From: Thermoanaerobaculia bacterium
GTDB taxonomy: Bacteria > Acidobacteriota > Thermoanaerobaculia > Gp7-AA8
Direction: 5' to 3'
Assembly: GCA_046594105.1 (NCBI GenBank)
Contig: JBKJQB010000010.1
Coordinates: 14,096-78,095, forward strand
Length of the DNA: 64,000 nucleotides
Shown: positions 1-64,000 of the stretch, piece after piece
Numbering within the stretch: the stretch's first letter is position 1
Layout of the letters: each line of letters opens with the position of its first letter
Made by a program: the position numbers and the translations under genes
The notes under the pieces: model-generated
Database searches by the model: none
Seen by the model: only the letters and a program-made list of their open reading frames with translations
What the model was told of the DNA's origin: nothing

Positions 1-675
1 TACGCCGAGGCGGCCACGTTGCTGGCCATCGACCTTCAGCCAGTGAATCCACCGCCGGACCTCCGAGCGAGGGTACTGAGCGCCACCACCCGTGACGAGA
101 GCATTGACGAGAGCAACCTGATCGAGTCAGCCCAGCGATTCCGGATGAAGCCCTGGTGGCTGGCCACCGCTGCAACCCTGTTCCTCGCCTTGTGGGGCTG
201 GCGGGAACTGTCAGTGCGCGCCCTCCACGAGAAGGTGATCGAGCAGGATGCGGAGATCCGCCGCCTCAACGAGTCCAACGGCCGACTCTCCTCACACAAC
301 GAAAAGCTCAACTCGGAGATGTCCGAGATTGCTTCGCCGGAGACCAGAACGATTGCCTTGGCGGGACAGGAGGTTTCTCCCGCCGCCACCGCGCGTGTGT
401 TCCTCGAGCCCGGTCGCCGCCGTGCCGTCGTGTTCTTTTACAACATGCCGGTGAACCCGGGCGATAAGAGCTACCAGCTCTGGATCCTCCGCTCCGACTC
501 GCCGAAACCGCAAAGCGCAGGCGTGTTTGACGTCTCGCCCGCCGGCCAGGCCAGCATCACTGTAGAAAACCTGCCCGTCGACCTGCCGATCAAGGGGCTG
601 GCGGTAACCATGGAGCCACGAGGCGGCGGCGAGCAGCCCACCAACAGCAACTATTACGTGATGGGCAAGAGCTGA
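1..675 (+). CDS. Anti-sigma factor, RskA/ChrR-like C-terminal region; partial, 5' end lies outside the window
   Basis: The reading frame is open from nt 1 (TTG at 19 is only the ORF-caller start). The C-terminal part resembles the anti-sigma-K RskA domain: a single TM segment (WWLATAATLFLALWGW) followed by a periplasmic domain. Confidence 0.45.
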   Translation, partial: YAEAATLLAIDLQPVNPPPDLRARVLSATTRDESIDESNLIESAQRFRMKPWWLATAATLFLALWGWRELSVRALHEKVIEQDAEIRRLNESNGRLSSHNEKLNSEMSEIASPETRTIALAGQEVSPAATARVFLEPGRRRAVVFFYNMPVNPGDKSYQLWILRSDSPKPQSAGVFDVSPAGQASITVENLPVDLPIKGLAVTMEPRGGGEQPTNSNYYVMGKS

Positions 676-711
676 ACGCTCTTCAACGTTCGTCCACAGC
701 ATCGTTTCCGG

Positions 712-1485
712 TCACAACCCGACGATGCTGTAGCCGCAATCGACGTACATCACCTCTCCGGTGATCCCCGAGGACATCGGCGAGCACAGAAATAGCGCGG
801 CGTTGCCGATCTCCTCGAGCTCCACATTGCGCCGCAAAGGGGCCTTCTCTGCGTGATGCTTGAGCATCGTGGTGAAGCCTTTGATCCCGCGCGCGGCCAG
901 TGTGTTGACCGGTCCCGCGGAGATCGCATTCACCCGGACGTTCCTCGGTCCCAGGTTCGCCGCGAGGTACCGCACCGACGCCTCCAGCGAGGCTTTCGCC
1001 ACACCCATGACGTTGTAGCCCTCGACCGCCTTCACCGCACCGTGATAGCTCATGGCCAGGACCGACCCTCCGCCTGATTTCTCCATCAGCGGGAGCGCCG
1101 CGCGGGTCAGGCCGATCAGGGAGTACGAAGAGATGTCGTGCGCAGTCTTGAATCCCTCGCGGCTGGTGCGGACGAACTCATTTTCCAGATCCTCACGGGG
1201 AGCGAAGGCCACCGAGTGCACCAGCGTATCCAGACGGCCAAACGATTCTTCGACTCCGCGAAACGCAGCGTCCATCTCGCCATCCACCGTGACGTCGCAG
1301 GGTAGAAGAACCGAGCCTTCGATCGTGCTGCTCAGGGCCTCGACACTCTCCTTCAGCCGCTCGCCCTGATAGGTGAACGCCAGCCGCATTCCTTCGCGGG
1401 AGAGCGCCTGCGCGATGGCCCAGGCAATGGACCGCTTGTTCGCCACGCCGAAGACGATTCCTGCTTTCCCCTCGAGCATGCCCAT
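712..1485 (-). CDS. fabI: Enoyl-[acyl-carrier-protein] reductase (NADH) FabI
   Basis: N-terminus MGMLEGKAGIVFGVANKRSIAWAIAQ aligns with E. coli FabI ([26 protein letters not shown]). Full-length SDR with the Y..K catalytic pair. Start chosen at MGML. Confidence 0.9.
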   Translation of the reverse strand: MGMLEGKAGIVFGVANKRSIAWAIAQALSREGMRLAFTYQGERLKESVEALSSTIEGSVLLPCDVTVDGEMDAAFRGVEESFGRLDTLVHSVAFAPREDLENEFVRTSREGFKTAHDISSYSLIGLTRAALPLMEKSGGGSVLAMSYHGAVKAVEGYNVMGVAKASLEASVRYLAANLGPRNVRVNAISAGPVNTLAARGIKGFTTMLKHHAEKAPLRRNVELEEIGNAALFLCSPMSSGITGEVMYVDCGYSIVGL

Positions 1486-1524
1486 GCGGAAACTCCTTCT
1501 CGCGGATGATAGCAACCTTCGGCG

Positions 1525-1887
1525 CTACGGAATCGGTGTGGCGAGAGGCTCCTCGAGCCGGGGCGGCGTGTTGACGACGTAGCGCCGCACCTCAGTCTCC
1601 ATCTTCCCGGCCATCATCAGGAAGAGCATCCGGTAATCCGCGACCAGCGAATACACCGGGTGACCAAAACTCGCTGGCTTGTTCCTCTCCACGAACCAGT
1701 GGGCGTACCAGGCGAAGGCATATCCGACCAGCGGCACGGCGATCAGAAACCACAAGCTCACCGCGAATGCGATTCCCAGCGTGACCACAGACAACACCGA
1801 GCCGATCGCGTGCAGAACCCTCGTTTTCTCCCGGGCATGGGCGCGGACGTACTGCGGCCAGAACTCTGCGAAACTCAGAATTTTCAT
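1525..1887 (-). CDS. DUF962 (Mpo1-like) membrane protein
   Basis: MKILSFAEFWPQYVRAH... N-terminus and two TM helices, typical of the DUF962/YGL010w family. Start chosen at the internal MKIL. Confidence 0.55.
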   Translation of the reverse strand: MKILSFAEFWPQYVRAHAREKTRVLHAIGSVLSVVTLGIAFAVSLWFLIAVPLVGYAFAWYAHWFVERNKPASFGHPVYSLVADYRMLFLMMAGKMETEVRRYVVNTPPRLEEPLATPIP

Positions 1888-1950
1888 GGGTTGATGGCTG
1901 AAATTCTCCCACGGACCCGCGTGGCACTTCAATTGCTCGGTTTTTCAAGC

Positions 1951-2193
1951 ATGCCCAACGACTTCGAACAAACACTGAAAGACCTTTTCGGCGAGCCACT
2001 CAGCCGCCTTTCGCAGTTTCAGGGCGAGCAGATGCAGAAGCTGCAAACCAAGCTTCAGGAACTGGCGCGGGAAGCGATCAAGGAAGACCTCGGCAAGCTC
2101 CACACCGAGCTCAATGAGCTGCGGAGCCGGGTGGTCGTGCTGGAGTCCGAACGCCTCCAGAAGGCGGCAGACGGACTCCAGTCGTCGTTCTGA
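1951..2193 (+). CDS. Hypothetical small coiled-coil protein (80 aa)
   Basis: ATG at 1951. Heptad-rich sequence (KLQTKLQELAREAIKEDLGKLHTELNELRSRVVVLESERLQK). Convergent with the MglA-like gene. Confidence 0.35.
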   Translation: MPNDFEQTLKDLFGEPLSRLSQFQGEQMQKLQTKLQELAREAIKEDLGKLHTELNELRSRVVVLESERLQKAADGLQSSF

Positions 2194-2336
2194 GACAGGA
2201 AAGGTAGCGGTGGCCTTTCCTAGCGCCGGCTGGAAGCCGACGCCACGGCCGGCAAGGATGCCGGCGCTACGATCGCTTCGCTCAGGAACCACGGAATGAC
2301 GGATCGTTTACGACCGCACCGTTCACGCTCTCCAAC

Positions 2337-3386
2337 TCAACCCTTTGCCAGTGCCGCCTTCAGTTTCTGTTCGTGAGCTCGTGCTCGATCCAGTGCCTGT
2401 TCGAGCGCTCTGACCATCTCGGAGGCACCTTCCAGCACGCCGCTCATGTCGGGGAGATCCGGGCTGGCGTCGTGGGTGTCCTCACGCGGCGCCGCGAAAG
2501 GATTTTCCGCGGAGCTGGCATGTCCACTGAGGTCCTCGGCCTCGCCGAATGGATCGTCCTCTTCCGGCTCGAAGGTTTGCGCCGGCGAGGGGGCAGCGGC
2601 CCGCGGCGGAGTGGGGACGTCGGTCAGCGTGCGCCGGGCAGGCTCTGGCGATGGCGCCGGAGTCGTCGGGACAGGTTCTGCTGCGCCGCCGAAAGTATTT
2701 TTCATGGAGAGCTTCGCACTGCCCGCCGAGGAGTTGGTCACTCCCGCCTTGACGCTCATGTCCGGTCGTTGCAGCTCCGGTTCGTCGTACAGAACGGTGT
2801 CGACGTTGTTCTTGAGGTTGTCGAGAATGCGGGTGACCGCGGCGCGCAGCGTGGCCGTGACCCCGACGCCGGTGATGGCCGAGGCTTCCACGACGGCGGC
2901 GTTGCCGGGATGCAGGTAGGCGGTCATCTCGTCGACCGAGTCGACATTGGGCAGATCGCGTTTGTTGTACTGGAACACCATGGCCACTTTCTGCGGGTCG
3001 ATCCGGTTGAGTTTGAGGTTCGTCCGCAGATTCAGCAGGCTGTCGAGATTGGACTCATGCATGGACTGCTGCGAGTCCGCCACGAACACCACGCCGTCGG
3101 CGCCGCGCAGCACGAGCTTGCGTGTGGCGTCGTAGAAAACCTGGCCGGGAACGGTGTACAGCTGCACGCGAACTTTCTGTCCCGCGATCGTGCCCAGTTC
3201 CATCGGCATGAAGTCGAAGAAGAGGGTCCGATCGGTCTCCGTCGACATCGAGATCATCTTGCCCTTGTTGTCGAGTTTTGGGTTGGAGTAGATCTTCTCG
3301 AGATTGGTCGTCTTCCCGCACAAACCGGGGCCGTAATAGACCAGTTTGACCGTGATCTCGTTGATGGCCTTGTTGATCAGAACCAT
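2337..3386 (-). CDS. MglA-family small Ras-like GTPase with a long C-terminal low-complexity/coiled-coil extension
   Basis: P-loop YYGPGLCGKTT, switch II TVPGQVFYDATRKL, and G4 NKRD all present. Strong similarity to the M. xanthus MglA core. A ~170-aa Pro/Ala/Glu/Asp-rich tail ends in a coiled-coil segment. Confidence 0.8.
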   Translation of the reverse strand: MVLINKAINEITVKLVYYGPGLCGKTTNLEKIYSNPKLDNKGKMISMSTETDRTLFFDFMPMELGTIAGQKVRVQLYTVPGQVFYDATRKLVLRGADGVVFVADSQQSMHESNLDSLLNLRTNLKLNRIDPQKVAMVFQYNKRDLPNVDSVDEMTAYLHPGNAAVVEASAITGVGVTATLRAAVTRILDNLKNNVDTVLYDEPELQRPDMSVKAGVTNSSAGSAKLSMKNTFGGAAEPVPTTPAPSPEPARRTLTDVPTPPRAAAPSPAQTFEPEEDDPFGEAEDLSGHASSAENPFAAPREDTHDASPDLPDMSGVLEGASEMVRALEQALDRARAHEQKLKAALAKG

Positions 3387-3527
3387 GAACCGACTCCTCC
3401 TGGGGGACCGGTCACAGATTAGCACTACGACTGGCGCGGACCAGCCGCCGGCCCGGCGGACAAACCTGTTCCCGGAAAATTGGAGGCGATCCCTGCGCCG
3501 AAAGTGGCGGGTCCGGCGATCGGGACC

Positions 3528-4274
3528 CTACTGTCGCGCGTCCGTGGCCGTCGAATCCGCCGCCAGCACCTTCACCGAACCACCGCGCGCGAAGAAGGTC
3601 GAGCGGGTCAGCCAGTTCTTGTCCGGGTAGTAGGCGAAGACCGCGGTGCCGCCGCGCAGCGTGTTGATCACCTTGTCGGCGATCTCCTGGCGTACCGCAG
3701 GGCATCCCCAGCTGCGCCCGAGCCGGCCGAGGGCCCGGATCGCCTCGCCGCTGACGTAGGAGGCGCCGTGCATGACGATGGCTCGGTCCCAGGCGCGGTC
3801 GTTGATTCCCGCCTCGAGGCCCTTCAGACGTAGCGAGTAACCGTTGTGCCCGAAGTAGGTGTCCGCCGTGACGAACAGACCGAAGCTCGTGGCCAGGCTG
3901 CCGGGATCGTTGGAGAAGAAGGAGGTGACGTTGCCGCCGCTGTTCTTCCCATGCGCCACCAGCTCGCGGAACAACAGCTTCCGCGTGGTCAGATCGAACA
4001 CGAAGAGGCGAGGCTGAGACGAAGGCAGCGAGTAGTCGATCACCGCGAGAATGTTTCGGCGCGACACCAGGCCGCGTGCCCCGGCGCATCGAGTGGCATC
4101 GAGCGCCAGCGTGAGGACGTCGGCTCTCAAACCCGGGGCCTGATGGAGGAGCGTCGGAAGGATCGTCTCGGAGGATCCGTGCGTGCAGGCCGCAGCCGAC
4201 GCCGTCTGGGGAACCAGCAACAAGGCCAGCGCCATCGCCGAAAAGAATCGTGTCAATCTCGAAAAAGCTCTCAT
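3528..4274 (-). CDS. L,D-transpeptidase-like (YkuD_2 family) secreted protein
   Basis: Signal peptide MRAFSRLTRFFSAMALALLLVPQTASAA. Motifs HGKNSG...MHGASYV...SWGCPAV match the murein L,D-transpeptidase catalytic-domain family (H / G-C). Confidence 0.6.
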   Translation of the reverse strand: MRAFSRLTRFFSAMALALLLVPQTASAAACTHGSSETILPTLLHQAPGLRADVLTLALDATRCAGARGLVSRRNILAVIDYSLPSSQPRLFVFDLTTRKLLFRELVAHGKNSGGNVTSFFSNDPGSLATSFGLFVTADTYFGHNGYSLRLKGLEAGINDRAWDRAIVMHGASYVSGEAIRALGRLGRSWGCPAVRQEIADKVINTLRGGTAVFAYYPDKNWLTRSTFFARGGSVKVLAADSTATDARQ

Positions 4275-4425
4275 TCTTGAAAGTGTCTGCGTCCGGGACC
4301 GACCGTCAACAGTCCGTGGATGATAGCAAATAACCTGGAAAAGGCGAGACGAGCTACAAGGCAGGACGGCCTGAGCCACTCCGGAAGCCAGATTGTGCCG
4401 CTCACTTGGGGTACCCGGCCCTCAG

Positions 4426-5049
4426 TCAGTCCGAGCCCTTCCTCATCACCCAGGTGGTCATGCATCGGCTGTCCTGGACGACGGTGGTCTTGATCGGATC
4501 GACGAGGGTCCCGCCCAGTCTGGAAGTCCACTGCAGCAGCATCGGCTCATCGACCAGAAACCTCTCCGAGCCATCGGGAAGCAGAAACCGGCGGCCGGAT
4601 AGCAGACGACAGCGCGTCTCCATGCCGATGTTCGACGCGAGGCGGCAGAAGAAAAGACCATCGTCCGCAAGAAGACGCCACGTCCCCCGCAGCATCGCCT
4701 CGAAGTGCGCTTCATCTCTGGCAAAGTGCAGGACGGCGCTGCTGATCACGACATCGGCGATGCCATCCGGGAAGCTGTTGGATTCCAGAGGCTCCGCGCG
4801 GAAGTTCGTGGGAGGAAGTGTGGGGGCAAGTTCTGCCGCGAGCGCCTGCACGGCAGCGATCGCTCGCGCCTCGGAATCGATGGCCGAAACCTCAAAGCCC
4901 TCGCGCAGAAAAAAGGTCAGATTCCGCCCGCCGCCGCATCCCGCGTCCATCAGGCGCTGTCCCGGCTGGATGCGACCGCGCTGGATCTGATCGAACAGGT
5001 AGATGTCCATCTGCCCGAAAATCGCGGCGACGTCGGTCATGCCAAGCAT
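4426..5049 (-). CDS. Class I SAM-dependent methyltransferase
   Basis: Motif I LMDAGCGGGRN and the post-I acidic residue (SAIDSE). ~207 aa. Start at MLGM. Confidence 0.7.
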   Translation of the reverse strand: MLGMTDVAAIFGQMDIYLFDQIQRGRIQPGQRLMDAGCGGGRNLTFFLREGFEVSAIDSEARAIAAVQALAAELAPTLPPTNFRAEPLESNSFPDGIADVVISSAVLHFARDEAHFEAMLRGTWRLLADDGLFFCRLASNIGMETRCRLLSGRRFLLPDGSERFLVDEPMLLQWTSRLGGTLVDPIKTTVVQDSRCMTTWVMRKGSD

Positions 5050-5069
5050 TCTTGGTGGCCCGTGACCCT

Positions 5070-5489
5070 TCAGCGCCACCCACCGAGGATCAGCCCGGCC
5101 AGAACCGCCGACACCAGGTTGTAGCCGGCATCGATCAGCCACAGTCGCGACGGCCTGCTCGAAAACAACGAGGTCGTGAGACTGGTGGACGCCTGGAATC
5201 CGAGCCAGCACAACGCGCCGATCATTGCGCCCTTCATCGCATCCATGTAGCTGTAGTGATGCAGCACCACGGCAAGAGCGAGGGCCACCAGCAGGCCGCC
5301 GACAAACGAAATCAGCATCAACACCGGCATGGGAAGAGGGTTCGCCGCTTTCAGCTCTTCCGGGGTTCGGCCCTGCAGTGCGATCCACCGTTTCGCGAAC
5401 ATCACCGGCGAGTACCACAGCCCGCCCAGAATGAAGAGGACGACGGCCGTTACCAGCACTGCGAGGTAATTCATCTGGGGAAGATTCAT
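5070..5489 (-). CDS. DUF1761-like small membrane protein
   Basis: 139 aa with 4 predicted TM helices (MNLPQMNYLAVLVTAVVLFILGGLWYSPVMF...). Confidence 0.5.
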   Translation of the reverse strand: MNLPQMNYLAVLVTAVVLFILGGLWYSPVMFAKRWIALQGRTPEELKAANPLPMPVLMLISFVGGLLVALALAVVLHHYSYMDAMKGAMIGALCWLGFQASTSLTTSLFSSRPSRLWLIDAGYNLVSAVLAGLILGGWR

Positions 5490-5625
5490 GGAAGCCTCCT
5501 CGGGATCGGTTCGAGACTCCATCGTACTCTTCACCGGAAACTCGCTTCGACCCCGGTTTTGAGAAAAGCGGTGATTGTGTACCGGGCGGCAGACGCGCGG
5601 AACGCTGCGGTACGATCGCGCAGTC

Positions 5626-6819
5626 ATGGAATTCGACGTCTTCTTCTCGATCAGCCAGACCGACGTTCGCGGATGGATTCCCAGCGAACGGGAGATGTTC
5701 GAGCATTTCTTCGAGCAGGTGGAGCTGGCCGACCGCCTCGGATTCGGCACCGCCTGGATCGCCGAGAGCCACCTGTCGAGCGAGGTGCAGAAGGGCAATC
5801 CGGGTGCGGTCATCCCGCATTTCGTCGGAGAGATCGGGCTGAACACCGACATCCTGCAGCTCGCCCATCGCATCTTCGCCAGAACCAAGCGCATCGGCGT
5901 CGGCTCAGCGATCCTCAACATTCTCTGTAACGGCGGACCGATCGCCGCGGCCGAACGGGTGAAGACGTTCCTCACCCTCCATGGCCTCAATCCAGCCGAG
6001 GAGCGTCTGCTGCACATCGGTTTCGCCTCGGGGCGCTTCCCGTTCATCAACATCCCTTACGGCATCGTTCCGAGGAATCCGGTGGAAGAGGCCGCGTGGC
6101 CGGTGGTGAAGAACAAGATCTTCGAAGAAGCCACGGAGATTTTCTTGCGGTTGCTCCGAGGTGAGACGCTCAGCTCCTCAGACATCCATTCGCAGACGCT
6201 TCGGCGCGAGGACTTTCGGAGCGATGCCGACTGGCAGCGCGTCGTCGACGCCGCTGGCCACACAGCAGTGTTGCCGCAAGGGATTCCGTTGGAACGGCGA
6301 TGGATCTTTCCCAATTTGAAAATTGTGCCGCAGGAGCCGCGCCTGGAGCTGCTGCGGTTGCTGATCGGATCGCACGATCCGCAGGTGCAGGGCTTCGCGA
6401 ACACGTGGATGCCGGTCGGCGTCTTCAATCTCTCGATCACGCCGGGCGGCGAGATCGAGAAAACGAACGCCTCGATGCAGACGGCCTATCACCCCAGCGG
6501 CGGCGGCTGGCATCGCCGCCTCATGCCGCGCACGGTGCTGGTGTTCATGAACGAAGATCCGGACAAGGCCGCGGCAGAAGCGCGCGAGGCGCTGGCGAAC
6601 TACTGGAACGCTCTGGAAGGGACTCTGGATGAGGAGAAAGTGCGCAAGGCCACCGACAACGCGCTGATCGGCGACGGCCCGGCAATCCTCGAGCAGATGA
6701 TGAAACGCTTCCACCCCGAAGACCGGCTGATGCTCTGGTTCGACTTCAACAACCACGACTCGCGGCGCGTGATGAAGAACATGGCCGATTTCATGGCCGC
6801 GGCGAAATCGCTGGCCTAG
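5626..6819 (+). CDS. LLM-class flavin-dependent oxidoreductase (luciferase-like monooxygenase family)
   Basis: N-terminal ...FGTAWIAESHLS... TIM-barrel signature of the bacterial luciferase-like family. 397 aa. Start at MEFDVFF. Confidence 0.7.
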   Translation: MEFDVFFSISQTDVRGWIPSEREMFEHFFEQVELADRLGFGTAWIAESHLSSEVQKGNPGAVIPHFVGEIGLNTDILQLAHRIFARTKRIGVGSAILNILCNGGPIAAAERVKTFLTLHGLNPAEERLLHIGFASGRFPFINIPYGIVPRNPVEEAAWPVVKNKIFEEATEIFLRLLRGETLSSSDIHSQTLRREDFRSDADWQRVVDAAGHTAVLPQGIPLERRWIFPNLKIVPQEPRLELLRLLIGSHDPQVQGFANTWMPVGVFNLSITPGGEIEKTNASMQTAYHPSGGGWHRRLMPRTVLVFMNEDPDKAAAEAREALANYWNALEGTLDEEKVRKATDNALIGDGPAILEQMMKRFHPEDRLMLWFDFNNHDSRRVMKNMADFMAAAKSLA

Positions 6820-7079
6820 GCCGGCACGGCCGGCATCCTGAGCGAGGGCACCGTGTAGGAATCGCAGAGATTGATGGCGAGAAACGCGAACCTCCCGATC
6901 GAGCGTCCTTCTCCCCGCACACGGGGAGAAGGTCCGCGAAGCGGGGATGAGGGGTCCTGCTTCGTCGAGTGAGCGCCCCCTCATCCGGCCTTCGGCCACC
7001 TTCTCCCCGTTCGCGGGGAGAAGGAACTCTCGATGAAGATTGGTGGAAAGAAACCGAGTGCCATTGCGCCGCTCCGCTG

Positions 7080-7601
7080 ATGGCCTGGATGACACGACCA
7101 CCTCCCGTGCCTCACAATCGCGCAGCCATGATGATGACCTCCCTTCCCGATGATCTCCTGGACATCGCCACGCGCCTGATCGCGGCGACTGCGTGCGGCG
7201 GCGCCATCGGCTTCGATCGTGAGCTGCGGCACAAGCCCGCCGGTCTGCGGACGCACGCGCTGGTGTCCCTCGGCGCTTCGCTGGTCACCGTCCTCGTTCT
7301 CCGCACTGCTCCTGCCTTTGAGCACGTCGACGCAATCAGCCGGGTGATTCAGGGCGTGCTGGCCGGCGTCGGCTTTCTCGGCGCCGGAGCGATTCTGCGC
7401 AACACCGTCTCCACCCAGGAACAGGTCCACGGCCTGACCACCGCCGCCACCATCTGGGTCGTCGCTGCCCTCGGCATCGCCTGCGGTGTCGGCCAGTGGT
7501 CGGTCGCACTGATTGCGGTGGCCGTCGCGCTGTTCGTCCTGATCGCCGGCGGACCGTTCGAGCGTCTGCTGCATCGGATTTTCAAGAAGAAGGAACCGTA
7601 G
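7080..7601 (+). CDS. mgtC: MgtC/SapB family protein
   Basis: LLDIATRLIAATACGGAIGFDRELRHKPAGLRTHALVSLGA is the conserved MgtC N-terminal block, followed by 4-5 TM helices. Start is ambiguous: ATG 7080 (MAWMTRPPPVP...) or ATG 7128 (MMMTSLPDD...). Confidence 0.75.
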   Translation: MAWMTRPPPVPHNRAAMMMTSLPDDLLDIATRLIAATACGGAIGFDRELRHKPAGLRTHALVSLGASLVTVLVLRTAPAFEHVDAISRVIQGVLAGVGFLGAGAILRNTVSTQEQVHGLTTAATIWVVAALGIACGVGQWSVALIAVAVALFVLIAGGPFERLLHRIFKKKEP

Positions 7602-7799
7602 AGCGGCCGGCATTGGCGGTGCACCGAGCCACCCATGCCCGTTCGCTTTCGAACCTCCGGTTGCCTCTTCAGCATCATCGCCTCGGTGGTTCTGACCATC
7701 GCGCTCAACCTGATGCAGCGCGGTTGTCGCTAACCCGCTCCGTCTGAGATCCACCGCAAGCCGTACCGTTGAGTCGCCGCCCGAAGTACCATCGCTCGT

Positions 7800-9290
7800 T
7801 TGAACTCCACGGGACAGCGTCGCAGGATCGCGCTCGTCGCTGCGGGGGCCGTCGCCCTTCTCGCGTGGTTTCTTTTCCTGCTCTCGCGAACCTCGATGGC
7901 TGCGGCCGGTCCGGACGGCTCGGGCTACATGAACGAAGCGCGCATGATCTCCGACGGCCGCCTTCGCATGGAGATCTCCCCACTGCGCACGCTGGGGCTG
8001 GATCGCAGCTTCGCGAACGTGTTCACCCCTCTCGGTTTCAACGTTGCTCCCGAGGGCACGATGGTCCCCACCTATCCCGCTGGGTTCCCGCTGCACATCG
8101 CGCTGGCGGCACGACTGGGCGGCTGGAAGACCGCGGCGTTTGCCATTCCGCCGCTCGCCTCCGCCGGGTGTCTGCTGATGATCTTCCTCGTCGCTTCCCA
8201 GCTCGGGCTGGGACGCGGCTGGGCCATCAGCGCGGCGCTCGCCCTCGCCGCCTGCCCGGTGTATCTGATGCATTCGCTCCAGCAGATGAGCGACGTGCTG
8301 GCCACGTTCTGGACGCTGGTGGCCCTCTGGTGCGCGCTCCGTGCGAACGAACGCGCTGACCGTCGCATGCTGCTCGCGGCGGGGGCGGCGTTCGCCATCG
8401 GTGTGTGGGTCAGACCGACCAACGTTCTGGTAGCCCTGCCGCTGGCCTTCGCGCTGCGATGGCGTCCCTCGCGACTGGCGATCGCGGCTGCCGCGGCGCT
8501 GCCGTTCGCTCTCGGATTGATGTGGTGGAACGCAGCGCTTTACGGCAGTCCGATTTCGACCGGCTACGGAGGGTTCGGCCAGGTCATCGACTGGTCGGCC
8601 CTGAGAACCTGCCCTCCGCGCTACGGCACCTGGCTGCTGGAGATGGTCACGCCGTTCATTTTTCCCACCGGCCTGCTCGTGGTATTCGATCGACGAGTCG
8701 GACGATGGAACCGCTCTCTGCTCGGTGTCTGGTTCCTCACCTACTTCGCCTTCTACTCGGTCTACAGCGTCTGCGACTCCTGGACGTACACACGATTCCT
8801 CCTTCCCGCTCTTCCCGCCTTGATCATCGGCGCACTGTTCGTGATGCGGGATCTCCTCGCTGCGCTGGCGGGAGTGCGGTGGATCGCGGTCGCCCGTGGA
8901 GTGGCCATCCTGCTGATCCTGGCCACCCTCACACTGCAGATTCGGAGTGATGATCGCCGCGACCTCCTGCACACCCGGCGCGGTGAAGCGATCTACCCCG
9001 ACGTCGTGCATTTGACCGAAGCGACTGTTCCCCGCAATGCCATCGTCATCAGCGGCTTGATGAGTGGTTCGTTTCTCTACTACAAGGGCCGCTTCACGGT
9101 CCGATGGGATCAGATCGACAACGATCAGTTCCAGCTATTGAGAGCCTACGCCGCGAACGCCGGTCTGCGATGGTACGCAGCGTTGTCGGACGTGGAGTTG
9201 AGCCCGGAGGACCTGCCCAGGAGGTTCGACGCGCAGTGGAAGTCTCTCGGCAGAGTTCGTGACGTCACGCTATGGGAGCTGAAGGACTAG
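7800..9290 (+). CDS. GT-C fold membrane glycosyltransferase (GT39/ArnT/PMT-like)
   Basis: About 12 TM helices over ~496 aa. An early loop motif YMNEARM resembles the DE(A/S)R motif of the PMT/ArnT family with D->N. Start uncertain. Confidence 0.5.
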   Translation: MNSTGQRRRIALVAAGAVALLAWFLFLLSRTSMAAAGPDGSGYMNEARMISDGRLRMEISPLRTLGLDRSFANVFTPLGFNVAPEGTMVPTYPAGFPLHIALAARLGGWKTAAFAIPPLASAGCLLMIFLVASQLGLGRGWAISAALALAACPVYLMHSLQQMSDVLATFWTLVALWCALRANERADRRMLLAAGAAFAIGVWVRPTNVLVALPLAFALRWRPSRLAIAAAAALPFALGLMWWNAALYGSPISTGYGGFGQVIDWSALRTCPPRYGTWLLEMVTPFIFPTGLLVVFDRRVGRWNRSLLGVWFLTYFAFYSVYSVCDSWTYTRFLLPALPALIIGALFVMRDLLAALAGVRWIAVARGVAILLILATLTLQIRSDDRRDLLHTRRGEAIYPDVVHLTEATVPRNAIVISGLMSGSFLYYKGRFTVRWDQIDNDQFQLLRAYAANAGLRWYAALSDVELSPEDLPRRFDAQWKSLGRVRDVTLWELKD

Positions 9291-9996
9291 GCCGGGCCGG
9301 CACGGCCGGCGGCGTTGGTTGCCCAAGGCTCCGCCGTGATCACGCTCCAAGACGTTCTTCCGCGCAGGCCCTAGGAGAGAAGGAAACCAGAAAGCGGAAA
9401 GTGGAAGGCAGAAAGCCCTGAGCAATGGACAGCGCGCACGCTGCGCCTGAGAGAAAGAAACGGGCGCGGAGGCAGAGCGCCGGAGGCGCGATTGACCTTA
9501 GCCCAGGACTTCAGTCCTGGGACTTGAGGGGCTCCCCCAGACGAGTCCCGGAGGGACGATTGACGATGCTTCGTTGCGACATGTTCAATCGTCCCTACGG
9601 GACTTACTTTTTAGGGGCATCAAACCCAGGACTGAAGTCCTGGGCTAAGTTCAATCGTCCCTACGGGACTCGCAAATCCGCATAAAACCTGGCTGTTTCT
9701 GGGAAGCGGCGTGGGGTGGCGGGCGGGAAGCGAAGGATCTGCAATCACGCGAATGCCGCTTGCGACAGTCGGGGCGATGCAGATCCTTCGCCGTCTACGC
9801 GGGCTCTAATGAACTCTGGTCCGAGGCATCAAGAGGATCGAACTCACACCCGCGACGTTGCAGATCCTTCGCCGTCTTCGCGGCTCAGGATGACGGGAGG
9901 GATCTTGCAGCCGGCAGGATTACCTTCTGATTTCTGCTTTCTGCTTTCTGGTTTCTGCTTTTCCGCCTCCCCGCGCACTTGACCTAGAATCCATCG

Positions 9997-10623
9997 ATGC
10001 CTGTCAGGCGGTCCATCTTTGTCAGTGCGTCCGAGGATCGGCTGCAGAAGCTCATCGTGGAACGGCTGGAGCCGGGGGCAGATAAGGAAAGCATCGACCG
10101 CCGGCTCTGGGATCTCTTCGGTGAGGAGTGGTGCATCATGACCACCGACCTGATGGGATTCTCCCGGTCGGTCTCCCGCTTCGGCATCATCCATTACCTG
10201 CAGACCATCTACGAGTCGGAGCGGCTGCTCGTGCCGGTGGTCGAGCAGCACGACGGCATCATGCTGAAGATGGAAGGCGACAGTTTCCTGATCATCTTCC
10301 GGAACGTGCAGAAAGCACTGTTCGCCGCCGTGAGCATGCAGCGGAAGCTCAAGCTCTACAACGAGACGAAGCCGCCGGAAGAGCAGGTCCTGCTGGGCAT
10401 GGGCCTGGGATACGGCCGGGTCCTGCGCATCAGCGACGAGGATGTCTTCGGGATCGAGGTCAACGCTGCCTACGTCCTCGGCGAGGACATCGCCGGCGCC
10501 TACGAGATCCTGGTGTCGGCCGCCGTGCGCGAGGCTGCTGGTGACATGAAGGAAATCTTCGAAGAGCTCCACGACGCCCCCGCCGGCATCGGCACCGCAT
10601 TCCGCGTCCGCTACGACGCGTGA
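9997..10623 (+). CDS. Stand-alone class-III nucleotidyl (adenylate/guanylate) cyclase homology domain protein
   Basis: TTDLMGFS (metal Asp 1), GIMLKMEGDSFLIIF (metal Asp 2) and VNAAYVLGEDIAG (transition-state/N-R region). 208 aa with no sensory domain. Confidence 0.5.
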   Translation: MPVRRSIFVSASEDRLQKLIVERLEPGADKESIDRRLWDLFGEEWCIMTTDLMGFSRSVSRFGIIHYLQTIYESERLLVPVVEQHDGIMLKMEGDSFLIIFRNVQKALFAAVSMQRKLKLYNETKPPEEQVLLGMGLGYGRVLRISDEDVFGIEVNAAYVLGEDIAGAYEILVSAAVREAAGDMKEIFEELHDAPAGIGTAFRVRYDA

Positions 10624-10752
10624 TCAGCGGCTCGACGCGGCCGGCACGGCCGGTGGCGTTGGTTCGCAAAGCGTCCGCCACGATTTTCGCCTCAGCCGCG
10701 GTCACTCGGCCGTCTTTGATTGCAGAAGTGGAGAAGGTGCCGAAGGCCGTTC

Positions 10753-12258
10753 TCATCCTTCGCGAATTCGTAGGGTGATCGCTTCGGCAACTTCCTCCGG
10801 GTGCGAGAAGGTGCAGGCGTGCGCCCCGGCCACGAGTTGCAGCGCAGGAATCTCCTCGCGGCGCACCAGCGGATCGCGCTCGCCGGCGAGCAGGAGCCCG
10901 TCCTCCGGCGCAGCACGCCGCACATCCCGGACATAGCGCCGATAGGTGCGAAACCACCGGCCGAGACCGGTACGCCAGTACGCGTGCGCCACCTGCGCCA
11001 GAAGGGCGAAAGGCTCGCGGATGGCGTCGGTGAAGAGAGCTGGGAAGAGCAGCATGGGGTGACGATGCGTCCACAACGGTCCGATGAACACCGCGGCCTT
11101 CACCAGATCGGGACGCAGAGCTTTGAGATGCTCCACGTCGTTGCATCCGACGGAATGGCCGATCCAGGTCGCGCCGCGGATGGAGACGGCATCGGCCCAG
11201 CGCGCCAGGATCGCTGCGTGGTCCTGAGGTCCCACCGCAGGGCCGTCCGCACTGGCACCGAAGCCGGGAAGATCGGGAGCAATCGGATTCCAGCCGCGTT
11301 CGAACAGCGCGCGGGCAAACGGCCGGAAGTACGCGCTCGACATGCCCAGGCCATGCACCAGGACAACATCCTTGCCGCGACCCGCGGCACGATGGGCGAC
11401 GCCGTCAGTCCAGCCGGAGAGGGCCCACGAAAACTCGGGGGCGGCGTCCGATCGCACCGCCTCCACCTCATCCAGAAACGCGAACAGCTCGCGGTGGAAG
11501 GCCTCCGGGTTCTCCCACATGGGGATGTGGCCGGCGTTCTCGATGACTCGCAGCCTCGCGTTCGGAATCTCCTGCAGCATCTGCTGGCCGTAGGACAACG
11601 GCACCAGCGGATCGTTCGCTCCCCAGAGCAACAGCACCGGCAGTCGCAGCGCCCGCAGAAGCGGCCGCGCGTCATCGCGGAGCAGACGGGTGAACGCGAC
11701 GGCCACCGAGGTCGGCCCGGCGCGGAAAAGATCGCGGGCCAGCACCGTGGCGAACGACCAGGCGCCGCGCGGGACCATCAGATTGGCCAGATGCGGTGCG
11801 GGATGCAGTTCGAAGGGAATGCCGGTCGAGTCGACCAGAACAAGCGAGCGGACCAGGTCCGGCCGCGAGGTCGCCAGGTGAATGGCGATCTGCCCTCCCA
11901 TCGAGTTTCCCACGATGTGCACCGGCTCGCGGAACGACGCTTCGATCCACCGCGCCAGCAATGCCGCGATCTCGTCGAAGTTCAACGGCAGGGAGCTGCG
12001 CCGAAGAAAAAAGCGGTTGCGCCCGAATCCGACCAGGTCCACGGCGCTGACTTGAAAGCGTTCCGCAAGCACATCGAGATTCCGGCGCCACCAGTCGGAA
12101 GATCCGCCCAGCCCGTGAATGAGGATCAACGGCGGACCGGCACCGGCTCGCGTCTCCCAGAAACTGTACGGCGGCAGATCGACCCGTCGCGTTTCTGCCA
12201 CGTCAGCGTGAGCCTGAGAAAATCGAACGGGGCGCCGCCATCTTGTCGCCCGAGCCAC
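10753..12258 (-). CDS. Tandem alpha/beta-hydrolase fusion protein (two complete hydrolase folds)
   Basis: Domain 1: HGLGGSS ... GNSMGG ... AGHIPMWE. Domain 2: VHGLGMSS ... GHSVG ... GAHACTFSHPEE. Each has its own Ser-Asp-His triad. Confidence 0.7.
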   Translation of the reverse strand: MARATRWRRPVRFSQAHADVAETRRVDLPPYSFWETRAGAGPPLILIHGLGGSSDWWRRNLDVLAERFQVSAVDLVGFGRNRFFLRRSSLPLNFDEIAALLARWIEASFREPVHIVGNSMGGQIAIHLATSRPDLVRSLVLVDSTGIPFELHPAPHLANLMVPRGAWSFATVLARDLFRAGPTSVAVAFTRLLRDDARPLLRALRLPVLLLWGANDPLVPLSYGQQMLQEIPNARLRVIENAGHIPMWENPEAFHRELFAFLDEVEAVRSDAAPEFSWALSGWTDGVAHRAAGRGKDVVLVHGLGMSSAYFRPFARALFERGWNPIAPDLPGFGASADGPAVGPQDHAAILARWADAVSIRGATWIGHSVGCNDVEHLKALRPDLVKAAVFIGPLWTHRHPMLLFPALFTDAIREPFALLAQVAHAYWRTGLGRWFRTYRRYVRDVRRAAPEDGLLLAGERDPLVRREEIPALQLVAGAHACTFSHPEEVAEAITLRIREG

Positions 12259-12309
12259 AAGACCATTTCTTCACGAGGTCCGAAGAAGAGACTCGTGTCG
12301 ACCGCGGGC

Positions 12310-12753
12310 TCACCGGTGCAGTCGCGCCTCTTCGACCATCAGACAGCGGTCTTGCACCACCTTGATCCCGGCTTCCGCAAATCGCTTCGCCGCCTCGTCG
12401 TTCCGGATGCCCAGCTGCAGCCAGACGCTGTTCGGCTTCGCCGCCAGGATGTCGTCCACGTGCGGCGGGATGTCGTTCGGGCGGCGGAACACGTTGACCA
12501 TGTCGATCGGACGCCCGATGTCCGCCACCTGCCGGTAGACGCGCTTTCCCAGGATCTCGGTGACCTCGGGGTAATAGACCGGGACCGGAATGATCTCGAA
12601 GCCGGCCGCAGCCATATGGGCGGCCACGTAGTGCGCTGCCTGATCGGCGTGGGTCTCCGGTTTGATGCCGAGCACGGCAATGGTGTGCGTCTCGCGAAGG
12701 AGTCTCTCGATTCCATCCCCGTCGTTGATCAGATTTGTTTTCCAGTCAGCCAT
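12310..12753 (-). CDS. CoA-binding domain protein (YccU-like)
   Basis: IAVLGIKPETHADQAAHYVAAHMAAAGFEIIPV... Rossmann-like CoA-binding fold, 147 aa. Start at MADWKT. Confidence 0.65.
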   Translation of the reverse strand: MADWKTNLINDGDGIERLLRETHTIAVLGIKPETHADQAAHYVAAHMAAAGFEIIPVPVYYPEVTEILGKRVYRQVADIGRPIDMVNVFRRPNDIPPHVDDILAAKPNSVWLQLGIRNDEAAKRFAEAGIKVVQDRCLMVEEARLHR

Positions 12754-12924
12754 CGATTGCTCCTCGCCATCCCGTCTGAGGGGGCGCAGACTAGCAAAAA
12801 CTGAGCGCGGCCAATCCGCCGACTTGCCAAAAGTACACGGAATAACTAATTGCCACCGACCGCTTTTATACGACAAATTCAAGTCACTCCAACCCAAAAT
12901 CCAACCATCGAGGTGGGCCTCCGA

Positions 12925-14700
12925 ATGAAACGAATCGCAGCTTTGCTGTTCCTTCTTGCGATCCCGACGATTGCCCACGCAGATGCGAATCCACGTCGCA
13001 TGATCGTGGTCACGCGCCATCCCTTCGCTCAGGCGGAGCGCGCACTGCGCGGAGCCCGTGGCGATGACTTCGACTTCGAGAACCGCGTTCGTTACAACGT
13101 CAAGGCGTTCACGATCATCAACGGCTTCGCGGCCGACCTGACTGCGGATGAGATCGCTCAGCTGAAGAAGTCCCCCGAGGTTTCGTATATCGAGCCGGTC
13201 ATCGAACGGTACAAGTTTGGGGTGTCATCACCACGACACACCGATGACTCCACCCGGGCCATGGAACTGGCCCCTTCAGCTCTCGCCGACTCGATCATTG
13301 CGGGGCAACAGACTGTGCCTTACGGCGTGACTCTGGTGGGTGCGCCGAACGTGTGGCCGGTCACCCGGGGAAAATCCCTCGACCCGAAGATCCCTACCCG
13401 CGTGGTGGTGGTGGACACCGGCGTCGACTACAACAACCCGGAGCTCAAGGCGATCTACAAGGGCGGCCTCAACGTCGTGGGCGGAAACAACAACCCTATC
13501 GACGATGACGGCCACGGGACGCACGTCGCCGGAACCATCGCCGCAGCCGACGACGGCGTGGGTGTGGTCGGGGTCGCGTCGCAAGTGGAACTCTATGCTG
13601 TCAAAGTACTCGACGAATGCGGAATCGGCTCGAACCTCGCGAGCATCGACGCACTCGATTGGATCACCAAGCAGAAGAAGGCCATCGGTGGAAACTGGAT
13701 CGCAAACTTTTCTCTGGGTTCCAATACCTCGTCCGGCAGCGAGCGGTCTGCTTTCCAGAAGGCCGCCGACGCCGGCGTGCTGATCTTTGCCGCCTCGGGC
13801 AACTCCTTTAAAGAAGAGACAGGGCTGGCTTTTCCTGCCGGCTACTCCGGCGTGATCTCGGTGGGCGCGATCGACAGCACCGGCAAGATCGCCTCGTTCT
13901 CACAGCGCGGCACGGGGCAGGGGATCGTCGCGCCCGGCGTCGGCGTCCTGTCGACCTTCGTGGAGGGTCAGGTCGCATCATCGGATGGACAGAAGGTTCT
14001 GGCTCGCTTCGCCCAGGCGTACAACGCCAAAGACTTTCCCGTATGCCTTCCCCGAGGGCCGATCAGCGGCACGTTCGTCTTCTCCGGAACGGGCAATCTT
14101 GCAGAGTTCCCCGCCGAGGTCTCCGGGAAAATCGCGCTGATCGAGCGCAGAGGAACTGACGCGGCCGGTCAAACCCTGACCTTCCTTACGAAAGCGAAGA
14201 ACGCGAAAAAAGCGGGAGCGATCGCGGCGGTGATCTACAGCCTTCCCGGACTCGACCTCGTGCGGCCCGGGTTCAGCCCTTTCGAGACGTCGGACATCAG
14301 CAGCGTGGTTCCCACGGCTCTCATTTCCGAAGCCGACGGCGCGCGTCTCAAAGCGCTGAGCGACAAGACCATCACCCTCGCCTTCGACGGCAGCGGCTAC
14401 TCCAGCACCTACGACTCCCTCTCCGGCACCTCGATGGCCTGCCCGCATGCGGTGGGCGTCGCTGCGCTGGTCTGGTCCGTCGTTCCGAACGCGAGCACGA
14501 TCACCATCGTCAACGCCATGGAGCAGTCGGCCAAGGACCTTGGCGTCTCCGGCTACGACACGGACTATGGCTTCGGCCTGATCAACGCGTTCGACGCGGC
14601 GAAGACGCTGAACCCCGCAGCCTTCAGCTCACCCATCCAGCCGCCCCCGGTCGAAGGGCCGGTGGTTGGACGCACGCCGGGGCGACGCGGCGGCCATTGA
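12925..14700 (+). CDS. S8 family serine peptidase (subtilase) with N-terminal I9 propeptide and inserted PA domain
   Basis: Signal peptide MKRIAALLFLLAIPTIAHA. Catalytic triad VVDTGVD (Asp) / HGTHVAG (His) / GTSMACPH (Ser). I9-like propeptide. Insertion between His and Ser resembles a PA domain. Confidence 0.85.
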   Translation: MKRIAALLFLLAIPTIAHADANPRRMIVVTRHPFAQAERALRGARGDDFDFENRVRYNVKAFTIINGFAADLTADEIAQLKKSPEVSYIEPVIERYKFGVSSPRHTDDSTRAMELAPSALADSIIAGQQTVPYGVTLVGAPNVWPVTRGKSLDPKIPTRVVVVDTGVDYNNPELKAIYKGGLNVVGGNNNPIDDDGHGTHVAGTIAAADDGVGVVGVASQVELYAVKVLDECGIGSNLASIDALDWITKQKKAIGGNWIANFSLGSNTSSGSERSAFQKAADAGVLIFAASGNSFKEETGLAFPAGYSGVISVGAIDSTGKIASFSQRGTGQGIVAPGVGVLSTFVEGQVASSDGQKVLARFAQAYNAKDFPVCLPRGPISGTFVFSGTGNLAEFPAEVSGKIALIERRGTDAAGQTLTFLTKAKNAKKAGAIAAVIYSLPGLDLVRPGFSPFETSDISSVVPTALISEADGARLKALSDKTITLAFDGSGYSSTYDSLSGTSMACPHAVGVAALVWSVVPNASTITIVNAMEQSAKDLGVSGYDTDYGFGLINAFDAAKTLNPAAFSSPIQPPPVEGPVVGRTPGRRGGH

Positions 14701-14721
14701 TTTCTCCAGGATCATCCCTTG

Positions 14722-14755
14722 AGCGGCGTCCCGAACGGGGCGCCGCTTTTCTTTC
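14722..14755 (+). terminator. Rho-independent terminator after the S8 peptidase gene
   Basis: agcggcgtcccgaacggggcgccgct hairpin followed by tttctttcc. Confidence 0.6.
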
Positions 14756-14791
14756 CTCCCTGACTCTCGTGCGCGGCCTCGAAAGCCTTCG

Positions 14792-14962
14792 ATGATCAAG
14801 CCAGCGTTTCTTCTGTTTCTTTCGATCCTCGGCTTCAGCTCCCTGCTCAACGCGCAAACGACTCGCTACATCGTTTTCACCCGTGCACACGGGGAAGTGG
14901 CGCAGATGAGAGTGGCTGCGGCCGTCACCGACGGTCCCGATTTACGCGCAAATCCGCACTGA
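14792..14962 (+). pseudogene. Truncated paralog of the S8 peptidase N-terminus (signal peptide plus first propeptide strand); 56-aa ORF below the ORF-track size cutoff
   Basis: MIKPAFLLFLSILGFSSLLNAQTTRYIVFTRAHGEVAQMRVAAA aligns residue-by-residue with MKRIAALLFLLAIPTIAHADANPRRMIVVTRHPFAQAERALRGA of the upstream peptidase, then hits a stop. Confidence 0.4.
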
Positions 14963-15100
14963 ATCTTTCACCATCGCGCCACAGACCATCACTCCCGGCA
15001 CGGGCAGCGAGAGATGGCGGACCGCGCCGGGTTGGTTCGGTTTAGAATACGCGCCCTGCCGCGCCACCAGCGCGAGCTTCCCGACTGGAGAATCCACCCC

Positions 15101-16213
15101 ATGAAAATCGGCGTACCGACCGAGATCAAGAACAACGAATTCCGAGTGGGGATGACGCCGGCTGGCGCGGCCGTCCTCACCGCCGATGGCCATGACGTCT
15201 TCATCCAGGCCGGGGCGGGCGACGGCAGCGGTTTCGGCGATGACGAATACAAAGCCGCGGGCGCAACGATCCTCTCCGGCGCCGGCGCCGTCTACGACAA
15301 GGCGGACATGATCGTGAAGGTCAAAGAGCCGGTGGAGGCCGACCTCAAGCTCCTCAAAGATGGCCAGCTGCTCTTCACCTATCTGCATCTGGCGCCGGTT
15401 CCTGACCTGACCGACGCGCTGCTGAAAAAGAAGATCACCGGGATCGCCTACGAAACCATCACCGACGATCGCCGTCGCAGCCTTCCACTGCTCACTCCGA
15501 TGTCAGAAGTCGCGGGGCGGATGTCCGTCCATGTCGGCGCCTACTATCTGCACAAGCCTCTCGGTGGCCGCGGAGTGCTTCTGGGCGGGGTTCCCGGAAC
15601 CCTGCCCGGTGACGTGGTGATCATCGGCGGCGGCGTGGTGGGCACCAATGCCGCCAAGATGGCGGTCGGCCTCGGTGCCCGCGTCACCATCCTCGACACC
15701 AACCTCGACCGGCTGCGTCAACTGGACGACATCTTCCGCGGCACCGTGCAGACGCTGGCCTCGAACATGGCCCACATCGCGGAAGCGGTCCGTCACGCGG
15801 ACCTGCTGATCGGCGGAGTGCTCATCCCCGGCGCGGCCGCGCCCAAACTGATCACCCGGCAGATGATCGGCGAAATGAAAAAGGGTTCCGTCATCGTCGA
15901 CGTGGCCATCGATCAGGGCGGCTGCGTGGAGACCGCTCACGCCACCACCCATTCCGATCCGGTGTACGAGGTCGACGGCGTCACGCACTACTGTGTGGCC
16001 AATATGCCAGGCGCGGTGCCGCGCACCTCGACCATTGCCCTGACCAACGCCACTCTCCCCTACACGCGCAAGCTGGCAACGCTCGGTTTCCGCAAGGCCG
16101 TGGAAGACACCGGGCTGGCCGAGGGGGTGAACGTCTACAACGGCGCGATCACCTACCGCGCCGTCGCGGAGTCGCAGGGGCGGCAGTACACCTCACTCGA
16201 AAAAGCCCTCTGA
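15101..16213 (+). CDS. ald: Alanine dehydrogenase
   Basis: [22 protein letters not shown]... N-terminus and the NAD-binding motif [14 protein letters not shown]. 370 aa, full length. Confidence 0.9.
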
Positions 16214-16351
16214 GGTGGGGAGAGGCGCAGCCGCCTCTCCTCGTCCGCCGCGCAGAAAGTCCCGGCGCATCCGGCTCTCGTTGGATTCCAGTTGCACATT
16301 TCAGGGCTGACGAGTAAAAGTCGTCGGTCCCAGGTCGCCGAAGAAGAGGAG

Positions 16352-19300
16352 ATGTTCATGCGCCGGTTCACGAAAGTCTTTGCCGTGAGCACCTTTCTGT
16401 TTGCCGGTTTCGCTTCGTCGGTCCACGCTCAGTCCGCGGACCTCCTCGTCTCGAAAAGCGGACCGGCCAGCGCGAATGCCGGGACCAACGTTCCCTACAG
16501 CGTCTCGGTGATGAATCTTGGACCCGACAACGCGACATCGATCACCCTCACCGATCCCATCCCGGCCGGCATGACCTTCGTTTCGGTCACCCAGAACGGT
16601 GGCCCCGCGTTCTCGTGCACCTTCCCAGCGGTCGGCGCCGGGGGCACGGTCAGCTGCACCGCGGGAACCCTGACCTCAGGCTCTACAGCAACTTTCACGT
16701 TCGTCTTTCAGATCTCCCTGATGACGCCTCCCGGCACCATTTTCACCAATACCGCTACCGTGATGACGGCGACCTTGGACCCCAACAGCGAGAACAACTC
16801 GAGCATCGCCTCCACCCAGACGCCGCCACCGCCCCAGAGTGATCTCTACGTCAGCAAGAGCGGACCGGCAAGCGCAGGTCCGAATACCAACGTGACCTAC
16901 CTGATCACCGCAGGGAACGCCGGTCCCGACACGGCGATGAGCGTATCCCTGCAGGACACGCTTCCCGGGAACATGACCTTCGTCTCCCTGACCCAGACTT
17001 CAGGGCCGGCGTTCATCTGTTCAAAACCAGCGGTCAACTCCGGAGGAACGGTCACCTGCACCATCGCGTCGCTCAACGCCGGCGTCAGCGCCTCGTTCAG
17101 CCTGGTCACCCAGGTTCCAACAGGCACCCCATCGGGTACCTCCTACGCGAACAACGCGAGCATCTCTTCCGCGACCGCGGACCCGAATGCGGAGAACCAA
17201 GTCTCCGGTAGCATCACCGTCGTCGTGGTGGCCGACGTTTCTGCTACCAAGACCGCGTCCCCGACGGCGACTGCTGGGGGAACGGTCACCTATGTCGTCA
17301 CGGCCACGAACGGCGGCCCTGATCAGGCGAACAATGTGGCTCTTCAGGATCCCCTGCCCGGTGGGGTGACCTTTGTGTCCGCAACCCAGAACAGCGGTCC
17401 GGCCGGAGGGTGCAGCACCAACACGACCGGCGGGACCACCACCGTCTTCTGCTCCATCAGCGCTCTGGCATCGGGTGCCAGCGCACAGTTCACAATCGTC
17501 GGGACCATTCCTTCGACTGCAACCGGCACGCTCAACAACACCGTGACCGTCTCCACCGACAGCTACGATTCGAATCTGGCCAACAACAGCGCCACTGCTT
17601 CCACAGCGGTCACCACATCCGCAGACCTCGCGGTCACCAAAAGCGCACCGGCAACCGCAGTCACCGGAGCGAACGTCACCTATACGATTTCCCTCACGAA
17701 CAACGGTCCCTCCTCCGCGAGCACGGTGTCGCTGAGCGATGTCCTCCCAGCCGCAACGACGTTCGTCTCCTCCACTCAGAACAGTGGGCCGGCCTTCACT
17801 TGCAGCACTCCCTCTCCCGGGGCCAGCGGCTCCATCACCTGCACCGCGGCGACCCTGGTGTCGGGAACGACAGCGACCTTCAGTTTCGTGGTCCAGATCG
17901 CCGCCTCCACGCCGGCGGGCAGCGTCATCAGCAACACCGCGAGTGTTTCCTCCTCCACTTCCGATCCAAACGCCGGAAACAACAGCGCTACCGCCTCGAC
18001 GACCACCAGCGTCTCTTCGGACGTCTCGGTAAACAAGACCAGCCCGGCCACCTCCGCGGCAGGATCCAACATCACCTACACCATCACGGTGACCAACGGC
18101 GGCCCATCCACCGCCACCACGTTGTCTCTCAGTGATCCACTGCCAGCGAACGTCACCTTCGTCTCGGAGTCGCAGACCAGCGGTCCGGCATTTGTCTGCG
18201 CGACACCAGGCATCGGTGCCACCGGGACGATCACCTGCACTGCCGCCACCCTCGCCCCCGGCGCATCGTCCGTGTTCAGCCTGGTGGTGAAGCTCGACCC
18301 AGCAGTCGCCAGCGGAACCACAACCTCGAATACGGCGGCCATCAGCTCAGGCAGTGCCGACTCCAATCCTGCCAACAACTCTTCGACCACAACGGTCACG
18401 GCCAGCCAGTCGGCCGATCTCTCGGTCTCGAAGACGGGATCGGCCACGGTGACTGCCGGCTCGAACATCACCTACAGCGTGTCCCTGACGAACAATGGTC
18501 CCTCGAACGCGGCCACGGTCTCGCTCAGCGACGCCATCCCCGCCAATACCACGTTTGTCTCCGCAGCGCCCACCAGTGGCCCCGTTTCCGGTCCAGCCTT
18601 CACCTGCACGTCGCCTGCGGTCGGCGGGACGGGCACGATCGTCTGCAGCGCCCCCTCGTTGATTGCCGGCGGCTCGGTCGTTTTCAGCATCGTCGTGAAG
18701 ACCTCACCGGGGGCCAACGGCACGGTCATCTCGAACACCGCTTCGGCGGCCTCAGCGACGCCGGACCCGGTCCCGGCAAACAACAGCTCGACGTTCGGCA
18801 CCTCTGCCGGCGCCGTGGCCGATCTTGCCATCGTCAAGACAGCGCCGGCCACAGCGATCGCCGGCAGCAACCTCACCTACTCCGTGACCTTGACCAATAA
18901 CGGCCCGTCCGATGCGGCAGGGGTCACCTTCACCGATGCAATCCCCGCGAACGCCACCTTCTTCTCCGAGGCGCAGACCAGCGGGCCGGCGTTCACCTGC
19001 ACACTCCCCGCAGCCGGCGGTTCCGGAACGATTTCGTGTACCTCGCCGATCCTGGCGACTGGAGCTTCTGCGATCTTCAGCATCGTCGTTCGCAGCAGTC
19101 CTGCAGCACCGAGCGGCACCGTGATCAGCAACACGGTGACCACTTCATCAGTCAGTACAGACTCCACTCCAGCGAACAACACCTCGACGGCGACGACCAC
19201 CGTGTCGACCTCCGCCGACCTCGGAATCACCAAGACCGGACCGGCGAGCGCCGGGGCTGGAAGTGACATTTCTTACGCGCTCACGCTCACGAACTTCGGC

Positions 19301-19693
19301 CCGTCCGACGCGGCGGCCGTGTCGCTGACGGACACCCTGCCGGCGAACGCAACCTTCGTTTCCGCAACCCAAACCGGCGGCCCTGCCTTCAGCTGCACCA
19401 CCCCCGCACCGGGCGGAACGGGATTGGTCCTGTGTACCGCCCCCTCGCTGTCCGCCAGCTCGGTGGCCACATTCAACGTGGTGATTCGTCTCCCCATCAA
19501 CACACCGGTCGGCACGGTCATCACCAACAGCGCATCGGTCTCCTCGACGACGGCCGACGCCAATCCGGCGAACAACACGGCGAGCATCTCCACCACCTCG
19601 TCCACAGCGATTCCAACCCTTTCGCCTCTCACACTGGTTCTTCTCGGACTCGGCCTGGCCGCCGTGGCCGCCGTGGTTCTGCGCGGGAACTGA
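16352..19693 (+). CDS. DUF11 (conserved repeat domain) tandem-repeat surface protein with C-terminal IPTL-CTERM sorting signal
   Basis: Signal peptide, then about 10 repeats of ~110 aa (DLxVSKSGPASA...NVTYxISxTNNGPS...TFVSxTQNSGPAFxC...GTITCT...DPNxxNNS). C-terminus TSSTAIPTLSPLTLVLLGLGLAAVAAVVLRGN has IPTLS, a TM helix and a basic end. Confidence 0.75.
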   Translation: MFMRRFTKVFAVSTFLFAGFASSVHAQSADLLVSKSGPASANAGTNVPYSVSVMNLGPDNATSITLTDPIPAGMTFVSVTQNGGPAFSCTFPAVGAGGTVSCTAGTLTSGSTATFTFVFQISLMTPPGTIFTNTATVMTATLDPNSENNSSIASTQTPPPPQSDLYVSKSGPASAGPNTNVTYLITAGNAGPDTAMSVSLQDTLPGNMTFVSLTQTSGPAFICSKPAVNSGGTVTCTIASLNAGVSASFSLVTQVPTGTPSGTSYANNASISSATADPNAENQVSGSITVVVVADVSATKTASPTATAGGTVTYVVTATNGGPDQANNVALQDPLPGGVTFVSATQNSGPAGGCSTNTTGGTTTVFCSISALASGASAQFTIVGTIPSTATGTLNNTVTVSTDSYDSNLANNSATASTAVTTSADLAVTKSAPATAVTGANVTYTISLTNNGPSSASTVSLSDVLPAATTFVSSTQNSGPAFTCSTPSPGASGSITCTAATLVSGTTATFSFVVQIAASTPAGSVISNTASVSSSTSDPNAGNNSATASTTTSVSSDVSVNKTSPATSAAGSNITYTITVTNGGPSTATTLSLSDPLPANVTFVSESQTSGPAFVCATPGIGATGTITCTAATLAPGASSVFSLVVKLDPAVASGTTTSNTAAISSGSADSNPANNSSTTTVTASQSADLSVSKTGSATVTAGSNITYSVSLTNNGPSNAATVSLSDAIPANTTFVSAAPTSGPVSGPAFTCTSPAVGGTGTIVCSAPSLIAGGSVVFSIVVKTSPGANGTVISNTASAASATPDPVPANNSSTFGTSAGAVADLAIVKTAPATAIAGSNLTYSVTLTNNGPSDAAGVTFTDAIPANATFFSEAQTSGPAFTCTLPAAGGSGTISCTSPILATGASAIFSIVVRSSPAAPSGTVISNTVTTSSVSTDSTPANNTSTATTTVSTSADLGITKTGPASAGAGSDISYALTLTNFGPSDAAAVSLTDTLPANATFVSATQTGGPAFSCTTPAPGGTGLVLCTAPSLSASSVATFNVVIRLPINTPVGTVITNSASVSSTTADANPANNTASISTTSSTAIPTLSPLTLVLLGLGLAAVAAVVLRGN

Positions 19694-19726
19694 CGCGCAG
19701 AACCATAGACTGATCGTGGGCAACGA

Positions 19727-20737
19727 ATGACCATCATCCGAGTCACCGTCCTGAGCGGAGATGCCATCCGTCAGGGAGGCGTAGAGCTAATCGATGGATG
19801 GAGCTCCGACGGCGCGGAGAAGTTGTGGGTCGATATCCAGGAGCCGACGGAGGCCGATCTCGAAGCGCTCCTGGAAAAGCGTTTCGGCTTCCACGAGCTG
19901 GCGGCGGAAGACAGCATGTCCACCACCACCCTGCCGAAATACGACCGCTTCAAGAACTACGACTTCTTCATCTTCCGCGCGGTCGACGTCAATCTCAACG
20001 ACCACGGTTCGCAGACGTACAAGCTGGCTGCGTTTCTCGCAGCCAATTTTCTCTTCACGGTTCACCGCGAGCCGATGCTCGCAGTCGACGACGTGACGAA
20101 ACGACTTCCGGCCGACCGGCGGATTCTTGGCAACGGAACGGATTTTCTGCTCTACGCCATCGTGGACCAGATGGTGGATGCGCATTTTCCTCTGCTGGAG
20201 CGAATCGAAGAGTGCGTCGACACACTGCAGGAAACCATTTTCCAGTCCGCCAGGCCCGAGCATCTCGATGAGTTGCTCCACCTCAAGCGCGACATCAACG
20301 TCCTCCGACGCCAATCGATGCCCCAGCGCGAGCTGCTCAATCAGCTCTCACGCGGCGATGCGCAGTTCATCGCCAGCGATCACCTCATCTATTTTCGAGA
20401 CCTGTACGACCACATGTTCCGGATCAGCGAAACCATCGATGTGGAGCGCGACATGATGGCCGGCACCATGGAGGCCTACCTCTCCGTGGTGGCCAACCGG
20501 ACCAACGAGATCATGAAGGTGCTGACCGTCTTCTCCGCGATTATGCTGCCGCTGACGCTCATCGCCGGCGTCTACGGGATGAACTTCGCCCTCCTTCCCG
20601 AGTTGCACTGGCGCTTTGGATACTGGTACGCCCTTGGCCTGATGGCCACCACGGCCAGCTTCATGCTCTTCTGGTTCTGGCGGCGCGGATGGATTGGACA
20701 GGGCACCTCAGAATCGACGTTTCGGAAACGCCCCTGA
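19727..20737 (+). CDS. corA: Magnesium/cobalt transporter CorA
   Basis: C-terminal YGMNF signature followed by 2 TM helices. Cytoplasmic N-domain ~250 aa. Confidence 0.85.
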   Translation: MTIIRVTVLSGDAIRQGGVELIDGWSSDGAEKLWVDIQEPTEADLEALLEKRFGFHELAAEDSMSTTTLPKYDRFKNYDFFIFRAVDVNLNDHGSQTYKLAAFLAANFLFTVHREPMLAVDDVTKRLPADRRILGNGTDFLLYAIVDQMVDAHFPLLERIEECVDTLQETIFQSARPEHLDELLHLKRDINVLRRQSMPQRELLNQLSRGDAQFIASDHLIYFRDLYDHMFRISETIDVERDMMAGTMEAYLSVVANRTNEIMKVLTVFSAIMLPLTLIAGVYGMNFALLPELHWRFGYWYALGLMATTASFMLFWFWRRGWIGQGTSESTFRKRP

Positions 20738-21197
20738 TCGCCGGATGGGATTTGAGCGACCTGCGGAACCTGCCGCGAAGTCAGGGGCAACCTTTCGACG
20801 ACTGGAACAACTTCGTAACGCCACCCCGGCATGACTCACGATAAAAAGCTGATCGGGACTCTCTTCCTATCCCGCCAACGCCCCGCCCGCTATTTGAGAG
20901 GATTCCGCCATCATTTCTGACCCGTTCATCCAGAGACTCCAGCCGGAGGCACCAGCGCGTCAGAAGAGGGCGAGCGGCCCGCGATCGTCCCGGCCATGGC
21001 CGATCTTCCTCGCGCTCGCAGCCCTCGCCTGCGGCTGCACCACGGTCCGTTCCCGAGTCGACCAGGCTCGCCAGCCGGATGCGGGGAGCACTTCCTCCTC
21101 TCCCGCCCAGCCTTGGATACTACCGGCCGGCGCGCTTCCCCCACGCCACTCTTATCCATCGACAACCGCGCAACTCCCTGCCGGTCTGAAACCGGGG

Positions 21198-22430
21198 ATG
21201 CCGGTCTCTCTCGCGCAGATCGTCGATGTCGCGCTGGCCAACAATCCGTCGACCCGGATCGCCTGGCTGCAGGCGCGCGCGGCGCAGGAGGAGGTGGGCA
21301 GCCGGCGCGCGGCGTGGCTGCCCGAAGTCGACCTCAACGGATCGCTGGTCCGTTCACGATCTGCTGCGCAGCCCGGCCGCCCGAGCACCACCCAGACCAC
21401 CTTCGGTCCGTCGGTCGCCCTCAGTCTGCTGCTGTTCGATTTCGGTGGCCGGACCGCTCAGGTCGACGAGGCGCGTGCGGCGTTGATCTCGGCGAATCTT
21501 CTTCACAATCAGAGCATCCAGGACGTCCTCCTTCGTGCGGAAACCGCGTACTACCGCGTGCTCGATGGCATCGCCCTTCTGGCCGCTCAGGATTCCACCA
21601 TCAAGGAACGCCAGGCGTTTCTCGATGCGGCGGAAGCGCGGCACCGCGCCGGTGTCTCCACCATCGCCGACGTTCTGCAGGCGCGGACCGCGCTCTCCCA
21701 GGCGATGCTTGCTCGGGAGACGATCGAAGGGAATCTGCGAACCGCCGAGGGCCAGCTGGCTGCGGCGATGGGCCTATCGCCTGCTGTCCGCTTCGAGCTC
21801 GGAAGTCTGCCGCTGGAAGTCCCGGCCCTTGAGATCGAAAGCGCAGTGGAAGAACTCCTTGGGAACGCCGCGGTCAAGCGTCCCAACCTCAATGCGGCGC
21901 GGGCCGACGTCATGGCCGCCGAGGCCCGCTTGAAGGAAGTGCGCGCGCAAGGCCTGCCCTCCGTCAGTCTTTCCACTTCCGCCGGTCGTGTGTCCACTGG
22001 TGGCTCCGCCTCCGGCAGTCTGGGATATTCAGCCGGTGTCTTCGTTCGCTGGCCAATTTTCAGCGGCTTCCGGAACACCTACGACCTTCGTCAGGCTCAA
22101 CTCCGTGTGGAAGCACAACGCGAGAATGCGCGGCGTGTGGAACAGGATGTGAGTCTCGAGGTGTGGACCAGCTATCACGCTCTGCAGACCGCGTCCCAGC
22201 GGCTGGTCACGGTGCGCGACCTGCTCAAAAGCGCGCAGGAATCCGTGGATGTCGCCTCGGGACGGTATCGCGCCGGCGTGGGAAGCGTGATCGACCTGCT
22301 CACTGCGGAGGCCGCACTGGAAACTGCTCGCGCTGAGGAAGTCCGGGCGCGGACCGACTGGTTTCTCTCCCTGGCCCGGCTTGCTCACGACACCGGGACA
22401 CTCACTCCCGATACCATCCAAGGAAAATGA
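21198..22430 (+). CDS. TolC-like outer-membrane efflux protein (OEP family)
   Basis: Two repeats of the OEP coiled-coil/beta-barrel architecture. Mature N-terminus is ...IVDVALANNPS. An in-frame upstream extension (from ~20945) encodes a lipoprotein-type signal RSSRPWPIFLALAALACGC but has no ATG/GTG/TTG. Confidence 0.7.
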   Translation: MPVSLAQIVDVALANNPSTRIAWLQARAAQEEVGSRRAAWLPEVDLNGSLVRSRSAAQPGRPSTTQTTFGPSVALSLLLFDFGGRTAQVDEARAALISANLLHNQSIQDVLLRAETAYYRVLDGIALLAAQDSTIKERQAFLDAAEARHRAGVSTIADVLQARTALSQAMLARETIEGNLRTAEGQLAAAMGLSPAVRFELGSLPLEVPALEIESAVEELLGNAAVKRPNLNAARADVMAAEARLKEVRAQGLPSVSLSTSAGRVSTGGSASGSLGYSAGVFVRWPIFSGFRNTYDLRQAQLRVEAQRENARRVEQDVSLEVWTSYHALQTASQRLVTVRDLLKSAQESVDVASGRYRAGVGSVIDLLTAEAALETARAEEVRARTDWFLSLARLAHDTGTLTPDTIQGK

Positions 22431-23596
22431 ACGCGATGAGATTCATCGGTCCGCTGATTTCCGAGCCCAGCCCGTCCTCGGAATCGAATCCCAGGTTCCC
22501 TGCCCGACACTCGTTCCTGCTGATGGGAGCCGCCCTGGGGAGCCTGATCCTATCGGCCTGCGACAAGCCGAAGCCCAAGCCGCCAGAGGAACGCGTTCCG
22601 GTGACGGTGGCGGTGGCCCAGATGCGGGACGTCCCCCTGCAGATCCGGGTGATCGGCAGCGTGCAGGCCATCTCTACGGTGGCCGTGCGAGCACAGGTTG
22701 GTGGCCAGCTGACCCAGGTTCACTTCCGCGAAGGGCAGGATGTCCGCAGGGGACAGCCGCTGTTCACCATCGATTCGCGCCCGTACCGATCGGCGCTGGC
22801 CGCAGCAGAGGCGAATCTTGCACGCGATCAGGCGCAGTTGCGGAACGCCGAATCGGAAGCCTCCCGTTACGCGGGACTGGTCAAGAAGGACTACGTCACG
22901 CGGGAGGAGTACGAAAAGATCACCACCGGCGCTGAAGCCGCGCGGGCCGTGGTGGCGGCCGATCGGGCAGCCATTGAAAACGCCCGTCTGCAACTCTCCT
23001 ACTCCGACATCCGATCGCCCATCGACGGACGCACCGGCAGCCTGCAGCTTCAGGCTGGAAACCTCGTTCGCGCCAACGACGCCAATCCCCTGGTCACCAT
23101 CCTCCAGATCGCTCCCGTCTACGTCGACTTCGCGGTGCCGGAATCGCAGCTCGGCGACCTTCGCTCGCGAGGCCTGGGGAACGTACCGGTGACCGCCTCT
23201 CCGCAGGGGAGCGGAAAGGTGGTCGATGGCGGTCACCTGACCTTCGTCGACAACGCCGTCGACACGGCCACCGGCACCATTCATGTGAAAGCGACGTTCC
23301 CCAATCAGGATCGCTCTCTGTGGCCTGGTCAGTTTGTGAATGTAGCCATGACTCTGTCCAGTCGCGCAAACGCGGTGCTCATCCCCTCGCAGGCTGTGCA
23401 GTCGGGTCAGAAGGGACAATATGTTTACGTCGTCATGGAGGGCGGAAGCGTCGAGATGCGTTCCGTCTCTGTGTTTCGCGCCGTCGATCAGGAGTCGATC
23501 ATCGATCACGGGGTGTCGGCCGGCGAACGCGTGGTCACGGACGGCCAGTTACGCCTTTCGCCGAAGAGCAAAGTCGACATCAAGGGCGGGGCGTGA
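22427..23596 (+). CDS. RND efflux periplasmic adaptor (membrane fusion protein, HlyD/AcrA family)
   Basis: ATGA start/stop overlap with the upstream OEP gene. Lipobox LILSAC. Biotinyl-like barrel, coiled-coil hairpin and beta-barrel domain order. Confidence 0.85.
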   Translation: MNAMRFIGPLISEPSPSSESNPRFPARHSFLLMGAALGSLILSACDKPKPKPPEERVPVTVAVAQMRDVPLQIRVIGSVQAISTVAVRAQVGGQLTQVHFREGQDVRRGQPLFTIDSRPYRSALAAAEANLARDQAQLRNAESEASRYAGLVKKDYVTREEYEKITTGAEAARAVVAADRAAIENARLQLSYSDIRSPIDGRTGSLQLQAGNLVRANDANPLVTILQIAPVYVDFAVPESQLGDLRSRGLGNVPVTASPQGSGKVVDGGHLTFVDNAVDTATGTIHVKATFPNQDRSLWPGQFVNVAMTLSSRANAVLIPSQAVQSGQKGQYVYVVMEGGSVEMRSVSVFRAVDQESIIDHGVSAGERVVTDGQLRLSPKSKVDIKGGA

Positions 23597-23687
23597 GCGG
23601 GGCGCAGCAAACAGCAGCGACCTTTGAAGCGAGGTTTCCCCGCGCAGAAGACTCCACGCCGTGCCACTGCATCCTGAGGGCGGCGTC

Positions 23688-26600
23688 ATGAACATCTCCG
23701 CGTTCTTCATCAAACGCCCGGTCATGACCACGCTGGTGATGCTGGCCATCATCGTCTTCGGCGTGATGGCATATCACCAGCTGCCGGTGAGCGATCTGCC
23801 CAATGTCGACTTCCCGACCATTCAGGTCTCGGCCTCGCTGCCCGGCGCCAGTCCGGAGACGATGGCGGCATCGGTGGCCACTCCGCTGGAGCGGCAGTTC
23901 TCGACCATCGCCGGGCTGGACTCCATGAACTCCGCCTCCGCGCTGGGGACGACCTCCATCACCCTGCAGTTCAATCTCTCCCGGGACCTCGATGCCGCTG
24001 CCCAGGACGTGCAGGCCGCCATCGCAGCCGCTGCCAGGCAGCTGCCGCCGAACATGCCCTCGCCTCCTTCCTACAACAAGGTCAATCCCGCGGACTCGCC
24101 GGTGATTTACCTTGCCCTGACCTCGGACACGCTACCGCTCTACCAGCTCGACGAGTACGCCGAAACGATGATGGCGCAGCGGATCTCCACCATCCAGGGC
24201 GTCGCTCAGGTGCAGGTGTACGGTGCGCAGAAATACGCGGTGCGGGTGCAGCTCGATCCGCGCGAGATCGCCACCCGTGGCATCGGGATCGATGAGGTTG
24301 CCGCCGCACTGCGCAGCAGCAACGTCAACCTGCCCACCGGCGTGCTCAATGGTCCCTACACTGCGTATACCGTTCAGGCCAACGGTCAGCTTTTCCGGGC
24401 CGAGGACTACCGGCGCATCACGGTGGCCTATCGCAACGGCGCACCGGTCCATCTCGGAGAGCTGGGCCGCGTGCTCGACGACGTGGAGAACGACCAGACC
24501 GCCGCCTGGTTCCGCGACAAACGCGGCTTCGTGCTTGCGGTGCAGAAGCAGCCCGGCACCAACGCGGTCGAGGTCTCCGACCGCGTGCGAGCGCTTCTGC
24601 CGACCTTCCGCAGGGAGTTGCCGGCGTCGGTCCACCTGGACATTCACCGCGACCGCGCCGAGTCCATCCGAGCCTCGGTGGGAGACGTGAAGTTCACACT
24701 CGTCCTGACGCTCTTCCTGGTGATCCTGGTGATCTTCCTCTTCCTTCGGAACGTCTCCGCCACGGTGATTCCCAGCCTGGCCCTGCCACTGTCAATCGTG
24801 GCCACCTTCGGGGTGATGTACCTATTCGATTACTCGCTCGACAACCTCTCGCTGATGGCACTGACACTCTCGGTAGGCTTCGTGGTCGACGACGCCATCG
24901 TCATGCTCGAGAACATCGTTCGGCACATGGAGATGGGCGAGCCACCTCTGACTGCGGCATTGAACGGGTCGAAGGAAATCGGATTCACCATCATCTCCAT
25001 GACCATCTCCCTCGCCGCGGTGTTCATCCCCATCCTGTTCATGGGCGGGATTCTGGGGCGGCTGTTTCACGAGTTTGCGGTAACCATCGGCGCCGCGATT
25101 CTGGTTTCCGGCTTCGTCTCGCTTTCGCTCACACCGCTGCTGGCGGCGAAGTTTCTGCGCCCACCCGGGAAGGAGCAGCACGGACGCCTCTACCAGAGCA
25201 CCGAGCGATTCTTCGACTGGATGCTGCACAGCTACGAGCGCGGCCTGAAGACGGCCCTGCGCTTCCGCGCCCTGACCATGCTGATCTCCGCGATCATCCT
25301 GGCGGCGACCGTGTGGTTGTTCACGGCCGTACCCAAAGGCTTCATTCCGAACGAGGATGCCAGCGAGGTGCGCATCAGCCTGGAAGCCGCGCAGGGGATC
25401 TCCTTCCCCGATCTGGTGCGCCATCAGCTGCAGGCCATGGCCATCGTCATCCGGGACCCGAACGTGGCCACGTTCTTCTCCTTTGCCGGAGGCCGCGGCG
25501 GCGCGTCCAATACGGGCCTCATCTCGCTGCGTCTGGTGCCGAGATCGAAGCGCGTCTCCATCGATCAGGTGATCGCCGGACTACGGCCGAAGCTCAACGC
25601 CATTCCTGGACTGAGGGTCACCCTGCAGAACCCGCCGCCCATCCGGCTGGGCGGCCGGCAAGCCAATTCGCAATATCAGTACACGCTGCAATCGTCCGAC
25701 ACTGCAGCGCTGTATCCCGCCGGTCAGGAGATGCTCGACAGGATGCGCAAGCTCCCCGGCTTCGAGGACGTCAGTACCGATCTGCTGCTGCGCAACCCCA
25801 CCGTCGGAGTGAACATCGATCGCGACCGGATCGCCGCTCTGGGGTTGAACATGCAGCAGGTCCAGGACGCCCTGTTCTCTGCGTACGGCACTCGCCAGAT
25901 CTCCACCATCTACGCGCCCACCAACGCGTACGCGGTCATCATGGAGCTCGATCCGAAATACCAGACCGGTCCGCAGGCCCTGTCCATGCTCTACGTCCGC
26001 GCGCCCTCTGGCGAGATGATCCCGCTGTCCACTCTGGCGAAGTTCGTCCCCACCTACGGACCCACCTCGGTCAACCACTCCGGGCAGCTGCCGTCGGTGA
26101 CCATCTCCTTCAACCTCAAGCCCGGAGTGTCCCTCGGCGAGGCCGTGGACGCCGTCAACAAGACCGCAAAGGCGACGCTCCCGTCTTCCGTCACCACGGC
26201 GTTCCAGGGCACCGCTCAGGCCTTCCAGTCCTCACTCCAGGGACTGGGACTGCTGCTGCTCATCGCCATCGCGGTCATCTACCTGGTCCTGGGCATCCTC
26301 TACGAAAGCTTCATCCATCCGCTGACCATTCTCTCGGCGCTGCCCTTTGCGGGATTCGGGGCGTTGCTCACGCTGATGATCTTCCGCGTCGATCTCTCGA
26401 TCTACGCCTTCGTCGGAATCATCATGCTGGTGGGGCTGGTCAAGAAAAACGGGATCATGATGGTCGACTTCGCCATCGAAGCCGAGAAGAACGGCGCGTC
26501 GCCGGAACAGGCGATTTACGAAGCCTGCGTGGTGCGCTTCCGTCCGATCATGATGACCACCATGGCCGCTCTCATGGGCACCCTGCCGATCGCCGTGGGG

Positions 26601-26810
26601 TTTGGCGCTGGCGCGGAATCGCGCCGACCCCTGGGCCTCGCCGTCGTCGGGGGCCTGCTGTTCTCACAGACTCTCACCCTGTACGTCACGCCGGTTTTCT
26701 ACCTGTACATGGACAAGCTGCACCGGAAGCCGGACGGAAACTCGATCGGCGGGCCCGGCTCCTTGAACGATCTCGAGCTGCTCGCGGAGCCTGAACCGGT
26801 CGAGGTTTGA
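23688..26810 (+). CDS. RND multidrug efflux permease (AcrB/HAE1 family)
   Basis: MNISAFFIKRPVMTTLVMLAIIVFGVMAY... N-terminus. 12-TM topology with two large periplasmic loops. 1040 aa. Confidence 0.9.
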   Translation: MNISAFFIKRPVMTTLVMLAIIVFGVMAYHQLPVSDLPNVDFPTIQVSASLPGASPETMAASVATPLERQFSTIAGLDSMNSASALGTTSITLQFNLSRDLDAAAQDVQAAIAAAARQLPPNMPSPPSYNKVNPADSPVIYLALTSDTLPLYQLDEYAETMMAQRISTIQGVAQVQVYGAQKYAVRVQLDPREIATRGIGIDEVAAALRSSNVNLPTGVLNGPYTAYTVQANGQLFRAEDYRRITVAYRNGAPVHLGELGRVLDDVENDQTAAWFRDKRGFVLAVQKQPGTNAVEVSDRVRALLPTFRRELPASVHLDIHRDRAESIRASVGDVKFTLVLTLFLVILVIFLFLRNVSATVIPSLALPLSIVATFGVMYLFDYSLDNLSLMALTLSVGFVVDDAIVMLENIVRHMEMGEPPLTAALNGSKEIGFTIISMTISLAAVFIPILFMGGILGRLFHEFAVTIGAAILVSGFVSLSLTPLLAAKFLRPPGKEQHGRLYQSTERFFDWMLHSYERGLKTALRFRALTMLISAIILAATVWLFTAVPKGFIPNEDASEVRISLEAAQGISFPDLVRHQLQAMAIVIRDPNVATFFSFAGGRGGASNTGLISLRLVPRSKRVSIDQVIAGLRPKLNAIPGLRVTLQNPPPIRLGGRQANSQYQYTLQSSDTAALYPAGQEMLDRMRKLPGFEDVSTDLLLRNPTVGVNIDRDRIAALGLNMQQVQDALFSAYGTRQISTIYAPTNAYAVIMELDPKYQTGPQALSMLYVRAPSGEMIPLSTLAKFVPTYGPTSVNHSGQLPSVTISFNLKPGVSLGEAVDAVNKTAKATLPSSVTTAFQGTAQAFQSSLQGLGLLLLIAIAVIYLVLGILYESFIHPLTILSALPFAGFGALLTLMIFRVDLSIYAFVGIIMLVGLVKKNGIMMVDFAIEAEKNGASPEQAIYEACVVRFRPIMMTTMAALMGTLPIAVGFGAGAESRRPLGLAVVGGLLFSQTLTLYVTPVFYLYMDKLHRKPDGNSIGGPGSLNDLELLAEPEPVEV

Positions 26811-27063
26811 GTTCTCGCCGTCGAGCAAAAATCAGTTGGCTGGGGGAAGGCTTCCGGCAGCAACGGTGGTCGGGCGGCTTTGCCCTCCGTTCCGCCGAGG
26901 ATTGGGACGTCGATCATCAAGGGCGGCGGCGGCGGTCACACACCCCATCGCGAAAGGGGTCATGGCAATCACAAACAGCAGAGTTCGGCGCATGGGGAGA
27001 TCCTCCTCATCAACTTACCATTGGGGCCTGAATCGCTGAGTTTCACTCGCGGAATGGGGACTC

Positions 27064-27092
27064 TTGACAGAATTTCTGCCCGGACATATTGT
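27064..27092 (+). promoter_or_regulatory. Sigma-70-like promoter for groES (-35 TTGACA, 17-nt spacer, -10 TATTGT)
   Basis: cTTGACAgaatttctgcccggacaTATTGTtagcactc. The -10 element abuts the CIRCE left arm. Confidence 0.5.
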
Positions 27093-27118
27093 TAGCACTC
27101 TCAGTGAACGAGTGCTAA
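27092..27118 (+). promoter_or_regulatory. CIRCE operator (HrcA binding site)
   Basis: TTAGCACTC-tcagtgaac-GAGTGCTAA is a perfect match to the TTAGCACTC-N9-GAGTGCTAA consensus, 85 nt upstream of groES. Confidence 0.9.
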
Positions 27119-27202
27119 CACAGACCGCTTCCTGAGCCATCAGCAGCACACGCGGCAGATCTGCCGCGCGACCAATCAAAGAGCATCAGCGAAAGGAGAT
27201 TT

Positions 27203-27499
27203 ATGGCTTCCATGAAACTGCGTCCCCTCTACGACCGCATCGTGGTCCGGCGGAAGGATGCGAAAGAGCAGGTCCGCGGAGGGATCATCATCCCTGACAC
27301 CGCGAAGGAAAAGCCCCAGGAGGCGGAGGTCATCGCCGTGGGAGAAGGAAAGTTTTCTGACGACGGAAAGCGCATGAAGCTCGACGTCAAGAAGGGCGAC
27401 ACGATCCTGATCGGGAAGTACTCCGGCACGGAGATCAAGATCGACGACATCGAGTACACCATCCTCCGCGAGGACGAAGTTCTCGCCGTCGTGGACTAA
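27203..27499 (+). CDS. groES: Co-chaperonin GroES
   Basis: [14 protein letters not shown]...[22 protein letters not shown]. 98 aa. Confidence 0.95.
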
Positions 27500-27564
27500 G
27501 AGACATTCCCCGATCGGCGCTGCTGAGGACGGGACCTTTCCCGCTCCCCTCGACGCCGGCCTGA

Positions 27565-29235
<1,671 letters not shown>

Positions 29236-29260
29236 GAAACGCAGCTCTTCGGAGCGGTGG

Positions 29261-29298
29261 AAAACGGGCGGGCCGAAAGGTCCGCCCGTTTTCTTTTG
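29261..29298 (+). terminator. Rho-independent terminator after groEL
   Basis: aaaacgggcgggccgaaaggtccgcccgttttcttttgg, i.e. a GC-rich hairpin followed by a T tract. Confidence 0.85.
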
Positions 29299-29602
29299 GA
29301 ATTCGGGCCGATCGCTGCCTTCCAACGAGGCGAATTCCCCTTGCTGCATCCGGATCGGCGTCAGTGGCCACAGTTCTTTGGGAGACCCACAAATAGAGTT
29401 CCACATCTCAACGGGGCGGCCCCCCGGTTCACCGGCGTGAAGACCACACAGCCCAACCGAGCAGCACTCGAGTACTGGGCCACCGGACTGGAGCCTGCCT
29501 ATCTGGGAGGCGTTCTGGCGCGGGCACGCTCCGAGGTCTAACGCGACCGCCGAAGCAGACCCAATACTGAGGGTTTGACGGCGGAAGTGGATCAAAACAA
29601 AA

Positions 29603-29632
29603 GGGGCAGCGACGAATCGCTGCCCCTTCGCT
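29603..29632 (-). terminator. Rho-independent terminator downstream of the PAS-GGDEF-EAL gene (minus strand)
   Basis: Plus strand caaaacaaaaggggcagcgacgaatcgctgcccctt. On the minus strand the hairpin is followed by ttttgttttg. Confidence 0.6.
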
Positions 29633-29678
29633 ACGCGCCGGGACCTCGGAGGAGGCAACCCAGCTACCATCTCCTCGA

Positions 29679-31346
29679 TCAGTGCTGCATGAGCAGGACG
29701 TCCGCCAAATCCGCCGCAGGGCGGGGGCGTCCGAAGAAGAAGCCCTGCATGTCGTTGCAGCGCCGCTGCAGCAGGTGTGTCAGTTGGTCTTTCGATTCGA
29801 CGCCTTCCGCGACCACCCGCATGTTCAGCCCCTTGGCCATGGTGATCATGGCCTGGACGATCGCGGCATCATCCTGCCGGCGGGTCATGTTCTGCACGAA
29901 GCTTGGAGCGATCTTCAACGTGTTGACTGGCAGCACCTTCAAGTCGGCGAAGGAGCAGCCTCCGCTTCCGAAGTCGTCGATGGCCAGAAGGACGCCGAGA
30001 TCGCGCAGCTCATTCATGACCTCTCCGGCGCGGCTCTTCTTGGAGAGGATCGGCTCAGCGATCTCCAGTTCCAGCGACCCGTTCTCCAGCCCGCTGACCA
30101 GGACCGCCTGCTGCACGGTCTTCGCGAGACTCCGGCTGTAGAACTGATTCGAAGAGACATTGACCGCGACGCGCAGATTGCGCATTCCTTCCTGATGCCA
30201 CACCTTCGCCTGCCTGCAGGCTTCCGACACCACCCATTCGGTGATGGATGCATCCAGCTGGCCCTGCTCCGCTGCCGCAAGAAAGTCGGCAGCCGGAATG
30301 ATGCCCACGTCGGGATGTCTCCACCGCAGAAGGGCTTCGATACACTCGATGCGTCCGGTCTGCACGTTGACCTCGGGCTGATAATGAAGCTCGAATTCTC
30401 CGCGCGAAAGCGCGCGGCGAAGGCCTGAGATCAGCGCGGTCCGCTCCAGCACACGGGTGTTCAGCTCGCTGGTGTGGAAGTGGTAACGGTTGCGCCCGCG
30501 CTCCTTCGCGCCGTACGCCGCGGTGACTGCCTTCTGAATCAGGGTGTCTGCCTCTTCCCCATCTTCGGTGGAGACGCTGATCCCGATGCTTGCAGTCAGC
30601 CGGATGTCATGACCGGCGATGATGAGGGGCTTCTCCACGGAATCGAGGATCCGCTGGGCGACGACCGCGATATCGGCCTCCGCAACCACGTCCCCAAGGA
30701 CCACGATGAATTCATCGCTGCCAAAGCGCCCGACGGCATCTTCGATCCGCGTGGAGTCGATGATGCGGTCGGCCATCGCCTTGAGTACACGATCTGCGAT
30801 GCCATGGCCGAAGGCGCTGTTGATGACCTCGAAGTGATCCAGATCGACCACCAGGGTAGCCACGGCGGCAGGGCGGCGGCGAATTCGCGCCAGGGCAACT
30901 TTGAGCCGGTCGATGATCAGGGTGCGGTTCGGCAGGAGGGTCAGGCCGTCGTGCCCCGCCTGATACTCCAGGCTCTGCACTCCCAGCCGCTGCTCGGTGA
31001 CATCGAACATGGCTCCTTCGAGCCACAATGCCGAAGCGTCTTCCGAAGCCGTCACACGAAGGTTCTGCAAAACCCAGCAGACCGCGCCACCTTTCGTTCG
31101 CAACGCCACTTCGATGTTGGAAAGAGCACCTATGTCAGGAATCGCCGCGGAGATCGCCTGAAGGTCGGACGTATGCACGTAGGCGAAGCCGTTGGCCGCA
31201 AGAAGCTCCTCGCGGTCGTCGTAGCCAAGAATCCGGGCGCACGCGTCGTTGCAATCGAGAAGGGAGCCGTCGAGAGTCTGCCGGAAGAGGCCGACGAGGT
31301 CTGTGGTGCCGAGACTGCTGTCTGATAGGGCCATCATGATTTCCAT
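29679..31346 (-). CDS. PAS-GGDEF-EAL c-di-GMP turnover protein
   Basis: N-terminal PAS-like domain. GGDEF domain with GSDEF (RFGSDEF). EAL domain with EALLRW...QPE and DDFGSG motifs. Start at MEIMMA. Confidence 0.85.
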   Translation of the reverse strand: MEIMMALSDSSLGTTDLVGLFRQTLDGSLLDCNDACARILGYDDREELLAANGFAYVHTSDLQAISAAIPDIGALSNIEVALRTKGGAVCWVLQNLRVTASEDASALWLEGAMFDVTEQRLGVQSLEYQAGHDGLTLLPNRTLIIDRLKVALARIRRRPAAVATLVVDLDHFEVINSAFGHGIADRVLKAMADRIIDSTRIEDAVGRFGSDEFIVVLGDVVAEADIAVVAQRILDSVEKPLIIAGHDIRLTASIGISVSTEDGEEADTLIQKAVTAAYGAKERGRNRYHFHTSELNTRVLERTALISGLRRALSRGEFELHYQPEVNVQTGRIECIEALLRWRHPDVGIIPAADFLAAAEQGQLDASITEWVVSEACRQAKVWHQEGMRNLRVAVNVSSNQFYSRSLAKTVQQAVLVSGLENGSLELEIAEPILSKKSRAGEVMNELRDLGVLLAIDDFGSGGCSFADLKVLPVNTLKIAPSFVQNMTRRQDDAAIVQAMITMAKGLNMRVVAEGVESKDQLTHLLQRRCNDMQGFFFGRPRPAADLADVLLMQH

Positions 31347-31416
31347 CGCTAATCCGCACCTGCCAACGTACACGCTGGGAAGAGGGCCGGAAAGTACCGT
31401 TGGATGGAAAATGCCT

Positions 31417-32067
31417 CTATCGTTCGATAGAGGCTGGCGGGGGGTCGACCATCCCGCGATCGTAGGCATAGCGGGCCAGCTCGACGCGCCCATGGACGCC
31501 CAATTTCTCGTAAATCGCGTGGAGATGAGACTTAACCGTACCCTCCCCGATGACGAGTTGGGTGGCGATCTCCTTGTTGCGAAGGCCGGTGGCCACCATC
31601 TTGACGATGTCCGTTTCTCTCGGCGACAGGATCTCGGTGATTTTACGGGCGGCCGCCTCTCGTTTGAGGACGTGGTCCAGGGCCCTGCTGACCAGAGCGT
31701 TATCGAGAGCCCGCTCACCTGCCGCGACTCGACGTGCGCACTCCACCAGGGAGATGGCTGCGGCCTCTTTCAACACCAGTCCGCGCACCCCGGCCCGCAC
31801 GGCGTCCGCCACTTCTTCGTCATCCAGTGAGGCGGTCAGCAGCACCACTGCGGTGGGCAATTGCATGCCCTGCAGCTGGTGCAGTACCCACAACCCGTCC
31901 CCCTTGGGCATTCGCAGATCCACCACCAGCACGTCGGGGCGGAAGCGACGAACGGCGGTCACGGCGTCTTCGCCGCTGGTGCACGTGGCCACCACTTCGA
32001 AGTCTTCCTCGCGACGGAACAACTGTTCCAGCCCTTCGAGAATCATTCGATGATCGTCAGCCAGCAC
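31417..32067 (-). CDS. NarL/FixJ (LuxR)-family response regulator
   Basis: Receiver domain (LADDHRMILEGL...VVDLRMP...) plus C-terminal LuxR-type HTH (LSPRETDIVKMVATGLRNKEIATQL). GTG start by the track. An in-frame ATT at 32076 with SD GGAGGA 6 nt upstream is an alternative. Confidence 0.85.
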   Translation of the reverse strand: MLADDHRMILEGLEQLFRREEDFEVVATCTSGEDAVTAVRRFRPDVLVVDLRMPKGDGLWVLHQLQGMQLPTAVVLLTASLDDEEVADAVRAGVRGLVLKEAAAISLVECARRVAAGERALDNALVSRALDHVLKREAAARKITEILSPRETDIVKMVATGLRNKEIATQLVIGEGTVKSHLHAIYEKLGVHGRVELARYAYDRGMVDPPPASIER

Positions 32068-32075
32068 CAGTCGAA

Positions 32076-33254
32076 TCAGAAATCCTCCACAAAGCCCAGA
32101 GGCACTGTAATCTCGACACGGGCTCCCGAATCCGACGATTCGATCGCCAGATCACCATTCAGTGCGATCACCCGTTCGGCCAGCATCCTCGGTCCTCTCC
32201 CGCTTTCGCGAATGGCCTCCAGCAACATCCTTCCCCGCCATTCGAAGCCGCTGCCATCATCGCTGACTTCGATGCGGATCCGACCTTCGCCGGTCCGCAT
32301 TCGTACGTTAATATTTTTGGCGGCACCATGTTTCGCTGCATTCATCACCGCTTCGTGCAGGATCCGGTACGTTTCATGTCCCAGATGGCGCGAAACGGAA
32401 ACGTCGACACCGGAGAGATCGAGCAGCAGATGAATCGACCACTGCTGATGGAGCCTGGAAACGAGGTCCTGCAGACGGGCGTTGAAGTCAAAGGCGGATT
32501 CCGCGCGCGCCGCCCGCGGCCCGAGTTGCTCGACGAAGGATCTCAACTCGCGCTGATCGGCCATCAGCGAGGCTTCCGCCTCGGTGACCATTCGCTTGGC
32601 CCGCTCCGGTTCGGTCGTCAGAACACTGTGCGCCGTCTCCAGCTGCAGAACGATTCCGGTGAACGACTGCAGAAGACCGTCGTGAAGATCGCGGGCCACG
32701 CGCACCCGCTCCCGCGCCACCGCCTCGTCCGTCGACGCCACCACATGGATGTGGCGATCCAGCTGCTCCCCCACCAGGCGCCCCGCGGCATCCCCAGCCA
32801 GCAGCGCAAGCTCGAGATGCTCCCTTTCTGCAAACGACACGAAGACCCGCCCTTCTCCACGCGCCGCAATGATGGGGAACGTCAACATGGCATCGGAGGG
32901 CAGCTCGCCCAGCAACGCTTCGGTGATCACAGCCCCGGTCGCCCTGCTTTCACCGTCGGCGCGAACCACGCTGCCGCCTCGGGGCGACGAAACCCAGAAC
33001 GTGCTGCCGCTCAGCTCGGGGGCCACCGGTGGCGCGAATGGCTCGACTTTTTCTTCGCGACAGTGGAACTCATCCGAAGTGCACCGGGCGATGACCACCC
33101 ACGGCTCCTCCGACTCCTCCCAGGTCAGCAACGCGAACGTGGAATCGAAGATCGCGCAGACTTCTTCCAGTGCGCGTTTCAACGCTCCGCCCAGATCGTC
33201 CGGTTGAACCGAGGAACGCGACTGGAAACGGCTGCCGATCTCCCGAGCCGAGAA
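32076..33254 (-). CDS. Cytoplasmic sensor histidine kinase, NarL-type (HisKA_3 + HATPase_c)
   Basis: H-box RDLHDGLLQSFTGIVLQLE (HisKA_3). C-terminal N/G1/G2 ATPase boxes (HEAVMNAAKHG ... DDGSGF). N-terminal ~180-aa sensory region without TM. Start at MFSA. Confidence 0.7.
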   Translation of the reverse strand, partial: FSAREIGSRFQSRSSVQPDDLGGALKRALEEVCAIFDSTFALLTWEESEEPWVVIARCTSDEFHCREEKVEPFAPPVAPELSGSTFWVSSPRGGSVVRADGESRATGAVITEALLGELPSDAMLTFPIIAARGEGRVFVSFAEREHLELALLAGDAAGRLVGEQLDRHIHVVASTDEAVARERVRVARDLHDGLLQSFTGIVLQLETAHSVLTTEPERAKRMVTEAEASLMADQRELRSFVEQLGPRAARAESAFDFNARLQDLVSRLHQQWSIHLLLDLSGVDVSVSRHLGHETYRILHEAVMNAAKHGAAKNINVRMRTGEGRIRIEVSDDGSGFEWRGRMLLEAIRESGRGPRMLAERVIALNGDLAIESSDSGARVEITVPLGFVEDF

Positions 33255-33514
33255 CATGATCTCGAATGGTAACGCCGCGCCCGTCACCGCGACCGACCAA
33301 ATAGCGCCGGAAAGATTTCGATCCTGTAGGCAACATCGCAAGGATGTTCGCCATGGGGACCGATTCGGCGTCCAGTGGATGTGTCGCCAGCCCCTTCGCA
33401 ACGCCATGAGTCAGAACCCTTACACCAAGATCTCTGTGGCCAACGGCTATTACGATCTGGCCACTCCTCCCGCCGCTACTCTCCCGCCTTCGCTCTCGCT
33501 GTACCATGCGCGCC

Positions 33515-34279
33515 ATGCCACGCATTCTCGTCACCAACGACGACGGTATCTACAGCGAAGGGATCCGCAAGCTCGCCGACGCACTCCGCCCGCTGGGGGA
33601 AGTGATCATCGTCGCTCCCGACCGGGAGCAGAGTGCAGCGTCGCATGCGCTCACGCTCAATCGCCCCCTGCGCATGCTCCAGATCCAGGAAAAGGAATGG
33701 ATCGTCGACGGCACACCGAGCGACTGCGTCAACCTGGCCGTCCTCAAGCTGCTCAAGGATGCTCGCCCCGATATCGTCGTCTCCGGGATCAACTTCGGAC
33801 CGAATCTGGGTGACGACGTCACCTACTCCGGAACCATCTCGGCTGCGTTCGAGGGTGCACTCCTGAACATTCCCTCCATCGCATTCTCCGCGCTGATCGG
33901 GGAGAACTTCTCCTTCGACCGGTGCGCCGCCTTTGCCGCACACCTGACCCGCTGGTTTCTGACCGAGCCGCGCGATCCGCAAATCATCCTGAACGTCAAC
34001 TTCCCCTACACGAAGTTCAACGGCGTGCGCGTCACCCGCCTGGGGAAGAGGATCTACTCCGAGGGCGTGATCGAGCGGCTCGATCCGCGCGGGAGAAAGT
34101 ACTACTGGATCGGTGGCGAGCCGCCCACCTGGCATCCCGGCGAAGGAACCGACTTCGAATCGATCCAGGGTGGTTTTGTGACCATCACCCCCCTTCACCT
34201 CGACCTCACCCATCACGAATCGCTTGCAAAGCTGAAGTCACTCGAGGACACCCTTGACGCCGCCGCAACGAAAGGATGA
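33515..34279 (+). CDS. surE: 5'/3'-nucleotidase SurE
   Basis: MPRILVTNDDGIYSEGIRKLADAL... matches the conserved SurE N-terminus (DDG metal site). 254 aa. Confidence 0.9.
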   Translation: MPRILVTNDDGIYSEGIRKLADALRPLGEVIIVAPDREQSAASHALTLNRPLRMLQIQEKEWIVDGTPSDCVNLAVLKLLKDARPDIVVSGINFGPNLGDDVTYSGTISAAFEGALLNIPSIAFSALIGENFSFDRCAAFAAHLTRWFLTEPRDPQIILNVNFPYTKFNGVRVTRLGKRIYSEGVIERLDPRGRKYYWIGGEPPTWHPGEGTDFESIQGGFVTITPLHLDLTHHESLAKLKSLEDTLDAAATKG

Positions 34280-34322
34280 TCGCAGCGCGCAGGACCGCGA
34301 ATTCGCCCATCAGCGAGCGCTC

Positions 34323-34937
34323 ATGGTCGACCGGCACGTAGCGGCCAGAGGGGTGCGCGACGCGCGGGTGCTGCAAGCCATGCGCGATGTGCCTCGGCAC
34401 CTGTTCGTCCCTTCCGTGATGGCGGCGAAAGCTTACGGGCCGGGAGCCCTCCCCATCGGCTCCAAACAAACCATTTCGCAGCCCTACATCGTGGCCAGGA
34501 TGATCGAGCTCCTGGATCTGAATGGCTCGGAGAAAGTCCTGGAGATTGGCACGGGAACGGGATATCAGGCCGTAGTCCTGTCGAAGCTATGCGCCAAAGT
34601 GTTTACTATCGAACGCCTCCCCGAACTGGCCATGCGCGCTGCCGAGCTGTTTCGCGATCTCAAAATCCACAATGCCAGCGTGAAGGTGTTCGACGGAACC
34701 TACGGATGGTCGGATCAGGCCCCCTTCGACCGGATCATCGTTGCCGCTGCAGCTCCGGCCGTTCCCGAACCGCTGGTCCAACAGCTTTCCCGAACGGGCA
34801 AGCTCGTCATTCCGGTGGGCCCGGAAGGCTCGCAGCGTCTGGCGCGCGTCACGCGGGTGGGCACAGGCGTGCAGATCGAAGACTGCGGCGGTGCGGAGTT
34901 CGTACCCCTGGTCGGAAAATTCGGCTGGAAGGAGTGA
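34323..34937 (+). CDS. pcm: Protein-L-isoaspartate O-methyltransferase
   Basis: VLQAMRDVPRHLFVP, TISQPYIVARM and VLEIGTGTGYQAVVLS motifs. The classic surE-pcm gene pair. Start could be as early as 34254, which would overlap surE. Confidence 0.85.
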   Translation: MVDRHVAARGVRDARVLQAMRDVPRHLFVPSVMAAKAYGPGALPIGSKQTISQPYIVARMIELLDLNGSEKVLEIGTGTGYQAVVLSKLCAKVFTIERLPELAMRAAELFRDLKIHNASVKVFDGTYGWSDQAPFDRIIVAAAAPAVPEPLVQQLSRTGKLVIPVGPEGSQRLARVTRVGTGVQIEDCGGAEFVPLVGKFGWKE

Positions 34938-34941
34938 GGCG

Positions 34942-35439
34942 TTGAAAGCGCGGACGCTCCTCATGGCCACCGCGATCGTCTCCTCCATTCTGGGGGCCGC
35001 CGTGGCCTACCTGGTCCTCACCGTTCCCAACGACATCAACGCTGCGGCGCTTTTGCGCAGGGCTCGAAAGGAGCTCGGCGAAGGCAATCGCGACGAGGCG
35101 CGCAAGGATCTTTCCAACCTGATCCAGCAATTCCCCCGTACAGATGCTGCGGGCGCGGCCACGGTGGCCCTGGCCTCCATCGCCGACAGCGAGCGTCACG
35201 GGCTGCAGAAACAGCTGGAGAATCTGCGGCGCGATGCGGCCGCCGACCGCAAGCAGATGGCTGCGCTTCAGACCCGGGTCGGACTGCTCTCCATGGCTGC
35301 GCCGGTGCCAGCGGCCGCTCCCCCCGCGCCCGTTCCGGTCCCTTCCCCGGCATTGAATATTGCGGCCCCTCCGAAGAAGACCGCGGCCCAGCCGCCGGTG
35401 CCTCATCGCGCGCGGTCCCATCGCCGCCGACGTCATTAG
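34942..35439 (+). CDS. Hypothetical membrane-anchored protein (N-terminal TM, TPR-like/coiled-coil middle, Pro/Ala-rich basic tail)
   Basis: TTG at 34942 with GGAG 7 nt upstream. Alternative start is ATG at 34963. No recognisable family. Confidence 0.35.
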   Translation: MKARTLLMATAIVSSILGAAVAYLVLTVPNDINAAALLRRARKELGEGNRDEARKDLSNLIQQFPRTDAAGAATVALASIADSERHGLQKQLENLRRDAAADRKQMAALQTRVGLLSMAAPVPAAAPPAPVPVPSPALNIAAPPKKTAAQPPVPHRARSHRRRRH

Positions 35440-35481
35440 ACCGGCGAGAGAGGTGGTCGTTTGCGCGTACAATCTGCCGCC

Positions 35482-35760
35482 ATGGCCAAAGAACAACGCC
35501 TCATCCGCATTCAGGGGAAAGTCCAGGGCGTGGGCTATCGATTCTTCGCCACCCGCGTGGCCCGGCGGCTCGGGCTGAAGGGCTCCATCCAGAATCTGCG
35601 CGACGGAACCGTGGAAGCGGTGGTGGAAGGGGAAAAGACTTCCATCGATGAGTGGATCGAGGAGCTCCGCGAGGGGCCCCGGTACGCCGAAGTCGTCACC
35701 ATCGAGCAGGAATCGAAAGACTTCACGGGCAAGCTCCCCGACTTCGACGTCAAGTTCTGA
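35482..35760 (+). CDS. acyP: Acylphosphatase
   Basis: VQGVGYR signature and GxVxN (LRDGTVEAVVEG). 92 aa. Confidence 0.8.
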   Translation: MAKEQRLIRIQGKVQGVGYRFFATRVARRLGLKGSIQNLRDGTVEAVVEGEKTSIDEWIEELREGPRYAEVVTIEQESKDFTGKLPDFDVKF

Positions 35761-35770
35761 GACCGACCGA

Positions 35771-36283
35771 ATGGATCTGCGATCTCTGATCCGCGACATC
35801 CCGGACTTCCCGAAACCGGGGATCGTTTTCAAGGACATCACTCCGCTGCTTCGCTCGCCCGGAGCTCTCCACTACGCCGGCGAAGCGATGGCCGCACCGT
35901 TTCGCGATCAAAACATCACCGCCGTCGCAGCGATCGAATCGCGCGGATTCATCTTCGGCGCGGCGGTCGCTCACATCCTCGGAGTCGGATTCGTCCCCAT
36001 CCGCAAGCCGGGAAAGCTTCCGTTCAAGACGCGACGGAACGAGTACACACTCGAATACGGCAGCGGGATTCTGGAAATCCACGATGACGCGCTCACTCCG
36101 GACGATCGCGTCCTGATTGTCGACGACGTGCTGGCCACCGGCGGCACCGCCTCCGGAGCAGCGGCCCTGATCCGCGACTTCGGAGCGGCGATCGCCGGCG
36201 CATCCATGCTCATCGAGCTCGCTTTCCTGGACGGCCGCAAGTGCCTGCCCGGGTTGCAGATTCGCTCCCTGATCACCTACTGA
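35771..36283 (+). CDS. apt: Adenine phosphoribosyltransferase
   Basis: MDLRSLIRDIPDFPKPGIVFKDITPLL... and the PRPP-binding motif VLIVDDVLATGGT. Confidence 0.9.
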   Translation: MDLRSLIRDIPDFPKPGIVFKDITPLLRSPGALHYAGEAMAAPFRDQNITAVAAIESRGFIFGAAVAHILGVGFVPIRKPGKLPFKTRRNEYTLEYGSGILEIHDDALTPDDRVLIVDDVLATGGTASGAAALIRDFGAAIAGASMLIELAFLDGRKCLPGLQIRSLITY

Positions 36284-36290
36284 GCATTCA

Positions 36291-37730
36291 ATGGACGAGA
36301 CGAACGCGAAGGCAGCCTACGACCTCGTGGTCATGGGGTCCGGCCCGGCTGGCGAAAAGGGCGCGGCCCAGGCTGCCTACTTCGGCAAGCGCGTCGCTCT
36401 GATCGAGCGGGAGCCGGTTCTTGGAGGTGCCTGCGTCAATACCGGCACCATCCCCTCCAAGACTCTGCGCGAATCCGCCCTTCATCTTTCGGGATTCCGC
36501 CAGCGGGGGTTTCACGACTCCGTCGACGTCACCATCAAAGGCATCGGTGTCGGCGAGTTCATGTATCGCAAGGATCTGGTGGTCGCCCACGAATGGAGGC
36601 GCATCGACGAGAACCTGCGGCGCCACAAGATTGATCGGTATCAGGGAGAGGCACGGTTTGTCTCGCCGACCCGCATCGCCATCCACAACGCCCTGGGCGA
36701 GGAGATCGTGGACGCAGCGGTCGTCCTGATTGCCACCGGTTCCTCGCCTCACCGACCGTCCACCATTCCCTTCGACGGGGACTGCATCCTGGACAGCGAC
36801 AACATGCTGGCCATCGACCGCATCCCCGCCAGCCTGGCAGTGGTGGGAGCAGGGGTCATTGGATGTGAGTACGCCTCGATCTTTGCCGCGCTCGGCGTCA
36901 ACGTCCACTTGATCGATGGGCGCACCTCGCTACTTCCGCACATCGACCGCGAAATCGTGCGCGTGCTGCTGGGAGAGCTGCAGAATCGGCTCGCGGTCAG
37001 CCTGCATCTCGGATGCGACGTCGACACCATCGCCAAAGTAGACGGCAAGGTGTCCATCACTCTGAAGGACGGCCAACGCATCGAGGTCGAGAAAGTGCTC
37101 TATGCGGCAGGCCGCAGCAGCAACGTCGAAAGGCTGAACCTCGATGGTGTGGGTGTGAAGACCGGCAATCGAGGACTGATCCTCGTCGATGAGCACTACC
37201 GGACCAGCGTGCCGAATGTGTATGCCGCGGGAGACGTCATCGGATTTCCAGCACTGGCGTCCACTTCCATGGAGCAGGCCCGGGTCGCCGTGGTCCACGC
37301 CTTCGACCTGAAATACAAGACCAGTGTGGCGGCCACACTTCCCTACGCCATCTACACCATCCCCGAACTGGCCACCATGGGCCTCTCTGAGGATGAGTGC
37401 CGGACCAAAGGGCGGGCCTGCGAGGTGGGGCGTGCGTTCTACCGCGACAACGCGCGGGGGCAGATCATTGGCGACTCCAAAGGAATGATCAAGCTGGTGT
37501 TCGATCCTCAGTCCCTGCAGCTTCTGGGGGTTCACATCGTCGGTGAAAACGCCTCGGAGCTTTTGCACGTGGGAATGATGGTCATGCAGTTCGGCGGAAC
37601 GATCAGCGCCTTCATCGACAGCGTCTTCAACTTCCCCACGCTGAGCGAGGCTTACAAATATGCGGCCTACGACGGTCTTGGAAATCTCGCGCGCAGCCGG
37701 GGACCGAAGAAGCAGAAGCAGCCTGAGTAA
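36291..37730 (+). CDS. sthA: Soluble pyridine nucleotide transhydrogenase-like flavoprotein disulfide reductase family member (SthA/UdhA-like)
   Basis: FAD motif VVMGSGPAGE. YAAGDVIGFPALASTSMEQAR and FNFPTLSEAYKYAAYDGL closely parallel E. coli SthA blocks. Could alternatively be a dihydrolipoyl dehydrogenase paralog. Confidence 0.7.
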   Translation: MDETNAKAAYDLVVMGSGPAGEKGAAQAAYFGKRVALIEREPVLGGACVNTGTIPSKTLRESALHLSGFRQRGFHDSVDVTIKGIGVGEFMYRKDLVVAHEWRRIDENLRRHKIDRYQGEARFVSPTRIAIHNALGEEIVDAAVVLIATGSSPHRPSTIPFDGDCILDSDNMLAIDRIPASLAVVGAGVIGCEYASIFAALGVNVHLIDGRTSLLPHIDREIVRVLLGELQNRLAVSLHLGCDVDTIAKVDGKVSITLKDGQRIEVEKVLYAAGRSSNVERLNLDGVGVKTGNRGLILVDEHYRTSVPNVYAAGDVIGFPALASTSMEQARVAVVHAFDLKYKTSVAATLPYAIYTIPELATMGLSEDECRTKGRACEVGRAFYRDNARGQIIGDSKGMIKLVFDPQSLQLLGVHIVGENASELLHVGMMVMQFGGTISAFIDSVFNFPTLSEAYKYAAYDGLGNLARSRGPKKQKQPE

Positions 37731-37731
37731 C

Positions 37732-37962
37732 TCACTCCAGACGCAGATGCAGAGCTGGCGACTCTCCGCTCAAATGAACGCCCGGCTGCAGCTCGAAGGC
37801 CTCGTCCGCCGTACTGGCGCCCCCCAGCAGCAGGCAGAGACGCGCAAAATCCTTGAACGCAGATGCGTCGCCGTGCAGCGTGACGCGATCGCCTTCCACG
37901 GAGAGCCGCAGCCGCGATCGTGTCAGCCCTTCCAGAGCCATCATGGCAAGGTCGTAGTTCAC
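37732..37962 (-). CDS. Hypothetical 76-aa protein, translationally coupled (ATGA) to queD
   Basis: ATG overlaps the queD stop (atga at 37959-37962). High GC3, consistent with coding. No recognisable domain. Confidence 0.35.
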   Translation of the reverse strand: MNYDLAMMALEGLTRSRLRLSVEGDRVTLHGDASAFKDFARLCLLLGGASTADEAFELQPGVHLSGESPALHLRLE

Positions 37963-38372
37963 GCTTCGTCCTCCCCGCGGTAAACAACCGAGTTCTTCTC
38001 GGTTTCCTGCAGGCGGATCTCCTGCAGCGAGCCGTGATCGATCGCCCCTGCCAACTGCTGCCAGAAGGAGCGGGCAAGATTCTCCGCCGTGGGGATGACG
38101 TCGCGCAGGAAGTCTACGTCGGTGTTGAGGTTACGATGATCGACGCGATCGATCACGTTCTTCCGCACGATGTCTTTCAGCTTCTTCAGATCGATGACCA
38201 TTCCGGTGTCTTCATCGATCACGCCCCTGACGCTGACTTCGATCGCGTAGTTGTGACCGTGCCCCCCGGGATTGTCACACTTGTCGTACGTTCGCCGGTT
38301 CCAGTCGGCGTCGAATTTCGGGTTGTGGAGCCGGTGCGCGGCCGAGAAAGTCAGGCGGGCGGTGACGATCAT
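37959..38372 (-). CDS. queD: 6-carboxy-5,6,7,8-tetrahydropterin synthase (QueD/PTPS family)
   Basis: RLTFSAAHRLHNP...CDNPGGHGHNY has the Cys and His Zn ligands of the PTPS fold. 137 aa. Confidence 0.85.
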   Translation of the reverse strand: MIVTARLTFSAAHRLHNPKFDADWNRRTYDKCDNPGGHGHNYAIEVSVRGVIDEDTGMVIDLKKLKDIVRKNVIDRVDHRNLNTDVDFLRDVIPTAENLARSFWQQLAGAIDHGSLQEIRLQETEKNSVVYRGEDEA

Positions 38373-38434
38373 GCCGACATGTTAGCCCGCATTGCTCGCC
38401 CCCCTACCCGGTGAATGCGGACGCTGCCGGGGCC

Positions 38435-41338
38435 CTATCGCGGAACGTCCTGCAACGCTGTGCGAATCTCCTGTTGCTGACGTCGAAGCAGGTCAGATAG
38501 CGGCTGGAACCTCGCATCGCTGCGCAGAAATCCGAAGAGGGGATTGGCCAGTACGTAGCTTGCGGTTGGCTCCTGTCGCGCCGCGGCGCGCTCGAGCGCA
38601 TCGAAGGTGCCGCCGACGTCCCCCCGCAGCGCGGCAATTTCTGCGACGCTGGTCCGAAAGTCGTCGCCGGGCCGCGAGAGCGCTTCCGCAGCCTTCAGTT
38701 CCAGGCTGGCCTCCGCGGTCGCGTGGGCCTCCGCGGCCAGGTACGCCTTCACCAGATGCACCCCGTAGTCAGCCTGCAGCCTCTGCAATTGCTTCAACTC
38801 GGTCTCGGCGATTTCCTTTGAGTGGCGCAGGACAGCAATCCGGCCGATTTTCAAACGAAGCGCCGGGTTGTTCGGAGTCTTCAGCTCTTCGTCGTAGTAC
38901 TGCGTGACCGCGGCGTCGATCTTTCCTGAGGCGGCAAGGCTGTCGGGACCGTGAAGCTCGGATTGATCGCGTGACGCCAGGGCCCGCAGGCAGGCCGCAA
39001 AGGTCTTTCCGTCGCCCACTGCAAGCGCGTACTTGCCAACCACGTTCAGCGCCTCGAGATCCTGACGGTCCCCTTTGAGAATGGTCGCGTAGGCCCGCAG
39101 GGCGGACGGCGCATCTCCAGCCTTCAGTGCGGCATGAGCCACCATCCTGGCCGCGTCAAGGTTGGCCGGGTCGAGGGAAGAGATCTGCTTCGCCAGGATC
39201 ACGGCATCTGCGTCTTTGCCCCGCTCGGCGAAGAACCTCATCGCTACGATCTGGGCGGGCAGCAGAGCGGGATCCGCTTTCATCGACGCTCTGAGCGCCG
39301 TCTCCGCTCTCCCATCGTCTTTTGCCGCGATCGCTTCCACCGCTTCGGCAAAAGCATTGCCCGCCTCTGCGGTCGCCGTCGTTTGCCGGTGCAGCCTGAT
39401 CTCCGCGACCACCAGCCCTACCATCGACTGCACGCCGCTCCATGCATCAGGAAACGGAACTGCCGTTCCTCGCTTCCCGGCCGCTCCCGTCGGAACGATT
39501 TGCGCCGCAGCGCCTCCTCCACGCACGTCCGCAGTGAACGCGCTGACATCAGCACCCGGGGAATCGACCACCCTCAACTCAGGGTACGTCCGCAGGACCT
39601 CGGCGACGCTCTTGCGAACGTTGTCAGCTCGCTGCTGCATGGCTGCATCCGCAGGCTCGACGTGGAAGGGCGAAACCATCACCTTCCGCGGATTGGAGGC
39701 GGAGGCCACCATCAACCCAGTGCCTGCTGAGGCCGTGGGGACCGAAACGGCCGGCCGCCGCATGAAGAACACCGCAGCGACGAGAAGGAGCACCACTGCC
39801 GCACCGGCGACCATCGCCAGCCGCATGCGTTTCCGCTTGCCCTCCGCAATCGCTTTTGCGGCCGATTCCGCCGCAACAGCCTCCGCTTCCGCAGCAGCGA
39901 TCGTCGCCGCTTCTGCCGCCTTGGGTTTCGGCTTCGTCTCTTCCACAGGAGCCAGCTCATAAAGCTTGACGCCGGCGCGCGCGCCGGCGTCCCGCATGCG
40001 CACGTTGCCTCGCCCTCGCTTCACAAACTCCTCTGTCACGAATAGCTGCAGGGGCTCCAGGTGCGTCAGGACCTCGCGGGACTTCTCAACAGCCCTCCCC
40101 ACGACCACTCCCTGCTCCATGCCCACTTCCCCTGCATGGAGCAGCATGCGCACCGGGATAAACTCGGTACCTTGCTGCTCCAGAGAAAAATCAAATTCTC
40201 CCTTGCGACCTGCTTCCAGAGCGCGTTCGACGTCAGGAAGCTCGGCGATCATGTGCGGACCGAAGGGATCCAGCACGTTTCCATCAAACAGGTACACCGC
40301 TTCCCCGAGGATCTGCTGCATGCGGGCCGCCGCGCGAACCGCCGATGCGGGATCCACCCTCATCAGCTCGTCGTGATTGGCGATGTCGGCAATGAAGATG
40401 ATCGCGTTGCGCATCGAGTCCGACACTGCCGACGCTGCCACTGCCGCTCCGTTACCCTGGCTGGACAGGGAGGCCGCCGCCCGGGACACCTCATTGGCAA
40501 ACTTCACGGAGCCGGGGTCCATGCGCACGATCTCGTCGACCAGGGACTTCGCGTCTTTCTGCCGCTTGAACGGATCCCTGAACAGACACTTGCCCATGAC
40601 CGACAGGACGGCGTTGTCGATGCCTGGATGGATCGACTTCGGCGAGGGCGGATTCTCTTCCATGATCTTCCGGGCCACCTCGGCTGCGGTTTCGGCGAGG
40701 TATGGCGCCCGTCCGGTCGCCATTTCGTAGAGCACGATGCCCGTCGAGAAAATGTCTGTCAGCGGTGTCAGGGCCTGACCGCTGATCTGCTCCGGCGCCA
40801 TGTACGCGACGGAGCGCAGATCACTGCCGCGCTGCTGGTACGTCGTGCTCTCTCGCTTAGCCATGAGGTTGGAAACGTTCAACCCGGCCAGCCTCACCTG
40901 CCCACTGGCCGCGATCAGTACCGAATCGCCGGCGATGTTGCCGTGGATGACTTCCTTGGCGTGCAGAAGCTTCACCACGTCGGCCAGTTGATAGGCCATG
41001 TGGAAAAAGTCCTCCCGGCCGGCCGGCTTCCCTCGAACGATCGCCGACAGCGGTTTCGATTCGAACCAGTCCATGACCAGGAGCAACACTTCGCCGGCGG
41101 CGGTCAACTCGATGATGTGCACCAGCGAGGTGTGGTACAGGGCAGCACCGAGACGCACGTCGCGGATCAACGCTTCGCGCCGGACGGGATCACGCGGCAA
41201 CTGTTTGGTGAGAATCTTGAGGGCGACCTTCTTGCCGGTCCGGGTGTCTTCAGCCGACCAGACCGAGGGGCCTACCCGATCAAGCAGCCGATACGAGAGG
41301 ATCGTATTTCCCGGAGAGAATGGATCGACGGCAGACAT
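38435..41338 (-). CDS. Membrane protein: degenerate Ser/Thr kinase domain, degenerate class-III cyclase domain, TM segment, periplasmic/TPR-like region
   Basis: Kinase fold with VALKIL Lys and APE (YMAPEQ) retained, but HRD->HGN (VIHGNIAGDS) and DFG->GLN (RLAGLNVS). The cyclase-like segment FIADIANHDEL...LFDGNVL...RMLLHAGEVGMEQGVVVGRAVEKS lacks the second metal Asp. TM helix LAMVAGAAVVLLLVAAVFF. C-terminal Ala-rich TPR-like repeats. Confidence 0.75.
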   Translation of the reverse strand: MSAVDPFSPGNTILSYRLLDRVGPSVWSAEDTRTGKKVALKILTKQLPRDPVRREALIRDVRLGAALYHTSLVHIIELTAAGEVLLLVMDWFESKPLSAIVRGKPAGREDFFHMAYQLADVVKLLHAKEVIHGNIAGDSVLIAASGQVRLAGLNVSNLMAKRESTTYQQRGSDLRSVAYMAPEQISGQALTPLTDIFSTGIVLYEMATGRAPYLAETAAEVARKIMEENPPSPKSIHPGIDNAVLSVMGKCLFRDPFKRQKDAKSLVDEIVRMDPGSVKFANEVSRAAASLSSQGNGAAVAASAVSDSMRNAIIFIADIANHDELMRVDPASAVRAAARMQQILGEAVYLFDGNVLDPFGPHMIAELPDVERALEAGRKGEFDFSLEQQGTEFIPVRMLLHAGEVGMEQGVVVGRAVEKSREVLTHLEPLQLFVTEEFVKRGRGNVRMRDAGARAGVKLYELAPVEETKPKPKAAEAATIAAAEAEAVAAESAAKAIAEGKRKRMRLAMVAGAAVVLLLVAAVFFMRRPAVSVPTASAGTGLMVASASNPRKVMVSPFHVEPADAAMQQRADNVRKSVAEVLRTYPELRVVDSPGADVSAFTADVRGGGAAAQIVPTGAAGKRGTAVPFPDAWSGVQSMVGLVVAEIRLHRQTTATAEAGNAFAEAVEAIAAKDDGRAETALRASMKADPALLPAQIVAMRFFAERGKDADAVILAKQISSLDPANLDAARMVAHAALKAGDAPSALRAYATILKGDRQDLEALNVVGKYALAVGDGKTFAACLRALASRDQSELHGPDSLAASGKIDAAVTQYYDEELKTPNNPALRLKIGRIAVLRHSKEIAETELKQLQRLQADYGVHLVKAYLAAEAHATAEASLELKAAEALSRPGDDFRTSVAEIAALRGDVGGTFDALERAAARQEPTASYVLANPLFGFLRSDARFQPLSDLLRRQQQEIRTALQDVPR

Positions 41339-41372
41339 ACAGGGAAGTATAGATGGCTGGCGGCCCCATCTG

Positions 41373-41876
41373 TCATGAAGGATCGATCTGAATGAGCTCC
41401 GCTCCACTGTCGACCGTATCGCCGATCCCCACGAAGACTTCGGTGACGATTCCATCCGCAGCGGAGGCAATCTCGTTCTCCATCTTCATCGCTTCGAGAA
41501 CGAGCAGCGCGCCACCTTTGCTTACGGAATCGCCTTTCTTCACCAGGACACGGACGATGCGACCGGGCATCAGTGCTCGAATCAACCCTCCGGCGGCAAC
41601 CTCGTCCTCTGTTCTGCTACGTTTCACGGAGAGTGGATCGGTGATCTCGACATGAATCGACGATGCCAGAAGTGTGATCTCGTGCATTGCACCGCTGCGA
41701 TGATCGATCAGCGAGAACTGCCGCCCATCCTCGAGCCGGAGAGACTGGATATGGCCACCCGCGGTCACCAGATCCGCCGTGATCATCTTTCCGTCGACGA
41801 TCACCCGATACCCGGCGCCGACGCGCTCCACTTCAATGGCCATCTCGCGGCCGTCATGGCGGGCCACCAGTTTCAT
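41373..41876 (-). CDS. accB: Biotin carboxyl carrier protein (biotin/lipoyl attachment domain)
   Basis: Biotinylation motif EAMKMENEI near the C-terminus. ATGA coupling to the upstream biotin carboxylase. Start chosen at MKLVA. Confidence 0.7.
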   Translation of the reverse strand: MKLVARHDGREMAIEVERVGAGYRVIVDGKMITADLVTAGGHIQSLRLEDGRQFSLIDHRSGAMHEITLLASSIHVEITDPLSVKRSRTEDEVAAGGLIRALMPGRIVRVLVKKGDSVSKGGALLVLEAMKMENEIASAADGIVTEVFVGIGDTVDSGAELIQIDPS

Positions 41877-43372
41877 CGGTCGCCCCGCAAGCCATCCCGC
41901 CGCCCCGACCACTTCCATGGCGAGTCGGCCTCTTCCGGGAGCCTGACCTGCTGCGATTCCTCGAAGGCCAGAATCGCCGCGGCAGTGATGGCCGCCTCGA
42001 CCTCCCTGCCGTCGGCTCCCCCCTGCTCCAGATTCATCTGAGGGAGGATCCGATCGATGAACCCGGTATCGAACCGAGCCTCACGAAACTCGGGGTGATC
42101 CATGAGCCAGGTGAAAAACGGAATGGTGGTCTGGATCCCTTCCACGCGGTACTCCATCAGCGCACGGCGCATCCGGGCGATGGTCTCAGCCCGCGTGGCC
42201 GCGTGACAGATCAGCTTCGAGAGCATCGGATCGTACGCGACCGGCACGGTGTATCCGCCGTACACGCCGTTGTCGTTCCGCACCCCGGGCCCCTGCGGAA
42301 GATTGATGAAACGAATCAGTCCAGGAGAGGGGGCGAATTTGCGTGCCGGATCCTCCGCGTAAATGCGGCATTCGATGGCGTGGCCACTCGGCTTCAGCTG
42401 CTCCTGCCGCATGCTGATTCGCTCGCCGCGGGCCACGCGGAGCTGCTCCTTGACCAGATCGACTCCCCACACCATCTCGGTGACCGGATGCTCCACCTGC
42501 AGACGAGTGTTCATCTCCAGAAAGTAGAACTGCTGATCGGGTCCCATCAGGCACTCGACGGTTCCGACAGAAAAGTAGTCGACCGCTTTTGCAGCCTGCA
42601 CCGCCATGGCCCCGAGCTTCTCCCTCAGTTCCGGCCCGACGACCGGCGACGGGCACTCTTCCACAACTTTCTGATGACGTCGTTGCAGCGTGCATTCGCG
42701 CTCTCCGACGTGGACCAGATTGCCATGCTGATCGCCGAGGACCTGCACTTCGATGTGACGCGGCGAGGCGACGAACTTCTCTGCGTAGACCGATCCGTCG
42801 CCGAAGAAGGATTGCGCCTCACTGGTCACCCGATCGTAGGCAGCCCTGAGATCCTCTGATTTCTCGACCAGGCGCATTCCCTTGCCGCCGCCACCCGCGC
42901 TGGCTTTCACCATGATCGGGAAACCGGACGCTTCTGCAAACGCTGCAATCTCGTCGAAGGATTTGACCGCCTCGGTCAGCCCGGGAACCACGGACACTCC
43001 AGCAGCCTGCATTCTCTGCCGCGCCTCCGTCTTGGAACCCATGGCATCGATGGCTTCCGGTGAAGGCCCGATGAAGATGAGCCCCGCATCGCGCACCGCC
43101 CGGGCAAATGCCGCGTTCTCGGCGAGAAATCCATATCCGGGATGGATGGCTTCGGCCCCGGTCTTCTTCGCGGCGTCCAGGATGCGGTCCACCCGCAGAT
43201 AGCTTTCCCGCGAAGGGGCCGGACCGATGGGCATGGCTTGATCCGCGTAGACCACGTGGAGAGCCGCTCGATCGGGCTCCGAGTAGACCGCGACGGTCGG
43301 GTAGCTCAATTCGCGGCAGGCGCGAATGACGCGCACGGCGATCTCTCCGCGGTTGGCAATCAGCACTTTCAT
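41873..43372 (-). CDS. accC: Biotin carboxylase (acetyl/acyl-CoA carboxylase subunit)
   Basis: MKVLIANRGEIAVRVIRACRELSYPTVAVYSEPDRAALHV... ATP-grasp fold. 499 aa with a ~50-aa C-terminal extension relative to typical AccC. No carboxyltransferase gene in the window. Confidence 0.9.
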   Translation of the reverse strand: MKVLIANRGEIAVRVIRACRELSYPTVAVYSEPDRAALHVVYADQAMPIGPAPSRESYLRVDRILDAAKKTGAEAIHPGYGFLAENAAFARAVRDAGLIFIGPSPEAIDAMGSKTEARQRMQAAGVSVVPGLTEAVKSFDEIAAFAEASGFPIMVKASAGGGGKGMRLVEKSEDLRAAYDRVTSEAQSFFGDGSVYAEKFVASPRHIEVQVLGDQHGNLVHVGERECTLQRRHQKVVEECPSPVVGPELREKLGAMAVQAAKAVDYFSVGTVECLMGPDQQFYFLEMNTRLQVEHPVTEMVWGVDLVKEQLRVARGERISMRQEQLKPSGHAIECRIYAEDPARKFAPSPGLIRFINLPQGPGVRNDNGVYGGYTVPVAYDPMLSKLICHAATRAETIARMRRALMEYRVEGIQTTIPFFTWLMDHPEFREARFDTGFIDRILPQMNLEQGGADGREVEAAITAAAILAFEESQQVRLPEEADSPWKWSGRRDGLRGDR

Positions 43373-43437
43373 CGGGGCGCATTGTAATCGGGGGGCGTTG
43401 TAATCACGGCGATCCGAAGGCTGATAAGATCCGACCC

Positions 43438-43758
43438 ATGGCTGAAGCCTCACTGCATGACCAGCGGATGGACATTCTCTCCGGCGTGGTCAAGGTATTG
43501 CTCGACGACCTTCAGCAGGGTCGGGGAGACAAGGACCGACGACGTCAGGTCGAGGAGTGGCTGCGCGGTCTGGCGGAAAAGTACCCCGAGTTCGCAATCG
43601 AGACGGGGCTGCGCGACTACTACCTGGCGGAGGCCAAACGCCTGCGCGGAGACTTCGACCAGACCTCTGAGATCAACGACAAGCTGGCCCTGGGCCGGTC
43701 CATCGAGGGTTTTCTCGACCGTGCGGCAGATTACGATCGCCGTATCACCGAGCGCTGA
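43438..43758 (+). CDS. Hypothetical 106-aa protein
   Basis: Divergent from accC. Charged, helical. No recognisable motif. Confidence 0.35.
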   Translation: MAEASLHDQRMDILSGVVKVLLDDLQQGRGDKDRRRQVEEWLRGLAEKYPEFAIETGLRDYYLAEAKRLRGDFDQTSEINDKLALGRSIEGFLDRAADYDRRITER

Positions 43759-43810
43759 TCCGCCCCTCCGCCGCTGCGGATCTCCGTCGCTCCCGAAGTC
43801 CAAATGAAAA

Positions 43811-43838
43811 AGCTCGCCGGAGCGAGCCTTTCATCAGA
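43811..43838 (-). terminator. Rho-independent terminator downstream of tRNA-Leu/secG (minus strand)
   Basis: Plus strand aaaaagctcgccggagcgagcctttc. The minus-strand hairpin gctcgc-tccg-gcgagc is followed by tttttcatttgg. Confidence 0.6.
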
Positions 43839-43843
43839 TCAAC

Positions 43844-43928
<85 letters not shown>

Positions 43929-43953
43929 AAAAAGGCAATGAGGGAAATCATTG

Positions 43954-44247
43954 TTATCGCTTTGCGGGGACAGTCGGTGCTGCGGGCGCCGGGTGGCTGC
44001 CCATCACGGAAGACCGGGGACGGGCCTGAAGAACGGCCAGCGACAGAGACGTGACCACGAAGGCCACAAAGAACCAGGTGGTCAGTTTGTGAAGAAGCGT
44101 GGTCGCCCCGCGCGCTCCAAAAGCGGTCTGGGAACCGCCACCACCGAATGCGCCTGCCAGGTCAGCGCCCTTCCCCTGCTGCAGGAGGACGACCAGGATC
44201 AGAAACAGACTGACGATGACGTGGATGATGACGAGCAGTACGATCAT
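43954..44247 (-). CDS. secG: Preprotein translocase subunit SecG
   Basis: MIVLLVIIHVIVSLFLILVVLLQQGKGADLAGAFGGGGSQTAFGARG is the canonical SecG N-terminus and Gly-rich loop. The tpiA-secG-tRNA-Leu arrangement is widely conserved. Confidence 0.85.
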   Translation of the reverse strand: MIVLLVIIHVIVSLFLILVVLLQQGKGADLAGAFGGGGSQTAFGARGATTLLHKLTTWFFVAFVVTSLSLAVLQARPRSSVMGSHPAPAAPTVPAKR

Positions 44248-44337
44248 GAGGTCTCCGAAGCAGCTCCTAACCGAGCGAGGGAGCGGATTCTTCCCGGAAA
44301 GGCGTCGCCAGTCAAGCCTTTCGCCACCCGCCTGTTT

Positions 44338-45096
44338 TCAACGGGAGATGGTCACCAGCGCCGCGTGTAGCGAGAGCAACTTCCCCGAATCGAGGCTGGC
44401 GCCGCCAACCAGAAAGCCATCCGCGTGACCGCCACCGACCAGTTCCGCGGCGTTCTCAGGCGTCACGCTTCCGCCGTATAGCACGGACGCATCCGCGGCG
44501 CAGGAAGCCGGCCAGAACCTGTTCAGCGCTTCACGAAGGTGATCGACCATCTCCGCGACCACCGGCCCGCTGGCATGGCGCCCGGTACCGATCGCCCAGA
44601 CCGGCTCGTAGGCGAGGACCAACTCCGACGCTCGTTCCAGCGCAGGAACCATTGCCGTCTTGATCTGATCGGAAACATAGATCGAGGCCTCACCCGCTTC
44701 CCGAACACGCGCATCCTCTCCCACGCACAGGATGGGGATCAGCCCGGCGTCGATGGCCATGGTGAGTTTGCGGGCAATGAATGCCGGACTCTCGCCGAAC
44801 AGCGAGCGACGTTCCGAATGACCCAGGATCACGTAGCGGGCACCCGTCTCTCGAATCATGGCCGCGGACACTTCTCCGGTGAATGCGCCTGATGGCTGAT
44901 CAGCGCAGTTCTGACCAGCCATCTCCATGGCACTGCCCTCGATGGCCGATCCAAGCTCACGCAGATGCACAAAGGGGGGAGCCACAACGACCTTCACCGG
45001 CCCCTGCAGGCTCCCGCGAAGCAGGGACGCGTACGAGCTGATGCCCTCAGGAGGCACATTCATTTTCCAGTTCGCGATGAGGTAACGGGCGGGCAT
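44338..45096 (-). CDS. tpiA: Triose-phosphate isomerase
   Basis: IANWKMN (catalytic Lys), GHSERR (His) and AYEPVWAIGTG (Glu) are all present. 252 aa. Confidence 0.92.
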   Translation of the reverse strand: MPARYLIANWKMNVPPEGISSYASLLRGSLQGPVKVVVAPPFVHLRELGSAIEGSAMEMAGQNCADQPSGAFTGEVSAAMIRETGARYVILGHSERRSLFGESPAFIARKLTMAIDAGLIPILCVGEDARVREAGEASIYVSDQIKTAMVPALERASELVLAYEPVWAIGTGRHASGPVVAEMVDHLREALNRFWPASCAADASVLYGGSVTPENAAELVGGGHADGFLVGGASLDSGKLLSLHAALVTISR

Positions 45097-45133
45097 GGAC
45101 GGGAGTGTAGACCAGCAGTGAACAGGGGGGCGG

Positions 45134-46141
45134 TCAGAATGCGAACCGGTCTTTTCCCGACCGTTTGGCTTCATAGAGACGCTCGTCGGCTCGCCTCATC
45201 AGGTCGGCCTGCGTCTCATCGTCAGGCCGCAGGTTGGCAATCCCAATGGAGATCGAACATTGAACACTTCCCTCTTCCGTCGCCTGGAGATTGAGACCCC
45301 GAAGTTTCTGCAGAAACCTCTCCGCCACCGCCACGGCACCAGGCAGATCGGTATGTGGCAGAATCAAGGCAAACTCATCCCCCCCGTAGCGGGCAAAAAA
45401 ATCGGGGGGGCGCAGCGTTTCCCGAATGGCGGCGCAAATCTCCGACAGCACGACATCACCCATGGGATGGCCGAACGTATCGTTGATCAACTTGAAATCG
45501 TCGATGTCGATCATCAGCAGCGAGAGCGGGACGCCGTAGACGCGCGCTCGATCGATTTCCTGCGGCAGCTTGGTGCTGAACGCGCGCTTGTTCGAGATCC
45601 CGGTCAGGTGATCCGTATCGGCCAGACTCTGGATCTGCCGTCGCGCTTGGATCTGGGTAATGAGCATCGCCACCTGGGCCGAGAAGATGTCAAGAATCTG
45701 GTGTTCCGTGGTCGAGAACACCTGGGTCGTGCGGAAGGTGATCAGAAGACCAGCAGTACGACCTTCGAGCTCAATGAGCGCGTGAGTAGACTCCAGGAGA
45801 TCGCCCGTCCCCGACGACGGAGCGGAAATCATGGTCTCTGAGCGGATGACCACGTCTGTCGTCTGGAAGGAGATCGGGATGACGTCTTCGAGCGCCCCCC
45901 TGATCTTTGCAATCAGCCCTTCGTTGACCAGAGGGACCGTCACTTCACTCATGGCCAGATGCAGTTCGAGGGTCTGCTCGAGCATGACTGCGACGGCCAG
46001 GTCGAAGGCAACGTATTGATGCAGGACCGGCAGCGCTTCCGAGAAAAGGTCGGCAACGGTTTCCGCCCGGGCCACGCGTCCGCCCAGATCTCGAATCAGC
46101 GCGAGAACATCACCGATCTGCTGATGGACTGATTCGACCAC
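45134..46141 (-). CDS. GAF-GGDEF diguanylate cyclase
   Basis: N-terminal GAF-like domain. C-terminal GGDEF with the intact active site RYGGDEF and an I-site-like RxxD upstream. Confidence 0.8.
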   Translation of the reverse strand: MVESVHQQIGDVLALIRDLGGRVARAETVADLFSEALPVLHQYVAFDLAVAVMLEQTLELHLAMSEVTVPLVNEGLIAKIRGALEDVIPISFQTTDVVIRSETMISAPSSGTGDLLESTHALIELEGRTAGLLITFRTTQVFSTTEHQILDIFSAQVAMLITQIQARRQIQSLADTDHLTGISNKRAFSTKLPQEIDRARVYGVPLSLLMIDIDDFKLINDTFGHPMGDVVLSEICAAIRETLRPPDFFARYGGDEFALILPHTDLPGAVAVAERFLQKLRGLNLQATEEGSVQCSISIGIANLRPDDETQADLMRRADERLYEAKRSGKDRFAF

Positions 46142-46192
46142 GAATGCTCCAATTATATGAGAGGCGACCCCTTATAATTCGTCAGAGAGACC

Positions 46193-48115
46193 ATGGTTGA
46201 GTCTTCAGCGATTCCATTCGAGCACCATGACTTACGAGGCGAACGCCTTCTGGTCCTGGCCCCCCATCCGGACGACGAGGTCATCGGATGCGGCGGAGTC
46301 CTGGCCCGCCATCTGGACCTCGGCTGCCCCGTACGGATCCTGATCGCCACCGACGGCTCGGAGGCCGATCCCGGCGAAGCCGATCGGGATGCCTACCGGG
46401 ACCGGCGGGAACAGGAGACGCGCCAGGGACTCGCTCTTCTGGGTGGAGTCTGCGAAATCACCTTCCTGCGCGCGCCCGATCGCGGTCTGGCCGCAGCAAG
46501 CCCCTCAGTGAGCGCCGCGATCGCGGGACTGTTACGAACCTTCCGTCCCGACCTGATCCTGCTCCCCAGCCCGATCGAGATTCATCCCGACCACTCGGCC
46601 CTCGCCCAATTATTCTGCCAGCTCATTCAGGGCGACCAGACCCTCGCCGCCGAGCTCGCCGTGACTCGAGTCGGTTTCTATGAGATCGGCCAGCCCCTTC
46701 GCCCCAATGTCCTCGTCGACATCACAGACGTCGCCGAACGGAAGTATGCGGCCATCTCTGCTCATGCCTCCCAGACCGCGCTGCACGACTACGTGGGCTT
46801 CACGCGAGGACTGAACGCCTACCGTGCTATGACCCTGACTGCCGATTGCTCTCGGGCCGAGGCGTACTGGGTGACCGACCTGCCGGAGTTGCGCACGCTG
46901 CCCTATTCCGCTCTCCAGCATCGAATGGGCGACGCTCGCGGCACCATCGAGGTCATCGGCGAAACCACGCCGATCAGCGTCATCATCCGGACCAGGAACC
47001 GGCCGGGCCTGTTGCGTGAGGCTCTCCAGTCCGTCCGGTCCAACGGCTATCCGGCAGAGATCGTGGTGGTCAATGACGGCGGTACGCCAGTCACCGCGGA
47101 AGACGTCACCCTCATCGTTCACGAGGAATCGCTGGGGCGCGCGGAAGCGGGAAATCGGGGCGTCCGCGAGGCAACGTCCGAGTTCGTCACTTTTCTGGAT
47201 GATGACGACCTCTACTATCCGGAGCATCTGCAGACCCTTTCCAACGCAGCGGCCGTCATGACCGGCGCGGCGTGCTACACCGACGCCGTCTCCGCATTCG
47301 TAGCCACCGGTACTTCGGGAAGTCTGGAAACGCGCTCCCGGCAACGGTTGTTCGCACGCGACTTTGACCCGGATCTGCTGCTGATCGACAACTACATCCC
47401 GCTACCGACAGTCATCGTGTCCCGGACGAATTTTCTCGACAGCGGCGGCTTCGACCCCGCGTTCGACCTTTTCGAAGACTGGGATTTCCTGATCCGGCTT
47501 TCCCGGCTGGGGCGGTTCACTCGGGTGCCGCGCATCACCTGCGAGATCCGTCACATCGAGGATAGCGGCTCGATCACTCTGACAGCTCCTGAAGGCTCCG
47601 CTCCATTCCGGAAGGCCAAGCTGCAGGTCTGGCAGAAACACGCCGCCCTCATCAACAATAATCTGATGGCCAGCGTGTTCGAAATGCAGAAGCGGGATGC
47701 TGGGCAAGTTTACGCTCAGAGGATCGAGGCAAGCGGGCTGGCCGCGTTTCACGAGCAGAGTGCCCGGCGCGTCGAGCGAGAGAAGCAGTCGCTGATCGAG
47801 CGCCTGCAGGAGCAGAACGAACATCTGAATGAAGCCGTCGTGCGCGGCAGCAACCTCGCTGGCCAGATCCGGGGCATGGAGATCCATCACGACGAGATGA
47901 GGGAAAGCCTGGCCCGATTGGAAAACGAGCGCAACGATCTCCTGGTCCGACTGGCCATCCTGGGTGACGCGCGGGTCGCTTTCGATGAGACCCAGCGGAC
48001 GATCGGGGTCCTCTACGCGGAGATCGCACGCCTTCAGAACCTCCTCGACACCATCTACGGCTCCCGCACGTGGAAGCTGCACAACGTGGTGCAACGAATC
48101 AAGGGCCAGGGTTGA
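46193..48115 (+). CDS. Fusion: PIG-L/LmbE-family N-deacetylase, GT2 glycosyltransferase, C-terminal coiled coil
   Basis: LmbE motif APHPDDEVIGCGG at the N-terminus. GT2 module from ~aa 270 (ISVIIRTRNRPGLLREALQSV...VVVNDGGT...FLDDDD DxD). Coiled-coil tail aa 520-640. Confidence 0.75.
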   Translation: MVESSAIPFEHHDLRGERLLVLAPHPDDEVIGCGGVLARHLDLGCPVRILIATDGSEADPGEADRDAYRDRREQETRQGLALLGGVCEITFLRAPDRGLAAASPSVSAAIAGLLRTFRPDLILLPSPIEIHPDHSALAQLFCQLIQGDQTLAAELAVTRVGFYEIGQPLRPNVLVDITDVAERKYAAISAHASQTALHDYVGFTRGLNAYRAMTLTADCSRAEAYWVTDLPELRTLPYSALQHRMGDARGTIEVIGETTPISVIIRTRNRPGLLREALQSVRSNGYPAEIVVVNDGGTPVTAEDVTLIVHEESLGRAEAGNRGVREATSEFVTFLDDDDLYYPEHLQTLSNAAAVMTGAACYTDAVSAFVATGTSGSLETRSRQRLFARDFDPDLLLIDNYIPLPTVIVSRTNFLDSGGFDPAFDLFEDWDFLIRLSRLGRFTRVPRITCEIRHIEDSGSITLTAPEGSAPFRKAKLQVWQKHAALINNNLMASVFEMQKRDAGQVYAQRIEASGLAAFHEQSARRVEREKQSLIERLQEQNEHLNEAVVRGSNLAGQIRGMEIHHDEMRESLARLENERNDLLVRLAILGDARVAFDETQRTIGVLYAEIARLQNLLDTIYGSRTWKLHNVVQRIKGQG

Positions 48116-49329
48116 GCACCGCCCTCCTCGTCTGTCCCGAGCCCCTCGGGCATCGACAGCCGGCAGGGATCGGCATCCGTTTCCTGGAAATGGCTCGCGT
48201 GCTACGGGAAGACGGCCATTCCATCATCCTGCTGACTCCAGATGGCGCCGGTGTGGCCGGATATCAGACCGCCACCCTCACGCCGCAGTCACTGCGGGAT
48301 TGCTCGGCACGCGCGGACGTCGCAGTGGTCCAGGGACACGTCGCCAATGAGCTCTGGGCGCATGGCTCGGTAATTCCCACGGTGGTCGATCTCTACGATC
48401 CGTTCATCGTCGAGAACCTGCACTACTACACCACTCGGGGGTCTGAGGTTTTTGCTCACGATCACCAGACCTTGATGGCGTCGCTGCGCCGGGGCGACCT
48501 TTTCCTCTGCGCCTCCTCCTCCCAGCGATTCTTCTATCTGGGGATGCTGCTGGCTGCCGGAAGACTGAACCCCATCAGTTTTGAATCGGACCCCACGCTG
48601 CAGTCGCTCCTTCGCCTTGCGCCATTCGGGGTCAGTCCGGCGATCCATCGCACCGGCGCGGAGCCGGACCGTACGGCCGTGCTCTTCGGAGGAATCTACG
48701 ACTGGTACGACCCGATTCTCGCCATCGATGCCGTTGTGCTGGCGCGGCGCGAGATCTCCGACCTGTCCATCACCTTCACCACGCATCCCAATCCATCCAG
48801 CACTCCGCAGAGCCGAACCGCCCAGGCCATCGCGCACGCCGACCGCCATGGGTACGGCCAGTTCGTGCACTTCCGGCCGTGGGTTCCCTACGAGGCCCGG
48901 GCTGAGTTCTACGCCGATTTCTCGGTTGCCCTGCTGACGTTTTCCCCCTCGCTGGAGACGGATCTCTCCATGCGGACACGCGTGTACGACTACCTCTGGG
49001 CAGGGCTTCCAGTGGTCACCAGCTCCGCGCCGGGAACGGATGAAATCATCGAACGATACCGGGCCGGTTCCGTCGTGAGCGGCGGATCCGCGTCAACTTT
49101 TGCCGAGGCTCTGGTGCGGACCATCGCCGATCGCCAATCGACGCAGCCAGGCCTCCGGGAGTTCGTCCGCGATCACCAGTGGGAGAAGACCCTTTCGCCG
49201 CTCGTTGAGTTCGTCCGCTCACCTCGAATGGATCCGACCAAACGGACTTTCGCGACAGCGTCGTCGCTTCCGAAACAGGCGGCCTCCGTCCTCCACCGGC
49301 TTCGCCGGCGCATGGGAGGCCGGTCCTGA
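48112..49329 (+). CDS. GT4-family (GT-B fold) glycosyltransferase
   Basis: TTG start overlaps the upstream stop (TTGA). C-terminal GT4 block YDYLWAGLPVVTSSAPGTDEII (E-x7-E region). Confidence 0.7.
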   Translation: MSTALLVCPEPLGHRQPAGIGIRFLEMARVLREDGHSIILLTPDGAGVAGYQTATLTPQSLRDCSARADVAVVQGHVANELWAHGSVIPTVVDLYDPFIVENLHYYTTRGSEVFAHDHQTLMASLRRGDLFLCASSSQRFFYLGMLLAAGRLNPISFESDPTLQSLLRLAPFGVSPAIHRTGAEPDRTAVLFGGIYDWYDPILAIDAVVLARREISDLSITFTTHPNPSSTPQSRTAQAIAHADRHGYGQFVHFRPWVPYEARAEFYADFSVALLTFSPSLETDLSMRTRVYDYLWAGLPVVTSSAPGTDEIIERYRAGSVVSGGSASTFAEALVRTIADRQSTQPGLREFVRDHQWEKTLSPLVEFVRSPRMDPTKRTFATASSLPKQAASVLHRLRRRMGGRS

Positions 49330-50522
49330 GCGATCCCCTGGTCGACATCATCATCGTCAACTGGAACAGCCGTCAGGACACCCTGGCCTGCCTGGAAGCT
49401 GCGGACGCGCAGCTTCGCGAGGTTCCAGGCTCCGTGATTACGGTGGTCGACAACGGCTCCACGGACGGAAGCATCGGCGCGATTGCAGAGCGCTATCCAC
49501 AGGTACGGCTCCTCCCTCTTGGTGAGAATCGCGGCTTCACCGGTGGGCTGGCCGCGGCGCTGGTCCGATCGCGGGCAACCTCGGTGATTTTTCTGAACAA
49601 CGATGCCATCCCTGAGCGGGGATGGCTTGCCGCCCTGGTCGGCGCGCTGGAGCGGTCGCCGCAGGACGTCATCTCCATCGGTGGAAAGATCGTCGATCTG
49701 TCCGGGCAGCTCATCGATTTCATCGGAGGAGCGCTTACCTTCGACGGGCACGCCTTCCAGTCTGGATTTCGCTACCCGCTGGCCTCACGCACCGGACCTT
49801 CGGCAGGTGATGAGATTCTCTTCGCCTGCGGAGGAAACATGATCTCTCGCCGCGAACCCTTCATGAGGCTGGGGGGATTCGACGACGACTACTTTGCGTA
49901 CCTGGAGGACGTGGACTTTGGCTGGCGCTCCTGGCTGTCCGGCTTCCGCGTTGTATACGAGCCCGCGGCTGTGGTCCGCCACGCATCGAGCGCCACCAGC
50001 CAGCGCCTTGGCGATTTTGAACGGGGTGTGTTGTTCGAGCGGAATGCCCTGCAGACCGCTCTGAAAAATTTCGAGGATCTCCGCGAGGCTGGCGGCTCCC
50101 TCTTCTTCTCGTTCCTTTCCCGTCTGCACCATTACGCAAGCACGCGGAATCCACGAGCCAGGGAACTGACCCGGCCGCCATTCGCGTCCGCGGCGCCGCC
50201 CCGCGCCGGCAGTTGGACCTCGCGAATCCGCAACAGGATCTTCGGCCGCCCCCCGCTGGCCACCATCGACGACCCGCTCACGGTGATGCAGTTCCGCGCG
50301 CTTCACTGGGTGGCGTCCAACACGCAGCGTATTGCGGAAAAGAGGCAGGAGGTTCAGCGCCGGCGTACCCGCAGCGATCGCGAGATCTTCGAGAAATTTC
50401 CCCTCTATCTCGTACCTACCTATCCCGGCGACGAAGGAATGATGGCGGGCGCTCTGTTCCAAATGCTTCTACCAGAGCTGCCCGCGGTCGAAAAAACGCT
50501 GGCCGATATCATGAAGACATGA
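49326..50522 (+). CDS. GT2-family glycosyltransferase
   Basis: Conserved N-terminus DIIIVNWNSRQDTLACLEA...VVDNGSTDGS and DxD (YLEDVD). The first canonical start (GTG 49434) would cut off the conserved beta-1 strand, so start is placed at CTG 49326 overlapping the GT4 stop (cTGA). N-terminus unresolved. Confidence 0.65.
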   Translation: MSDPLVDIIIVNWNSRQDTLACLEAADAQLREVPGSVITVVDNGSTDGSIGAIAERYPQVRLLPLGENRGFTGGLAAALVRSRATSVIFLNNDAIPERGWLAALVGALERSPQDVISIGGKIVDLSGQLIDFIGGALTFDGHAFQSGFRYPLASRTGPSAGDEILFACGGNMISRREPFMRLGGFDDDYFAYLEDVDFGWRSWLSGFRVVYEPAAVVRHASSATSQRLGDFERGVLFERNALQTALKNFEDLREAGGSLFFSFLSRLHHYASTRNPRARELTRPPFASAAPPRAGSWTSRIRNRIFGRPPLATIDDPLTVMQFRALHWVASNTQRIAEKRQEVQRRRTRSDREIFEKFPLYLVPTYPGDEGMMAGALFQMLLPELPAVEKTLADIMKT

Positions 50523-51412
50523 CCGGCAGTTCCTGGCGACAGCGCTTTCTGGTTCGCGGTGTCTTCTGGCGTCAGGGTCTGCGCTGGGGCATTCTCAACA
50601 TCCCGGTCTGGCTCGAACCGGCTGTCATCGCCTGGTGGTCGGCCTTCTTTCTGCTCTGGGGCCCGGGACGCCGAGGGGTCATGAGCAATCTTTCGGCAAT
50701 CAAACCGGGGTCGCTCGCCGTGAGCAACTTCTTCCGCTGCTACCGAGTCTTCTGGAACTACGCATGGACCATCTCCGACAACATCCGCCTCAAGGAACTG
50801 CGCGTGATCCCCGATTGGGAGTTTGAAGGATGGGAGCACTTTCAGGAGATGCAGTCCAGCACCGGCGCCATCCTCCTGACCGCCCACATGGGGAGCTACG
50901 ACCTCGGCGCGCAGCTGTTTTCCGAGATGTCCGCCCGGAATATCGTCATGGTACGCGCCCCGGAAATCGATCCAGAAACTCGGGCCTTCGAGGCGCAGCA
51001 GAGTGCTCGGGGAGTGCGGGTGGAGCTCAACACACAAGCTGGAGCGCTGGCCCTCGATCTCCTGGAAACGGTACGGGCCGGCGGCATCATCGCCATTCAG
51101 GGTGACCGCGTGACACCAGGCATCGGCTTTCTCCAGGCCCAGCTGTTCGGGAAATCTGCACCGATTCCAGCAGGACCGTTCGCTCTGGCCATGTCGGGAC
51201 GTGTCCCCATCTACCCGATTTTCGTCGTCCGCACCGGCCGCAGCCGCTATCGGCTCATCACCCGGCCACCGATCGAGGTTGTGCGCACACGGGATCGTGA
51301 CCAGGACTTTGCGCGCGCTGCCGAAAAATGGACGGTGGAACTTGAGGATCTCATCCGGAGGAGCTGGTTCCAATGGTTCCAGTTCGAACCATTTTCTGTG
51401 GAGCTGCGGTAG
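50519..51412 (+). CDS. Lysophospholipid/lipid-A-type acyltransferase (LPLAT, HtrB/LpxL/PatA-like)
   Basis: ATGA overlap with the upstream gene. N-terminal TM. HX4D acyltransferase motif LTAHMGSYDLG. ~297 aa. Confidence 0.6.
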   Translation: MTGSSWRQRFLVRGVFWRQGLRWGILNIPVWLEPAVIAWWSAFFLLWGPGRRGVMSNLSAIKPGSLAVSNFFRCYRVFWNYAWTISDNIRLKELRVIPDWEFEGWEHFQEMQSSTGAILLTAHMGSYDLGAQLFSEMSARNIVMVRAPEIDPETRAFEAQQSARGVRVELNTQAGALALDLLETVRAGGIIAIQGDRVTPGIGFLQAQLFGKSAPIPAGPFALAMSGRVPIYPIFVVRTGRSRYRLITRPPIEVVRTRDRDQDFARAAEKWTVELEDLIRRSWFQWFQFEPFSVELR

Positions 51413-51981
51413 TGAAAGTGATTCGCGACCAGCCCTACGCGCGATGGTTTCCTTCGCGAAGGCGTTTCGCACTGACGAAGATTCTTGCGTTCGCCTTACT
51501 CAGGACGCTCAGTTCCAACGGAGCGCCGGCACCATCCGATACGGCCGGAGGAAAGCGCATCGTCCTGGGCCTCGATCGTGATCACGACTCGTTCGAGATC
51601 TACTCGGCGGCCAGCCTTCACTTCGTGGTCCTCACCTGTTTCATGGCCTCCTTCATCCCGCTGCCCCCTCCACTCTCGATCCTGCTGGCGGCATTTTTTG
51701 AGCCTCTGCTCGCGCTGCTCCTCTGTTTTGCCGGCGCGCTGGTCATGTCCCGCTGGACCGCCCTCCGAGGTCGCAGCAGGGTGGGCTTCGCGCCTGGGAA
51801 CTCCGTCGTTCTCATGGCGCTGGCAATCGCGGCTTCGTTCTATCTCCTGTGGCGGAACGGATGGGCCGCGCCGGTCGGTGGATTGTTTTTGACGATCGTC
51901 ATCATTAACGCGATCGCTTCGATCGCCGTGCGCTTCCTGCAGCCCACGATCGCCAGATTGGAGGAACGGTGCGTCGCCTGA
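51412..51981 (+). CDS. Hypothetical polytopic membrane protein (~4 TM)
   Basis: GTG start overlapping the upstream TAG by 1 nt. Four hydrophobic helices. No recognisable family. Confidence 0.4.
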   Translation: MKVIRDQPYARWFPSRRRFALTKILAFALLRTLSSNGAPAPSDTAGGKRIVLGLDRDHDSFEIYSAASLHFVVLTCFMASFIPLPPPLSILLAAFFEPLLALLLCFAGALVMSRWTALRGRSRVGFAPGNSVVLMALAIAASFYLLWRNGWAAPVGGLFLTIVIINAIASIAVRFLQPTIARLEERCVA

Positions 51982-52724
51982 TTCTTGGCTTCGCCATCGC
52001 CGCACCAATTCTGCTGGTGGTGGTCTGGCCCTTCTCGAAGATTCTGGCGATCGGCATCCTGGCCGCCTCGCATGCGCTCCTCTTGTACCCGACCCTCCGC
52101 CCGAACGTCCAGTGGCTGGGGCCTGTGATCACGAGCTTCCGGCCGGAAGGAAAACAGGTTTGGCTCACCATCGACGATGGACCTTGCGATGACACAGAAG
52201 GGTTGCTCGATGAGCTGGAGACGCGCGGCGTGAAAGCAACGTTTTTCGTCAAGGGAAGCCTGGCCCGATTGCGACCGGACCTGATCACGATGACTCTGGC
52301 GCGGGGCCACGCCATCGCCAACCACTCCGATACGCATCCCGCCGCCTCGTTCTGGTGCCTTCCGCCCGGCAGGATCGCCCATGAAATCGATCGATGCAGC
52401 GAGGCCATCCGATCCATCGCCGGCCGCGACCCCCACCTGTTTCGCGCACCGGTAGGAATGAAGAATCCCGCCGTGCATCCGCTGCTTGCTCGCAGGAAGA
52501 TGCGACTGGTCGGCTGGAGCATCCGCGGCTTCGACTCCATCGCTCGCGAGGTCGCACCGGTGATCCGGAGAATCGTTCCCAGGGTTCGGCCCGGCTCCAT
52601 CATCGTGATGCACCAGGGTCGATCGATCTCCATCGCCTGCATCACCGGAGTGGTGGACGCGCTGATCTTGCAGGGCTACTCGTTCGTCATCCCGGCAGAG
52701 GATCGCCTGAACACCAGCAGGTAG
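51969..52724 (+). CDS. Polysaccharide deacetylase (CE4/NodB homology domain) with N-terminal TM anchor
   Basis: NodB motifs TIDDGP (MT1), HSDTHP (MT2), RAPVG (MT3). 251 aa. Overlaps the upstream gene by 13 nt. Confidence 0.8.
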   Translation: MRRLILGFAIAAPILLVVVWPFSKILAIGILAASHALLLYPTLRPNVQWLGPVITSFRPEGKQVWLTIDDGPCDDTEGLLDELETRGVKATFFVKGSLARLRPDLITMTLARGHAIANHSDTHPAASFWCLPPGRIAHEIDRCSEAIRSIAGRDPHLFRAPVGMKNPAVHPLLARRKMRLVGWSIRGFDSIAREVAPVIRRIVPRVRPGSIIVMHQGRSISIACITGVVDALILQGYSFVIPAEDRLNTSR

Positions 52725-53344
52725 TTGTTGAAGGGCGTCCTGCCCCAGAGCGGCGTGACCGTTGCCGTGAACTGGTCTTTTGGGAACATCTTCCGGATCG
52801 ACTCCTGCGTCGGGAATTCGAGCCTCTCTGCGCGCAGCCATCGAGTGGCCCGGGCAAAGGCTTCGGCCAGCCAGGTGACCCCGAATCGCCAGGACTCATC
52901 GCGGATCGCGTCGCGGAGAATGGCCACTCCGCCCGGCGCCACAGAATCGGCGACCTTGCGCAGAATGACTGCCTGCTCCTGCTGCGTAAAGTAATGAAGT
53001 ACATCCAGCATGACCACGCTGCCGGAAAAACCAGGAAGCTCCCGGATGTCGCCCTCCCGGAATTGCAGATGCTCACTGGGCCGAACCATCCGTTCGGCCA
53101 CGTCGATTTTGCGGCGGTCGTGGTCGATCCCCTCGATGGCAACAGTCAAACCATGTTCGCGCAGAAAAAAAGCGAGGACGCCGGCGCCGCATCCGAGATC
53201 AAGAATCGGGTTTCGCACGTCTCGGAGATTTTCCAGCACAGCGCGATAAACGGGATCGGTGCGAATCTTGGTACGGACGTACGAGCGCAGAAAGTGTGAC
53301 GGATATCGGGCTGCCACCTTTGCTGCGATGTCGTCGGAGCTCAC
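52676..53344 (-). CDS. Class I SAM-dependent methyltransferase
   Basis: Motif I ILDLGCGAGVLAFFL and the post-I acidic residue (GIDHD). 222 aa. Its 3' end overlaps the convergent deacetylase gene by 49 nt. Confidence 0.75.
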   Translation of the reverse strand: MSSDDIAAKVAARYPSHFLRSYVRTKIRTDPVYRAVLENLRDVRNPILDLGCGAGVLAFFLREHGLTVAIEGIDHDRRKIDVAERMVRPSEHLQFREGDIRELPGFSGSVVMLDVLHYFTQQEQAVILRKVADSVAPGGVAILRDAIRDESWRFGVTWLAEAFARATRWLRAERLEFPTQESIRKMFPKDQFTATVTPLWGRTPFNNYLLVFRRSSAGMTNE

Positions 53345-53775
53345 GGAGAGAGATGCTCGATCAAGTCGATCAGCTCCGGAAGGTTGAAGGGCTTCGGGAG
53401 AATTGCCGAAACACCCATCTGCAGCACTGCTTGCGGGTCGATCCGCAGATGAGCGGAGACCACGATGATCGGAGTTTTGCCGAGTTGGCCCGTTTCCTTG
53501 AGCCGTGCCAGAAAGTCCCAGCCGTTCACGTCCGGCATGGCCAGATCCAGCAGAACCACGTGCGGCTGGTGGAGCGTCAACGCCCGATGCCCCTCCCCCC
53601 CGTCTCCCGCCAGCAGAACCTGAAAACCATGCTGGCGCAGCGCCGCTGCGAGCATTCCTCGGAGGGGAAGATCGTCGTCGATCACAAGAATCCGCTTGCG
53701 ATCGACATCGGCGACCTGCTTCGCCCCTGCGCTGTTCTGAGGCTCCATCTGACTCATCGAAAGGCTCGTTCCCAC
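53341..53775 (-). CDS. Single-domain CheY-like response regulator (receiver only)
   Basis: ILVIDDD...VVLLDLAMPDVNG...PIIVVSA has the phospho-acceptor Asp and acidic pocket. No output domain. Confidence 0.8.
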   Translation of the reverse strand: MGTSLSMSQMEPQNSAGAKQVADVDRKRILVIDDDLPLRGMLAAALRQHGFQVLLAGDGGEGHRALTLHQPHVVLLDLAMPDVNGWDFLARLKETGQLGKTPIIVVSAHLRIDPQAVLQMGVSAILPKPFNLPELIDLIEHLSP

Positions 53776-53809
53776 TGCTGCTGAGACCGTTATGCAGGGA
53801 CAGCGCCAG

Positions 53810-54835
53810 TCAGAAGAGGTCGGAGTCGCCCATCGTGTAATAAAGCCGATCCCGCATCATCGCCACGGCATCCGCCACCTCGAAAGGAACACACATCAGG
53901 GAGAGGTCCTGCGGTTCGGGCCCCGTCATGAAACCCAGATCGTCGAGGACCGCGCTGAACCACTGCGGGTGCCGCGGAAACCAGCCCTCAACCTGATCGA
54001 CAGGATATCCGGGCACCACATGCCGGAGCATGACCGAGACGGCCGCCGGAACCTCAGGATCGAACAGCGCGTCTCCCCACACCAGGCTCCTGCCCAGCAC
54101 TCGAAAGACCGACCAGCCGACCAGTCGACGCCACCGGCGGATGGCGATCACGAAGTAGGTAGTATCCGGACAATCGAAGTAGCGCCATTGAACATAGCGG
54201 GCATCGCGTCGCACCAGGACACCGTAGGCCGGGCGAACGCGATCGAAGAATTCATCGAGCTCGCTGCCGCTCTGTCTCAGAAGCTCCAGGCGGTACCCCT
54301 TCGCTTTGCGCGCCCAGCGTGAAAGCTTCGGCACCGGGTTTCGGGAGAGATCCCGTGCCCGCCAGGCCACCGGCGCGACGCGGTCACTCCTCAGGAAGCG
54401 CAGCGAAAACCGCTGAATGTTCGCGACGTTGAATCCATAGTTGAAGGCAACCTTCTGCTCACAGAATCTCTGGTAGAAGTCGAGGGCAGTTCTGCCAAGA
54501 ACGCTGCTCGGGCCGCGTCCTAAATGCCGCACCGAAGGCCGGGTCATGGTGTCGCCGATCTGATGCACCGACAGGAGCTGGTTGTCCCACTGCAAGGGTA
54601 CGGCGTAACCCGCGTAGTGACCCGCCAGCGTGCCGGCTTCGTCGAACGTGAGGCTGATGTGCCCCGCGCCAAACGGATCCTGTTCGTACTTCCAGCGGAA
54701 GTGATCAGTGCTTCGGGGAGCATGAGGAAAGCAGCGTGCGAACAGATCGAGGATGGCCGGAACATCACGTGCTTCAAAGCCGCGGGTGATGAGGGCTGGA
54801 GGACCGCCCGGCGCATCGACGGATTCAGCGGGCAT
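53810..54835 (-). CDS. FemAB/BioF2-like GNAT-fold acyltransferase (Acetyltransf_6-like)
   Basis: ~340 aa with ...FFDRVRPAYGVLVRRDARYVQWRYFDCP... typical of the FemAB-like GNAT family found in polysaccharide loci. Assignment from fold-level motif memory only. Confidence 0.5.
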   Translation of the reverse strand: MPAESVDAPGGPPALITRGFEARDVPAILDLFARCFPHAPRSTDHFRWKYEQDPFGAGHISLTFDEAGTLAGHYAGYAVPLQWDNQLLSVHQIGDTMTRPSVRHLGRGPSSVLGRTALDFYQRFCEQKVAFNYGFNVANIQRFSLRFLRSDRVAPVAWRARDLSRNPVPKLSRWARKAKGYRLELLRQSGSELDEFFDRVRPAYGVLVRRDARYVQWRYFDCPDTTYFVIAIRRWRRLVGWSVFRVLGRSLVWGDALFDPEVPAAVSVMLRHVVPGYPVDQVEGWFPRHPQWFSAVLDDLGFMTGPEPQDLSLMCVPFEVADAVAMMRDRLYYTMGDSDLF

Positions 54836-56321
54836 GCGTCGGCTCGACGGAGCGGATCGGTCGGAATTCGTGCGGAGATCCAGCTCGCCGTTTTGCCACG
54901 ATCCGGATGGAACCCGACCCAACCAGCAGAGGATCGGGAAGGACCCGCAGCACAGCTCGCACCATTCCTGTCACAGCAGGCCATTGCGACGAAGCGAGGT
55001 GGCGAAGAAATTTGTGATCCCGGTACTCCATCTCCGGGCCAACTGTCAGGACCTCAAAGCCGGAGTGCTCGAGGAGCTCAATCAACGCCGATCGCGAATA
55101 CAGAATGGCGTGGGTGCGAAAACTCTGCGCCATCCATCGTCTGGCCGAGAACAGGAAGAGGAGACTCTCCGTATCAAAGGTACTCAGCAAGAGAACCCCG
55201 CCCGGCTTGAGCAGCTCCTTGATCCGCGACAGCGCATCGTGGGGATCGGGAAGCGTTTCGAACACATGATGAAGAGTGACCGCATCGAACGCCGGCCCGG
55301 TGTTGACGAATTTCGCGAGCGTTGAACAATAGACCTCCAGCCCTCGCGAGCGTGCAGAACGTGCAGCAGCAGCCGCTCGATCGATCCCCACGTACTCGAA
55401 GTCACGGGAGGCCGCATTTCCGAAGCTGCCATCTCGAACTCCGATCTCCAGCACCCTGGCCCTCGGGTTCAAATGACGGCGCAACGTCAATAGCCTCCGT
55501 CCGCTCGTCTTCTCGCGTGCGCTGGTGGTGGAACCGGTCTCCTCTGGATCGCGCTCCACCAGAGCCGAGCGAAGCTGGCGATGCACCGGAATGCCCTCGT
55601 CCTCACTGACGAGCTGGCTGCGATAGCGGCACTTGCAACGGCTGCAGGCACGGATCACATCCCCCGGAATCTGCGCACAGGTCCAGACCTCCGAGGAGAA
55701 ACAGATCGGGCATCTGCGCGGCGCGCGGTAGCTGTTCCTCCGATCAAGGATTCGTATGGTCAGCGCCGAGAGCACCTGCCCCAGGCTTTCCATGACCGAA
55801 AGACGCCGGCCCGCTGCGCCTTCGGCCAGATTCAATCGATCCACTCGAAATCCATACTTGTTCGCAAGGTAGGCGGCTTCGAGCCCGAAGCCATTTTTCA
55901 AACGCGACTCGCCGATGATGAATCGGGCGGCCTCCGCCGAGAACGCCTTCAAGCCCACCGTGGGATCCGGCAGTACGGGAACCAACAGCCACCTTAGAAG
56001 CAAGGGGGCGGATCCGTAGGTCTGGCGCGCGCCGAAGATCACATCCGCTGCTTCTGATTGGATGAGCGCAATGGCGTCGCCCACGGCGTCCGTAGCAAGA
56101 GCCTCGGTTTCATTCAGGATGACGATCACGTTGCCTTTCGCGTCCGGCCAGGCCGCACGGACAGCGGCACCCGGAGATCCACCATCACCGCCACCGACAT
56201 CGATGAGCTGAAAGGTCAGACCGGTGGCCTGGAGATAGCGTTCGAGAGTCTCCCCGGCCTTCATCGATCCCGCTGATCCGGAAACGGACGCGATGATCAG
56301 AGTGACCTCCGGCGACTTCAT
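54825..56321 (-). CDS. Three-module fusion: uncharacterized N-terminal domain (~200 aa), CxxC...CxxC zinc ribbon, class I SAM-dependent methyltransferase
   Basis: Zn ribbon CPICFSSEVWTCAQIPGDVIRACSRCKC. MTase motif I VLEIGVRDGSFG and motif II/III (VTLHHVFETL...GGVLLLSTFD). The N-terminal domain was not recognised. Confidence 0.6.
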   Translation of the reverse strand: MKSPEVTLIIASVSGSAGSMKAGETLERYLQATGLTFQLIDVGGGDGGSPGAAVRAAWPDAKGNVIVILNETEALATDAVGDAIALIQSEAADVIFGARQTYGSAPLLLRWLLVPVLPDPTVGLKAFSAEAARFIIGESRLKNGFGLEAAYLANKYGFRVDRLNLAEGAAGRRLSVMESLGQVLSALTIRILDRRNSYRAPRRCPICFSSEVWTCAQIPGDVIRACSRCKCRYRSQLVSEDEGIPVHRQLRSALVERDPEETGSTTSAREKTSGRRLLTLRRHLNPRARVLEIGVRDGSFGNAASRDFEYVGIDRAAAAARSARSRGLEVYCSTLAKFVNTGPAFDAVTLHHVFETLPDPHDALSRIKELLKPGGVLLLSTFDTESLLFLFSARRWMAQSFRTHAILYSRSALIELLEHSGFEVLTVGPEMEYRDHKFLRHLASSQWPAVTGMVRAVLRVLPDPLLVGSGSIRIVAKRRAGSPHEFRPIRSVEPTHAR

Positions 56322-57346
56322 TGGATCATTCTAGCTTTTGCGAACGCCGCGATCGAAACCCCACTCCTCCGGTCGACGATCCGCGCATACAACACCTCCC
56401 CCTGATAGCAGGCCCAGATGTCTTCTGGAATCGACACGGTTCGGGAGCTCGGGAAGAAGCCTGCCGCCGTATCGAACTCCGGAAATGGCGACGCCTCGAT
56501 CACCACCTCCTGGTCCGGCAGACGGATTCCGTCATCGGGGAAAAGGGCGAATACGGGCGTCGCGGCCAAAGGGCGTTCGAAGCGTTTCAGCAGCATTCCG
56601 GCAGAACCGTTCCACTTCTCGAGGTAGCGCGCCTCGGAGACCGCGTAAGAAGAGGCCGCCTCCTGCGAGCCGGCCGCACTCTGGTTGTAGAGATGACGGA
56701 CTTTGGCATCAGGGACGTAGAGGATGTCTCCCCGGATTCGCCGGAGGAAGTCATGCTCCTCGAAGTACAGCGGATACCGCTCGTCGAACCCACCGGCGGC
56801 ATCGAACACGGTCGCGCGAACAGCCATCACCGCTCCGGACAACGTGGGAACGACCGTGGGGACTGTCCGTGACCAGAAGGCGATCCTGCTCCGAGTTCGG
56901 CGCCGATCTCGGCTCCCGGCCCAACGACGCCATCGGCTCGCGGCAACGCGATCGAGAACTTGCGCTCGAGTATGAAGCTCCGCCGGCGGGAGCATCCACT
57001 GCAGCGCCTCGTCCCAGAAGAGAGCCGGTCCGGCCACCGCGGCGCCGGCGGCGAGCAGCCCATCGATGGATCCGGGTGCAAACCGCACGTCCGGGTTCGT
57101 GATCAGAAGGGTCTCCCCATCGCACCATCTTCGCCCTGCGTTGATCGCTCCGGCATAACCAAGGTTCCGATCAGCAGTCAGAATCTTGCCGGCGCCGCGA
57201 AGCGCCTCGGTCTCTGCCGGATCAACGCTGTTGTCAACGATCACCACTTGTAGCGAAGCGGAGTGCGCGGCCTGCGCGGTGGCGATCGCGTCCAGCGCCA
57301 GTCGCGCCGAGCGATAGTTGACGACGAGAAGGGAGCAGCTCGGCAT
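56318..57346 (-). CDS. GT2-family glycosyltransferase
   Basis: CSLLVVNYRSARLALDAI...VVIVDNSVDP...DxD-like (TNPDV). ~342 aa. 4-nt overlap with the downstream gene and 1-nt overlap with the upstream gene. Confidence 0.75.
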   Translation of the reverse strand: MPSCSLLVVNYRSARLALDAIATAQAAHSASLQVVIVDNSVDPAETEALRGAGKILTADRNLGYAGAINAGRRWCDGETLLITNPDVRFAPGSIDGLLAAGAAVAGPALFWDEALQWMLPPAELHTRAQVLDRVAASRWRRWAGSRDRRRTRSRIAFWSRTVPTVVPTLSGAVMAVRATVFDAAGGFDERYPLYFEEHDFLRRIRGDILYVPDAKVRHLYNQSAAGSQEAASSYAVSEARYLEKWNGSAGMLLKRFERPLAATPVFALFPDDGIRLPDQEVVIEASPFPEFDTAAGFFPSSRTVSIPEDIWACYQGEVLYARIVDRRSGVSIAAFAKARMIQ

Positions 57347-58566
57347 CAACGCTCGACGGCGGCGGTCTCCGCGAGAGCCGGCACCCACCGATGATCGACA
57401 GAAATCAGGCCCACTTCGTAACGTTCTCCCCGGATTGAAAACGCCGGCCGGATGTCGCGCCGATCGAACACGGAAACGGCCGTTTCGTCGCCGGCGAACG
57501 CGATGATCGAATAGTCGCCCCGATTGAGAGGAACATCGTGAAGCTGGACCACCAGCTCGTACTCGTTCCGGCCCGTCAGCGGCGCCACCCCGTCGCCGTG
57601 CGTTCCCACGGCAAAGCACTGAAGGTCATCGGCGGAGCGATGAACCCCGACGATGACGTGAATTGGCTGCCACGCCTGCTCAGAGTCGATTCTGAGTCGC
57701 ACGTGAATGTCCTCGCCCCGCTCGAAGACATCGCGGGGAACACCGCTCCGATCGCAGACCACGATCTCTCGAAACCGGACCGGGGTCAGCGCCCTCTCTG
57801 CCTCCGCCGCCCCCTCGTTGGCCGGACGATCACGATCGCGCTGCAGGAGAAAGGTCTCGTATTCGTGAACGACGTCGAGCGACGGCCCGTAGCGCATCAC
57901 TCGTCCATGATCGAGCCACAGGGCCCGGCGGCAGATCGAGCTGACGTGGTAGAGCGCGTGCGAACAGAACAGAATTGTCTTCCCCTGCTCCTGGAACTCC
58001 CGGATTTTGTCCACACACTTTTTCTGGAAGTGGCCGTCGCCGACGGCGAGAGCTTCGTCGATGATCAGAATCGAGGGGTTGGCGTTGACGGCAACAGAGA
58101 ACGCCAGGCGCATGTACATCCCGGAGGAGTAGGTCTTCACAGGCCGGTCCAGAAAGTCGCCCAGCTCCGAGAACTCCAGGATCGCCGGCAGCCTCTCCCG
58201 CAATTCTGCCGATGAGAGTCCGAGGATGGTGGCGTTGAGCGACGCGTTGTCCCGGCCCGTAAACTCGGGATGAAAACCGGTTCCCAGCTCCAGAATCGAG
58301 GCGATCGTCCCGTCGGTATGCAACGTTCCGCTCGTCTGTCTGGTGACGTTGCAGAGCAACTTGAGCAGCGTGCTCTTGCCCGCTCCGTTCTGCCCGATGA
58401 TCCCGATCGTTTCGCCGCGCTCAACCTCGAATGAGACGTCATCGAGAGCAGGAAAGACCGTGTGCCGGTTTCGTCCGGTGATCGTCTCCAGCAGCCGATC
58501 GATAGGCCGCGGATAAACGTCATATTGCTTGGTCAGCCTGTCGGCGCGAACGGCGATGTTCATCAA
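57346..58566 (-). CDS. Wzt/TagH-like polysaccharide-export ABC transporter ATP-binding protein with C-terminal carbohydrate-binding-type domain
   Basis: Walker A GQNGAGKST, ABC signature YSSGMYMRLAF, Walker B ILIIDEALAVGD, H-loop CSHAL, plus a ~160-aa C-terminal beta-rich extension as in Wzt. No Wzm permease gene is adjacent. Confidence 0.85.
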   Translation of the reverse strand: MMNIAVRADRLTKQYDVYPRPIDRLLETITGRNRHTVFPALDDVSFEVERGETIGIIGQNGAGKSTLLKLLCNVTRQTSGTLHTDGTIASILELGTGFHPEFTGRDNASLNATILGLSSAELRERLPAILEFSELGDFLDRPVKTYSSGMYMRLAFSVAVNANPSILIIDEALAVGDGHFQKKCVDKIREFQEQGKTILFCSHALYHVSSICRRALWLDHGRVMRYGPSLDVVHEYETFLLQRDRDRPANEGAAEAERALTPVRFREIVVCDRSGVPRDVFERGEDIHVRLRIDSEQAWQPIHVIVGVHRSADDLQCFAVGTHGDGVAPLTGRNEYELVVQLHDVPLNRGDYSIIAFAGDETAVSVFDRRDIRPAFSIRGERYEVGLISVDHRWVPALAETAAVER

Positions 58567-58615
58567 TCGTATTGTACGGTTCGCGCTTCCGGTTCATCGC
58601 TCCCGGGGGCCAAAA

Positions 58616-58647
58616 ACAAATGTGGCGGGCCGAAGCCCGCCACATTT
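58616..58647 (-). terminator. Rho-independent terminator downstream of the PKD-repeat protein gene (minus strand)
   Basis: caaatgtggcgggccgaagcccgccacatttg is a 13-bp stem with a cgaa loop. On the minus strand it is followed by gtttttgg. Confidence 0.8.
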
Positions 58648-58673
58648 GCATCAAACCATTCGAAGAGACGGAA

Positions 58674-61600
58674 TCAGTGGCGTCCGGCCCGGCGGCGTGG
58701 AGTGACCACCGGCGGCGGCGGCGTGACGGGTGCACCGCCCCCGGCAACCTTGACCTTCTGCTTGATCTGAACGCTGCCAGAACTATTGGTGACCGTGAGG
58801 ATCATGTCGTACGTTCCGGCACCGGTCGCGTACTTGTGCGTGGTCAGCAGACCACTGCCGTGCGCCGTCTTGTCGCCGTAATCCCAATCGTAGGTATGGG
58901 AGCCGCAGCCGAAGGTGTAGCCGCCATTCGGATACGCCTTGAAGCCAATCTCTTCATCTGCGCCGCAGTCCCCGTAGCTCGAGGTGCAGCCGCTGACCGG
59001 TCCGGTGTATCCGACGTACGCGTTGTCCGTGGTCATCGGTGGGCAGGAGCCGTTGAAGACGGCCACACGCACCGGCTGAGTGAGCGAGACCGATGAACCG
59101 GTAGGATTGCCGATGGTGACAGTCACCGTGTAGTCGCCGGGCGCCGCAAATGCATGCTGCGGTGAGGGCGAGCTCGAAGTGAAACCATCGCTGGTGCGCC
59201 ACGAGTAGGTGTGAGTCCCGCAGGTCAACGGGTATCCGGCCGACTGCACGCTGAAGCCCAGAGACTCGCCCGAGGCGCAGGTTCCACCCGGCTTGCACGC
59301 GGCCGACTGCGCGCTATATGCGAGCGAGACGTTCGTCGGGTTCAAGGCTGGGCAAGTGGTCACCGGAGGAGGCGGTGTCGTAACGGTCCCCACCTGCACC
59401 GGCTGCGCGATGGTGATTTGCTGATAGCCATTGAAGATGGTCACCGAGGCGCTGTAGGTGCCGGCCGCGGCGTAGGCGTGAGCCGGCGGGATCTGTCCCG
59501 TGCCGGTGGTGTTGTCACCAAAGTTCCATGTGAACGTGTGGTCGGCGCAACCGAAGTTGTACCCGTTCTGAGAGTAAGCATGGAAGGTGACCTGCTCGCT
59601 GGGGCTGCAGTTGCCGTTCGATGAAGTGCAGCCCGAGGAGGCGCCGTTGTAGCCGATGTAGGCGTTTGTTGTGGAGAACGTTCCGCACGGGCTGCCGCCA
59701 CCCGGGTTCGGAGTGGGAGTCGGCGTCGGAGTGGGGGTCGGAGTGGGGGTGGGCGTAGGAGGCGGCGGGCTGTTGCCCACCAGAACGCTCGCGGTCAGGT
59801 CCTTCGGGTTTCCACCGTTATCGATGTGCACAGTGACGTTGTACGTGCCGTTCGCGGCGAACGTGTGAGGTGGCGCCGAGGCGGTTGACTGGGTGTTGTC
59901 TCCGAAGTTCCACGCGAACTTGTCGCATTCCTTGTTGGGGTAAACGCGGAAGTTCACCGTCTCACCCGAAGTGCAGGCCGTGTAGGGACTTGAACAATTC
60001 GACGACACCCCCAGCCATTGAATCGAAGGTGAGTCAGAGCTGCCACAGGCACTTGGAGCCAACGCGATCGTATCGGCCAGCGCCTGCGAGCCGAGGGCAT
60101 TGCTCACCGTGACACTGACTGTGTATGTCCCCGGCACAACGATGGACGGTTTGAAGGTTGCGAACTGAGTTCCGGCGCCCGCCAGTCCGTTCACGACTGA
60201 GGGTCCGCTGACCGTCCACGTGTAGTTCCACGACGGCTGACTGGCGGCGGACACGACATTGAATGTGCAGGGGGTTCCAATTGTGGCGCCGCACGTCTTG
60301 GACAGCGTTGCGCTGGGTCCGGTGAGCGATCCGAGGGTGCTGCTGGTCGCGGTGAATCCCTGGCAGCCGGCACCGAGCGCCGTAGCGCTCACGGTGACCA
60401 CCAGTCGCGCCTTCAATGCCACGCTCCCGAACTTGGATCGGGGAACGATGAACGAGGGAACGCTGGCCAGACTGGCCGATCCGGTCGCGGTGGCCAACGA
60501 CGTACCGTTCGCATCGAGCAGATCCCATGTGTACTGAGCGGTAGTGGAGGAGGCTCCGCCCGGAAGGTCAGCCGCAATCGAGGAGACGCGACCAGCGGCC
60601 GGGAAGGTCACATTCACCGTGTCGGCGGTGGGCTGGCCTACGCGGAAGGCGAACGGCGTTGACGCGTAGACGAAGGAGCCGATGGAATAGACGGCATCCG
60701 CAGAAGTGGGATTGAACGCCGCGTCATACGGCCCGTAGTGGGCCAGGTAGTTCAACGTGTGGGTGCCGCAGACTCCCGCGCTGGTGGATGCCGAGGGAAT
60801 GGCGCGGGATGTCGCGGCATCCAGACGCCATTCGTTGAAGTGACTCTCCACCGCACCGTCCGAGGCGTCGATGAACTCGTCGCTGGTGACGATGGGAGCG
60901 GCGGAGCTTGCATCCGGCTGCAGAAAAAGCAATTCAGGACGACCCTTGACCCCAAAGCGAACCTGAGGAGCCTTGATGGTGACGCTGAGGGTGTCCGTAA
61001 TGTTGGGATCGAGGGCGCTGGTTGCAACGACCTGCCGAGCCACCGAGGCCGACCCAACCACCGCGGCATATTGATGCGAGATATCGGCACCAGGGAGAGC
61101 GTTGCCGATGGGAGTGTTGTCCCCGAACGACCAATTGACCGACGGAGGAGTGACGGCAGACGACCCGCTGGCGAACGTAATCTTGTCACCATAAATCGGG
61201 CCGGCATTGGCCACGCTCGCGGCGTTGGGATTGACCGTTTCATACGTGGTCTTCACCCTAGCGATGATCGAGTCGTTCCCTTTGATCTCGTAAACGTCGC
61301 CGAAGCCAGTCGCCGCTACCACGAGGTAGTACTTCGTTCCGCTCTTGTAGACCTGCGCGTCATGAAACGTGCTGGTCTGCGTCGGGAAGACGTATCCCTT
61401 GTTCGATCCGATGGCCGTGTAATAGTTGGCGAAGTAGTTTCCGAGCGGAACGTCGGTCGGAACGGTGCCGGCCAGCTTGAAGAGCCGGACGTTTCCCGAA
61501 GCGTTTGCCTCAGGACCGAAAACCGTGAGGTATCCGGCCCCGTAGTGGATGTTCGGATAGCCTCCGAAGTAGGCGGTCCCGACCGGGTAATCACCAATGT

Positions 61601-62645
61601 TGGTATACCCGTTGCCGTTTGCGGATGGCGCGAATACAGAGATCAGAGCGCCGCTCGCTGCGCTGTTCACGGCGTAGAAATTCGTACCGTCCGTATCGAT
61701 TGCCGAGTACGTGCCGGACTTTGCGGAGAATCGGGCAACCGGTGAATTCGTGACAAGGCTGTCGTTGGTGTAGATCTTCACCGAGCCATCGAGATCGGCC
61801 ACGCCGATCCGGGTTCCCGCGGCGTTCTTGGCAAACTTGTAGATCGCAATCTTGGAAATTCCGCGTCGCTCGTGCGCCAGCTGAGCGCTGGTACCCATGT
61901 ACCAGAGATTCGAGTTCTGCGAGTTGTCCGCGGAAACCAGCGCGTAGTAGCCGCCATCGCTGGTCTTGAACGACATGATGTTGGAGGGGGAAACATCGTC
62001 CCCCCCGGTTACCTGCTGGTACGAACTGGTCATCAGGCTGGCTTGGTTGCCGCCACCATCGAGCACGACTCCCCACCCGTAGACGCTGTACGCCAGGTAG
62101 ACGTAGCCGCGATCATCCCAGTCGAAGCCGAACAGCCGGTCCTGCCCATCGGCGAGAGGAATCTGCCAGCCGCCGGGGCCTTCTGCATAAAACCATTGGC
62201 TCCATCGCAGGAACCTTTCCGGAGGATTGTGATTGGTGTTGTACGCCACGGGCACTTCGTTCTCGGGCATCAAAGCCTCGCCGGCTTCGAGACGCGTGAA
62301 AAACGTCTTGATGTCGTACGCGGCCAATGCACTGCCGAGGATCATGTAGATGCGTCCGCGATCAGGAGCGAACTTCACTTGATAGGCGCGGGCAGTCCGG
62401 AAGTTGAACTGAATGTCGCGTGCGTATTGCGAATCGAGATACCTCCCGGTGAAGGTAGCGATCGGAAGGCTGTAGGGAGCGGTCAGCTTGCCTTCCTTAC
62501 CGGCGCAGGAGGGGGCTCCGACAGGACAGGGAACAGGAGTATTGGGAGTCTTGGCTGGGACGGGCCAGCCCTGTCCATAGGCAGCGGGTAGAACAGCGAG
62601 GCTCACACAGAGCGACAGCAACAAGCGGAGTCGATTCGGAATCAC
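58674..62645 (-). CDS. Giant secreted protein: N-terminal beta-rich region, (Pro-Thr)n linker, multiple PKD domains
   Basis: Signal peptide MIPNRLRLLLSLCVSLAVLPAAYGQ. Four or more repeats with the PKD signature (WNFGDNT...H.Y...G.Y.V.V...N). Linker PPPPTPTPTPTPTPTPTPTPNPGGG. 1323 aa. Confidence 0.8.
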   Translation of the reverse strand: MIPNRLRLLLSLCVSLAVLPAAYGQGWPVPAKTPNTPVPCPVGAPSCAGKEGKLTAPYSLPIATFTGRYLDSQYARDIQFNFRTARAYQVKFAPDRGRIYMILGSALAAYDIKTFFTRLEAGEALMPENEVPVAYNTNHNPPERFLRWSQWFYAEGPGGWQIPLADGQDRLFGFDWDDRGYVYLAYSVYGWGVVLDGGGNQASLMTSSYQQVTGGDDVSPSNIMSFKTSDGGYYALVSADNSQNSNLWYMGTSAQLAHERRGISKIAIYKFAKNAAGTRIGVADLDGSVKIYTNDSLVTNSPVARFSAKSGTYSAIDTDGTNFYAVNSAASGALISVFAPSANGNGYTNIGDYPVGTAYFGGYPNIHYGAGYLTVFGPEANASGNVRLFKLAGTVPTDVPLGNYFANYYTAIGSNKGYVFPTQTSTFHDAQVYKSGTKYYLVVAATGFGDVYEIKGNDSIIARVKTTYETVNPNAASVANAGPIYGDKITFASGSSAVTPPSVNWSFGDNTPIGNALPGADISHQYAAVVGSASVARQVVATSALDPNITDTLSVTIKAPQVRFGVKGRPELLFLQPDASSAAPIVTSDEFIDASDGAVESHFNEWRLDAATSRAIPSASTSAGVCGTHTLNYLAHYGPYDAAFNPTSADAVYSIGSFVYASTPFAFRVGQPTADTVNVTFPAAGRVSSIAADLPGGASSTTAQYTWDLLDANGTSLATATGSASLASVPSFIVPRSKFGSVALKARLVVTVSATALGAGCQGFTATSSTLGSLTGPSATLSKTCGATIGTPCTFNVVSAASQPSWNYTWTVSGPSVVNGLAGAGTQFATFKPSIVVPGTYTVSVTVSNALGSQALADTIALAPSACGSSDSPSIQWLGVSSNCSSPYTACTSGETVNFRVYPNKECDKFAWNFGDNTQSTASAPPHTFAANGTYNVTVHIDNGGNPKDLTASVLVGNSPPPPTPTPTPTPTPTPTPTPNPGGGSPCGTFSTTNAYIGYNGASSGCTSSNGNCSPSEQVTFHAYSQNGYNFGCADHTFTWNFGDNTTGTGQIPPAHAYAAAGTYSASVTIFNGYQQITIAQPVQVGTVTTPPPPVTTCPALNPTNVSLAYSAQSAACKPGGTCASGESLGFSVQSAGYPLTCGTHTYSWRTSDGFTSSSPSPQHAFAAPGDYTVTVTIGNPTGSSVSLTQPVRVAVFNGSCPPMTTDNAYVGYTGPVSGCTSSYGDCGADEEIGFKAYPNGGYTFGCGSHTYDWDYGDKTAHGSGLLTTHKYATGAGTYDMILTVTNSSGSVQIKQKVKVAGGGAPVTPPPPVVTPRRRAGRH
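59706..59760 (-). repeat. Simple-sequence (Pro-Thr codon) repeat inside the PKD protein gene
   Basis: Plus strand ggagtgggagtcggcgtcggagtgggggtcggagtgggggtgggcgtagg encodes PTPTPTPTPTPTPTPTPTP on the minus strand. Confidence 0.7.
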
Positions 62646-62767
62646 AGTTTCCCCCAGACACCCTCACAACACGTTGGCGGACGGAAAATTCGGGATTGAT
62701 GAACTAAAGACAACCGGAGGCAAAGGTTATTTTACTTCACGAATCCCGAGAAAGTCATCAGAAAAGT

Positions 62768-62799
62768 GAAGGGCGGGCCGGTTGCCCGGCCCGCCCTTC
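62768..62799 (-). terminator. Rho-independent terminator downstream of the last (partial) gene (minus strand)
   Basis: gaagggcgggccggttgcccggcccgcccttc is a perfect 12-bp GC stem. On the minus strand it is followed by acttttctg. Confidence 0.75.
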
Positions 62800-62820
62800 G
62801 GCGACTACGTGAGATGAGAA

Positions 62821-64000
62821 CTATGGATTGACTGCTCCACCGAGAGTGGCCGGCGAGCAGTTCGGAGCGGCACCGGGTACGCCAGAAGCGAGCCCCGGGC
62901 AAACCAGCGGGCCGCCAAGCTGCGAAGCCGGAGAGATGGTAGCGCCTGCGGGAACAGCAGGGGTGCAACCATTGCCGAGCCAAGCTGCGTCGAAGTCCAC
63001 CGACAGGCGGTTCGCACCGACAGCACCGAACATGGAGACGATGACCCAGTTCTGGCTGGTGGTGCGGCTACCGCTGGTGCCGAGGGCTGCAGCGCCGACC
63101 GTACCGAATCCAGCGCGCTGAGCGCTGTAGACGGCGACAGGAACGCCAGCGCTCGCGCCGACCGTGCTGGTGGCGTTGTTGCTGAGGTTCAGGTACATCC
63201 AACCACCGACGTCAGTACCGCCGAGCGTCGGGTAGTTGGCGGAGGTCGTCGATGTACGTGACGTCTCCGGAAGCGGCGGGATACCACCCGGGCTGCAAGG
63301 CGAGCAGATCAGGTTCGAACCGAAGCCGTAGGAGTTCTCGCGCTCGTCAAAGCGAACGATGTTGGTGACGGCGAGAGCCGAGTTGACGGTGACCGCGCAA
63401 CCAGCGGTACCGCTGGTCACACCTTCGCGCCAGATCTTGTAGTCGGTCGCGAAACCGGCTCCAGCGCTCTGGATGTAACGAGCCGCCCACTGCGACGGAA
63501 GCGGCTGCCGGCGATCTGCCGTGCGCGCGCCCGCCGGGGTGTAACGGTCGTAGAAGGTGAAGGGAAGGATGGTGGGGACAGCCGCGGCGCCGGCGAAGCC
63601 GGAAAGACCGCCCTCAGGGACGGCGCGAATGTGAACCATCGGGTTGCCACCGGCGTCATATCCAGCGGTCGTGCCGGAGCCAGAAGGCGCCGGTCCGAGC
63701 TGCTGGTAATCGCCGATGAGGGTGTTGTCGAACAGGATTTCTGCCGACGCGCCCGTATAGTACGAGGAGTTCGTCGGAAGAGCCGTCGAGCAGGTTGCCG
63801 CAACGTCGATCGTCACGTAACCGATTGCACGCGTTCCATGGTTGGCACCAATGGCGCCCGAGCAGCTCACGCCACCCGTGGAGTAACCCGTGCCGGTGGT
63901 CAGCGCGTTCCGCACTGCCGTCACGAGGTCGCCAGGGAGATTTCCAGGGAGACCGTTGCAGGTGGATCCAACCGACGCCAGGAAGTTCGGGTTGGAGGTG
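62821..64000 (-). CDS. Secreted Gly/Thr/Ala-rich protein, C-terminal ~390 aa (partial; 5' end lies beyond the window)
   Basis: The reading frame stays open from 62821 to the window edge. The track start GTG 63924 is not the real start. Low-complexity beta-rich composition, several Cys pairs. No recognisable catalytic motif. Confidence 0.5.
   Translation of the reverse strand, partial: TSNPNFLASVGSTCNGLPGNLPGDLVTAVRNALTTGTGYSTGGVSCSGAIGANHGTRAIGYVTIDVAATCSTALPTNSSYYTGASAEILFDNTLIGDYQQLGPAPSGSGTTAGYDAGGNPMVHIRAVPEGGLSGFAGAAAVPTILPFTFYDRYTPAGARTADRRQPLPSQWAARYIQSAGAGFATDYKIWREGVTSGTAGCAVTVNSALAVTNIVRFDERENSYGFGSNLICSPCSPGGIPPLPETSRTSTTSANYPTLGGTDVGGWMYLNLSNNATSTVGASAGVPVAVYSAQRAGFGTVGAAALGTSGSRTTSQNWVIVSMFGAVGANRLSVDFDAAWLGNGCTPAVPAGATISPASQLGGPLVCPGLASGVPGAAPNCSPATLGGAVNP

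Follow-up and report, generated by a model that had tools for sequence, protein, structure and literature searches.

What can a receptor-like protein do if the two signalling domains that it carries in tandem are both catalytically dead? Pseudoenzymes have been much studied in eukaryotes and far less in bacteria, and the gene described here, which lies in a 64,000-nucleotide stretch of Thermoanaerobaculia DNA (the window), raises this question for two different folds within one polypeptide. Its 967-aa product consists, in order, of a kinase fold, a class III cyclase-homology domain (CHD) fold, an Ala/Glu-rich linker, a transmembrane (TM) helix, a periplasmic alpha/beta domain, and a TPR superhelix (Table 1). 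The ATG at 41338 agrees with the N-termini of orthologues (MS..DPF), which supports the start, and 120 full-length orthologues cover 99-100% of the protein at 51-95% identity. So far, the family is known only from Thermoanaerobaculia, a soil bacterial class, and other Acidobacteriota, and it is of some practical consequence that the carriers named to date are all uncultured metagenome-assembled genomes. Databases call these proteins "protein kinase" or "hypothetical protein", and no paper that describes a pseudokinase/pseudo-cyclase fusion of this architecture turned up in literature searches. A scan around the gene for promoters and terminators gave no promoter-like site and terminator-like sites at chance level.

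Table 1. Features of the gene and its immediate neighbours, in positions of the window.
Feature	Residues (aa)	Positions	Strand	Basis or remark
Whole gene, pseudokinase / pseudo-CHD / TM / TPR protein	967 in all	38435..41338	(-)	ORF and translation; stop codon 38435-38437
Hanks-type kinase fold, predicted inactive	12-275	40514..41305	(-)	Pfam Pkinase; PknA/PknB alignments
Divergent class III CHD fold, predicted inactive	309-462	39953..40414	(-)	Profile search; AF2/Foldseek
Ala/Glu/Lys-rich linker, ends KRKRMR	463-506	39821..39952	(-)	Sequence
Single TM helix, N-in/C-out	507-527	39758..39820	(-)	Hydropathy and flanking charge
Periplasmic alpha/beta domain (beta-alpha-beta-beta-beta-alpha, from the "RKVMVSPF" strand)	~550-648	39395..39691	(-)	AF2
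Periplasmic TPR-like superhelix, ~20 helices	~657-963	38450..39370	(-)	
Upstream co-oriented genes: biotin carboxylase; biotinyl-domain protein		41873..43453; 41373..41918	(-)	ORFs; Pfam Biotin_lipoyl
Downstream co-oriented gene: QueD/PTPS		37959..38372	(-)	Pfam PTPS, E 6e-35
Conserved ORF	76 in all	37735..37962	(-)	GTG start; 4-nt overlap

The N-terminal domain belongs to the protein kinase superfamily, scoring 98.8 bits against Pfam PF00069 (E 4.5e-28; cutoff 31.7 bits) and 100.9 bits against PF07714 (cutoff 23.1), with PknA and PknB as its best PDB matches (E 1e-25). Residue alignment to these two kinases bore out the first-pass annotation, made from the letters of the DNA, in its reading that the ATP-anchoring Lys of VALKIL and the APE motif are retained (K41, the beta3 Lys, and residues 181-183, with E183), and that HRD is replaced by HGN (H132-G133-N134) and DFG by GLN (G152-L153-N154). 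The subdomain XI Arg (R259) is also kept. The site that should read HRDxKxxN reads HGNIAGDS, the catalytic-loop Lys being Ala and the Mg-binding Asn being Ser, and the Gly-rich loop is some 3-4 residues short with a single Gly left (VG-PS-VW vs G-FGGMS-EV in PknB). The set of residues that marks a competent Hanks-type Ser/Thr kinase (HRD Asp, Lys, Asn, DFG Asp, and GxGxxG) is not present, and the domain is predicted to be catalytically dead.

In the close orthologues, the HRD-Asp position is Asn in 119 of 120 and Asp in one, and the DFG site is G-[LF]-N with G and N invariant. The beta3 Lys occurs in every one of them, and the alphaC position (D60 in our protein) is Asp or Glu in 104, Ala also occurring. 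A wider sampling by 50%-cluster representatives supplied 37 much more distant members that bear a kinase domain, and HRD Asp and DFG Asp are each found in none of the 37. Here the catalytic loop reads HGR, HGS, HGA, HGG, HGE, HGT or HAN and the DFG site GLG, GFS, GIG or GFT, the alphaC position varies, and several members have R or E instead of the beta3 Lys. Several "pseudokinases" defined by sequence have proved to be active through unusual mechanisms, and the kinase fold might, as WNK, CASK, Haspin and SelO do, work with relocated residues, for instance N134, D138 or N154, in phosphotransfer or another reaction such as AMPylation. The close orthologues lend this some colour, N134, D138, S139, and N154 being nearly invariant and K41 strictly so, but N134 and D138 are retained among close orthologues only. 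Family-wide conservation is limited to the structural core (H132, APE, D195, G200, R259), and no alternative acidic or basic active-site residue conserved across the family was found in the fold. Orthologues at the same locus that do without the whole kinase domain (see below) are, moreover, hard to square with essential catalysis, and we consider an atypical active enzyme very unlikely.

The middle domain is far more divergent. The Guanylate_cyc model PF00211 finds no match at E<=10 in 20 family members, nor in the proteins P0168, P0172, P0160, and P0190. Pfam's silence might be taken to mean that this is not a CHD at all, a possibility ruled out by three lines of evidence: a profile of the domain matches the PDB CHDs 3mr7 (E 5.5e-5) and Rv1900c/1ybt (E 0.06); the top 50 Foldseek PDB matches of its AF2 model (pLDDT 82) are all class III AC/GC (best E 1e-7, probability 1.00); and hundreds of CHD proteins come within reach of a HMMER profile search, in a continuum that extends down to Pfam-positive cyclases. 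With this remote homology and a beta-alpha-alpha-beta-beta-alpha-beta core, the domain has the class III CHD fold. In the search of homologous proteins, the profile also returned short fragments of the family itself and nothing else. The C-terminal end of the CHD, equivalent to the canonical beta7-beta8 arm, is modelled at a pLDDT of only ~50, yet its sequence is highly conserved.

Profile and Foldseek results thus support the class III cyclase homology proposed in the first-pass annotation, including its first metal Asp in FIADIANHD, which is D318. The loss of the second metal Asp also stands, but not its placement at LFDGNVL, a stretch that matches the canonical "hGG" in the alignment; the true site is eight residues further on, at P361 in DPFGP, where the canonical GD reads GP. 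The substrate-Lys site is occupied by D357, the Asn site by E418, and the Arg site by E422, and the phosphate loop, canonically G-F/Y-S/T, reads N-H-D (ANHD or PYYD in the family vs the canonical VGYS). The residues that an active class III cyclase needs (two Asp, Lys/Glu, Asn, and Arg) are not all present here, and this domain, too, is predicted to be catalytically dead. In the 51 aligned CHD rows that also carry the family's periplasmic domain, Asp2, Asn, and the substrate Lys are absent throughout, and the Arg column varies, a few rows having R. In the same columns, 78 distant, Pfam-recognisable CHDs mostly have D/K/GD/N/R. Asp1 is D or E in most family members and L, A, I or a gap in distant ones. 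The CHD-like domain is better conserved than any other block of the protein, with a peak of column conservation at aa 351-400.

CHDs are dimers whose active sites are built from both subunits, and the family derives from CHD-TM-TPR cyclases, both of which would suit a dead CHD that heterodimerises with an active class III CHD and so silences or tunes a cyclase. Both active-site halves are, however, absent from the protein, and therefore any heterodimer would be fully inactive. No partner kinase, CHD or related TPR gene was found elsewhere in the 64-kb window, and an active CHD gene is likewise absent from the tabulated genes around the conserved slot. A dominant-negative or regulatory cyclase partner is, to our mind, the least probable of the explanations considered, and a highly improbable one.

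The degeneracy of the two domains could in principle be an artefact or a sign of decay. Estimates of dN/dS are 0.13-0.26 overall, the CHD-like domain giving 0.14, the kinase part 0.26, and the periplasmic parts 0.14-0.16, and every domain is under purifying selection. Since these values go together with substitutions common to the 120 orthologues and the distant representatives, neither sequencing error nor a decaying pseudogene accounts for the lost motifs. The first-pass annotation had proposed a search for orthologues with intact motifs, which would have pointed to local sequencing errors: the DFG Asp is found in none, the HRD Asp in one of the 120 close and none of the 37 distant kinase domains, and Asp2 in none of the 51 CHD rows. 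Its view that both domains are truly degenerate is thereby upheld, and "scaffold or allosteric sensor rather than an enzyme" is a reasonable reading of family-wide loss under purifying selection.

Dead domains may nonetheless bind nucleotides. In animal receptor guanylyl cyclases the kinase-homology domain senses nucleotide occupancy, as does a class III cyclase-like ATP-binding protein of P. aeruginosa, and here, too, ATP, GTP or a cyclic nucleotide might be bound but not turned over by one or both domains, their occupancy setting the conformation of the receptor. Given the invariant beta3 Lys (120/120) and the mostly acidic alphaC position (104/120) of close orthologues, some nucleotide binding may persist; the D or E at Asp1 in most members points the same way, as does the presence among the Foldseek matches of 6yii, a degenerate CHD whose depositors called it an ATP-binding protein. 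The binding apparatus is nevertheless heavily eroded. The kinase fold is down to one Gly in its Gly-rich loop and lacks the Mg-binding Asn as well as the DFG Asp; the CHD has lost the phosphate loop, the Asn, the Arg, and the adenine/guanine-selecting Lys, whose place is taken by an invariant Asp; and distant members forgo even the beta3 Lys and Asp1. Because the Gly-rich loop and the phosphate loop are gone, nucleotide binding without turnover seems less likely than plain protein-protein scaffolding, and we regard an allosteric nucleotide sensor as unlikely.

Beyond the CHD, the linker is the least conserved stretch of the orthologue alignment and leads into the sole strong hydropathy peak of the protein, which exceeds the runner-up, a peak within the kinase fold, by about 1 unit. 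The net charge of the flanks of this hydrophobic stretch is +4 on the N-terminal side (KRKRMR, cytoplasmic) and 0 on the C-terminal side. The one TM helix of the first-pass annotation is therefore retained, but the ~480 aa of TPR-like repeats said to follow it shrink to an extracytoplasmic part of ~440 aa, of which ~100 aa form an alpha/beta domain (AF2 pLDDT ~85-94) and only the subsequent ~310 aa the TPR superhelix. Pfam has no match in this alpha/beta domain, but an active CHD-TM-TPR relative, P0225, has TolB_N (PF04052) at the equivalent position, and the domain is possibly TolB_N-like. The superhelix has the stacked helix-turn-helix repeats expected of TPR proteins, and its structural matches are generic and point to no particular function.

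A conserved accC-BCCP-X-queD slot houses the gene, the upstream accC/BCCP arrangement recurring in 74-76 of 82 related loci and QueD following the gene in 71 of 82. The 76-aa ORF is 45-59% identical to its counterparts at loci L001, L002, and L084. Two orthologues (L083 and L086) occupy the identical BCCP-X-PTPS slot without a kinase domain; kinase-less orthologues have genuine Met starts with no room upstream for a kinase, and share the TPR region at E 1e-50 to 1e-91. These same-slot orthologues imply that the core of the protein is pseudo-CHD-TM-TPR, to which the pseudokinase is accessory. One kinase-less relative sits outside the conserved slot. A functional link to accC, BCCP, and queD was considered and rejected in view of that relative and of locus L084, where two opposite-strand Uma2-family genes are inserted between BCCP and the gene, and the arrangement is read as conserved core-genome order. 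The recurrent association with accC, BCCP, queD, and the 76-aa ORF may all the same hint at a metabolic or housekeeping link, which a generic sensor or scaffold model leaves unexplained.

The superhelix might also be the part that does the work, serving like PilW/PilF-, BamD-, and LapB-type TPR proteins to chaperone or tether an envelope, pilus or exopolysaccharide component, with the dead cytoplasmic domains as no more than an anchor or regulatory tail. An assembly or structural factor of this kind would be in keeping with a TPR region that is the largest part of the protein, strongly conserved, and common to the kinase-less orthologues, and with the single recurrent site among housekeeping genes in the genomes scanned. 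It would not lead one to expect that the CHD-like domain is the most conserved of all, beyond what a passive anchor needs, or that the nearest active relatives are receptor-type cyclases, and generic TPR matches do not help its case; this explanation, too, seems to us an unlikely one.

The reading that we favour, with a probability of roughly 0.6, is that of a signalling or scaffold protein that crosses the membrane once (N-in/C-out) and catalyses nothing. The active proteins most closely related to it have the architecture Guanylate_cyc-TM-(TolB_N)-TPR, and the receptor-type topology is therefore ancestral. The periplasmic superhelix and alpha/beta domain would bind a periplasmic protein, a peptide or an envelope component. 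Since CHDs are obligate head-to-tail dimers, the CHD-like domain may serve as a dimerisation or transducer module, and its conserved, family-specific surface (MQQxLGE...FDG...D, EAxRKGEFDFS) would be presented to a cytoplasmic partner. The pseudokinase, where present, could add a docking or allosteric surface of the sort that eukaryotic pseudokinases offer, for instance for an active Hanks kinase, a phosphatase or an FHA protein, and neither phosphotransfer nor cNMP synthesis would be expected from the protein itself.

A bolder version of this reading, which we put forward tentatively and would not yet wager on, is that Thermoanaerobaculia maintain in one slot a receptor with a doubly dead output, which signals by conformation and protein-protein contacts alone and in which the pseudo-CHD is the essential transducer. 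If so, the protein would carry one step further, in bacteria, what the kinase-homology/cyclase tandem does in animal receptor guanylyl cyclases, and its pseudo-CHD would put the cyclase fold to a new use that is not enzymatic. The family offers a clean natural case of a receptor in which two different signalling folds, both dead, stand in tandem, and orthologues with and without the pseudokinase in the same slot amount to a natural domain-deletion series, from which the share of the pseudokinase can be told apart from that of the other domains. With the CHD-like domain defined, hundreds of Acidobacteriota proteins could be annotated correctly, and the class III cyclase superfamily would gain a non-catalytic branch.

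How does the protein compare with known systems? The TOMM system kinase/cyclase fusion TIGR03903 likewise has a bacterial kinase followed by a cyclase-type domain, but differs in length and downstream domains, and membership was rejected at 58.7 bits against a cutoff of 705.75, with only the kinase part aligned (aa 34-270 to positions 2-244 of a 1267-position model). The Stk1/PknB PASTA kinases (NF033483) were discarded on similar grounds (167 bits vs 450, again the kinase part only), the extracytoplasmic part here being alpha/beta plus TPR and not PASTA, and the StpK7, MADS6, and PknD equivalogs all fall far under their NCBIfam cutoffs. A 2025 atlas of bacterial Ser/Thr kinases (bSTKs) describes the pseudokinase families CP1, DYD, ActPs1-3, DLHK, and GLW, in five of which the VAIK Lys is substituted throughout and in the other two in 34-60% of members, and the word "cyclase" is absent from its main text (bioRxiv 10.1101/2025.01.12.632604). 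ActPs1-3 and GLW also lack the HRD Asp and the DFG Asp, but the present family keeps the beta3 Lys in 120/120 close orthologues, which argues against the five families wholly devoid of it, and it carries a CHD fold. The P. aeruginosa "class III adenylyl cyclase-like ATP-binding protein" (6yii) also has a CHD fold without being a cyclase (Foldseek E 1.5e-5), at 11% identity and in a different architecture; it differs further in that the CHD here has lost the phosphate-binding loop.

Two further systems bear comparison. Animal receptor guanylyl cyclases are built of a ligand-binding domain, a TM helix, a pseudokinase, and a CHD, the pseudokinase being regulatory and non-catalytic. Those of the GC-A and GC-C type resemble our protein as single-pass receptors with a pseudokinase directly N-terminal to a CHD, but their CHD is active and ours predicted to be dead, their TM helix and sensor are N-terminal and ours C-terminal, and the coiled-coil signalling helix between kinase and CHD is not evident here, and the comparison gave no sign that the two fusions share an origin. 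With the CHD-TM-(TolB_N-like)-TPR cyclases, by comparison, the C-terminal three quarters of the protein agree in both domain order and topology, although TPR similarity is weak (E 1e-4 to 1e-6). The members P0208, P0225, and P0230 are the nearest recognisable CHD relatives (profile E ~1e-15 to 1e-17; Pfam Guanylate_cyc). These cyclases keep D/K/GD/N/R, of which the family described here has lost all but Asp1; Pfam no longer detects its CHD, and, unlike them, most of its members have a kinase fold at the N-terminus.

At the level of sequence, the evidence supports a transmembrane protein without catalytic function as the product of the studied gene, with a kinase fold and a fold resembling the class III cyclase-homology domain (CHD) followed by a transmembrane (TM) helix and a periplasmic alpha/beta and TPR region. 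The minus-strand ORF extends from 41470 to 38435, and its ATG at 41338, which comes 34 nt after the stop codon of the biotinyl-domain gene just upstream, gives a 967-aa product whose first residues (MSAVDPF...) agree with the N-terminal consensus of 120 full-length orthologues, so the 38435-41338 assigned in the first-pass annotation is right. The sole strong hydropathy peak (aa 507-527) is directly preceded by KRKRMR, putting both the kinase fold and the CHD fold on the cytoplasmic side.

Pfam Pkinase and PK_Tyr_Ser-Thr cover aa 26-261 (E 1e-28), far over curated cutoffs, and the closest solved structures to this domain are mycobacterial PknA and PknB (E 1e-25 to 1e-23). Residue equivalences were read from the PknA alignment and from an HMM alignment including PknB, whose sequence served as a ruler only. 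Both agree with the motif losses proposed earlier (HRD to HGN and DFG to GLN, with Lys and APE kept), and the Gly-rich loop is shorter, G-P-S-V versus G-F-G-G-M-S-E-V in PknB. The degenerate residues are conserved in 120 orthologues (51-95% identity): the beta3 Lys is K in all, the HRD site reads H-[L/G]-N (N in 119), the catalytic-loop Lys and Asn sites are A in 117 and S in 119, respectively, and every sequence keeps the G and N of GLN, while an HRD Asp or DFG Asp occurs in none of 37 kinase-bearing cluster representatives in the HMM alignment. Kinase residues conserved family-wide are structural only (H132, G152, P182, E183, D195, G200, R259); N134 and D138, kept in close orthologues, are variable in distant members, which argues against a relocated active site. 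That the domain might be an atypical but active kinase is unlikely, since the candidate catalytic residues vary and orthologues devoid of the domain exist.

Catalytic and structural motifs of the kinase and CHD-like domains
Domain	Site	Canonical	Studied protein or family
Kinase	beta3 Lys	VAVK	VALK, K41 retained
Kinase	Catalytic loop	HRDVKPAN	HGNIAGDS (Asp to Asn, Lys to Ala, Asn to Ser)
Kinase	Metal-binding motif	DFG	GLN
Kinase	Activation-segment end	SPE/APE	APE retained
Kinase	Subdomain XI Arg	R	R259 retained
CHD-like	Block around Asp1	D...G[YF][ST]	Family [DE]..PYY; ANHD in studied protein
CHD-like	Substrate Lys	K	Family invariant Asp
CHD-like	Metal Asp2	GD	Family G then P, A, S or T
CHD-like	Transition-state Asn	N	Family D, E or T
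CHD-like	Transition-state Arg	R	Family variable

Pfam Guanylate_cyc matches neither the whole protein nor, even at E<=10, 20 isolated copies of aa 296-475. A profile of 20 family copies of this domain (A1) finds two solved CHDs, 3mr7 (E 5.5e-5) and Rv1900c (1ybt; E 0.06), and an AF2 model built on A1 (mean pLDDT 82, core >90) has class III adenylyl/guanylyl cyclases as all of its best 50 Foldseek PDB matches (E 1e-7 to 4e-5, probability 1.00). An exhaustive HMMER search of 1.84 billion representatives with A1 returned 1513 matches at E<=1e-3, the weaker ones being ordinary cyclases (Pfam Guanylate_cyc in 6/6 sampled). Catalytic columns were put in register by one HMM for 78 canonical sequences and 51 family rows. 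The first metal Asp is retained and the second lost, as first described, but in the HMM register the second site is DPFGP (P361) and not the LFDGNVL originally chosen. Nucleotide binding without turnover by these two domains is possible but less likely, because the phosphate-binding loops of both are degraded.

Conservation along the protein peaks in a 50-residue block inside the CHD-like domain. In a single pairwise comparison with the closest orthologue, at locus L003, dN/dS is 0.14 both for this domain and for the alpha/beta domain, 0.16 in the TPR region, 0.13 across linker and TM helix, and 0.26 in the C-terminal portion of the kinase. HMMs for four parts of the protein, run over 141 new representatives, detected the full architecture in about 38 clusters (940-1060 aa) and CHD-like, TM and TPR parts alone in about 14 (620-730 aa), the shorter proteins having a Met start and short, unrelated N-terminal tails. 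Among 185,579 species genomes scanned there are 88 relatives; all 80 listed are from Thermoanaerobaculia or Acidobacteriota MAGs, each on a contig of its own, the nearest of them 96% identical, and named cluster members also belong to these taxa.

Biotin carboxylase (accC) and a biotinyl-domain protein (BCCP) precede the gene in 74-76 of 82 loci and QueD/PTPS follows it in 71, exceptions being mostly contig ends. The kinase-less relatives P0168 and P0172 sit in exactly the same BCCP-X-PTPS slot, so some lineages can do without the pseudokinase, and the part that never varies is the pseudo-CHD-TM-TPR core; orthologues with and without the pseudokinase in one slot amount to a naturally occurring set of domain deletions. 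P0178, a third kinase-less protein, is found outside the slot, the kinase-less gene at L085 being in a different neighbourhood. In one Thermoanaerobaculia MAG (L084), the biotinyl-domain and pseudokinase genes are split by an insertion of two Uma2-family genes, so tight adjacency to BCCP is not obligatory. A conserved 76-aa ORF after queD seems to be part of the same run of co-oriented genes. In L001, L002, L084 and L086, PTPS is likewise followed by a counterpart, 76-84 aa long; the first three of these, which were compared, show 45-59% identity, and none of the three has a recorded Pfam family. In the window the carboxylase gene comes before the biotinyl-domain gene, opposite to the common accB-accC order, and the two ORFs, as listed, overlap by about 46 nt. 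Signaling genes also lie near the studied gene, and a similar GGDEF-TIM-SecG arrangement is found upstream of accC in L083.

Coordinates of features in the window and in loci of relatives
Sequence	Feature	Coordinates	Strand	Remarks
Window	Candidate gene	27496..29670	-	724 aa; no Pfam match at E<=1e-5
Window	GGDEF-EAL	29679..31718	-	
Window	HisKA_3 histidine kinase	32076..33407	-	
Window	Candidate gene	34849..35841	-	330 aa; no Pfam match at E<=1e-5
Window	76-aa ORF	37735..37962	-	GTG start; 4-nt overlap with queD stop
Window	Studied gene	38435..41338	-	
Window	Biotinyl-domain protein	41373..41918	-	181 aa; long N-terminal extension
Window	Biotin carboxylase	41873..43453	-	
Window	tRNA-Leu (GAG)	43844..43928	-	Sole tRNA; between secG and biotin carboxylase
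Window	GGDEF	45134..46141	-	
Window	PIG-L deacetylase domain + family 2 glycosyltransferase	46193..48115	+	640 aa; fusion also at edge of L083
Window	GT1-type glycosyltransferase	48070..49329		Follows PIG-L/glycosyltransferase ORF
L083	Slot orthologue without entire kinase domain	6001-8064		687 aa
L084	Two Uma2-family (PF05685) genes	3652-4869		Opposite strand
L085	Kinase-less relative	993-2996		Adjoins GGDEF-EAL, GerE response regulator, HisKA_3 kinase
L086	Slot orthologue without entire kinase domain	1477-3513		678 aa

By analogy with these folds elsewhere, the periplasmic TPR and alpha/beta region would recognize a ligand or partner, the CHD-like domain may work as a transducing dimer that exposes a surface conserved in, and specific to, the family, and the pseudokinase could be an added docking or allosteric module; a mainly periplasmic, TPR-driven role in the envelope is a less likely alternative. 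The pseudo-signaling protein recognized in the first-pass annotation is confirmed, and its interpretation as a scaffold or sensor and not an enzyme is supported as far as sequence comparison reaches. Its interest is that of a conserved, putative receptor in which both signaling domains are predicted to be dead, and which occurs in nature with and without the pseudokinase; its known carriers are all uncultured bacteria.

The protein is built from kinds already known, a pseudokinase, a degenerate CHD and a TPR receptor, and is not a new category, and our literature search found no paper describing the pseudokinase/pseudo-CHD/TM/TPR architecture. It falls below every cutoff for TOMM kinase/cyclase, PknB-PASTA and other NCBIfam equivalogs. 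The seven pseudokinase families in a 2025 atlas of bacterial Ser/Thr kinases all show substitutions of the VAIK Lys, and cyclases are absent from the main text of the atlas (bioRxiv 10.1101/2025.01.12.632604); judged by the descriptions given there, the studied family, which retains this Lys, seems to stand outside the seven. Active cyclases with the architecture Guanylate_cyc-TM-(TolB_N)-TPR are the closest relatives of the family that can be recognized. Animal receptor guanylyl cyclases likewise have a pseudokinase adjoining a CHD, but their CHD is active and their topology is reversed relative to that of the studied protein.

Follow-up and report, generated by a model that had tools for sequence, protein, structure and literature searches.

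Twelve genes in two convergent sets lie toward the right of the window, the whole 64,000-nucleotide stretch of DNA that was analysed. A Pfam search of the open reading frames places six genes on the plus strand (46193-52724) and six on the minus strand (58563-52676), flanked by a diguanylate cyclase gene on one side and secreted-protein genes on the other.

45134..46141 (-): GGDEF diguanylate cyclase (Pfam GGDEF, 158 bits), divergent from the locus
46193..48115 (+): g1, LmbE/PIG-L deacetylase (~1-245), GT-A/GT2 domain (~260-482) and 135-residue coiled coil (489-623)
48112..49329 (+): g2, GT-B glycosyltransferase, GT1/GT4 type (Pfam Glyco_trans_1_4, 40 bits)
49326..50522 (+): g3, GT2 glycosyltransferase (Pfam), CTG start
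50519..51412 (+): g4, LPLAT/HtrB-family acyltransferase with HX4D (Pfam Lip_A_acyltrans, 40 bits)
51412..51981 (+): g5, small membrane protein, ~4 TM helices; alternative start ATG 51373 possible
51969..52724 (+): g6, membrane-anchored CE4 polysaccharide deacetylase (Pfam Polysacc_deac_1, 90 bits)
52676..53344 (-): g7, SAM-dependent methyltransferase (Pfam)
53341..53775 (-): g8, stand-alone CheY-like receiver (Pfam Response_reg, 78 bits)
53810..54835 (-): g9, Eis-type tandem GNAT N-acyltransferase, 341 aa (by fold)
54825..56321 (-): g10, weak GT-A-like N-terminal domain, Cys4 ribbon and SAM methyltransferase (Pfam Methyltransf_23, 78 bits)
56318..57346 (-): g11, GT2 glycosyltransferase, 342 aa (Pfam)
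57346..58563 (-): g12, Wzt, a Wzt/TagH-family ABC transporter ATPase with a C-terminal Wzt_C carbohydrate-binding domain (Pfam)
58612..58647 (-): intrinsic terminator hairpin, GTGGCGGGC-TTCG-GCCCGCCAC plus T run, between the PKD gene and wzt
58674..62645 (-): secreted PKD-repeat protein, 1323 aa; linkers rich in Pro/Thr, C-terminal tail basic (Pfam PKD, PKD_4)
62768..62799 (-): 14-bp GC-rich terminator-like hairpin between the next secreted-protein gene and the PKD gene
62821..64000 (-): 3' part of a secreted-protein gene (~500-550 aa) that runs off the window

Genes and junctions

Pfam gives families to g1-g4, g6-g9, g11 and g12, and in part to g10. The preliminary description of twelve genes in two convergent operons thus stands in its genes, domain assignments and overlapping junctions, except that g9, called FemAB-like there, has the Eis-type fold and resembles Eis and glucosamine N-acetyltransferases. 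Neighbouring genes overlap by TTGA, CTGA, ATGA, 1 or 40 nt, 13 nt, TGATG, ATGA, 11 nt and GTGA. At their 3' ends g6 and g7 share 49 nt, as do their counterparts at 66 of about 105 loci.

The g1 coiled coil is a continuous 135-residue helix with a hydrophobic period of 3.5 residues, its length varies by steps of 7 residues, and the protein ends in a conserved helix, SRTWKLH. In distant relatives, the LmbE-GT2-coiled-coil unit is fused to a GT2, to a GT2 resembling g3 and, once, to a GT4. The next gene, g2, is present at all 71 loci that reach it and overlaps the g1 stop with its TTG start (TTGA), and has no equivalog match among NCBIfam models. Upstream of 49434, g3 has no ATG, GTG or TTG; its CTG start at 49326 overlaps the g2 stop (CTGA) and follows a Shine-Dalgarno sequence, GGGAGG, at 49313-49318. 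This NTGA junction is shared by 99 loci, 54 of them with CTG, and 52 of those 54 carry a Shine-Dalgarno sequence.

Catalytic motifs are invariant among homologues, including the HX4D of g4 (TAHMGxYD) across 24 homologues. By sequence, g4 is related to PatA and LpxL only at a distance. The g5 protein matches no Pfam family and is poorly conserved, with the slot between g4 and g6 retained in relatives. An N-terminal TM helix and the motifs TIDDG and HSDTH mark g6, which scores 86 against the NodB model, whose cut-off is 240. On the minus strand, the receiver g8 keeps 70-84% identity across relatives and ranks among the two best-conserved genes here, the g10 N-terminus matches GT2 at an E value of only 0.11, and the g11 ATG overlaps the wzt stop (TGATG).

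Conservation and the exporter partner in relatives

The locus is a genuine gene cluster whose order is kept across soil Thermoanaerobaculia. More than 100 related contigs share the gene order, with protein identities of about 45-80%, a conservation of the block far beyond chance; the synteny sample comprises no fewer than 80 genomes at species level and no fewer than 50 long contigs from metagenomes. In one genome, g4-g7 are missing as a clean block. This fixed order and content is unlike that of variable O-antigen or EPS loci, bearing out the earlier view that the locus is no conventional O-antigen cluster. Housekeeping genes (accBC, secG, tpiA) form its surroundings. The divergent GGDEF gene was detected at 68 of 80 genome loci, several loci being cut short on that side; at about 10 of the other 12, tpiA directly abuts g1 and the remaining locus is kept. 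The diguanylate cyclase, which usually but not always adjoins the locus, is a possible regulator.

Including its upstream part, the locus spans about 22 kb, exceeding the extent first given. In all 31 related contigs that reach far enough, wzm, an FG-GAP protein gene, the gene for the ~500-550-aa secreted protein and the PKD gene precede wzt, in that order. The wzm gene of these relatives lies about 7.5 kb upstream of wzt, which here would fall beyond base 64000, and its profile matches Aquifex Wzm (6m96_B) over the full length at E 1.8e-30. A Wzt lacking its Wzm partner, as first noted, is therefore true inside the window but probably not beyond it: the orphan is most likely an artefact of the window's right edge. 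By sequence, g12 is a member of the exporter family for polyprenyl-PP-linked polymers: it matches TarH (1e-67) and Aquifex Wzt (1e-66) in the PDB, and scores 82 bits for Pfam ABC_tran, 250 bits for NCBIfam TagH and 95 bits for NodI. Its Wzt_C domain scores 34.9 bits, above Pfam's cut-off of 30.4, and has no sequence match among solved structures.

The PKD gene, initially placed immediately downstream, is on the same strand as wzt and upstream of it, separated by the 58612..58647 hairpin, which is conserved at all 14 related loci examined and is followed, just ahead of the wzt start, by a conserved CCGTACAAT motif. Its position is conserved in relatives, so the suggested link between PKD protein and locus survives as one of syntenic partners. 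The partial secreted protein at 62821..64000 matches no Pfam or NCBIfam family.

A proposed pathway for a capped, exported glycan

With slightly better than even confidence, we read the locus as the enzymatic core of a Wzm/Wzt pathway that assembles, caps and exports a lipid-linked, GlcNAc-containing surface glycan. Gene content, folds, the coiled coil, the pairing of Wzm with Wzt in relatives, synteny and the domain fusions are observed; from them we infer substrate, cap chemistry, step order and acceptor as follows. The lipid-linked glycan would be assembled on the cytoplasmic side of the inner membrane, with the GT2 and GT4 enzymes g2, g3 and g11 extending the chain. The proposed ruler and terminator is g1, whose coiled coil of about 20 nm would space the LmbE-GT2 pair from a membrane-proximal polymerase, so that a terminal HexNAc is added only to chains of set length and then de-N-acetylated. 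The freed amine, hydroxyls or both could be methylated by g7 and g10 or re-N-acylated by g9, and the Wzt_C domain may recognise this cap and license export through Wzm/Wzt. As a separable tailoring block, g4-g7 may attach an acyl group, which might be a lipid anchor like that of the Vi antigen (VexE), and strip further N-acetyl groups. The secreted FG-GAP, family-less and PKD proteins would be tied to the glycan, which could serve as their cell-surface anchor or as a glycan donor. In favour of this pathway, the g1 GT2 domain has its nearest match in an enzyme of PglI type, which acts on an undecaprenyl-PP-linked glycan. The LmbE-GT2 pair could instead act at the primer end of the chain.

Because the locus holds two deacetylases, two acyltransferases and two methyltransferases, the de-N-acetylated, acylated and methylated product proposed earlier is plausible. 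That proposal also leaned on the lack of a polymerase, a flippase and an initiating transferase. No WecA-type initiating transferase was found in the window; the absence of Wzx and Wzy, however, is what a pathway that depends on an ABC transporter should show, and it does not count against a polymer.

The terminators known so far are methyl, phospho-methyl and Kdo groups, and we know of no precedent for a deacetylated or re-acylated amino-sugar cap. By analogy, the LmbE-GT2-coiled-coil unit, the Wzt_C domain and the two methyltransferases match the terminator-ruler-polymerase design known from glycans exported by ABC transporters (E. coli O9a and, in Klebsiella, O7 and O12), and the g1 fusions of distant relatives resemble that layout in Klebsiella O12 WbbB and O7 ORF6, where a coiled-coil protein is likewise joined with several GT modules. 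A coiled-coil protein together with a carbohydrate-binding module on Wzt has been called the hallmark of the terminated-chain strategy (PMC11231755; PMC3482155). Like E. coli O9a and Klebsiella O3 (WbdA, WbdD, Wzm, Wzt-CBM), O12 and O7, the locus has a Wzt bearing a C-terminal carbohydrate-binding domain, paired with Wzm in relatives, and it shares with these systems the SAM methyltransferases, soluble GT-A and GT-B transferases and lack of Wzx/Wzy (PMC11231755, PMC3482155). Its distal modules, however, are an LmbE deacetylase and a GT2 instead of a methyltransferase/kinase or Kdo transferase, no locus protein was found orthologous by sequence to WbdD or WbbB, and it also encodes a receiver besides LPLAT, CE4 and tandem GNAT enzymes. 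It differs further from terminated O-polysaccharide clusters, which vary by serotype, in an order fixed across a bacterial class and in the three secreted-protein genes that part wzm from wzt in its relatives.

The Salmonella Typhi Vi locus (VexE, VexBC ABC transporter) also sets an LPLAT-family acyltransferase beside an ABC-transporter-dependent pathway; there VexE acylates UDP-GlcNAc, starting the glycolipid anchor of the exported glycan (PMC9597891). The likeness of g4 to VexE is at family level, the Vi exporter belongs to the KpsMT type and works with KpsE/D-like partners, and counterparts of TviB-E were not seen here.

Other readings of the locus

An improbable alternative is a small, non-polymeric N-deacetylated, acylated and methylated glycolipid or low-molecular-weight glycoconjugate, made much as PIM, GPI or mycothiol are, by a GT4, then an LmbE deacetylase, then an acyltransferase. 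PIM (PimA/PatA), mycothiol (MshA/MshB/MshD), bacillithiol (BshA/BshB) and GPI (PIG-A/PIG-L) draw on the GT4, LmbE/PIG-L, LPLAT and GNAT superfamilies that meet here in one locus with motifs intact, a PatA-type model is the best NCBIfam match of g4, and sugar-nucleotide synthesis genes and a Wzy-type polymerase are absent. The analogies drawn in the preliminary description nevertheless reduce to superfamily membership, as scores fall far below curated cut-offs (MshA 19 against 462, PatA-type 49 against 209, BshB1 84 against 182, MshB 23 against 224), the g4 profile matches PatA at E 0.027 across 36 residues, and none of the locus proteins passes, by the model cut-offs, as an orthologue of a PIM, mycothiol, bacillithiol or Nod enzyme. 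Unlike those pathways, the locus lacks inositol, cysteine-ligase and malate chemistry and has a polymer exporter with a carbohydrate-binding domain. Its four or more GT modules exceed what a PIM or mycothiol core needs, and the coiled-coil protein, Wzt_C and relatives in which g1 is joined to multi-GT, polymerase-like modules suggest a lipid-linked polymer whose length is controlled.

S-layer glycan (slg) clusters are known in the Gram-positive Geobacillus and Paenibacillus, and the locus might similarly be a dedicated protein-glycosylation system in which an exported lipid-linked glycan is moved onto the co-encoded secreted proteins, at PKD Pro/Thr-rich linkers and at N-x-S/T near the C-terminus of the family-less protein, giving a glycoprotein surface layer. 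The placing of the three genes between wzm and wzt at all 31 loci, the PT-rich linkers, the conserved C-terminal motifs and the terminator hairpins after structural genes, which suggest high expression, fit this idea. We nonetheless doubt it as much as the small-glycolipid reading: neither locus nor window contains an oligosaccharyltransferase, WaaL or PglL-like ligase gene, and the sole GT-C-like gene lies about 38 kb off (7800-9290). Compared with S-layer systems, the three proteins are not known S-layer proteins and show no sign of a lattice. Synteny does not demonstrate covalent attachment, and non-covalent anchoring fits equally, as in Caulobacter, where RsaA is held on an O-antigen and surface-protein genes are likewise linked with a Wzm/Wzt-dependent glycan that serves as anchor or decoration (PMC6978808).

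A secreted exopolysaccharide regulated by c-di-GMP through the GGDEF protein and the receiver, and partly de-N-acetylated after export like PNAG or Pel, would account for the cyclase gene beside most loci and for a membrane-anchored CE4 deacetylase and a receiver in the operon. This is quite unlikely, given predicted export by Wzm/Wzt, the lack of a synthase-type processive GT with a membrane channel, of PilZ or another c-di-GMP receptor and of an outer-membrane porin, and loci that keep the rest intact where the cyclase gene is undetected.

Least credible of all is an ordinary, strain-variable EPS or O-antigen fragment of no special significance: every domain comes from common polysaccharide-cluster families and no protein is orthologous to a specialised pathway enzyme, but the synteny contradicts it, order and content fixed within housekeeping surroundings being the reverse of the hypervariability typical of such clusters, and protein identities of 45-60% exclude a few near-identical strains as the source of the contigs.

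Gene content and conservation of the locus

The glycan locus comprises twelve genes in two convergent operons, within a window of about 62% G+C. ORF listing and Pfam scans bore out all twelve genes of the preliminary description and, in searches of each ORF, nearly all of its domain labels:

46193-48115, plus strand: g1, PIG-L/LmbE deacetylase (Pfam, 96 bits) fused to a GT2 glycosyltransferase (64 bits), with a coiled-coil-like C-terminal region
Plus strand: g2, glycosyltransferase of GT1/GT4 type (Pfam)
Plus strand: g3, GT2 glycosyltransferase (Pfam)
Plus strand: g4, acyltransferase, Lip_A_acyltrans (Pfam)
Plus strand: g5, membrane protein with about four transmembrane helices and no family
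Plus strand: g6, CE4 deacetylase with a transmembrane helix at its N-terminus
Minus strand: g7, methyltransferase (Pfam)
Minus strand: g8, receiver (Pfam)
Minus strand: g9, GNAT acetyltransferase (Pfam)
Minus strand: g10, methyltransferase whose N-terminus is weakly GT2-like (E 0.11)
Minus strand: g11, GT2 glycosyltransferase (Pfam)
Minus strand: g12, Wzt, with ABC_tran and Wzt_C (34.9 bits against a cut-off of 30.4)

The FemAB label once given to g9 had to be withdrawn, as the protein did not show a FemX/FemA-like fold. Even at a relaxed threshold, Pfam yielded no family for g5, for the C-terminal half of g9 or for an uncharacterized secreted protein encoded near the locus. Single-sequence searches of the PDB returned no match for g2, g4 or g9, a PDB profile search for g9 gave nothing useful, and no NCBIfam assignment at equivalog level was obtained for any of the twelve proteins or the secreted proteins.

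The genes had been described as joined by tight start/stop overlaps. The packing is visible in the junctions themselves, which read TTGA, CTGA, ATGA, 1 nt (or 40 nt), 13 nt, TGATG, ATGA, 11 nt and GTGA. At their 3' ends, g6 (CE4) and g7 (methyltransferase) share 49 nt of DNA (52676-52724), which encodes their C-termini on opposite strands; of about 105 related loci, 66 have an overlap of exactly 49 nt and most others one of 35-53 nt. The two convergent operons are not separated by a terminator.

The start of g3 is unusual in that its inspected reading frame holds no ATG, GTG or TTG before 49434, where initiation would cost the protein the first strand of its GT-A fold. Farther upstream the frame stays open as far as 49326, where a CTG preceded by GGGAGG overlaps the g2 stop codon (CTGA); judged from the sequence, this CTG appears to be the start codon. 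Across related loci (L001-L160), the same junction (window 49313-49328) reads NTGA. The start codon is CTG in 54 loci: 52 of them have a GGAG/GAGG Shine-Dalgarno sequence, and 44 have no canonical start ahead of the first beta-strand. It is ATG in 39 loci, only 5 of them with a Shine-Dalgarno sequence, GTG in 4 and TTG in 2. The difference between 52 of 54 CTG loci and 5 of 39 ATG loci indicates that the weak start codon is paired with a strong ribosome-binding site.

Among genomes scanned at one per species, g1 has 282 relatives. The top 80 all come from Thermoanaerobaculia or Acidobacteriota MAGs and are full length at about 50-60% identity; the closest named relative, from a Thermoanaerobaculia MAG (L001), is 91% identical. 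Comparison of all window proteins by tblastn with the loci of these best 80 relatives showed gene content, order and orientation to be shared: tpiA and a GGDEF gene pointing left, g1, g2, g3, g4, (g5) and g6 pointing right, and g7, g8, g9, g10, g11 and g12 pointing left. The order holds wherever the contig is long enough (g2 in 71 of 71 loci, g6 in 55 of 56, g10 in 52 of 52), and protein identity among relatives runs from about 45% (g7) up to 70-84% (g8, g12). In the window, the locus adjoins the housekeeping genes accB, accC, secG and tpiA. Since variable O-antigen or EPS loci lack such fixity, the reading of the locus as an ordinary cluster fragment is rejected.

One related locus, L071 (9339-11265), lacks g4, g5, g6 and g7 as a clean block, leaving 146 nt from the g3 stop to the g8 stop, and keeps every other gene. 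This clean absence from an otherwise intact locus suggests a separable, optional tailoring module made up of the genes for the acyltransferase, the membrane protein, the CE4 and the methyltransferase. At the other end, the GGDEF gene (45134-46193 region) and g1 are transcribed divergently from start codons only about 51 nt apart. Of 80 related genome loci, 12 gave no GGDEF match, and about ten of these 12 have tpiA directly next to g1; the receiver is kept in GGDEF-less loci where the contig extends to g8. The idea of GGDEF and receiver as an obligatory pair was dropped on account of the roughly ten loci with no GGDEF between tpiA and g1.

The exporter genes and their arm

The 64-kb window encodes no ABC-2 permease, and the preliminary description had taken Wzt for an orphan with no Wzm partner. 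That view probably gives way once the relatives are read farther out. A metagenome scan with g12 recovered 80 loci with 10 kb on either side, in which two conserved genes precede wzt on its own strand: the PKD protein gene and the next gene (window 62821 to the edge), encoding the uncharacterized secreted protein. Farther upstream lie genes for an FG-GAP protein and a membrane protein of about 250 aa with a weak ABC2_membrane match. The order wzm, FG-GAP, uncharacterized secreted protein, PKD, wzt was found in all 31 loci long enough to reach it; only two loci have FG-GAP without wzm, and a contig end cuts both.

Homology searches identify the two subunits. A 13-sequence profile of the membrane protein gave a full-length match to Wzm, the O-antigen permease of Aquifex aeolicus (6m96_B), with an E-value of 1.8e-30, and matched TarG with 2.8e-17. 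The Wzt ATPase domain found TarH (1.1e-67) and Aquifex Wzt (8.5e-66) in a phmmer search of the PDB, and its score of 250 bits against TagH in NCBIfam places it in the Wzt/TagH family. The Wzt_C carbohydrate-binding module spans residues 263-389, scores above the Pfam cut-off and is a putative ligand-binding domain; a profile search of the C-terminal domain against the PDB gave no sequence match.

Because 31 of 31 relatives carry wzm at this place, the wzm of the window's own genome is predicted to lie on the minus strand, about 2.5-3.5 kb past base 64000. Beyond wzm, relatives have a divergent TPR protein gene, so wzm is the first gene of its arm. Among wzm homologues (L081-L160, ~1000-1400), an in-frame stop is followed almost at once by the conserved N-terminus K-N-[VL]-H-L-L-R-E-L, and no ATG is close by; like that of g3, the wzm start codon may be non-canonical.

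The arm is also punctuated by hairpins. A perfect terminator hairpin, GTGGCGGGC-TTCG-GCCCGCCAC followed by a T run, stands 3' of the PKD gene (window 58567-58647), and all 14 loci examined (L081-L098, ~9906-10000) keep this intrinsic hairpin with nearly every base unchanged. After it comes a conserved -10-like motif, CCGTACAAT, only about 10 nt ahead of the wzt start, which suggests that wzt is read from a separate, nearly leaderless transcript. With a second strong hairpin 3' of the uncharacterized secreted protein gene, the arm probably contains more than one transcription unit, the structural protein genes being set off from the enzyme genes.

A proposed route of glycan assembly

By its profile scores, the locus falls outside the PIM, mycothiol, bacillithiol, GPI and Nod pathways. 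The PIM analogy of the preliminary description fails at PRK07920, which scored 49 bits against a cut-off of 209; g2 did not match PimA, and the g4 profile matched PatA only marginally (E 0.027 over 36 residues). The HX4D motif of g4 is invariant, and its kinship to PatA or LpxL is remote. The suggested parallel to mycothiol and bacillithiol synthesis fared no better (MshA 19 against 462, MshB 23 against 224, BshB1 84 against 182), and no Cys ligase gene for that route is present. The GPI parallel (PIG-A/PIG-L) likewise lapsed. None of the twelve proteins reaches an NCBIfam equivalog cut-off. A Nod-factor lipo-chitooligosaccharide system is rejected: NodB scored 86 against 240 and NodI 95 bits against 521, TagH (250 bits) exceeds NodI for Wzt, and NodA and NodC are both absent.

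In g1, the LmbE metal site (HPDDE and HPDH), the GT-A motifs (DDDD and EDW) and a C-terminal S-x-T-W-K-L-H motif are kept in 44 homologues, among which residues ~500-610 are poorly conserved. The AlphaFold2 model (pLDDT 84.6) contains LmbE, GT-A, one continuous helix (489-623) and, last, a short helix. The periodicity of hydrophobic positions in the continuous helix is strongest at exactly 3.5 residues, and its lengths in 87 homologues fall into two series with 7-residue steps (131/138/145 and 134/141/148/155); from both patterns, the helix behaves as a coiled coil of conserved length.

An exhaustive search for distant relatives of g1 gave 1015 clusters (50% identity) at E <=1e-30, many with the LmbE-GT2 pair inside proteins of 900-1700 aa. 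Four of six examined (P0267, P0275, P0290 and P0345) are built as PIG-L, GT2, coiled-coil-like spacer, GT2 and a g3-like GT2 (24-27% identity), and in at least two of them the spacer ends in a g1-type S-x-x-W-K-[LI] motif. P0345 carries an additional GT4, P0312 has a methyltransferase-like insert within its spacer, and P0257 repeats the LmbE-GT2 unit. Such fusions tie g1 functionally to glycosyltransferases of the g3, g11 and g2 kind.

This architecture recalls how ABC-transporter-dependent glycans are described to be made in E. coli O9a and in Klebsiella O3, O4, O7 and O12. There, a coiled-coil molecular ruler carries the terminating enzyme at its distal end and polymerase glycosyltransferase modules at its membrane-proximal end, and a carbohydrate-binding module on Wzt lets only capped chains through; the coiled-coil protein is described as the characteristic marker (PMC11231755, PMC3482155). 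The present system likewise has Wzt with a predicted Wzm (read in relatives), Wzt_C, methyltransferases, soluble glycosyltransferases, a coiled-coil protein that bears catalytic modules at one of its ends, and relatives with ruler and glycosyltransferases in one polypeptide. On its structural model, g1 supplies the marker coiled coil, and a ruler role is proposed for it.

With each structural element of the terminated strategy present or predicted, a model of extension, capping and export can be put forward. The glycosyltransferases g2, g3 and g11 would extend a lipid-linked chain, and the LmbE-GT2 tip of g1 would add a terminal HexNAc and then de-N-acetylate it. The amine or hydroxyls would subsequently be methylated (g7, g10) or re-acylated (g9), making LmbE-GT2, the two methyltransferases and the GNAT the candidate cap enzymes, and Wzt would read the modified chain end. 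The g4 LPLAT may build or extend a lipid anchor, following the example of VexE and the ABC-exported Vi antigen (PMC9597891), and CE4 may deacetylate further residues. Neither a WecA-type initiator for a polyprenyl-phosphate primer nor a ligase to the final acceptor was found within the window. We infer every chemical step, and give the terminated Wzm/Wzt model as a whole slightly better than an even chance.

The locus is made of familiar parts. Unlike known terminated systems, it has a deacetylase and a GT2 as distal modules, adds LPLAT, CE4, tandem GNAT and receiver genes, splits wzm from wzt by three client-like genes, and keeps its gene order fixed across a lineage. If the model is true, the coiled-coil ruler paradigm would gain a terminator module of a new kind, a deacetylase with a GT2, and the locus would offer an unusual ABC exporter whose subunit genes flank those of its probable client surface proteins.

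Secreted proteins and the cell envelope

The FG-GAP, uncharacterized and PKD proteins all carry signal peptides. In the uncharacterized protein (~500-550 aa; window 62821-64000; L085:4182-5792), this peptide, MKKLLVLAMMATLLMAGSAFA, hardly varies, and near the C-terminus lies an N-x-S/T-P motif (PNCSP in the window); no relative was found in Pfam, NCBIfam or the PDB. Linkers rich in Pro and Thr occur in the PKD protein, and most of its homologues (L083-L160) finish in a short basic tail that fits P-[RK]-x-R-x-x-[RK]-H-COOH, usually with R-H as the last two residues; the window protein reads PRRRAGRH there (58674-58720). A subgroup of longer proteins (1735-1769 aa) ends in DPEYV-x-A-T-P-L instead. 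We know of no sorting signal that the basic tail matches.

That these three genes keep their place between wzm and wzt speaks for a functional link of their products with the glycan. The glycan would either hold the proteins at the surface, in the way that Caulobacter RsaA is anchored on O-antigen (PMC6978808), or be attached to them; neither a ligase nor an oligosaccharyltransferase gene is there to discriminate between the two. A wider reading, which we regard as unlikely, sees a class-wide envelope module in which a single locus of about 22 kb would specify an S-layer-like coat. A fixed-length glycan would serve as anchor or donor for the three surface proteins. Its cap, a previously undescribed amino sugar, de-N-acetylated and then methylated or re-acylated, would be made by the LmbE-GT2 terminator at the tip of the coiled-coil ruler and read by the carbohydrate-binding domain of Wzt.

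Thermoanaerobaculia are abundant soil Acidobacteriota, almost none of them cultured, and to our knowledge nothing has been established about their cell surface. Literature searches returned no paper naming Thermoanaerobaculia together with glycosyltransferases, nothing relevant on Acidobacteria with Wzm/Wzt, and none on the locus. A glycan locus of lineage-wide fixed order likely specifies a core envelope component, which, if true, bears on soil aggregation, desiccation tolerance, phage receptors and cultivation. Even with the mechanism wrong, the locus is a well-defined unit that heterologous expression can test, and thus a testable lead on the surface of an abundant uncultured soil lineage.

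Two side observations concern other genes of the window. About 38 kb from the locus, 7800-9290 (plus strand) encodes a GT-C-type membrane glycosyltransferase (PMT_2/STT3-like), the window's only candidate periplasmic lipid-linked sugar transferase. Another large surface-type repeat protein, of 1133 aa with eight DUF11 repeats (576 bits), is encoded at 16292-19693 (plus strand).

What the first reader, a model, noticed from the sequence alone, without database searches (positions are those of the whole stretch)
46193..48115. Single polypeptide fusing a PIG-L/LmbE de-N-acetylase to a GT2 glycosyltransferase and a ~120-aa coiled coil
The canonical LmbE zinc-site motif (APHPDDEVIGCGG) sits at the N-terminus. 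From ~aa 270 there is a complete GT2 domain with DxD. The last ~120 residues are heptad-rich. Deacetylase and transferase steps are normally separate enzymes. A fused enzyme suggests substrate channelling, i.e. deacetylate an N-acetyl-hexosamine then extend it.
Basis: seen in the sequence. Interest (0 to 1): 0.5.

Follow-up and report, generated by a model that had tools for sequence, protein, structure and literature searches.

The report
Deacetylase–glycosyltransferase with coiled-coil ruler

Summary
ORF 46193-48115 (+) encodes 640 aa: an intact PIG-L/LmbE de-N-acetylase (aa 19-245), an intact GT2 glycosyltransferase (aa 261-485) and a ~135-residue helix (aa 489-623) ending in an invariant S-R-T-W-K-L-H motif. 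It is not a frameshift artefact. More than 120 full-length homologs at 54-79% identity share the layout. About 125 of the best 150 representative clusters (50% identity) span both domains in one stretch. Carriers include Acidobacteriota, Desulfobacterales, Nitrosomonas, Comamonadaceae, Bacteroidia and cyanobacteria.

The context points away from a GPI- or mycothiol-like pathway. The fusion is translationally coupled to GT4 and GT2 genes. In other taxa those modules are fused after the coiled coil, giving PIG-L-GT2-coil-GT-GT. A Wzt ABC-transporter ATPase with a carbohydrate-binding module often lies nearby. A tandem-GNAT N-acyltransferase lies directly upstream in several phyla and is fused to the protein in one relative.

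This is the published signature of a capped, ABC-transporter-dependent glycan system. My best reading (confidence ~0.5) is a chain terminator and ruler: GT2 adds a terminal HexNAc, PIG-L removes the acetyl, and the GNAT re-acylates the amine. I found no characterised example. This is a new variant of a known kind, of moderate interest, and the evidence is entirely in silico.

The parts
46193..48115 (+). The finding: a 640-aa PIG-L / GT2 / coiled-coil protein. A 647-aa member of the same 90%-identity cluster is annotated 'PIG-L family deacetylase' in a Thermoanaerobaculia MAG.
   Evidence: ORF; Pfam; conservation; AF2 model; public name.
46247..46927 (+). PIG-L/LmbE (CE14) de-N-acetylase domain, aa 19-245. 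Zinc/catalytic motifs H25-P-D-D-E29 and H131-P-D-H134.
   Evidence: PF02585 at 95.6 bits. Motifs invariant. Nearest solved relatives are diacetylchitobiose deacetylase 8bgn (E 5e-26), TT1542 and BshB.
46973..47647 (+). GT2 (GT-A fold) glycosyltransferase domain, aa 261-485. Motifs N294-D-G, DxD D336-D339 and E428-D429.
   Evidence: PF00535 at 63.8 bits and PF10111. Motifs invariant. Nearest solved relative is 9jma (E 3e-25), listed as PglI, a GalNAc5-diNAcBac-PP-undecaprenol glucosyltransferase, in the sequence search and as AvpGT in the fold search.
47657..48061 (+). Extended helix, aa 489-623: a predicted coiled coil and the putative molecular ruler.
   Evidence: AF2 gives a single helix with a low-confidence hinge at aa 586-596. 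Heptad registers. Length varies in 7-residue steps among 106 homologs. It is the only extended coiled-coil-like segment among 14 locus proteins.
48044..48112 (+). Conserved C-terminal motif (…LLDTIYGSRTWKLHNVVQRIKGQG). S624, T626, W627, K628, L629 and H630 are invariant. It is a putative docking site for a partner or the membrane.
   Evidence: Invariant columns. The motif recurs at 36-43% identity and in some long forms. The tail after it is 11 aa in 92 of 106 homologs. The hydrophobic moment is only 0.27, so a membrane helix is not supported.
48112..49329 (+). GT4 glycosyltransferase. Its TTG start overlaps the fusion's stop (TTGA). Putative polymerase component.
   Evidence: Pfam Glyco_trans_1_4. 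The NTGA overlap is in frame in 24 of 30 loci. The equivalent module is fused after the coiled coil in Inhella.
49326..50522 (+). Second GT2 (GT2b). Its likely CTG start overlaps the GT4 stop (CTGA). Putative polymerase component.
   Evidence: Pfam. No canonical start codon lies before the domain begins. The junction census gives CTGA in 14 loci, ATGA in 7 and GTGA in 1.
50519..51412 (+). LpxL/PatA-family (PF03279) acyltransferase with an ATGA overlap onto GT2b. Present only in the ortholog clade.
   Evidence: Pfam and NCBIfam. Start codon. Absent outside the orthologs.
51373..51981 (+). Small protein with about 4 TM segments and no family match. Detected only in the ortholog clade, and not in all of its loci.
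51969..52724 (+). CE4 polysaccharide deacetylase (NodB-type). Present only in the ortholog clade.
   Evidence: PF01522 at 90.5 bits; NCBIfam.
53810..54835 (-). Tandem-GNAT N-acyltransferase, 341 aa. It is the partner gene that sits directly beside the fusion most often across phyla. It is proposed to re-acylate the amine freed by PIG-L.
   Evidence: Pfam Acetyltransf_9. AF2 pLDDT 84. Fold matches to Eis-type GNATs, N-myristoyltransferases and MAB_4324. It lies directly upstream of the fusion in L022, L037, L041, L042, L046, L065 and L075. It is fused to PIG-L-GT2-coil in P0199.
54825..56321 (-). 498-aa protein with a SAM methyltransferase at aa 275-425 and an N-terminal ~270 aa with no family match.
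   Evidence: A methyltransferase occupies the same slot in L022.
56318..57346 (-). Third GT2 (GT2c). Its start overlaps the wzt stop. It is conserved next to the GNAT in clade 2 and in Desulfobacterales.
57346..58566 (-). Wzt: ABC-transporter ATPase with a C-terminal Wzt_C carbohydrate-binding module (aa 262-388).
   Evidence: PF00005 and PF14524 (34.8 bits, cut-off 30.4). The NBD resembles TarH (6jbh, E 1e-67) and two 404-residue 'ABC transporter' chains, 8dku and 7k2t (E ~1e-65). The CBM is conserved in clade 2.
52676..53757 (-). Small SAM methyltransferase (52676-53344) and a receiver-domain response regulator (53341-53757). Both belong to the convergent operon. The methyltransferase was detected only in the ortholog clade; the regulator was not searched for in other loci.

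Best explanation
**Shown.** The gene encodes a genuine three-part protein: an N-terminal zinc-dependent PIG-L/LmbE de-N-acetylase, a GT2 (GT-A fold) glycosyltransferase, and a ~135-residue coiled coil that ends in a conserved short motif. Both catalytic centres carry all their expected residues.

**Inferred from gene context and from relatives with extra fused domains.** It belongs to a cytoplasmic, ABC-transporter-dependent (Wzm/Wzt-type) polysaccharide assembly line.

**Proposed mechanism, by analogy.** It is the chain-terminating 'ruler' protein of that line.
1. The translationally coupled GT4 and GT2b, probably with GT2c, polymerise the glycan on a lipid carrier at the membrane.
2. When the chain is long enough to reach the catalytic head held at the far end of the coiled coil, the GT2 domain adds a terminal N-acetyl-hexosamine.
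3. The PIG-L domain removes its N-acetyl group.
4. The partner tandem-GNAT puts a different acyl group on the freed amine.
5. The carbohydrate-binding module on Wzt recognises this cap and releases only capped chains for export.

The donor sugar, the acyl group, the order of steps 2-4 and the final acceptor (lipid A-core, protein or other) are unknown.
For: **Real and catalytically competent.**

**Hallmark pair defined in PMC11231755.**
- An extended coiled coil is 'a characteristic marker' of the terminator protein, with the terminating enzyme at the distal end.
- A CBM is attached to the transporter's NBD.
- Here the fusion has the only extended coiled-coil-like segment of 14 locus proteins, and Wzt carries Wzt_C.

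**Same layout as WbbB and K. pneumoniae O7 ORF6 in longer relatives.** The order is PIG-L, GT2, coil, then polymerase-type modules:
- GT2+GT4 in Inhella proteolytica
- GT2+GT2 in Acidovorax Root219 and Giesbergeria anulus
- RgpF+HAD in Nitrosomonas
- WbsX+GT4+GT2 in a Thermodesulfobacteriota MAG

The N-terminal module is constant while the downstream modules vary, as expected for a shared cap on different polymers.

**Coupling in the window.** The same modules are separate genes joined by NTGA stop/start overlaps.

**Co-location.**
- A Wzt homolog (at least 35% identity) lies within 10 kb in all 11 fully flanked ortholog loci and in 10 of 19 fully flanked non-orthologous loci.
- These Wzt ORFs are mostly 390-480 aa, often with an adjacent 6-TM Wzm.
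- In Acidobacteriota clade 2 everything is one co-directional operon: Wzt(+CBM), MT, hypothetical, GT2c, GNAT, fusion, GT4, GT2b.
- The CBM is 34-41% identical between the two Acidobacteriota clades.

**GNAT link.**
- It lies directly upstream on the same strand in Acidobacteriota, Delta- and Betaproteobacteria and Bacteroidia.
- It is fused to PIG-L-GT2-coil in P0199 (hhalign E 2.7e-64, 41% identity).
- It has a tandem-GNAT fold like Eis, NMT and MAB_4324, which from my own knowledge are acyl-CoA-dependent N-acyltransferases that act on amines.

**Terminal-residue preference.**
- The nearest solved PIG-L relative is diacetylchitobiose deacetylase.
- From established knowledge, characterised PIG-L enzymes (PIG-L, MshB, BshB, BtrD, Orf2*, Dac) all act on a terminal non-reducing GlcNAc.

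**Ruler-like length behaviour.** Spacer length is constrained (127-137 residues in 95 of 106 homologs) and changes in heptad steps.
Against: - Everything is in silico. No substrate, product or oligomeric state has been measured.
- No wzm permease gene is in the window or next to wzt in the Acidobacteriota loci.
- The association is frequent but not universal.
  - Wzt is found in 10 of 19 fully flanked non-orthologous loci.
  - A detectable GNAT lies directly upstream in 10 of 39 loci.
- CBM similarity is not detectable in Nitrosomonas, Inhella or Bacteroidia, so a shared cap across all carriers is unproven.
- The C-terminal tail has a low hydrophobic moment (0.27), so a WbdD-like amphipathic membrane anchor is not supported.
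- In P0199 the GNAT sits at the C-terminal end of the coil, opposite the PIG-L head. That is awkward for a simple parallel-coil model in which the GNAT acts immediately after PIG-L.
- The locus also encodes two methyltransferases that could make a methyl cap instead.
- The AF2 helix has low confidence at aa 586-596 and could be hinged.
- There is no sequence homology to WbdD or WbbB. The argument is architectural analogy.
Confidence: 0.5

Rival explanations
1. Polymerase-associated in-chain editing. The GT2 domain is one of the polymerising transferases. PIG-L deacetylates every (or many) newly added HexNAc residues, giving a GlcN-rich or N-acyl-HexN polymer. This would be a cytoplasmic analogue of PNAG or chitosan editing, or of NDST in heparan sulfate. 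The coiled coil only scaffolds the multi-enzyme complex.
For: - The same context evidence applies: Wzt, GT4/GT2b coupling and the GNAT partner.
- The ortholog clade has a further CE4 deacetylase and an acyltransferase in the operon, suggesting extensive N/O-acyl editing.
- In P0199 the GNAT is at the other end of the coil. That is easier to accept if the coil is a scaffold rather than a ruler.
Against: - In the published systems, an extended coiled coil together with a CBM-bearing Wzt goes with terminators.
- The N-terminal module stays constant while the polymerase modules vary widely, including RgpF and WbsX. That is hard to reconcile with it being part of the repeat-unit polymerase.
- From my own knowledge, characterised PIG-L enzymes act on terminal residues rather than internal ones.
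Confidence: 0.25
2. Primer or adaptor module. The PIG-L-GT2 head works at the reducing end on the common lipid-linked primer (for example Und-PP-GlcNAc). It deacetylates and extends the primer before variable polymerases take over.
For: - A constant module combined with variable polymerases would also be expected for an enzyme acting on a universal primer.
- The nearest solved GT2 relative (9jma, named in the sequence search as PglI) acts on an undecaprenyl-PP-linked oligosaccharide.
Against: - No coiled coil is known or needed for adaptor enzymes.
- The protein has no TM or clear amphipathic membrane segment.
- In the long forms, the head is separated from the polymerase modules by the coil.
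Confidence: 0.12
3. This is a substrate-channelling enzyme of a small-molecule or glycolipid pathway (GPI-, PIM-, mycothiol- or bacillithiol-like). It deacetylates GlcNAc-inositol or GlcNAc-lipid and then glycosylates it, and the coiled coil merely oligomerises the enzyme.
For: - PIG-L family membership.
- A GT4 lies immediately downstream. From my own knowledge, the GlcNAc transferase in the PIG-A/PIG-L, MshA/MshB and BshA/BshB pairs is also a GT4.
- A PatA/LpxL-like acyltransferase is in the operon, with a weak hit to the PIM acyltransferase model at 48 bits against a cut-off of 209.
Against: - Scores are far below the BshB and MshB equivalog cut-offs.
- The acyltransferase is absent outside the ortholog clade.
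- The partners conserved across phyla are Wzt-CBM, GNAT and polymerase-type GTs.
- The ORFs I scanned against Pfam gave no inositol or thiol pathway families. This was not an exhaustive search.
Confidence: 0.08
4. Artefact: two separate genes joined by a frameshift or mis-assembly around aa 250-270.
For: None was found. The inter-domain linker (aa 246-260) is only a short low-confidence loop.
Against: - More than 120 independent full-length homologs from different assemblies have the same continuous reading frame.
- About 125 of 150 representative clusters span the junction in one aligned stretch.
- 80 genomic loci from many phyla confirm the arrangement.
Confidence: 0.01

Closest known systems
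WbdD (E. coli O8/O9a, K. pneumoniae O3/O5) and ORF7 of K. pneumoniae O4 (GT137): stand-alone chain terminators with a coiled-coil ruler
   Same: - Catalytic head at the N-terminus and an extended coiled coil towards the C-terminus.
- Separate polymerase proteins.
- A Wzt with a CBM in the same system (PMC11231755).
   Different: - There is no sequence homology.
- The head here is a deacetylase plus GT2, rather than a methyltransferase-kinase or a Kdo transferase.
- A WbdD-type amphipathic membrane helix is not evident.
- Ruler function has not been tested.
WbbB (K. pneumoniae O12 / Raoultella terrigena) and ORF6 of K. pneumoniae O7: terminator, coiled coil and two polymerase GT modules in one polypeptide
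   Same: - Long relatives of the window protein have exactly this order: PIG-L-GT2 head, coiled coil, then two or three GT modules.
- The window version is the split form, with the GT genes translationally coupled downstream.
   Different: The terminator chemistry differs: beta-Kdo or methyl-phosphate in the known systems, against a proposed HexNAc addition with de-N-acetylation here. The window protein itself lacks the fused polymerase modules.
Characterised PIG-L/LmbE (CE14) enzymes: PIG-L, MshB, BshB, BtrD, teicoplanin Orf2*, archaeal diacetylchitobiose deacetylase
   Same: - Same fold and the same zinc/catalytic motifs.
- The 'add GlcNAc, deacetylate, then substitute the amine' logic is established knowledge. 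In teicoplanin biosynthesis Orf2* is followed by an N-acyltransferase, and in mycothiol biosynthesis MshB is followed by MshC and the tandem-GNAT MshD.
   Different: - Those enzymes are stand-alone single-domain proteins acting on small molecules or lipids.
- This one is fused to a GT2 and a coiled coil and sits in a polysaccharide export locus.
- It falls below the BshB and MshB equivalog cut-offs.
PglI (C. jejuni GalNAc5-diNAcBac-PP-undecaprenol beta-1,3-glucosyltransferase) and related GT2 enzymes (WrtF, K4CP)
   Same: The GT2 domain is most similar to these lipid-linked-glycan GT-A transferases (E 3e-25; 27-28% identity).
   Different: Donor and acceptor specificity cannot be inferred at this level of identity. 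PglI has no deacetylase or coiled coil.
[quoted passage not shown]
   Same: A bifunctional enzyme that removes the N-acetyl group of a HexNAc in a glycan so that the amine can receive a different substituent.
   Different: The folds are unrelated. NDST acts on internal residues in the Golgi lumen and is not fused to a glycosyltransferase.

Membership tests
PIG-L / LmbE de-N-acetylase family (Pfam PF02585; CAZy CE14) | Profile match above the curated threshold | tested here: met
   95.6 bits against a cut-off of 28.2, aa 20-143.
PIG-L / LmbE de-N-acetylase family (Pfam PF02585; CAZy CE14) | Zinc-binding and catalytic motifs (A/P)HPDD… and HxxH | tested here: met
   H25-P-D-D-E29 and H131-P-D-H134 are present and invariant in 42 homologs.
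PIG-L / LmbE de-N-acetylase family (Pfam PF02585; CAZy CE14) | Rossmann-like LmbE fold | tested here: met
   The AF2 model aligns to Dac, TT1542, BC1534 and BshB with target-normalised TM 0.68-0.78.
PIG-L / LmbE de-N-acetylase family (Pfam PF02585; CAZy CE14) | De-N-acetylase activity on a GlcNAc-containing substrate | not testable with these tools
   Requires an enzyme assay.
Bacillithiol BshB1/BshB2 and mycothiol MshB equivalogs | Score above the NCBIfam equivalog cut-off | tested here: not met
   BshB1 83.9 vs 182.5; BshB2 64.7 vs 195.25; MshB 23 vs 224.35.
GT2 glycosyltransferases (Pfam PF00535; GT-A fold) | Profile match above threshold plus the DxD motif and catalytic acid | tested here: met
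   63.8 bits against 23.3. D336-D339 and E428-D429 are invariant. The fold matches PglI/AvpGT and WrtF.
Capped, ABC-transporter-dependent glycan systems (coiled-coil terminator plus CBM-bearing Wzt) | [quoted passage not shown] | tested here: met
   AF2 helix at aa 489-623. Heptad pattern and 7-residue length steps. It is the only such protein in the locus. Oligomeric state was not tested.
Capped, ABC-transporter-dependent glycan systems (coiled-coil terminator plus CBM-bearing Wzt) | Wzt nucleotide-binding protein with a C-terminal carbohydrate-binding module in the locus | tested here: met
   Window 57346-58566 has ABC_tran plus Wzt_C (34.8 bits against 30.4). Long-form Wzt lies near the fusion in other phyla.
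Capped, ABC-transporter-dependent glycan systems (coiled-coil terminator plus CBM-bearing Wzt) | Wzm permease partner | tested here: inconclusive
   Not found in the window or beside wzt in the Acidobacteriota loci. Present next to wzt in L041, L046, L053, L057, L065 and L075.
Capped, ABC-transporter-dependent glycan systems (coiled-coil terminator plus CBM-bearing Wzt) | Polymerising GT modules associated with the coiled-coil protein | tested here: met
   GT4 and GT2b are translationally coupled downstream. The equivalent modules are fused after the coil in relatives. Polymerase activity itself was not tested.
Capped, ABC-transporter-dependent glycan systems (coiled-coil terminator plus CBM-bearing Wzt) | A non-reducing terminal cap that stops polymerisation and is required for export; chain length set by coil length | not testable with these tools
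   Needs glycan structure, mutants and coil-length variants.
WbdD / WbbB protein families (homology) | Sequence or domain homology to the WbdD kinase/methyltransferase or the WbbB GT99 module | tested here: not met
   No such Pfam or NCBIfam families, or PDB relatives, were detected. The resemblance is architectural only.

The most novel reading that the evidence does not exclude
PIG-L-GT2-coiled coil together with the tandem GNAT defines a previously undescribed glycan chain-terminating chemistry. The cap would be an 'N-acyl-swapped' amino sugar: HexNAc is added, de-N-acetylated, then re-acylated, possibly with a longer acyl chain given the N-myristoyltransferase-like fold of the GNAT. Wzt carbohydrate-binding modules would read this cap. 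The system would be used by environmental Acidobacteriota, Desulfobacterales, nitrifiers and Comamonadaceae on top of quite different polymer backbones.
Probability: 0.35. Interest if true: 0.7.

Novelty: new variant of a known kind. Interest (0 to 1): 0.5.

Why it matters
Only a handful of cap chemistries are known for glycans exported by ABC transporters: methyl, methyl-phosphate, and alpha- or beta-Kdo. All come from enteric pathogens. If the terminator reading is right, three things follow.

- **A new cap.** It would add an amine or N-acyl-amino-sugar cap made by a deacetylase-transferase head.
- **Wider reach of the mechanism.** It would show that the coiled-coil ruler principle operates in abundant but little-studied soil and sediment phyla.
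- **A recognisable marker.** PIG-L + GT2 + coil + tandem GNAT + long Wzt would mark such systems in genomes.

It would also correct the uninformative public annotation 'PIG-L family deacetylase'. Several cultured carriers make the hypothesis directly testable: Inhella proteolytica, Acidovorax sp. Root219, Giesbergeria anulus and Nitrosomonas spp.

If the reading is wrong, the protein is still a widespread, uncharacterised bifunctional CE14-GT2 enzyme of polysaccharide biosynthesis.

Tried and rejected
1. **Frameshift or mis-assembly.** Rejected on conservation.
2. **Membrane protein.** No TM segment was found; the maximum 19-residue Kyte-Doolittle mean is 1.3.
3. **WbdD-like amphipathic C-terminal anchor.** The hydrophobic moment is only 0.27, so I do not claim it.
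4. **Thiol-cofactor or GPI-type pathway membership.** Scores fall below the equivalog cut-offs.
5. **LpxL-like acyltransferase, CE4 deacetylase, small TM protein, GGDEF and small methyltransferase as core partners.** They were detected with the fusion only in the ortholog clade, where the whole region is syntenic, including TIM, SecG and biotin carboxylase. They are therefore not informative.
6. **wzm in the window.** Searched by tblastn with four Wzm proteins and by a TM scan; none was found.
7. **A shared CBM across all phyla.** Similarity holds within Acidobacteriota and weakly in two Desulfobacterales/Deltaproteobacteria loci (L043, L047), and is not detectable elsewhere. I withdrew the stronger claim.
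8. **Literature.**
   - Seven full-text searches found no description of this architecture. They covered LmbE or PIG-L with glycosyltransferase fusion, O-antigen or coiled coil, CE14 with GT2, Thermoanaerobaculia with glycosyltransferase, and chain termination with CBM.
   - The most relevant census of terminator chemistries (Mann, Kimber & Whitfield 2019, Glycobiology 29:822) is not in the held library. I cannot exclude that it lists this domain combination.
9. **GNAT sequence search against the PDB.** It found nothing, so a structure prediction and fold search were needed.


Full report

Yes. The window has a single uninterrupted ORF at 46193..48115 on the + strand (640 aa, ATG start).

Pfam places a PIG-L domain at aa 20-143 (95.6 bits, cut-off 28.2). 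It places a GT2 domain from aa 262 (PF00535 63.8 bits, cut-off 23.3), with PF10111 extending the match to aa 442. There is also a weak generic coiled-coil hit at aa 523-619.

The second PIG-L motif, HPDH, is at aa 131-134. The GT2 signatures are N294-D-G, D336-D339 and E428-D429.

AlphaFold2 with a 42-sequence alignment gives pLDDT 84 and pTM 0.71. The model has:
- an LmbE-type domain at aa 19-245
- a short low-confidence linker at aa 246-260
- a GT-A domain at aa 261-485
- one long helix at aa 489-623, followed by a short helix at aa 625-636

There is no transmembrane segment.

**2. Could it be an artefact?**

No. The large protein search returned 1729 hits. The best 120 all cover 99-100% of the query at 54-79% identity. 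They are 608-674 aa long (one is 824 aa) and have the same Pfam content.

A 647-aa member of the same 90%-identity cluster is annotated 'PIG-L family deacetylase' in a Thermoanaerobaculia MAG.

In the exhaustive search of 1.84 billion representatives, 1015 clusters score below 1e-30. By my count, about 125 of the best 150 align across both catalytic domains in a single stretch.

All catalytic residues of both domains are invariant in 42 aligned homologs. So is a C-terminal motif: S624, T626, W627, K628, L629 and H630. Both halves are therefore under selection as working enzymes.

**3. Where else does it occur?**

A scan of one genome per GTDB species returned 80 loci. They include:
- orthologs in Thermoanaerobaculia (47-60% identity)
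- a second Acidobacteriota clade (36-43% identity)
- Holophagales
- Deltaproteobacteria and Desulfobacterales
- Nitrosomonas
- Rhodocyclales
- Comamonadaceae, including the cultured Acidovorax sp. Root219, Inhella proteolytica and Giesbergeria anulus
- Thiorhodococcus
- Bacteroidia

A 2232-aa Planktothrix protein also carries related modules.

The fusion is therefore common, although I found no paper describing it.

**4. Gene context**

Within the ortholog clade the whole region is syntenic, including TIM, SecG and biotin carboxylase. Conservation there says little about function.

The informative comparison is with distant carriers.

*Window layout.* The fusion heads a + strand operon: fusion, GT4, GT2b, LpxL-like acyltransferase, small 4-TM protein, CE4 deacetylase. 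A convergent - strand operon runs: Wzt (with Wzt_C carbohydrate-binding module), GT2c, methyltransferase, tandem GNAT, response regulator, methyltransferase.

*Acidobacteriota clade 2.* Both halves form one co-directional operon: PKD protein, radical SAM, Wzt(+Wzt_C), methyltransferase, hypothetical, GT2c, GNAT-like, fusion, GT4, GT2b, GT2.

*Other phyla.* In Deltaproteobacteria, Betaproteobacteria and Bacteroidia, the GNAT homolog ends 7-110 nt before the fusion's start on the same strand.

*Genes that do not travel with the fusion.* The acyltransferase, CE4, small TM protein, GGDEF and small methyltransferase are absent outside the ortholog clade.

*Counts.*

| Locus set | Wzt homolog (≥35% identity) within 10 kb |
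|---|---|
| Fully flanked ortholog loci | 11 of 11 |
| Fully flanked non-orthologous loci | 10 of 19 |

A detectable GNAT lies directly upstream in 10 of 39 loci with enough upstream sequence.

The neighbouring Wzt ORFs are mostly long forms of 390-480 aa. A 6-TM Wzm is often adjacent.

**5. Rosetta-stone fusions**

Two kinds of larger relatives tie the neighbours to the fusion.

*P0199.* This 1121-aa protein carries PIG-L (aa 125-248), GT2 (aa 359-558), a coiled-coil-like stretch (aa 582-680) and then a full-length homolog of the window's GNAT at aa 786-1121 (hhalign probability 100%, E 2.7e-64, 41% identity).

*Long forms.* Many relatives continue past the coiled coil into more glycosyltransferase modules:

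| Organism / locus | Modules after PIG-L – GT2 – coil |
|---|---|
| Inhella proteolytica (L075) | GT2, GT4 |
| Acidovorax Root219 (L067) | GT2, GT2 |
| Giesbergeria anulus (L083) | GT2, GT2 |
| L037 | GT2, GT2 |
| Nitrosomonas (L053) | RgpF, HAD |
| Thermodesulfobacteriota MAG (L059) | WbsX, GT4, GT2 |

The Inhella protein is in effect the window's first three gene products in one chain.

In the window those genes are joined by stop/start overlaps: TTGA for fusion/GT4, CTGA for GT4/GT2b and ATGA for GT2b/acyltransferase. The same NTGA junctions recur in 24 of 30 and 22 of 30 loci for the first two junctions.

**6. The coiled coil**

- My heptad heuristic finds an extended coiled-coil-like segment only in the fusion, among 14 locus proteins.
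- Two heptad registers dominate, which is consistent with a register shift.
- The distance between a GT2-end anchor and the C-terminal motif was measured in 106 homologs. Values cluster at 127, 130, 133, 134 and 137 residues.
- Most values, including the four commonest, fall on two arithmetic series with step 7: 120/127/134/141 and 123/130/137/144. This is the behaviour expected when indels must preserve a heptad repeat. These counts are not phylogenetically independent.
- A coiled-coil-like stretch follows the GT2 domain in nearly every locus surveyed.

**7. The GNAT partner**

It has no sequence relative in the PDB.

Its AF2 model (pLDDT 84, pTM 0.83) is a tandem GNAT. The nearest structures are Eis-type Enterococcus proteins (2hv2, 2i00), N-myristoyltransferases, the MAB_4324 tandem GNAT and the clavulanate tandem GNAT.

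From established knowledge, Eis, NMT and MshD-type tandem GNATs use acyl-CoA to acylate free amines. That is the reaction expected to follow a de-N-acetylase.

**8. Interpretation**

Kelly et al. 2024 (PMC11231755) summarise the defining features of 'capped' ABC-transporter-dependent glycan assembly:
- polymerase modules either fused after the coil (WbbB, O7 ORF6) or encoded separately (WbdD with WbdA, O4 ORF7)
- a carbohydrate-binding module on Wzt that recognises the cap and licenses export

The window locus and its relatives reproduce this architecture feature by feature, with PIG-L-GT2 in the terminator position.

The head stays constant while the polymerase modules vary. That fits a common cap placed on different polymers.

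The nearest solved PIG-L relative, diacetylchitobiose deacetylase, acts on the non-reducing GlcNAc. From my own knowledge, so do the other characterised family members.

I therefore propose this sequence:
1. GT2 adds a terminal HexNAc.
2. PIG-L removes the acetyl group.
3. The tandem GNAT re-acylates the amine.
4. The Wzt CBM reads the cap.

Shown: the anatomy, the conservation, the co-location and the fusions. Inferred: membership of a Wzt-dependent glycan pathway. Hypothesised by analogy: the terminator and ruler role, the order of reactions and the nature of the cap.

**9. Caveats**

- No wzm is present in the window or beside wzt in the Acidobacteriota loci.
- The Wzt and GNAT associations are frequent but not universal.
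- CBM similarity is clear between the two Acidobacteriota clades (34-41% identity, E down to 1e-26). It is weak in two Desulfobacterales/Deltaproteobacteria loci (L043, L047) and undetectable in Nitrosomonas, Inhella and Bacteroidia.
- The conserved C-terminal tail is not strongly amphipathic (µH 0.27). It may be a protein-docking site rather than a membrane anchor.
- In P0199 the GNAT is at the opposite end of the coil from PIG-L. That does not sit comfortably with a rigid parallel ruler.
- The locus has two methyltransferases that could provide an alternative cap.
- The AF2 helix has a low-confidence segment at aa 586-596.

The main rival reading is that the protein is a polymerase-associated in-chain editing enzyme and the coil is only a scaffold.

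**10. Comparison with known systems and novelty**

The two catalytic domains are clear members of CE14/PF02585 and GT2/PF00535. The protein is not a BshB or MshB equivalog. It has no homology to WbdD or WbbB, so the similarity is architectural and functional.

I found no characterised PIG-L-GT2 fusion and no report of a deacetylase-containing terminator.

I rate this as a new variant of a known kind. The system type is known, with an undescribed head chemistry and an informative, widely distributed domain signature.

Interest is moderate at 0.5. The protein family is common and already carries a generic annotation. The terminator hypothesis is specific, testable in cultured organisms, and would extend a mechanism known mainly from enteric pathogens.

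Noticed in passing
window 49209-49434 (GT4 stop at 49327-49329; CTG at 49326): GT2b has no ATG, GTG or TTG between the opening of its frame and codon 49434, although its GT2 domain starts at about 49344. An in-frame CTG overlaps the GT4 stop (CTGA). Across 30 loci this junction is CTGA in 14, ATGA in 7 and GTGA in 1. CTG initiation, or termination-reinitiation, therefore looks conserved. Gene callers truncate this gene in L001 and L002.
   Followed up: partly
P0199 (1121 aa, ENA contig of 1.16 Mb), aa 786-1121: A relative fuses the tandem GNAT to the C-terminus of PIG-L-GT2-coiled coil, forming a Rosetta-stone link. The GNAT family ends in a conserved LYYTxGDSDLF motif.
   Followed up: yes
window 57346-58566 and 58674-62645; L022 137-5838: No wzm permease gene lies next to wzt in the window or in the Acidobacteriota loci. 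Instead, a large PKD-repeat protein is conserved upstream of wzt in both Acidobacteriota clades. Clade 2 also has a radical-SAM/SPASM gene there.
   Followed up: partly
window 54825-56321 (-): The 498-aa methyltransferase has an N-terminal ~270 aa with no family match. One ortholog has a weak GT2 hit on record. It might be a second bifunctional modifying enzyme, or the real cap-forming enzyme.
   Followed up: no
window 50519-52724 (+): An LpxL/PatA-family acyltransferase, a family-less protein with about 4 TM segments, and a NodB-type CE4 deacetylase extend the operon in the ortholog clade only. This suggests extra acyl editing of the glycan in this lineage.
   Followed up: partly
L069, L071, L072, L074 (Thermoanaerobaculia / Acidobacteriota): Split forms exist. 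A stand-alone PIG-L of 252-266 aa (42-47% identical to the fusion's domain) sits next to a GT2 homolog on the opposite strand. In L072 a Wzt is also nearby.
   Followed up: no
window 45134-46141 (-) and 29679-31718 (-): A GGDEF diguanylate cyclase is divergently transcribed from the fusion operon in all orthologs. A separate GGDEF-EAL protein lies 15 kb away. c-di-GMP control of this glycan is possible, but the adjacency is not conserved outside the ortholog clade.
   Followed up: partly
window 16292-19693 (+) and 7800-9290 (+): There is a 1133-aa protein with 8 DUF11 repeats. There is also an 8-TM PMT_2 (GT-C, ArnT-like) glycosyltransferase. Both are elsewhere in the window and were not linked to the finding.
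   Followed up: no
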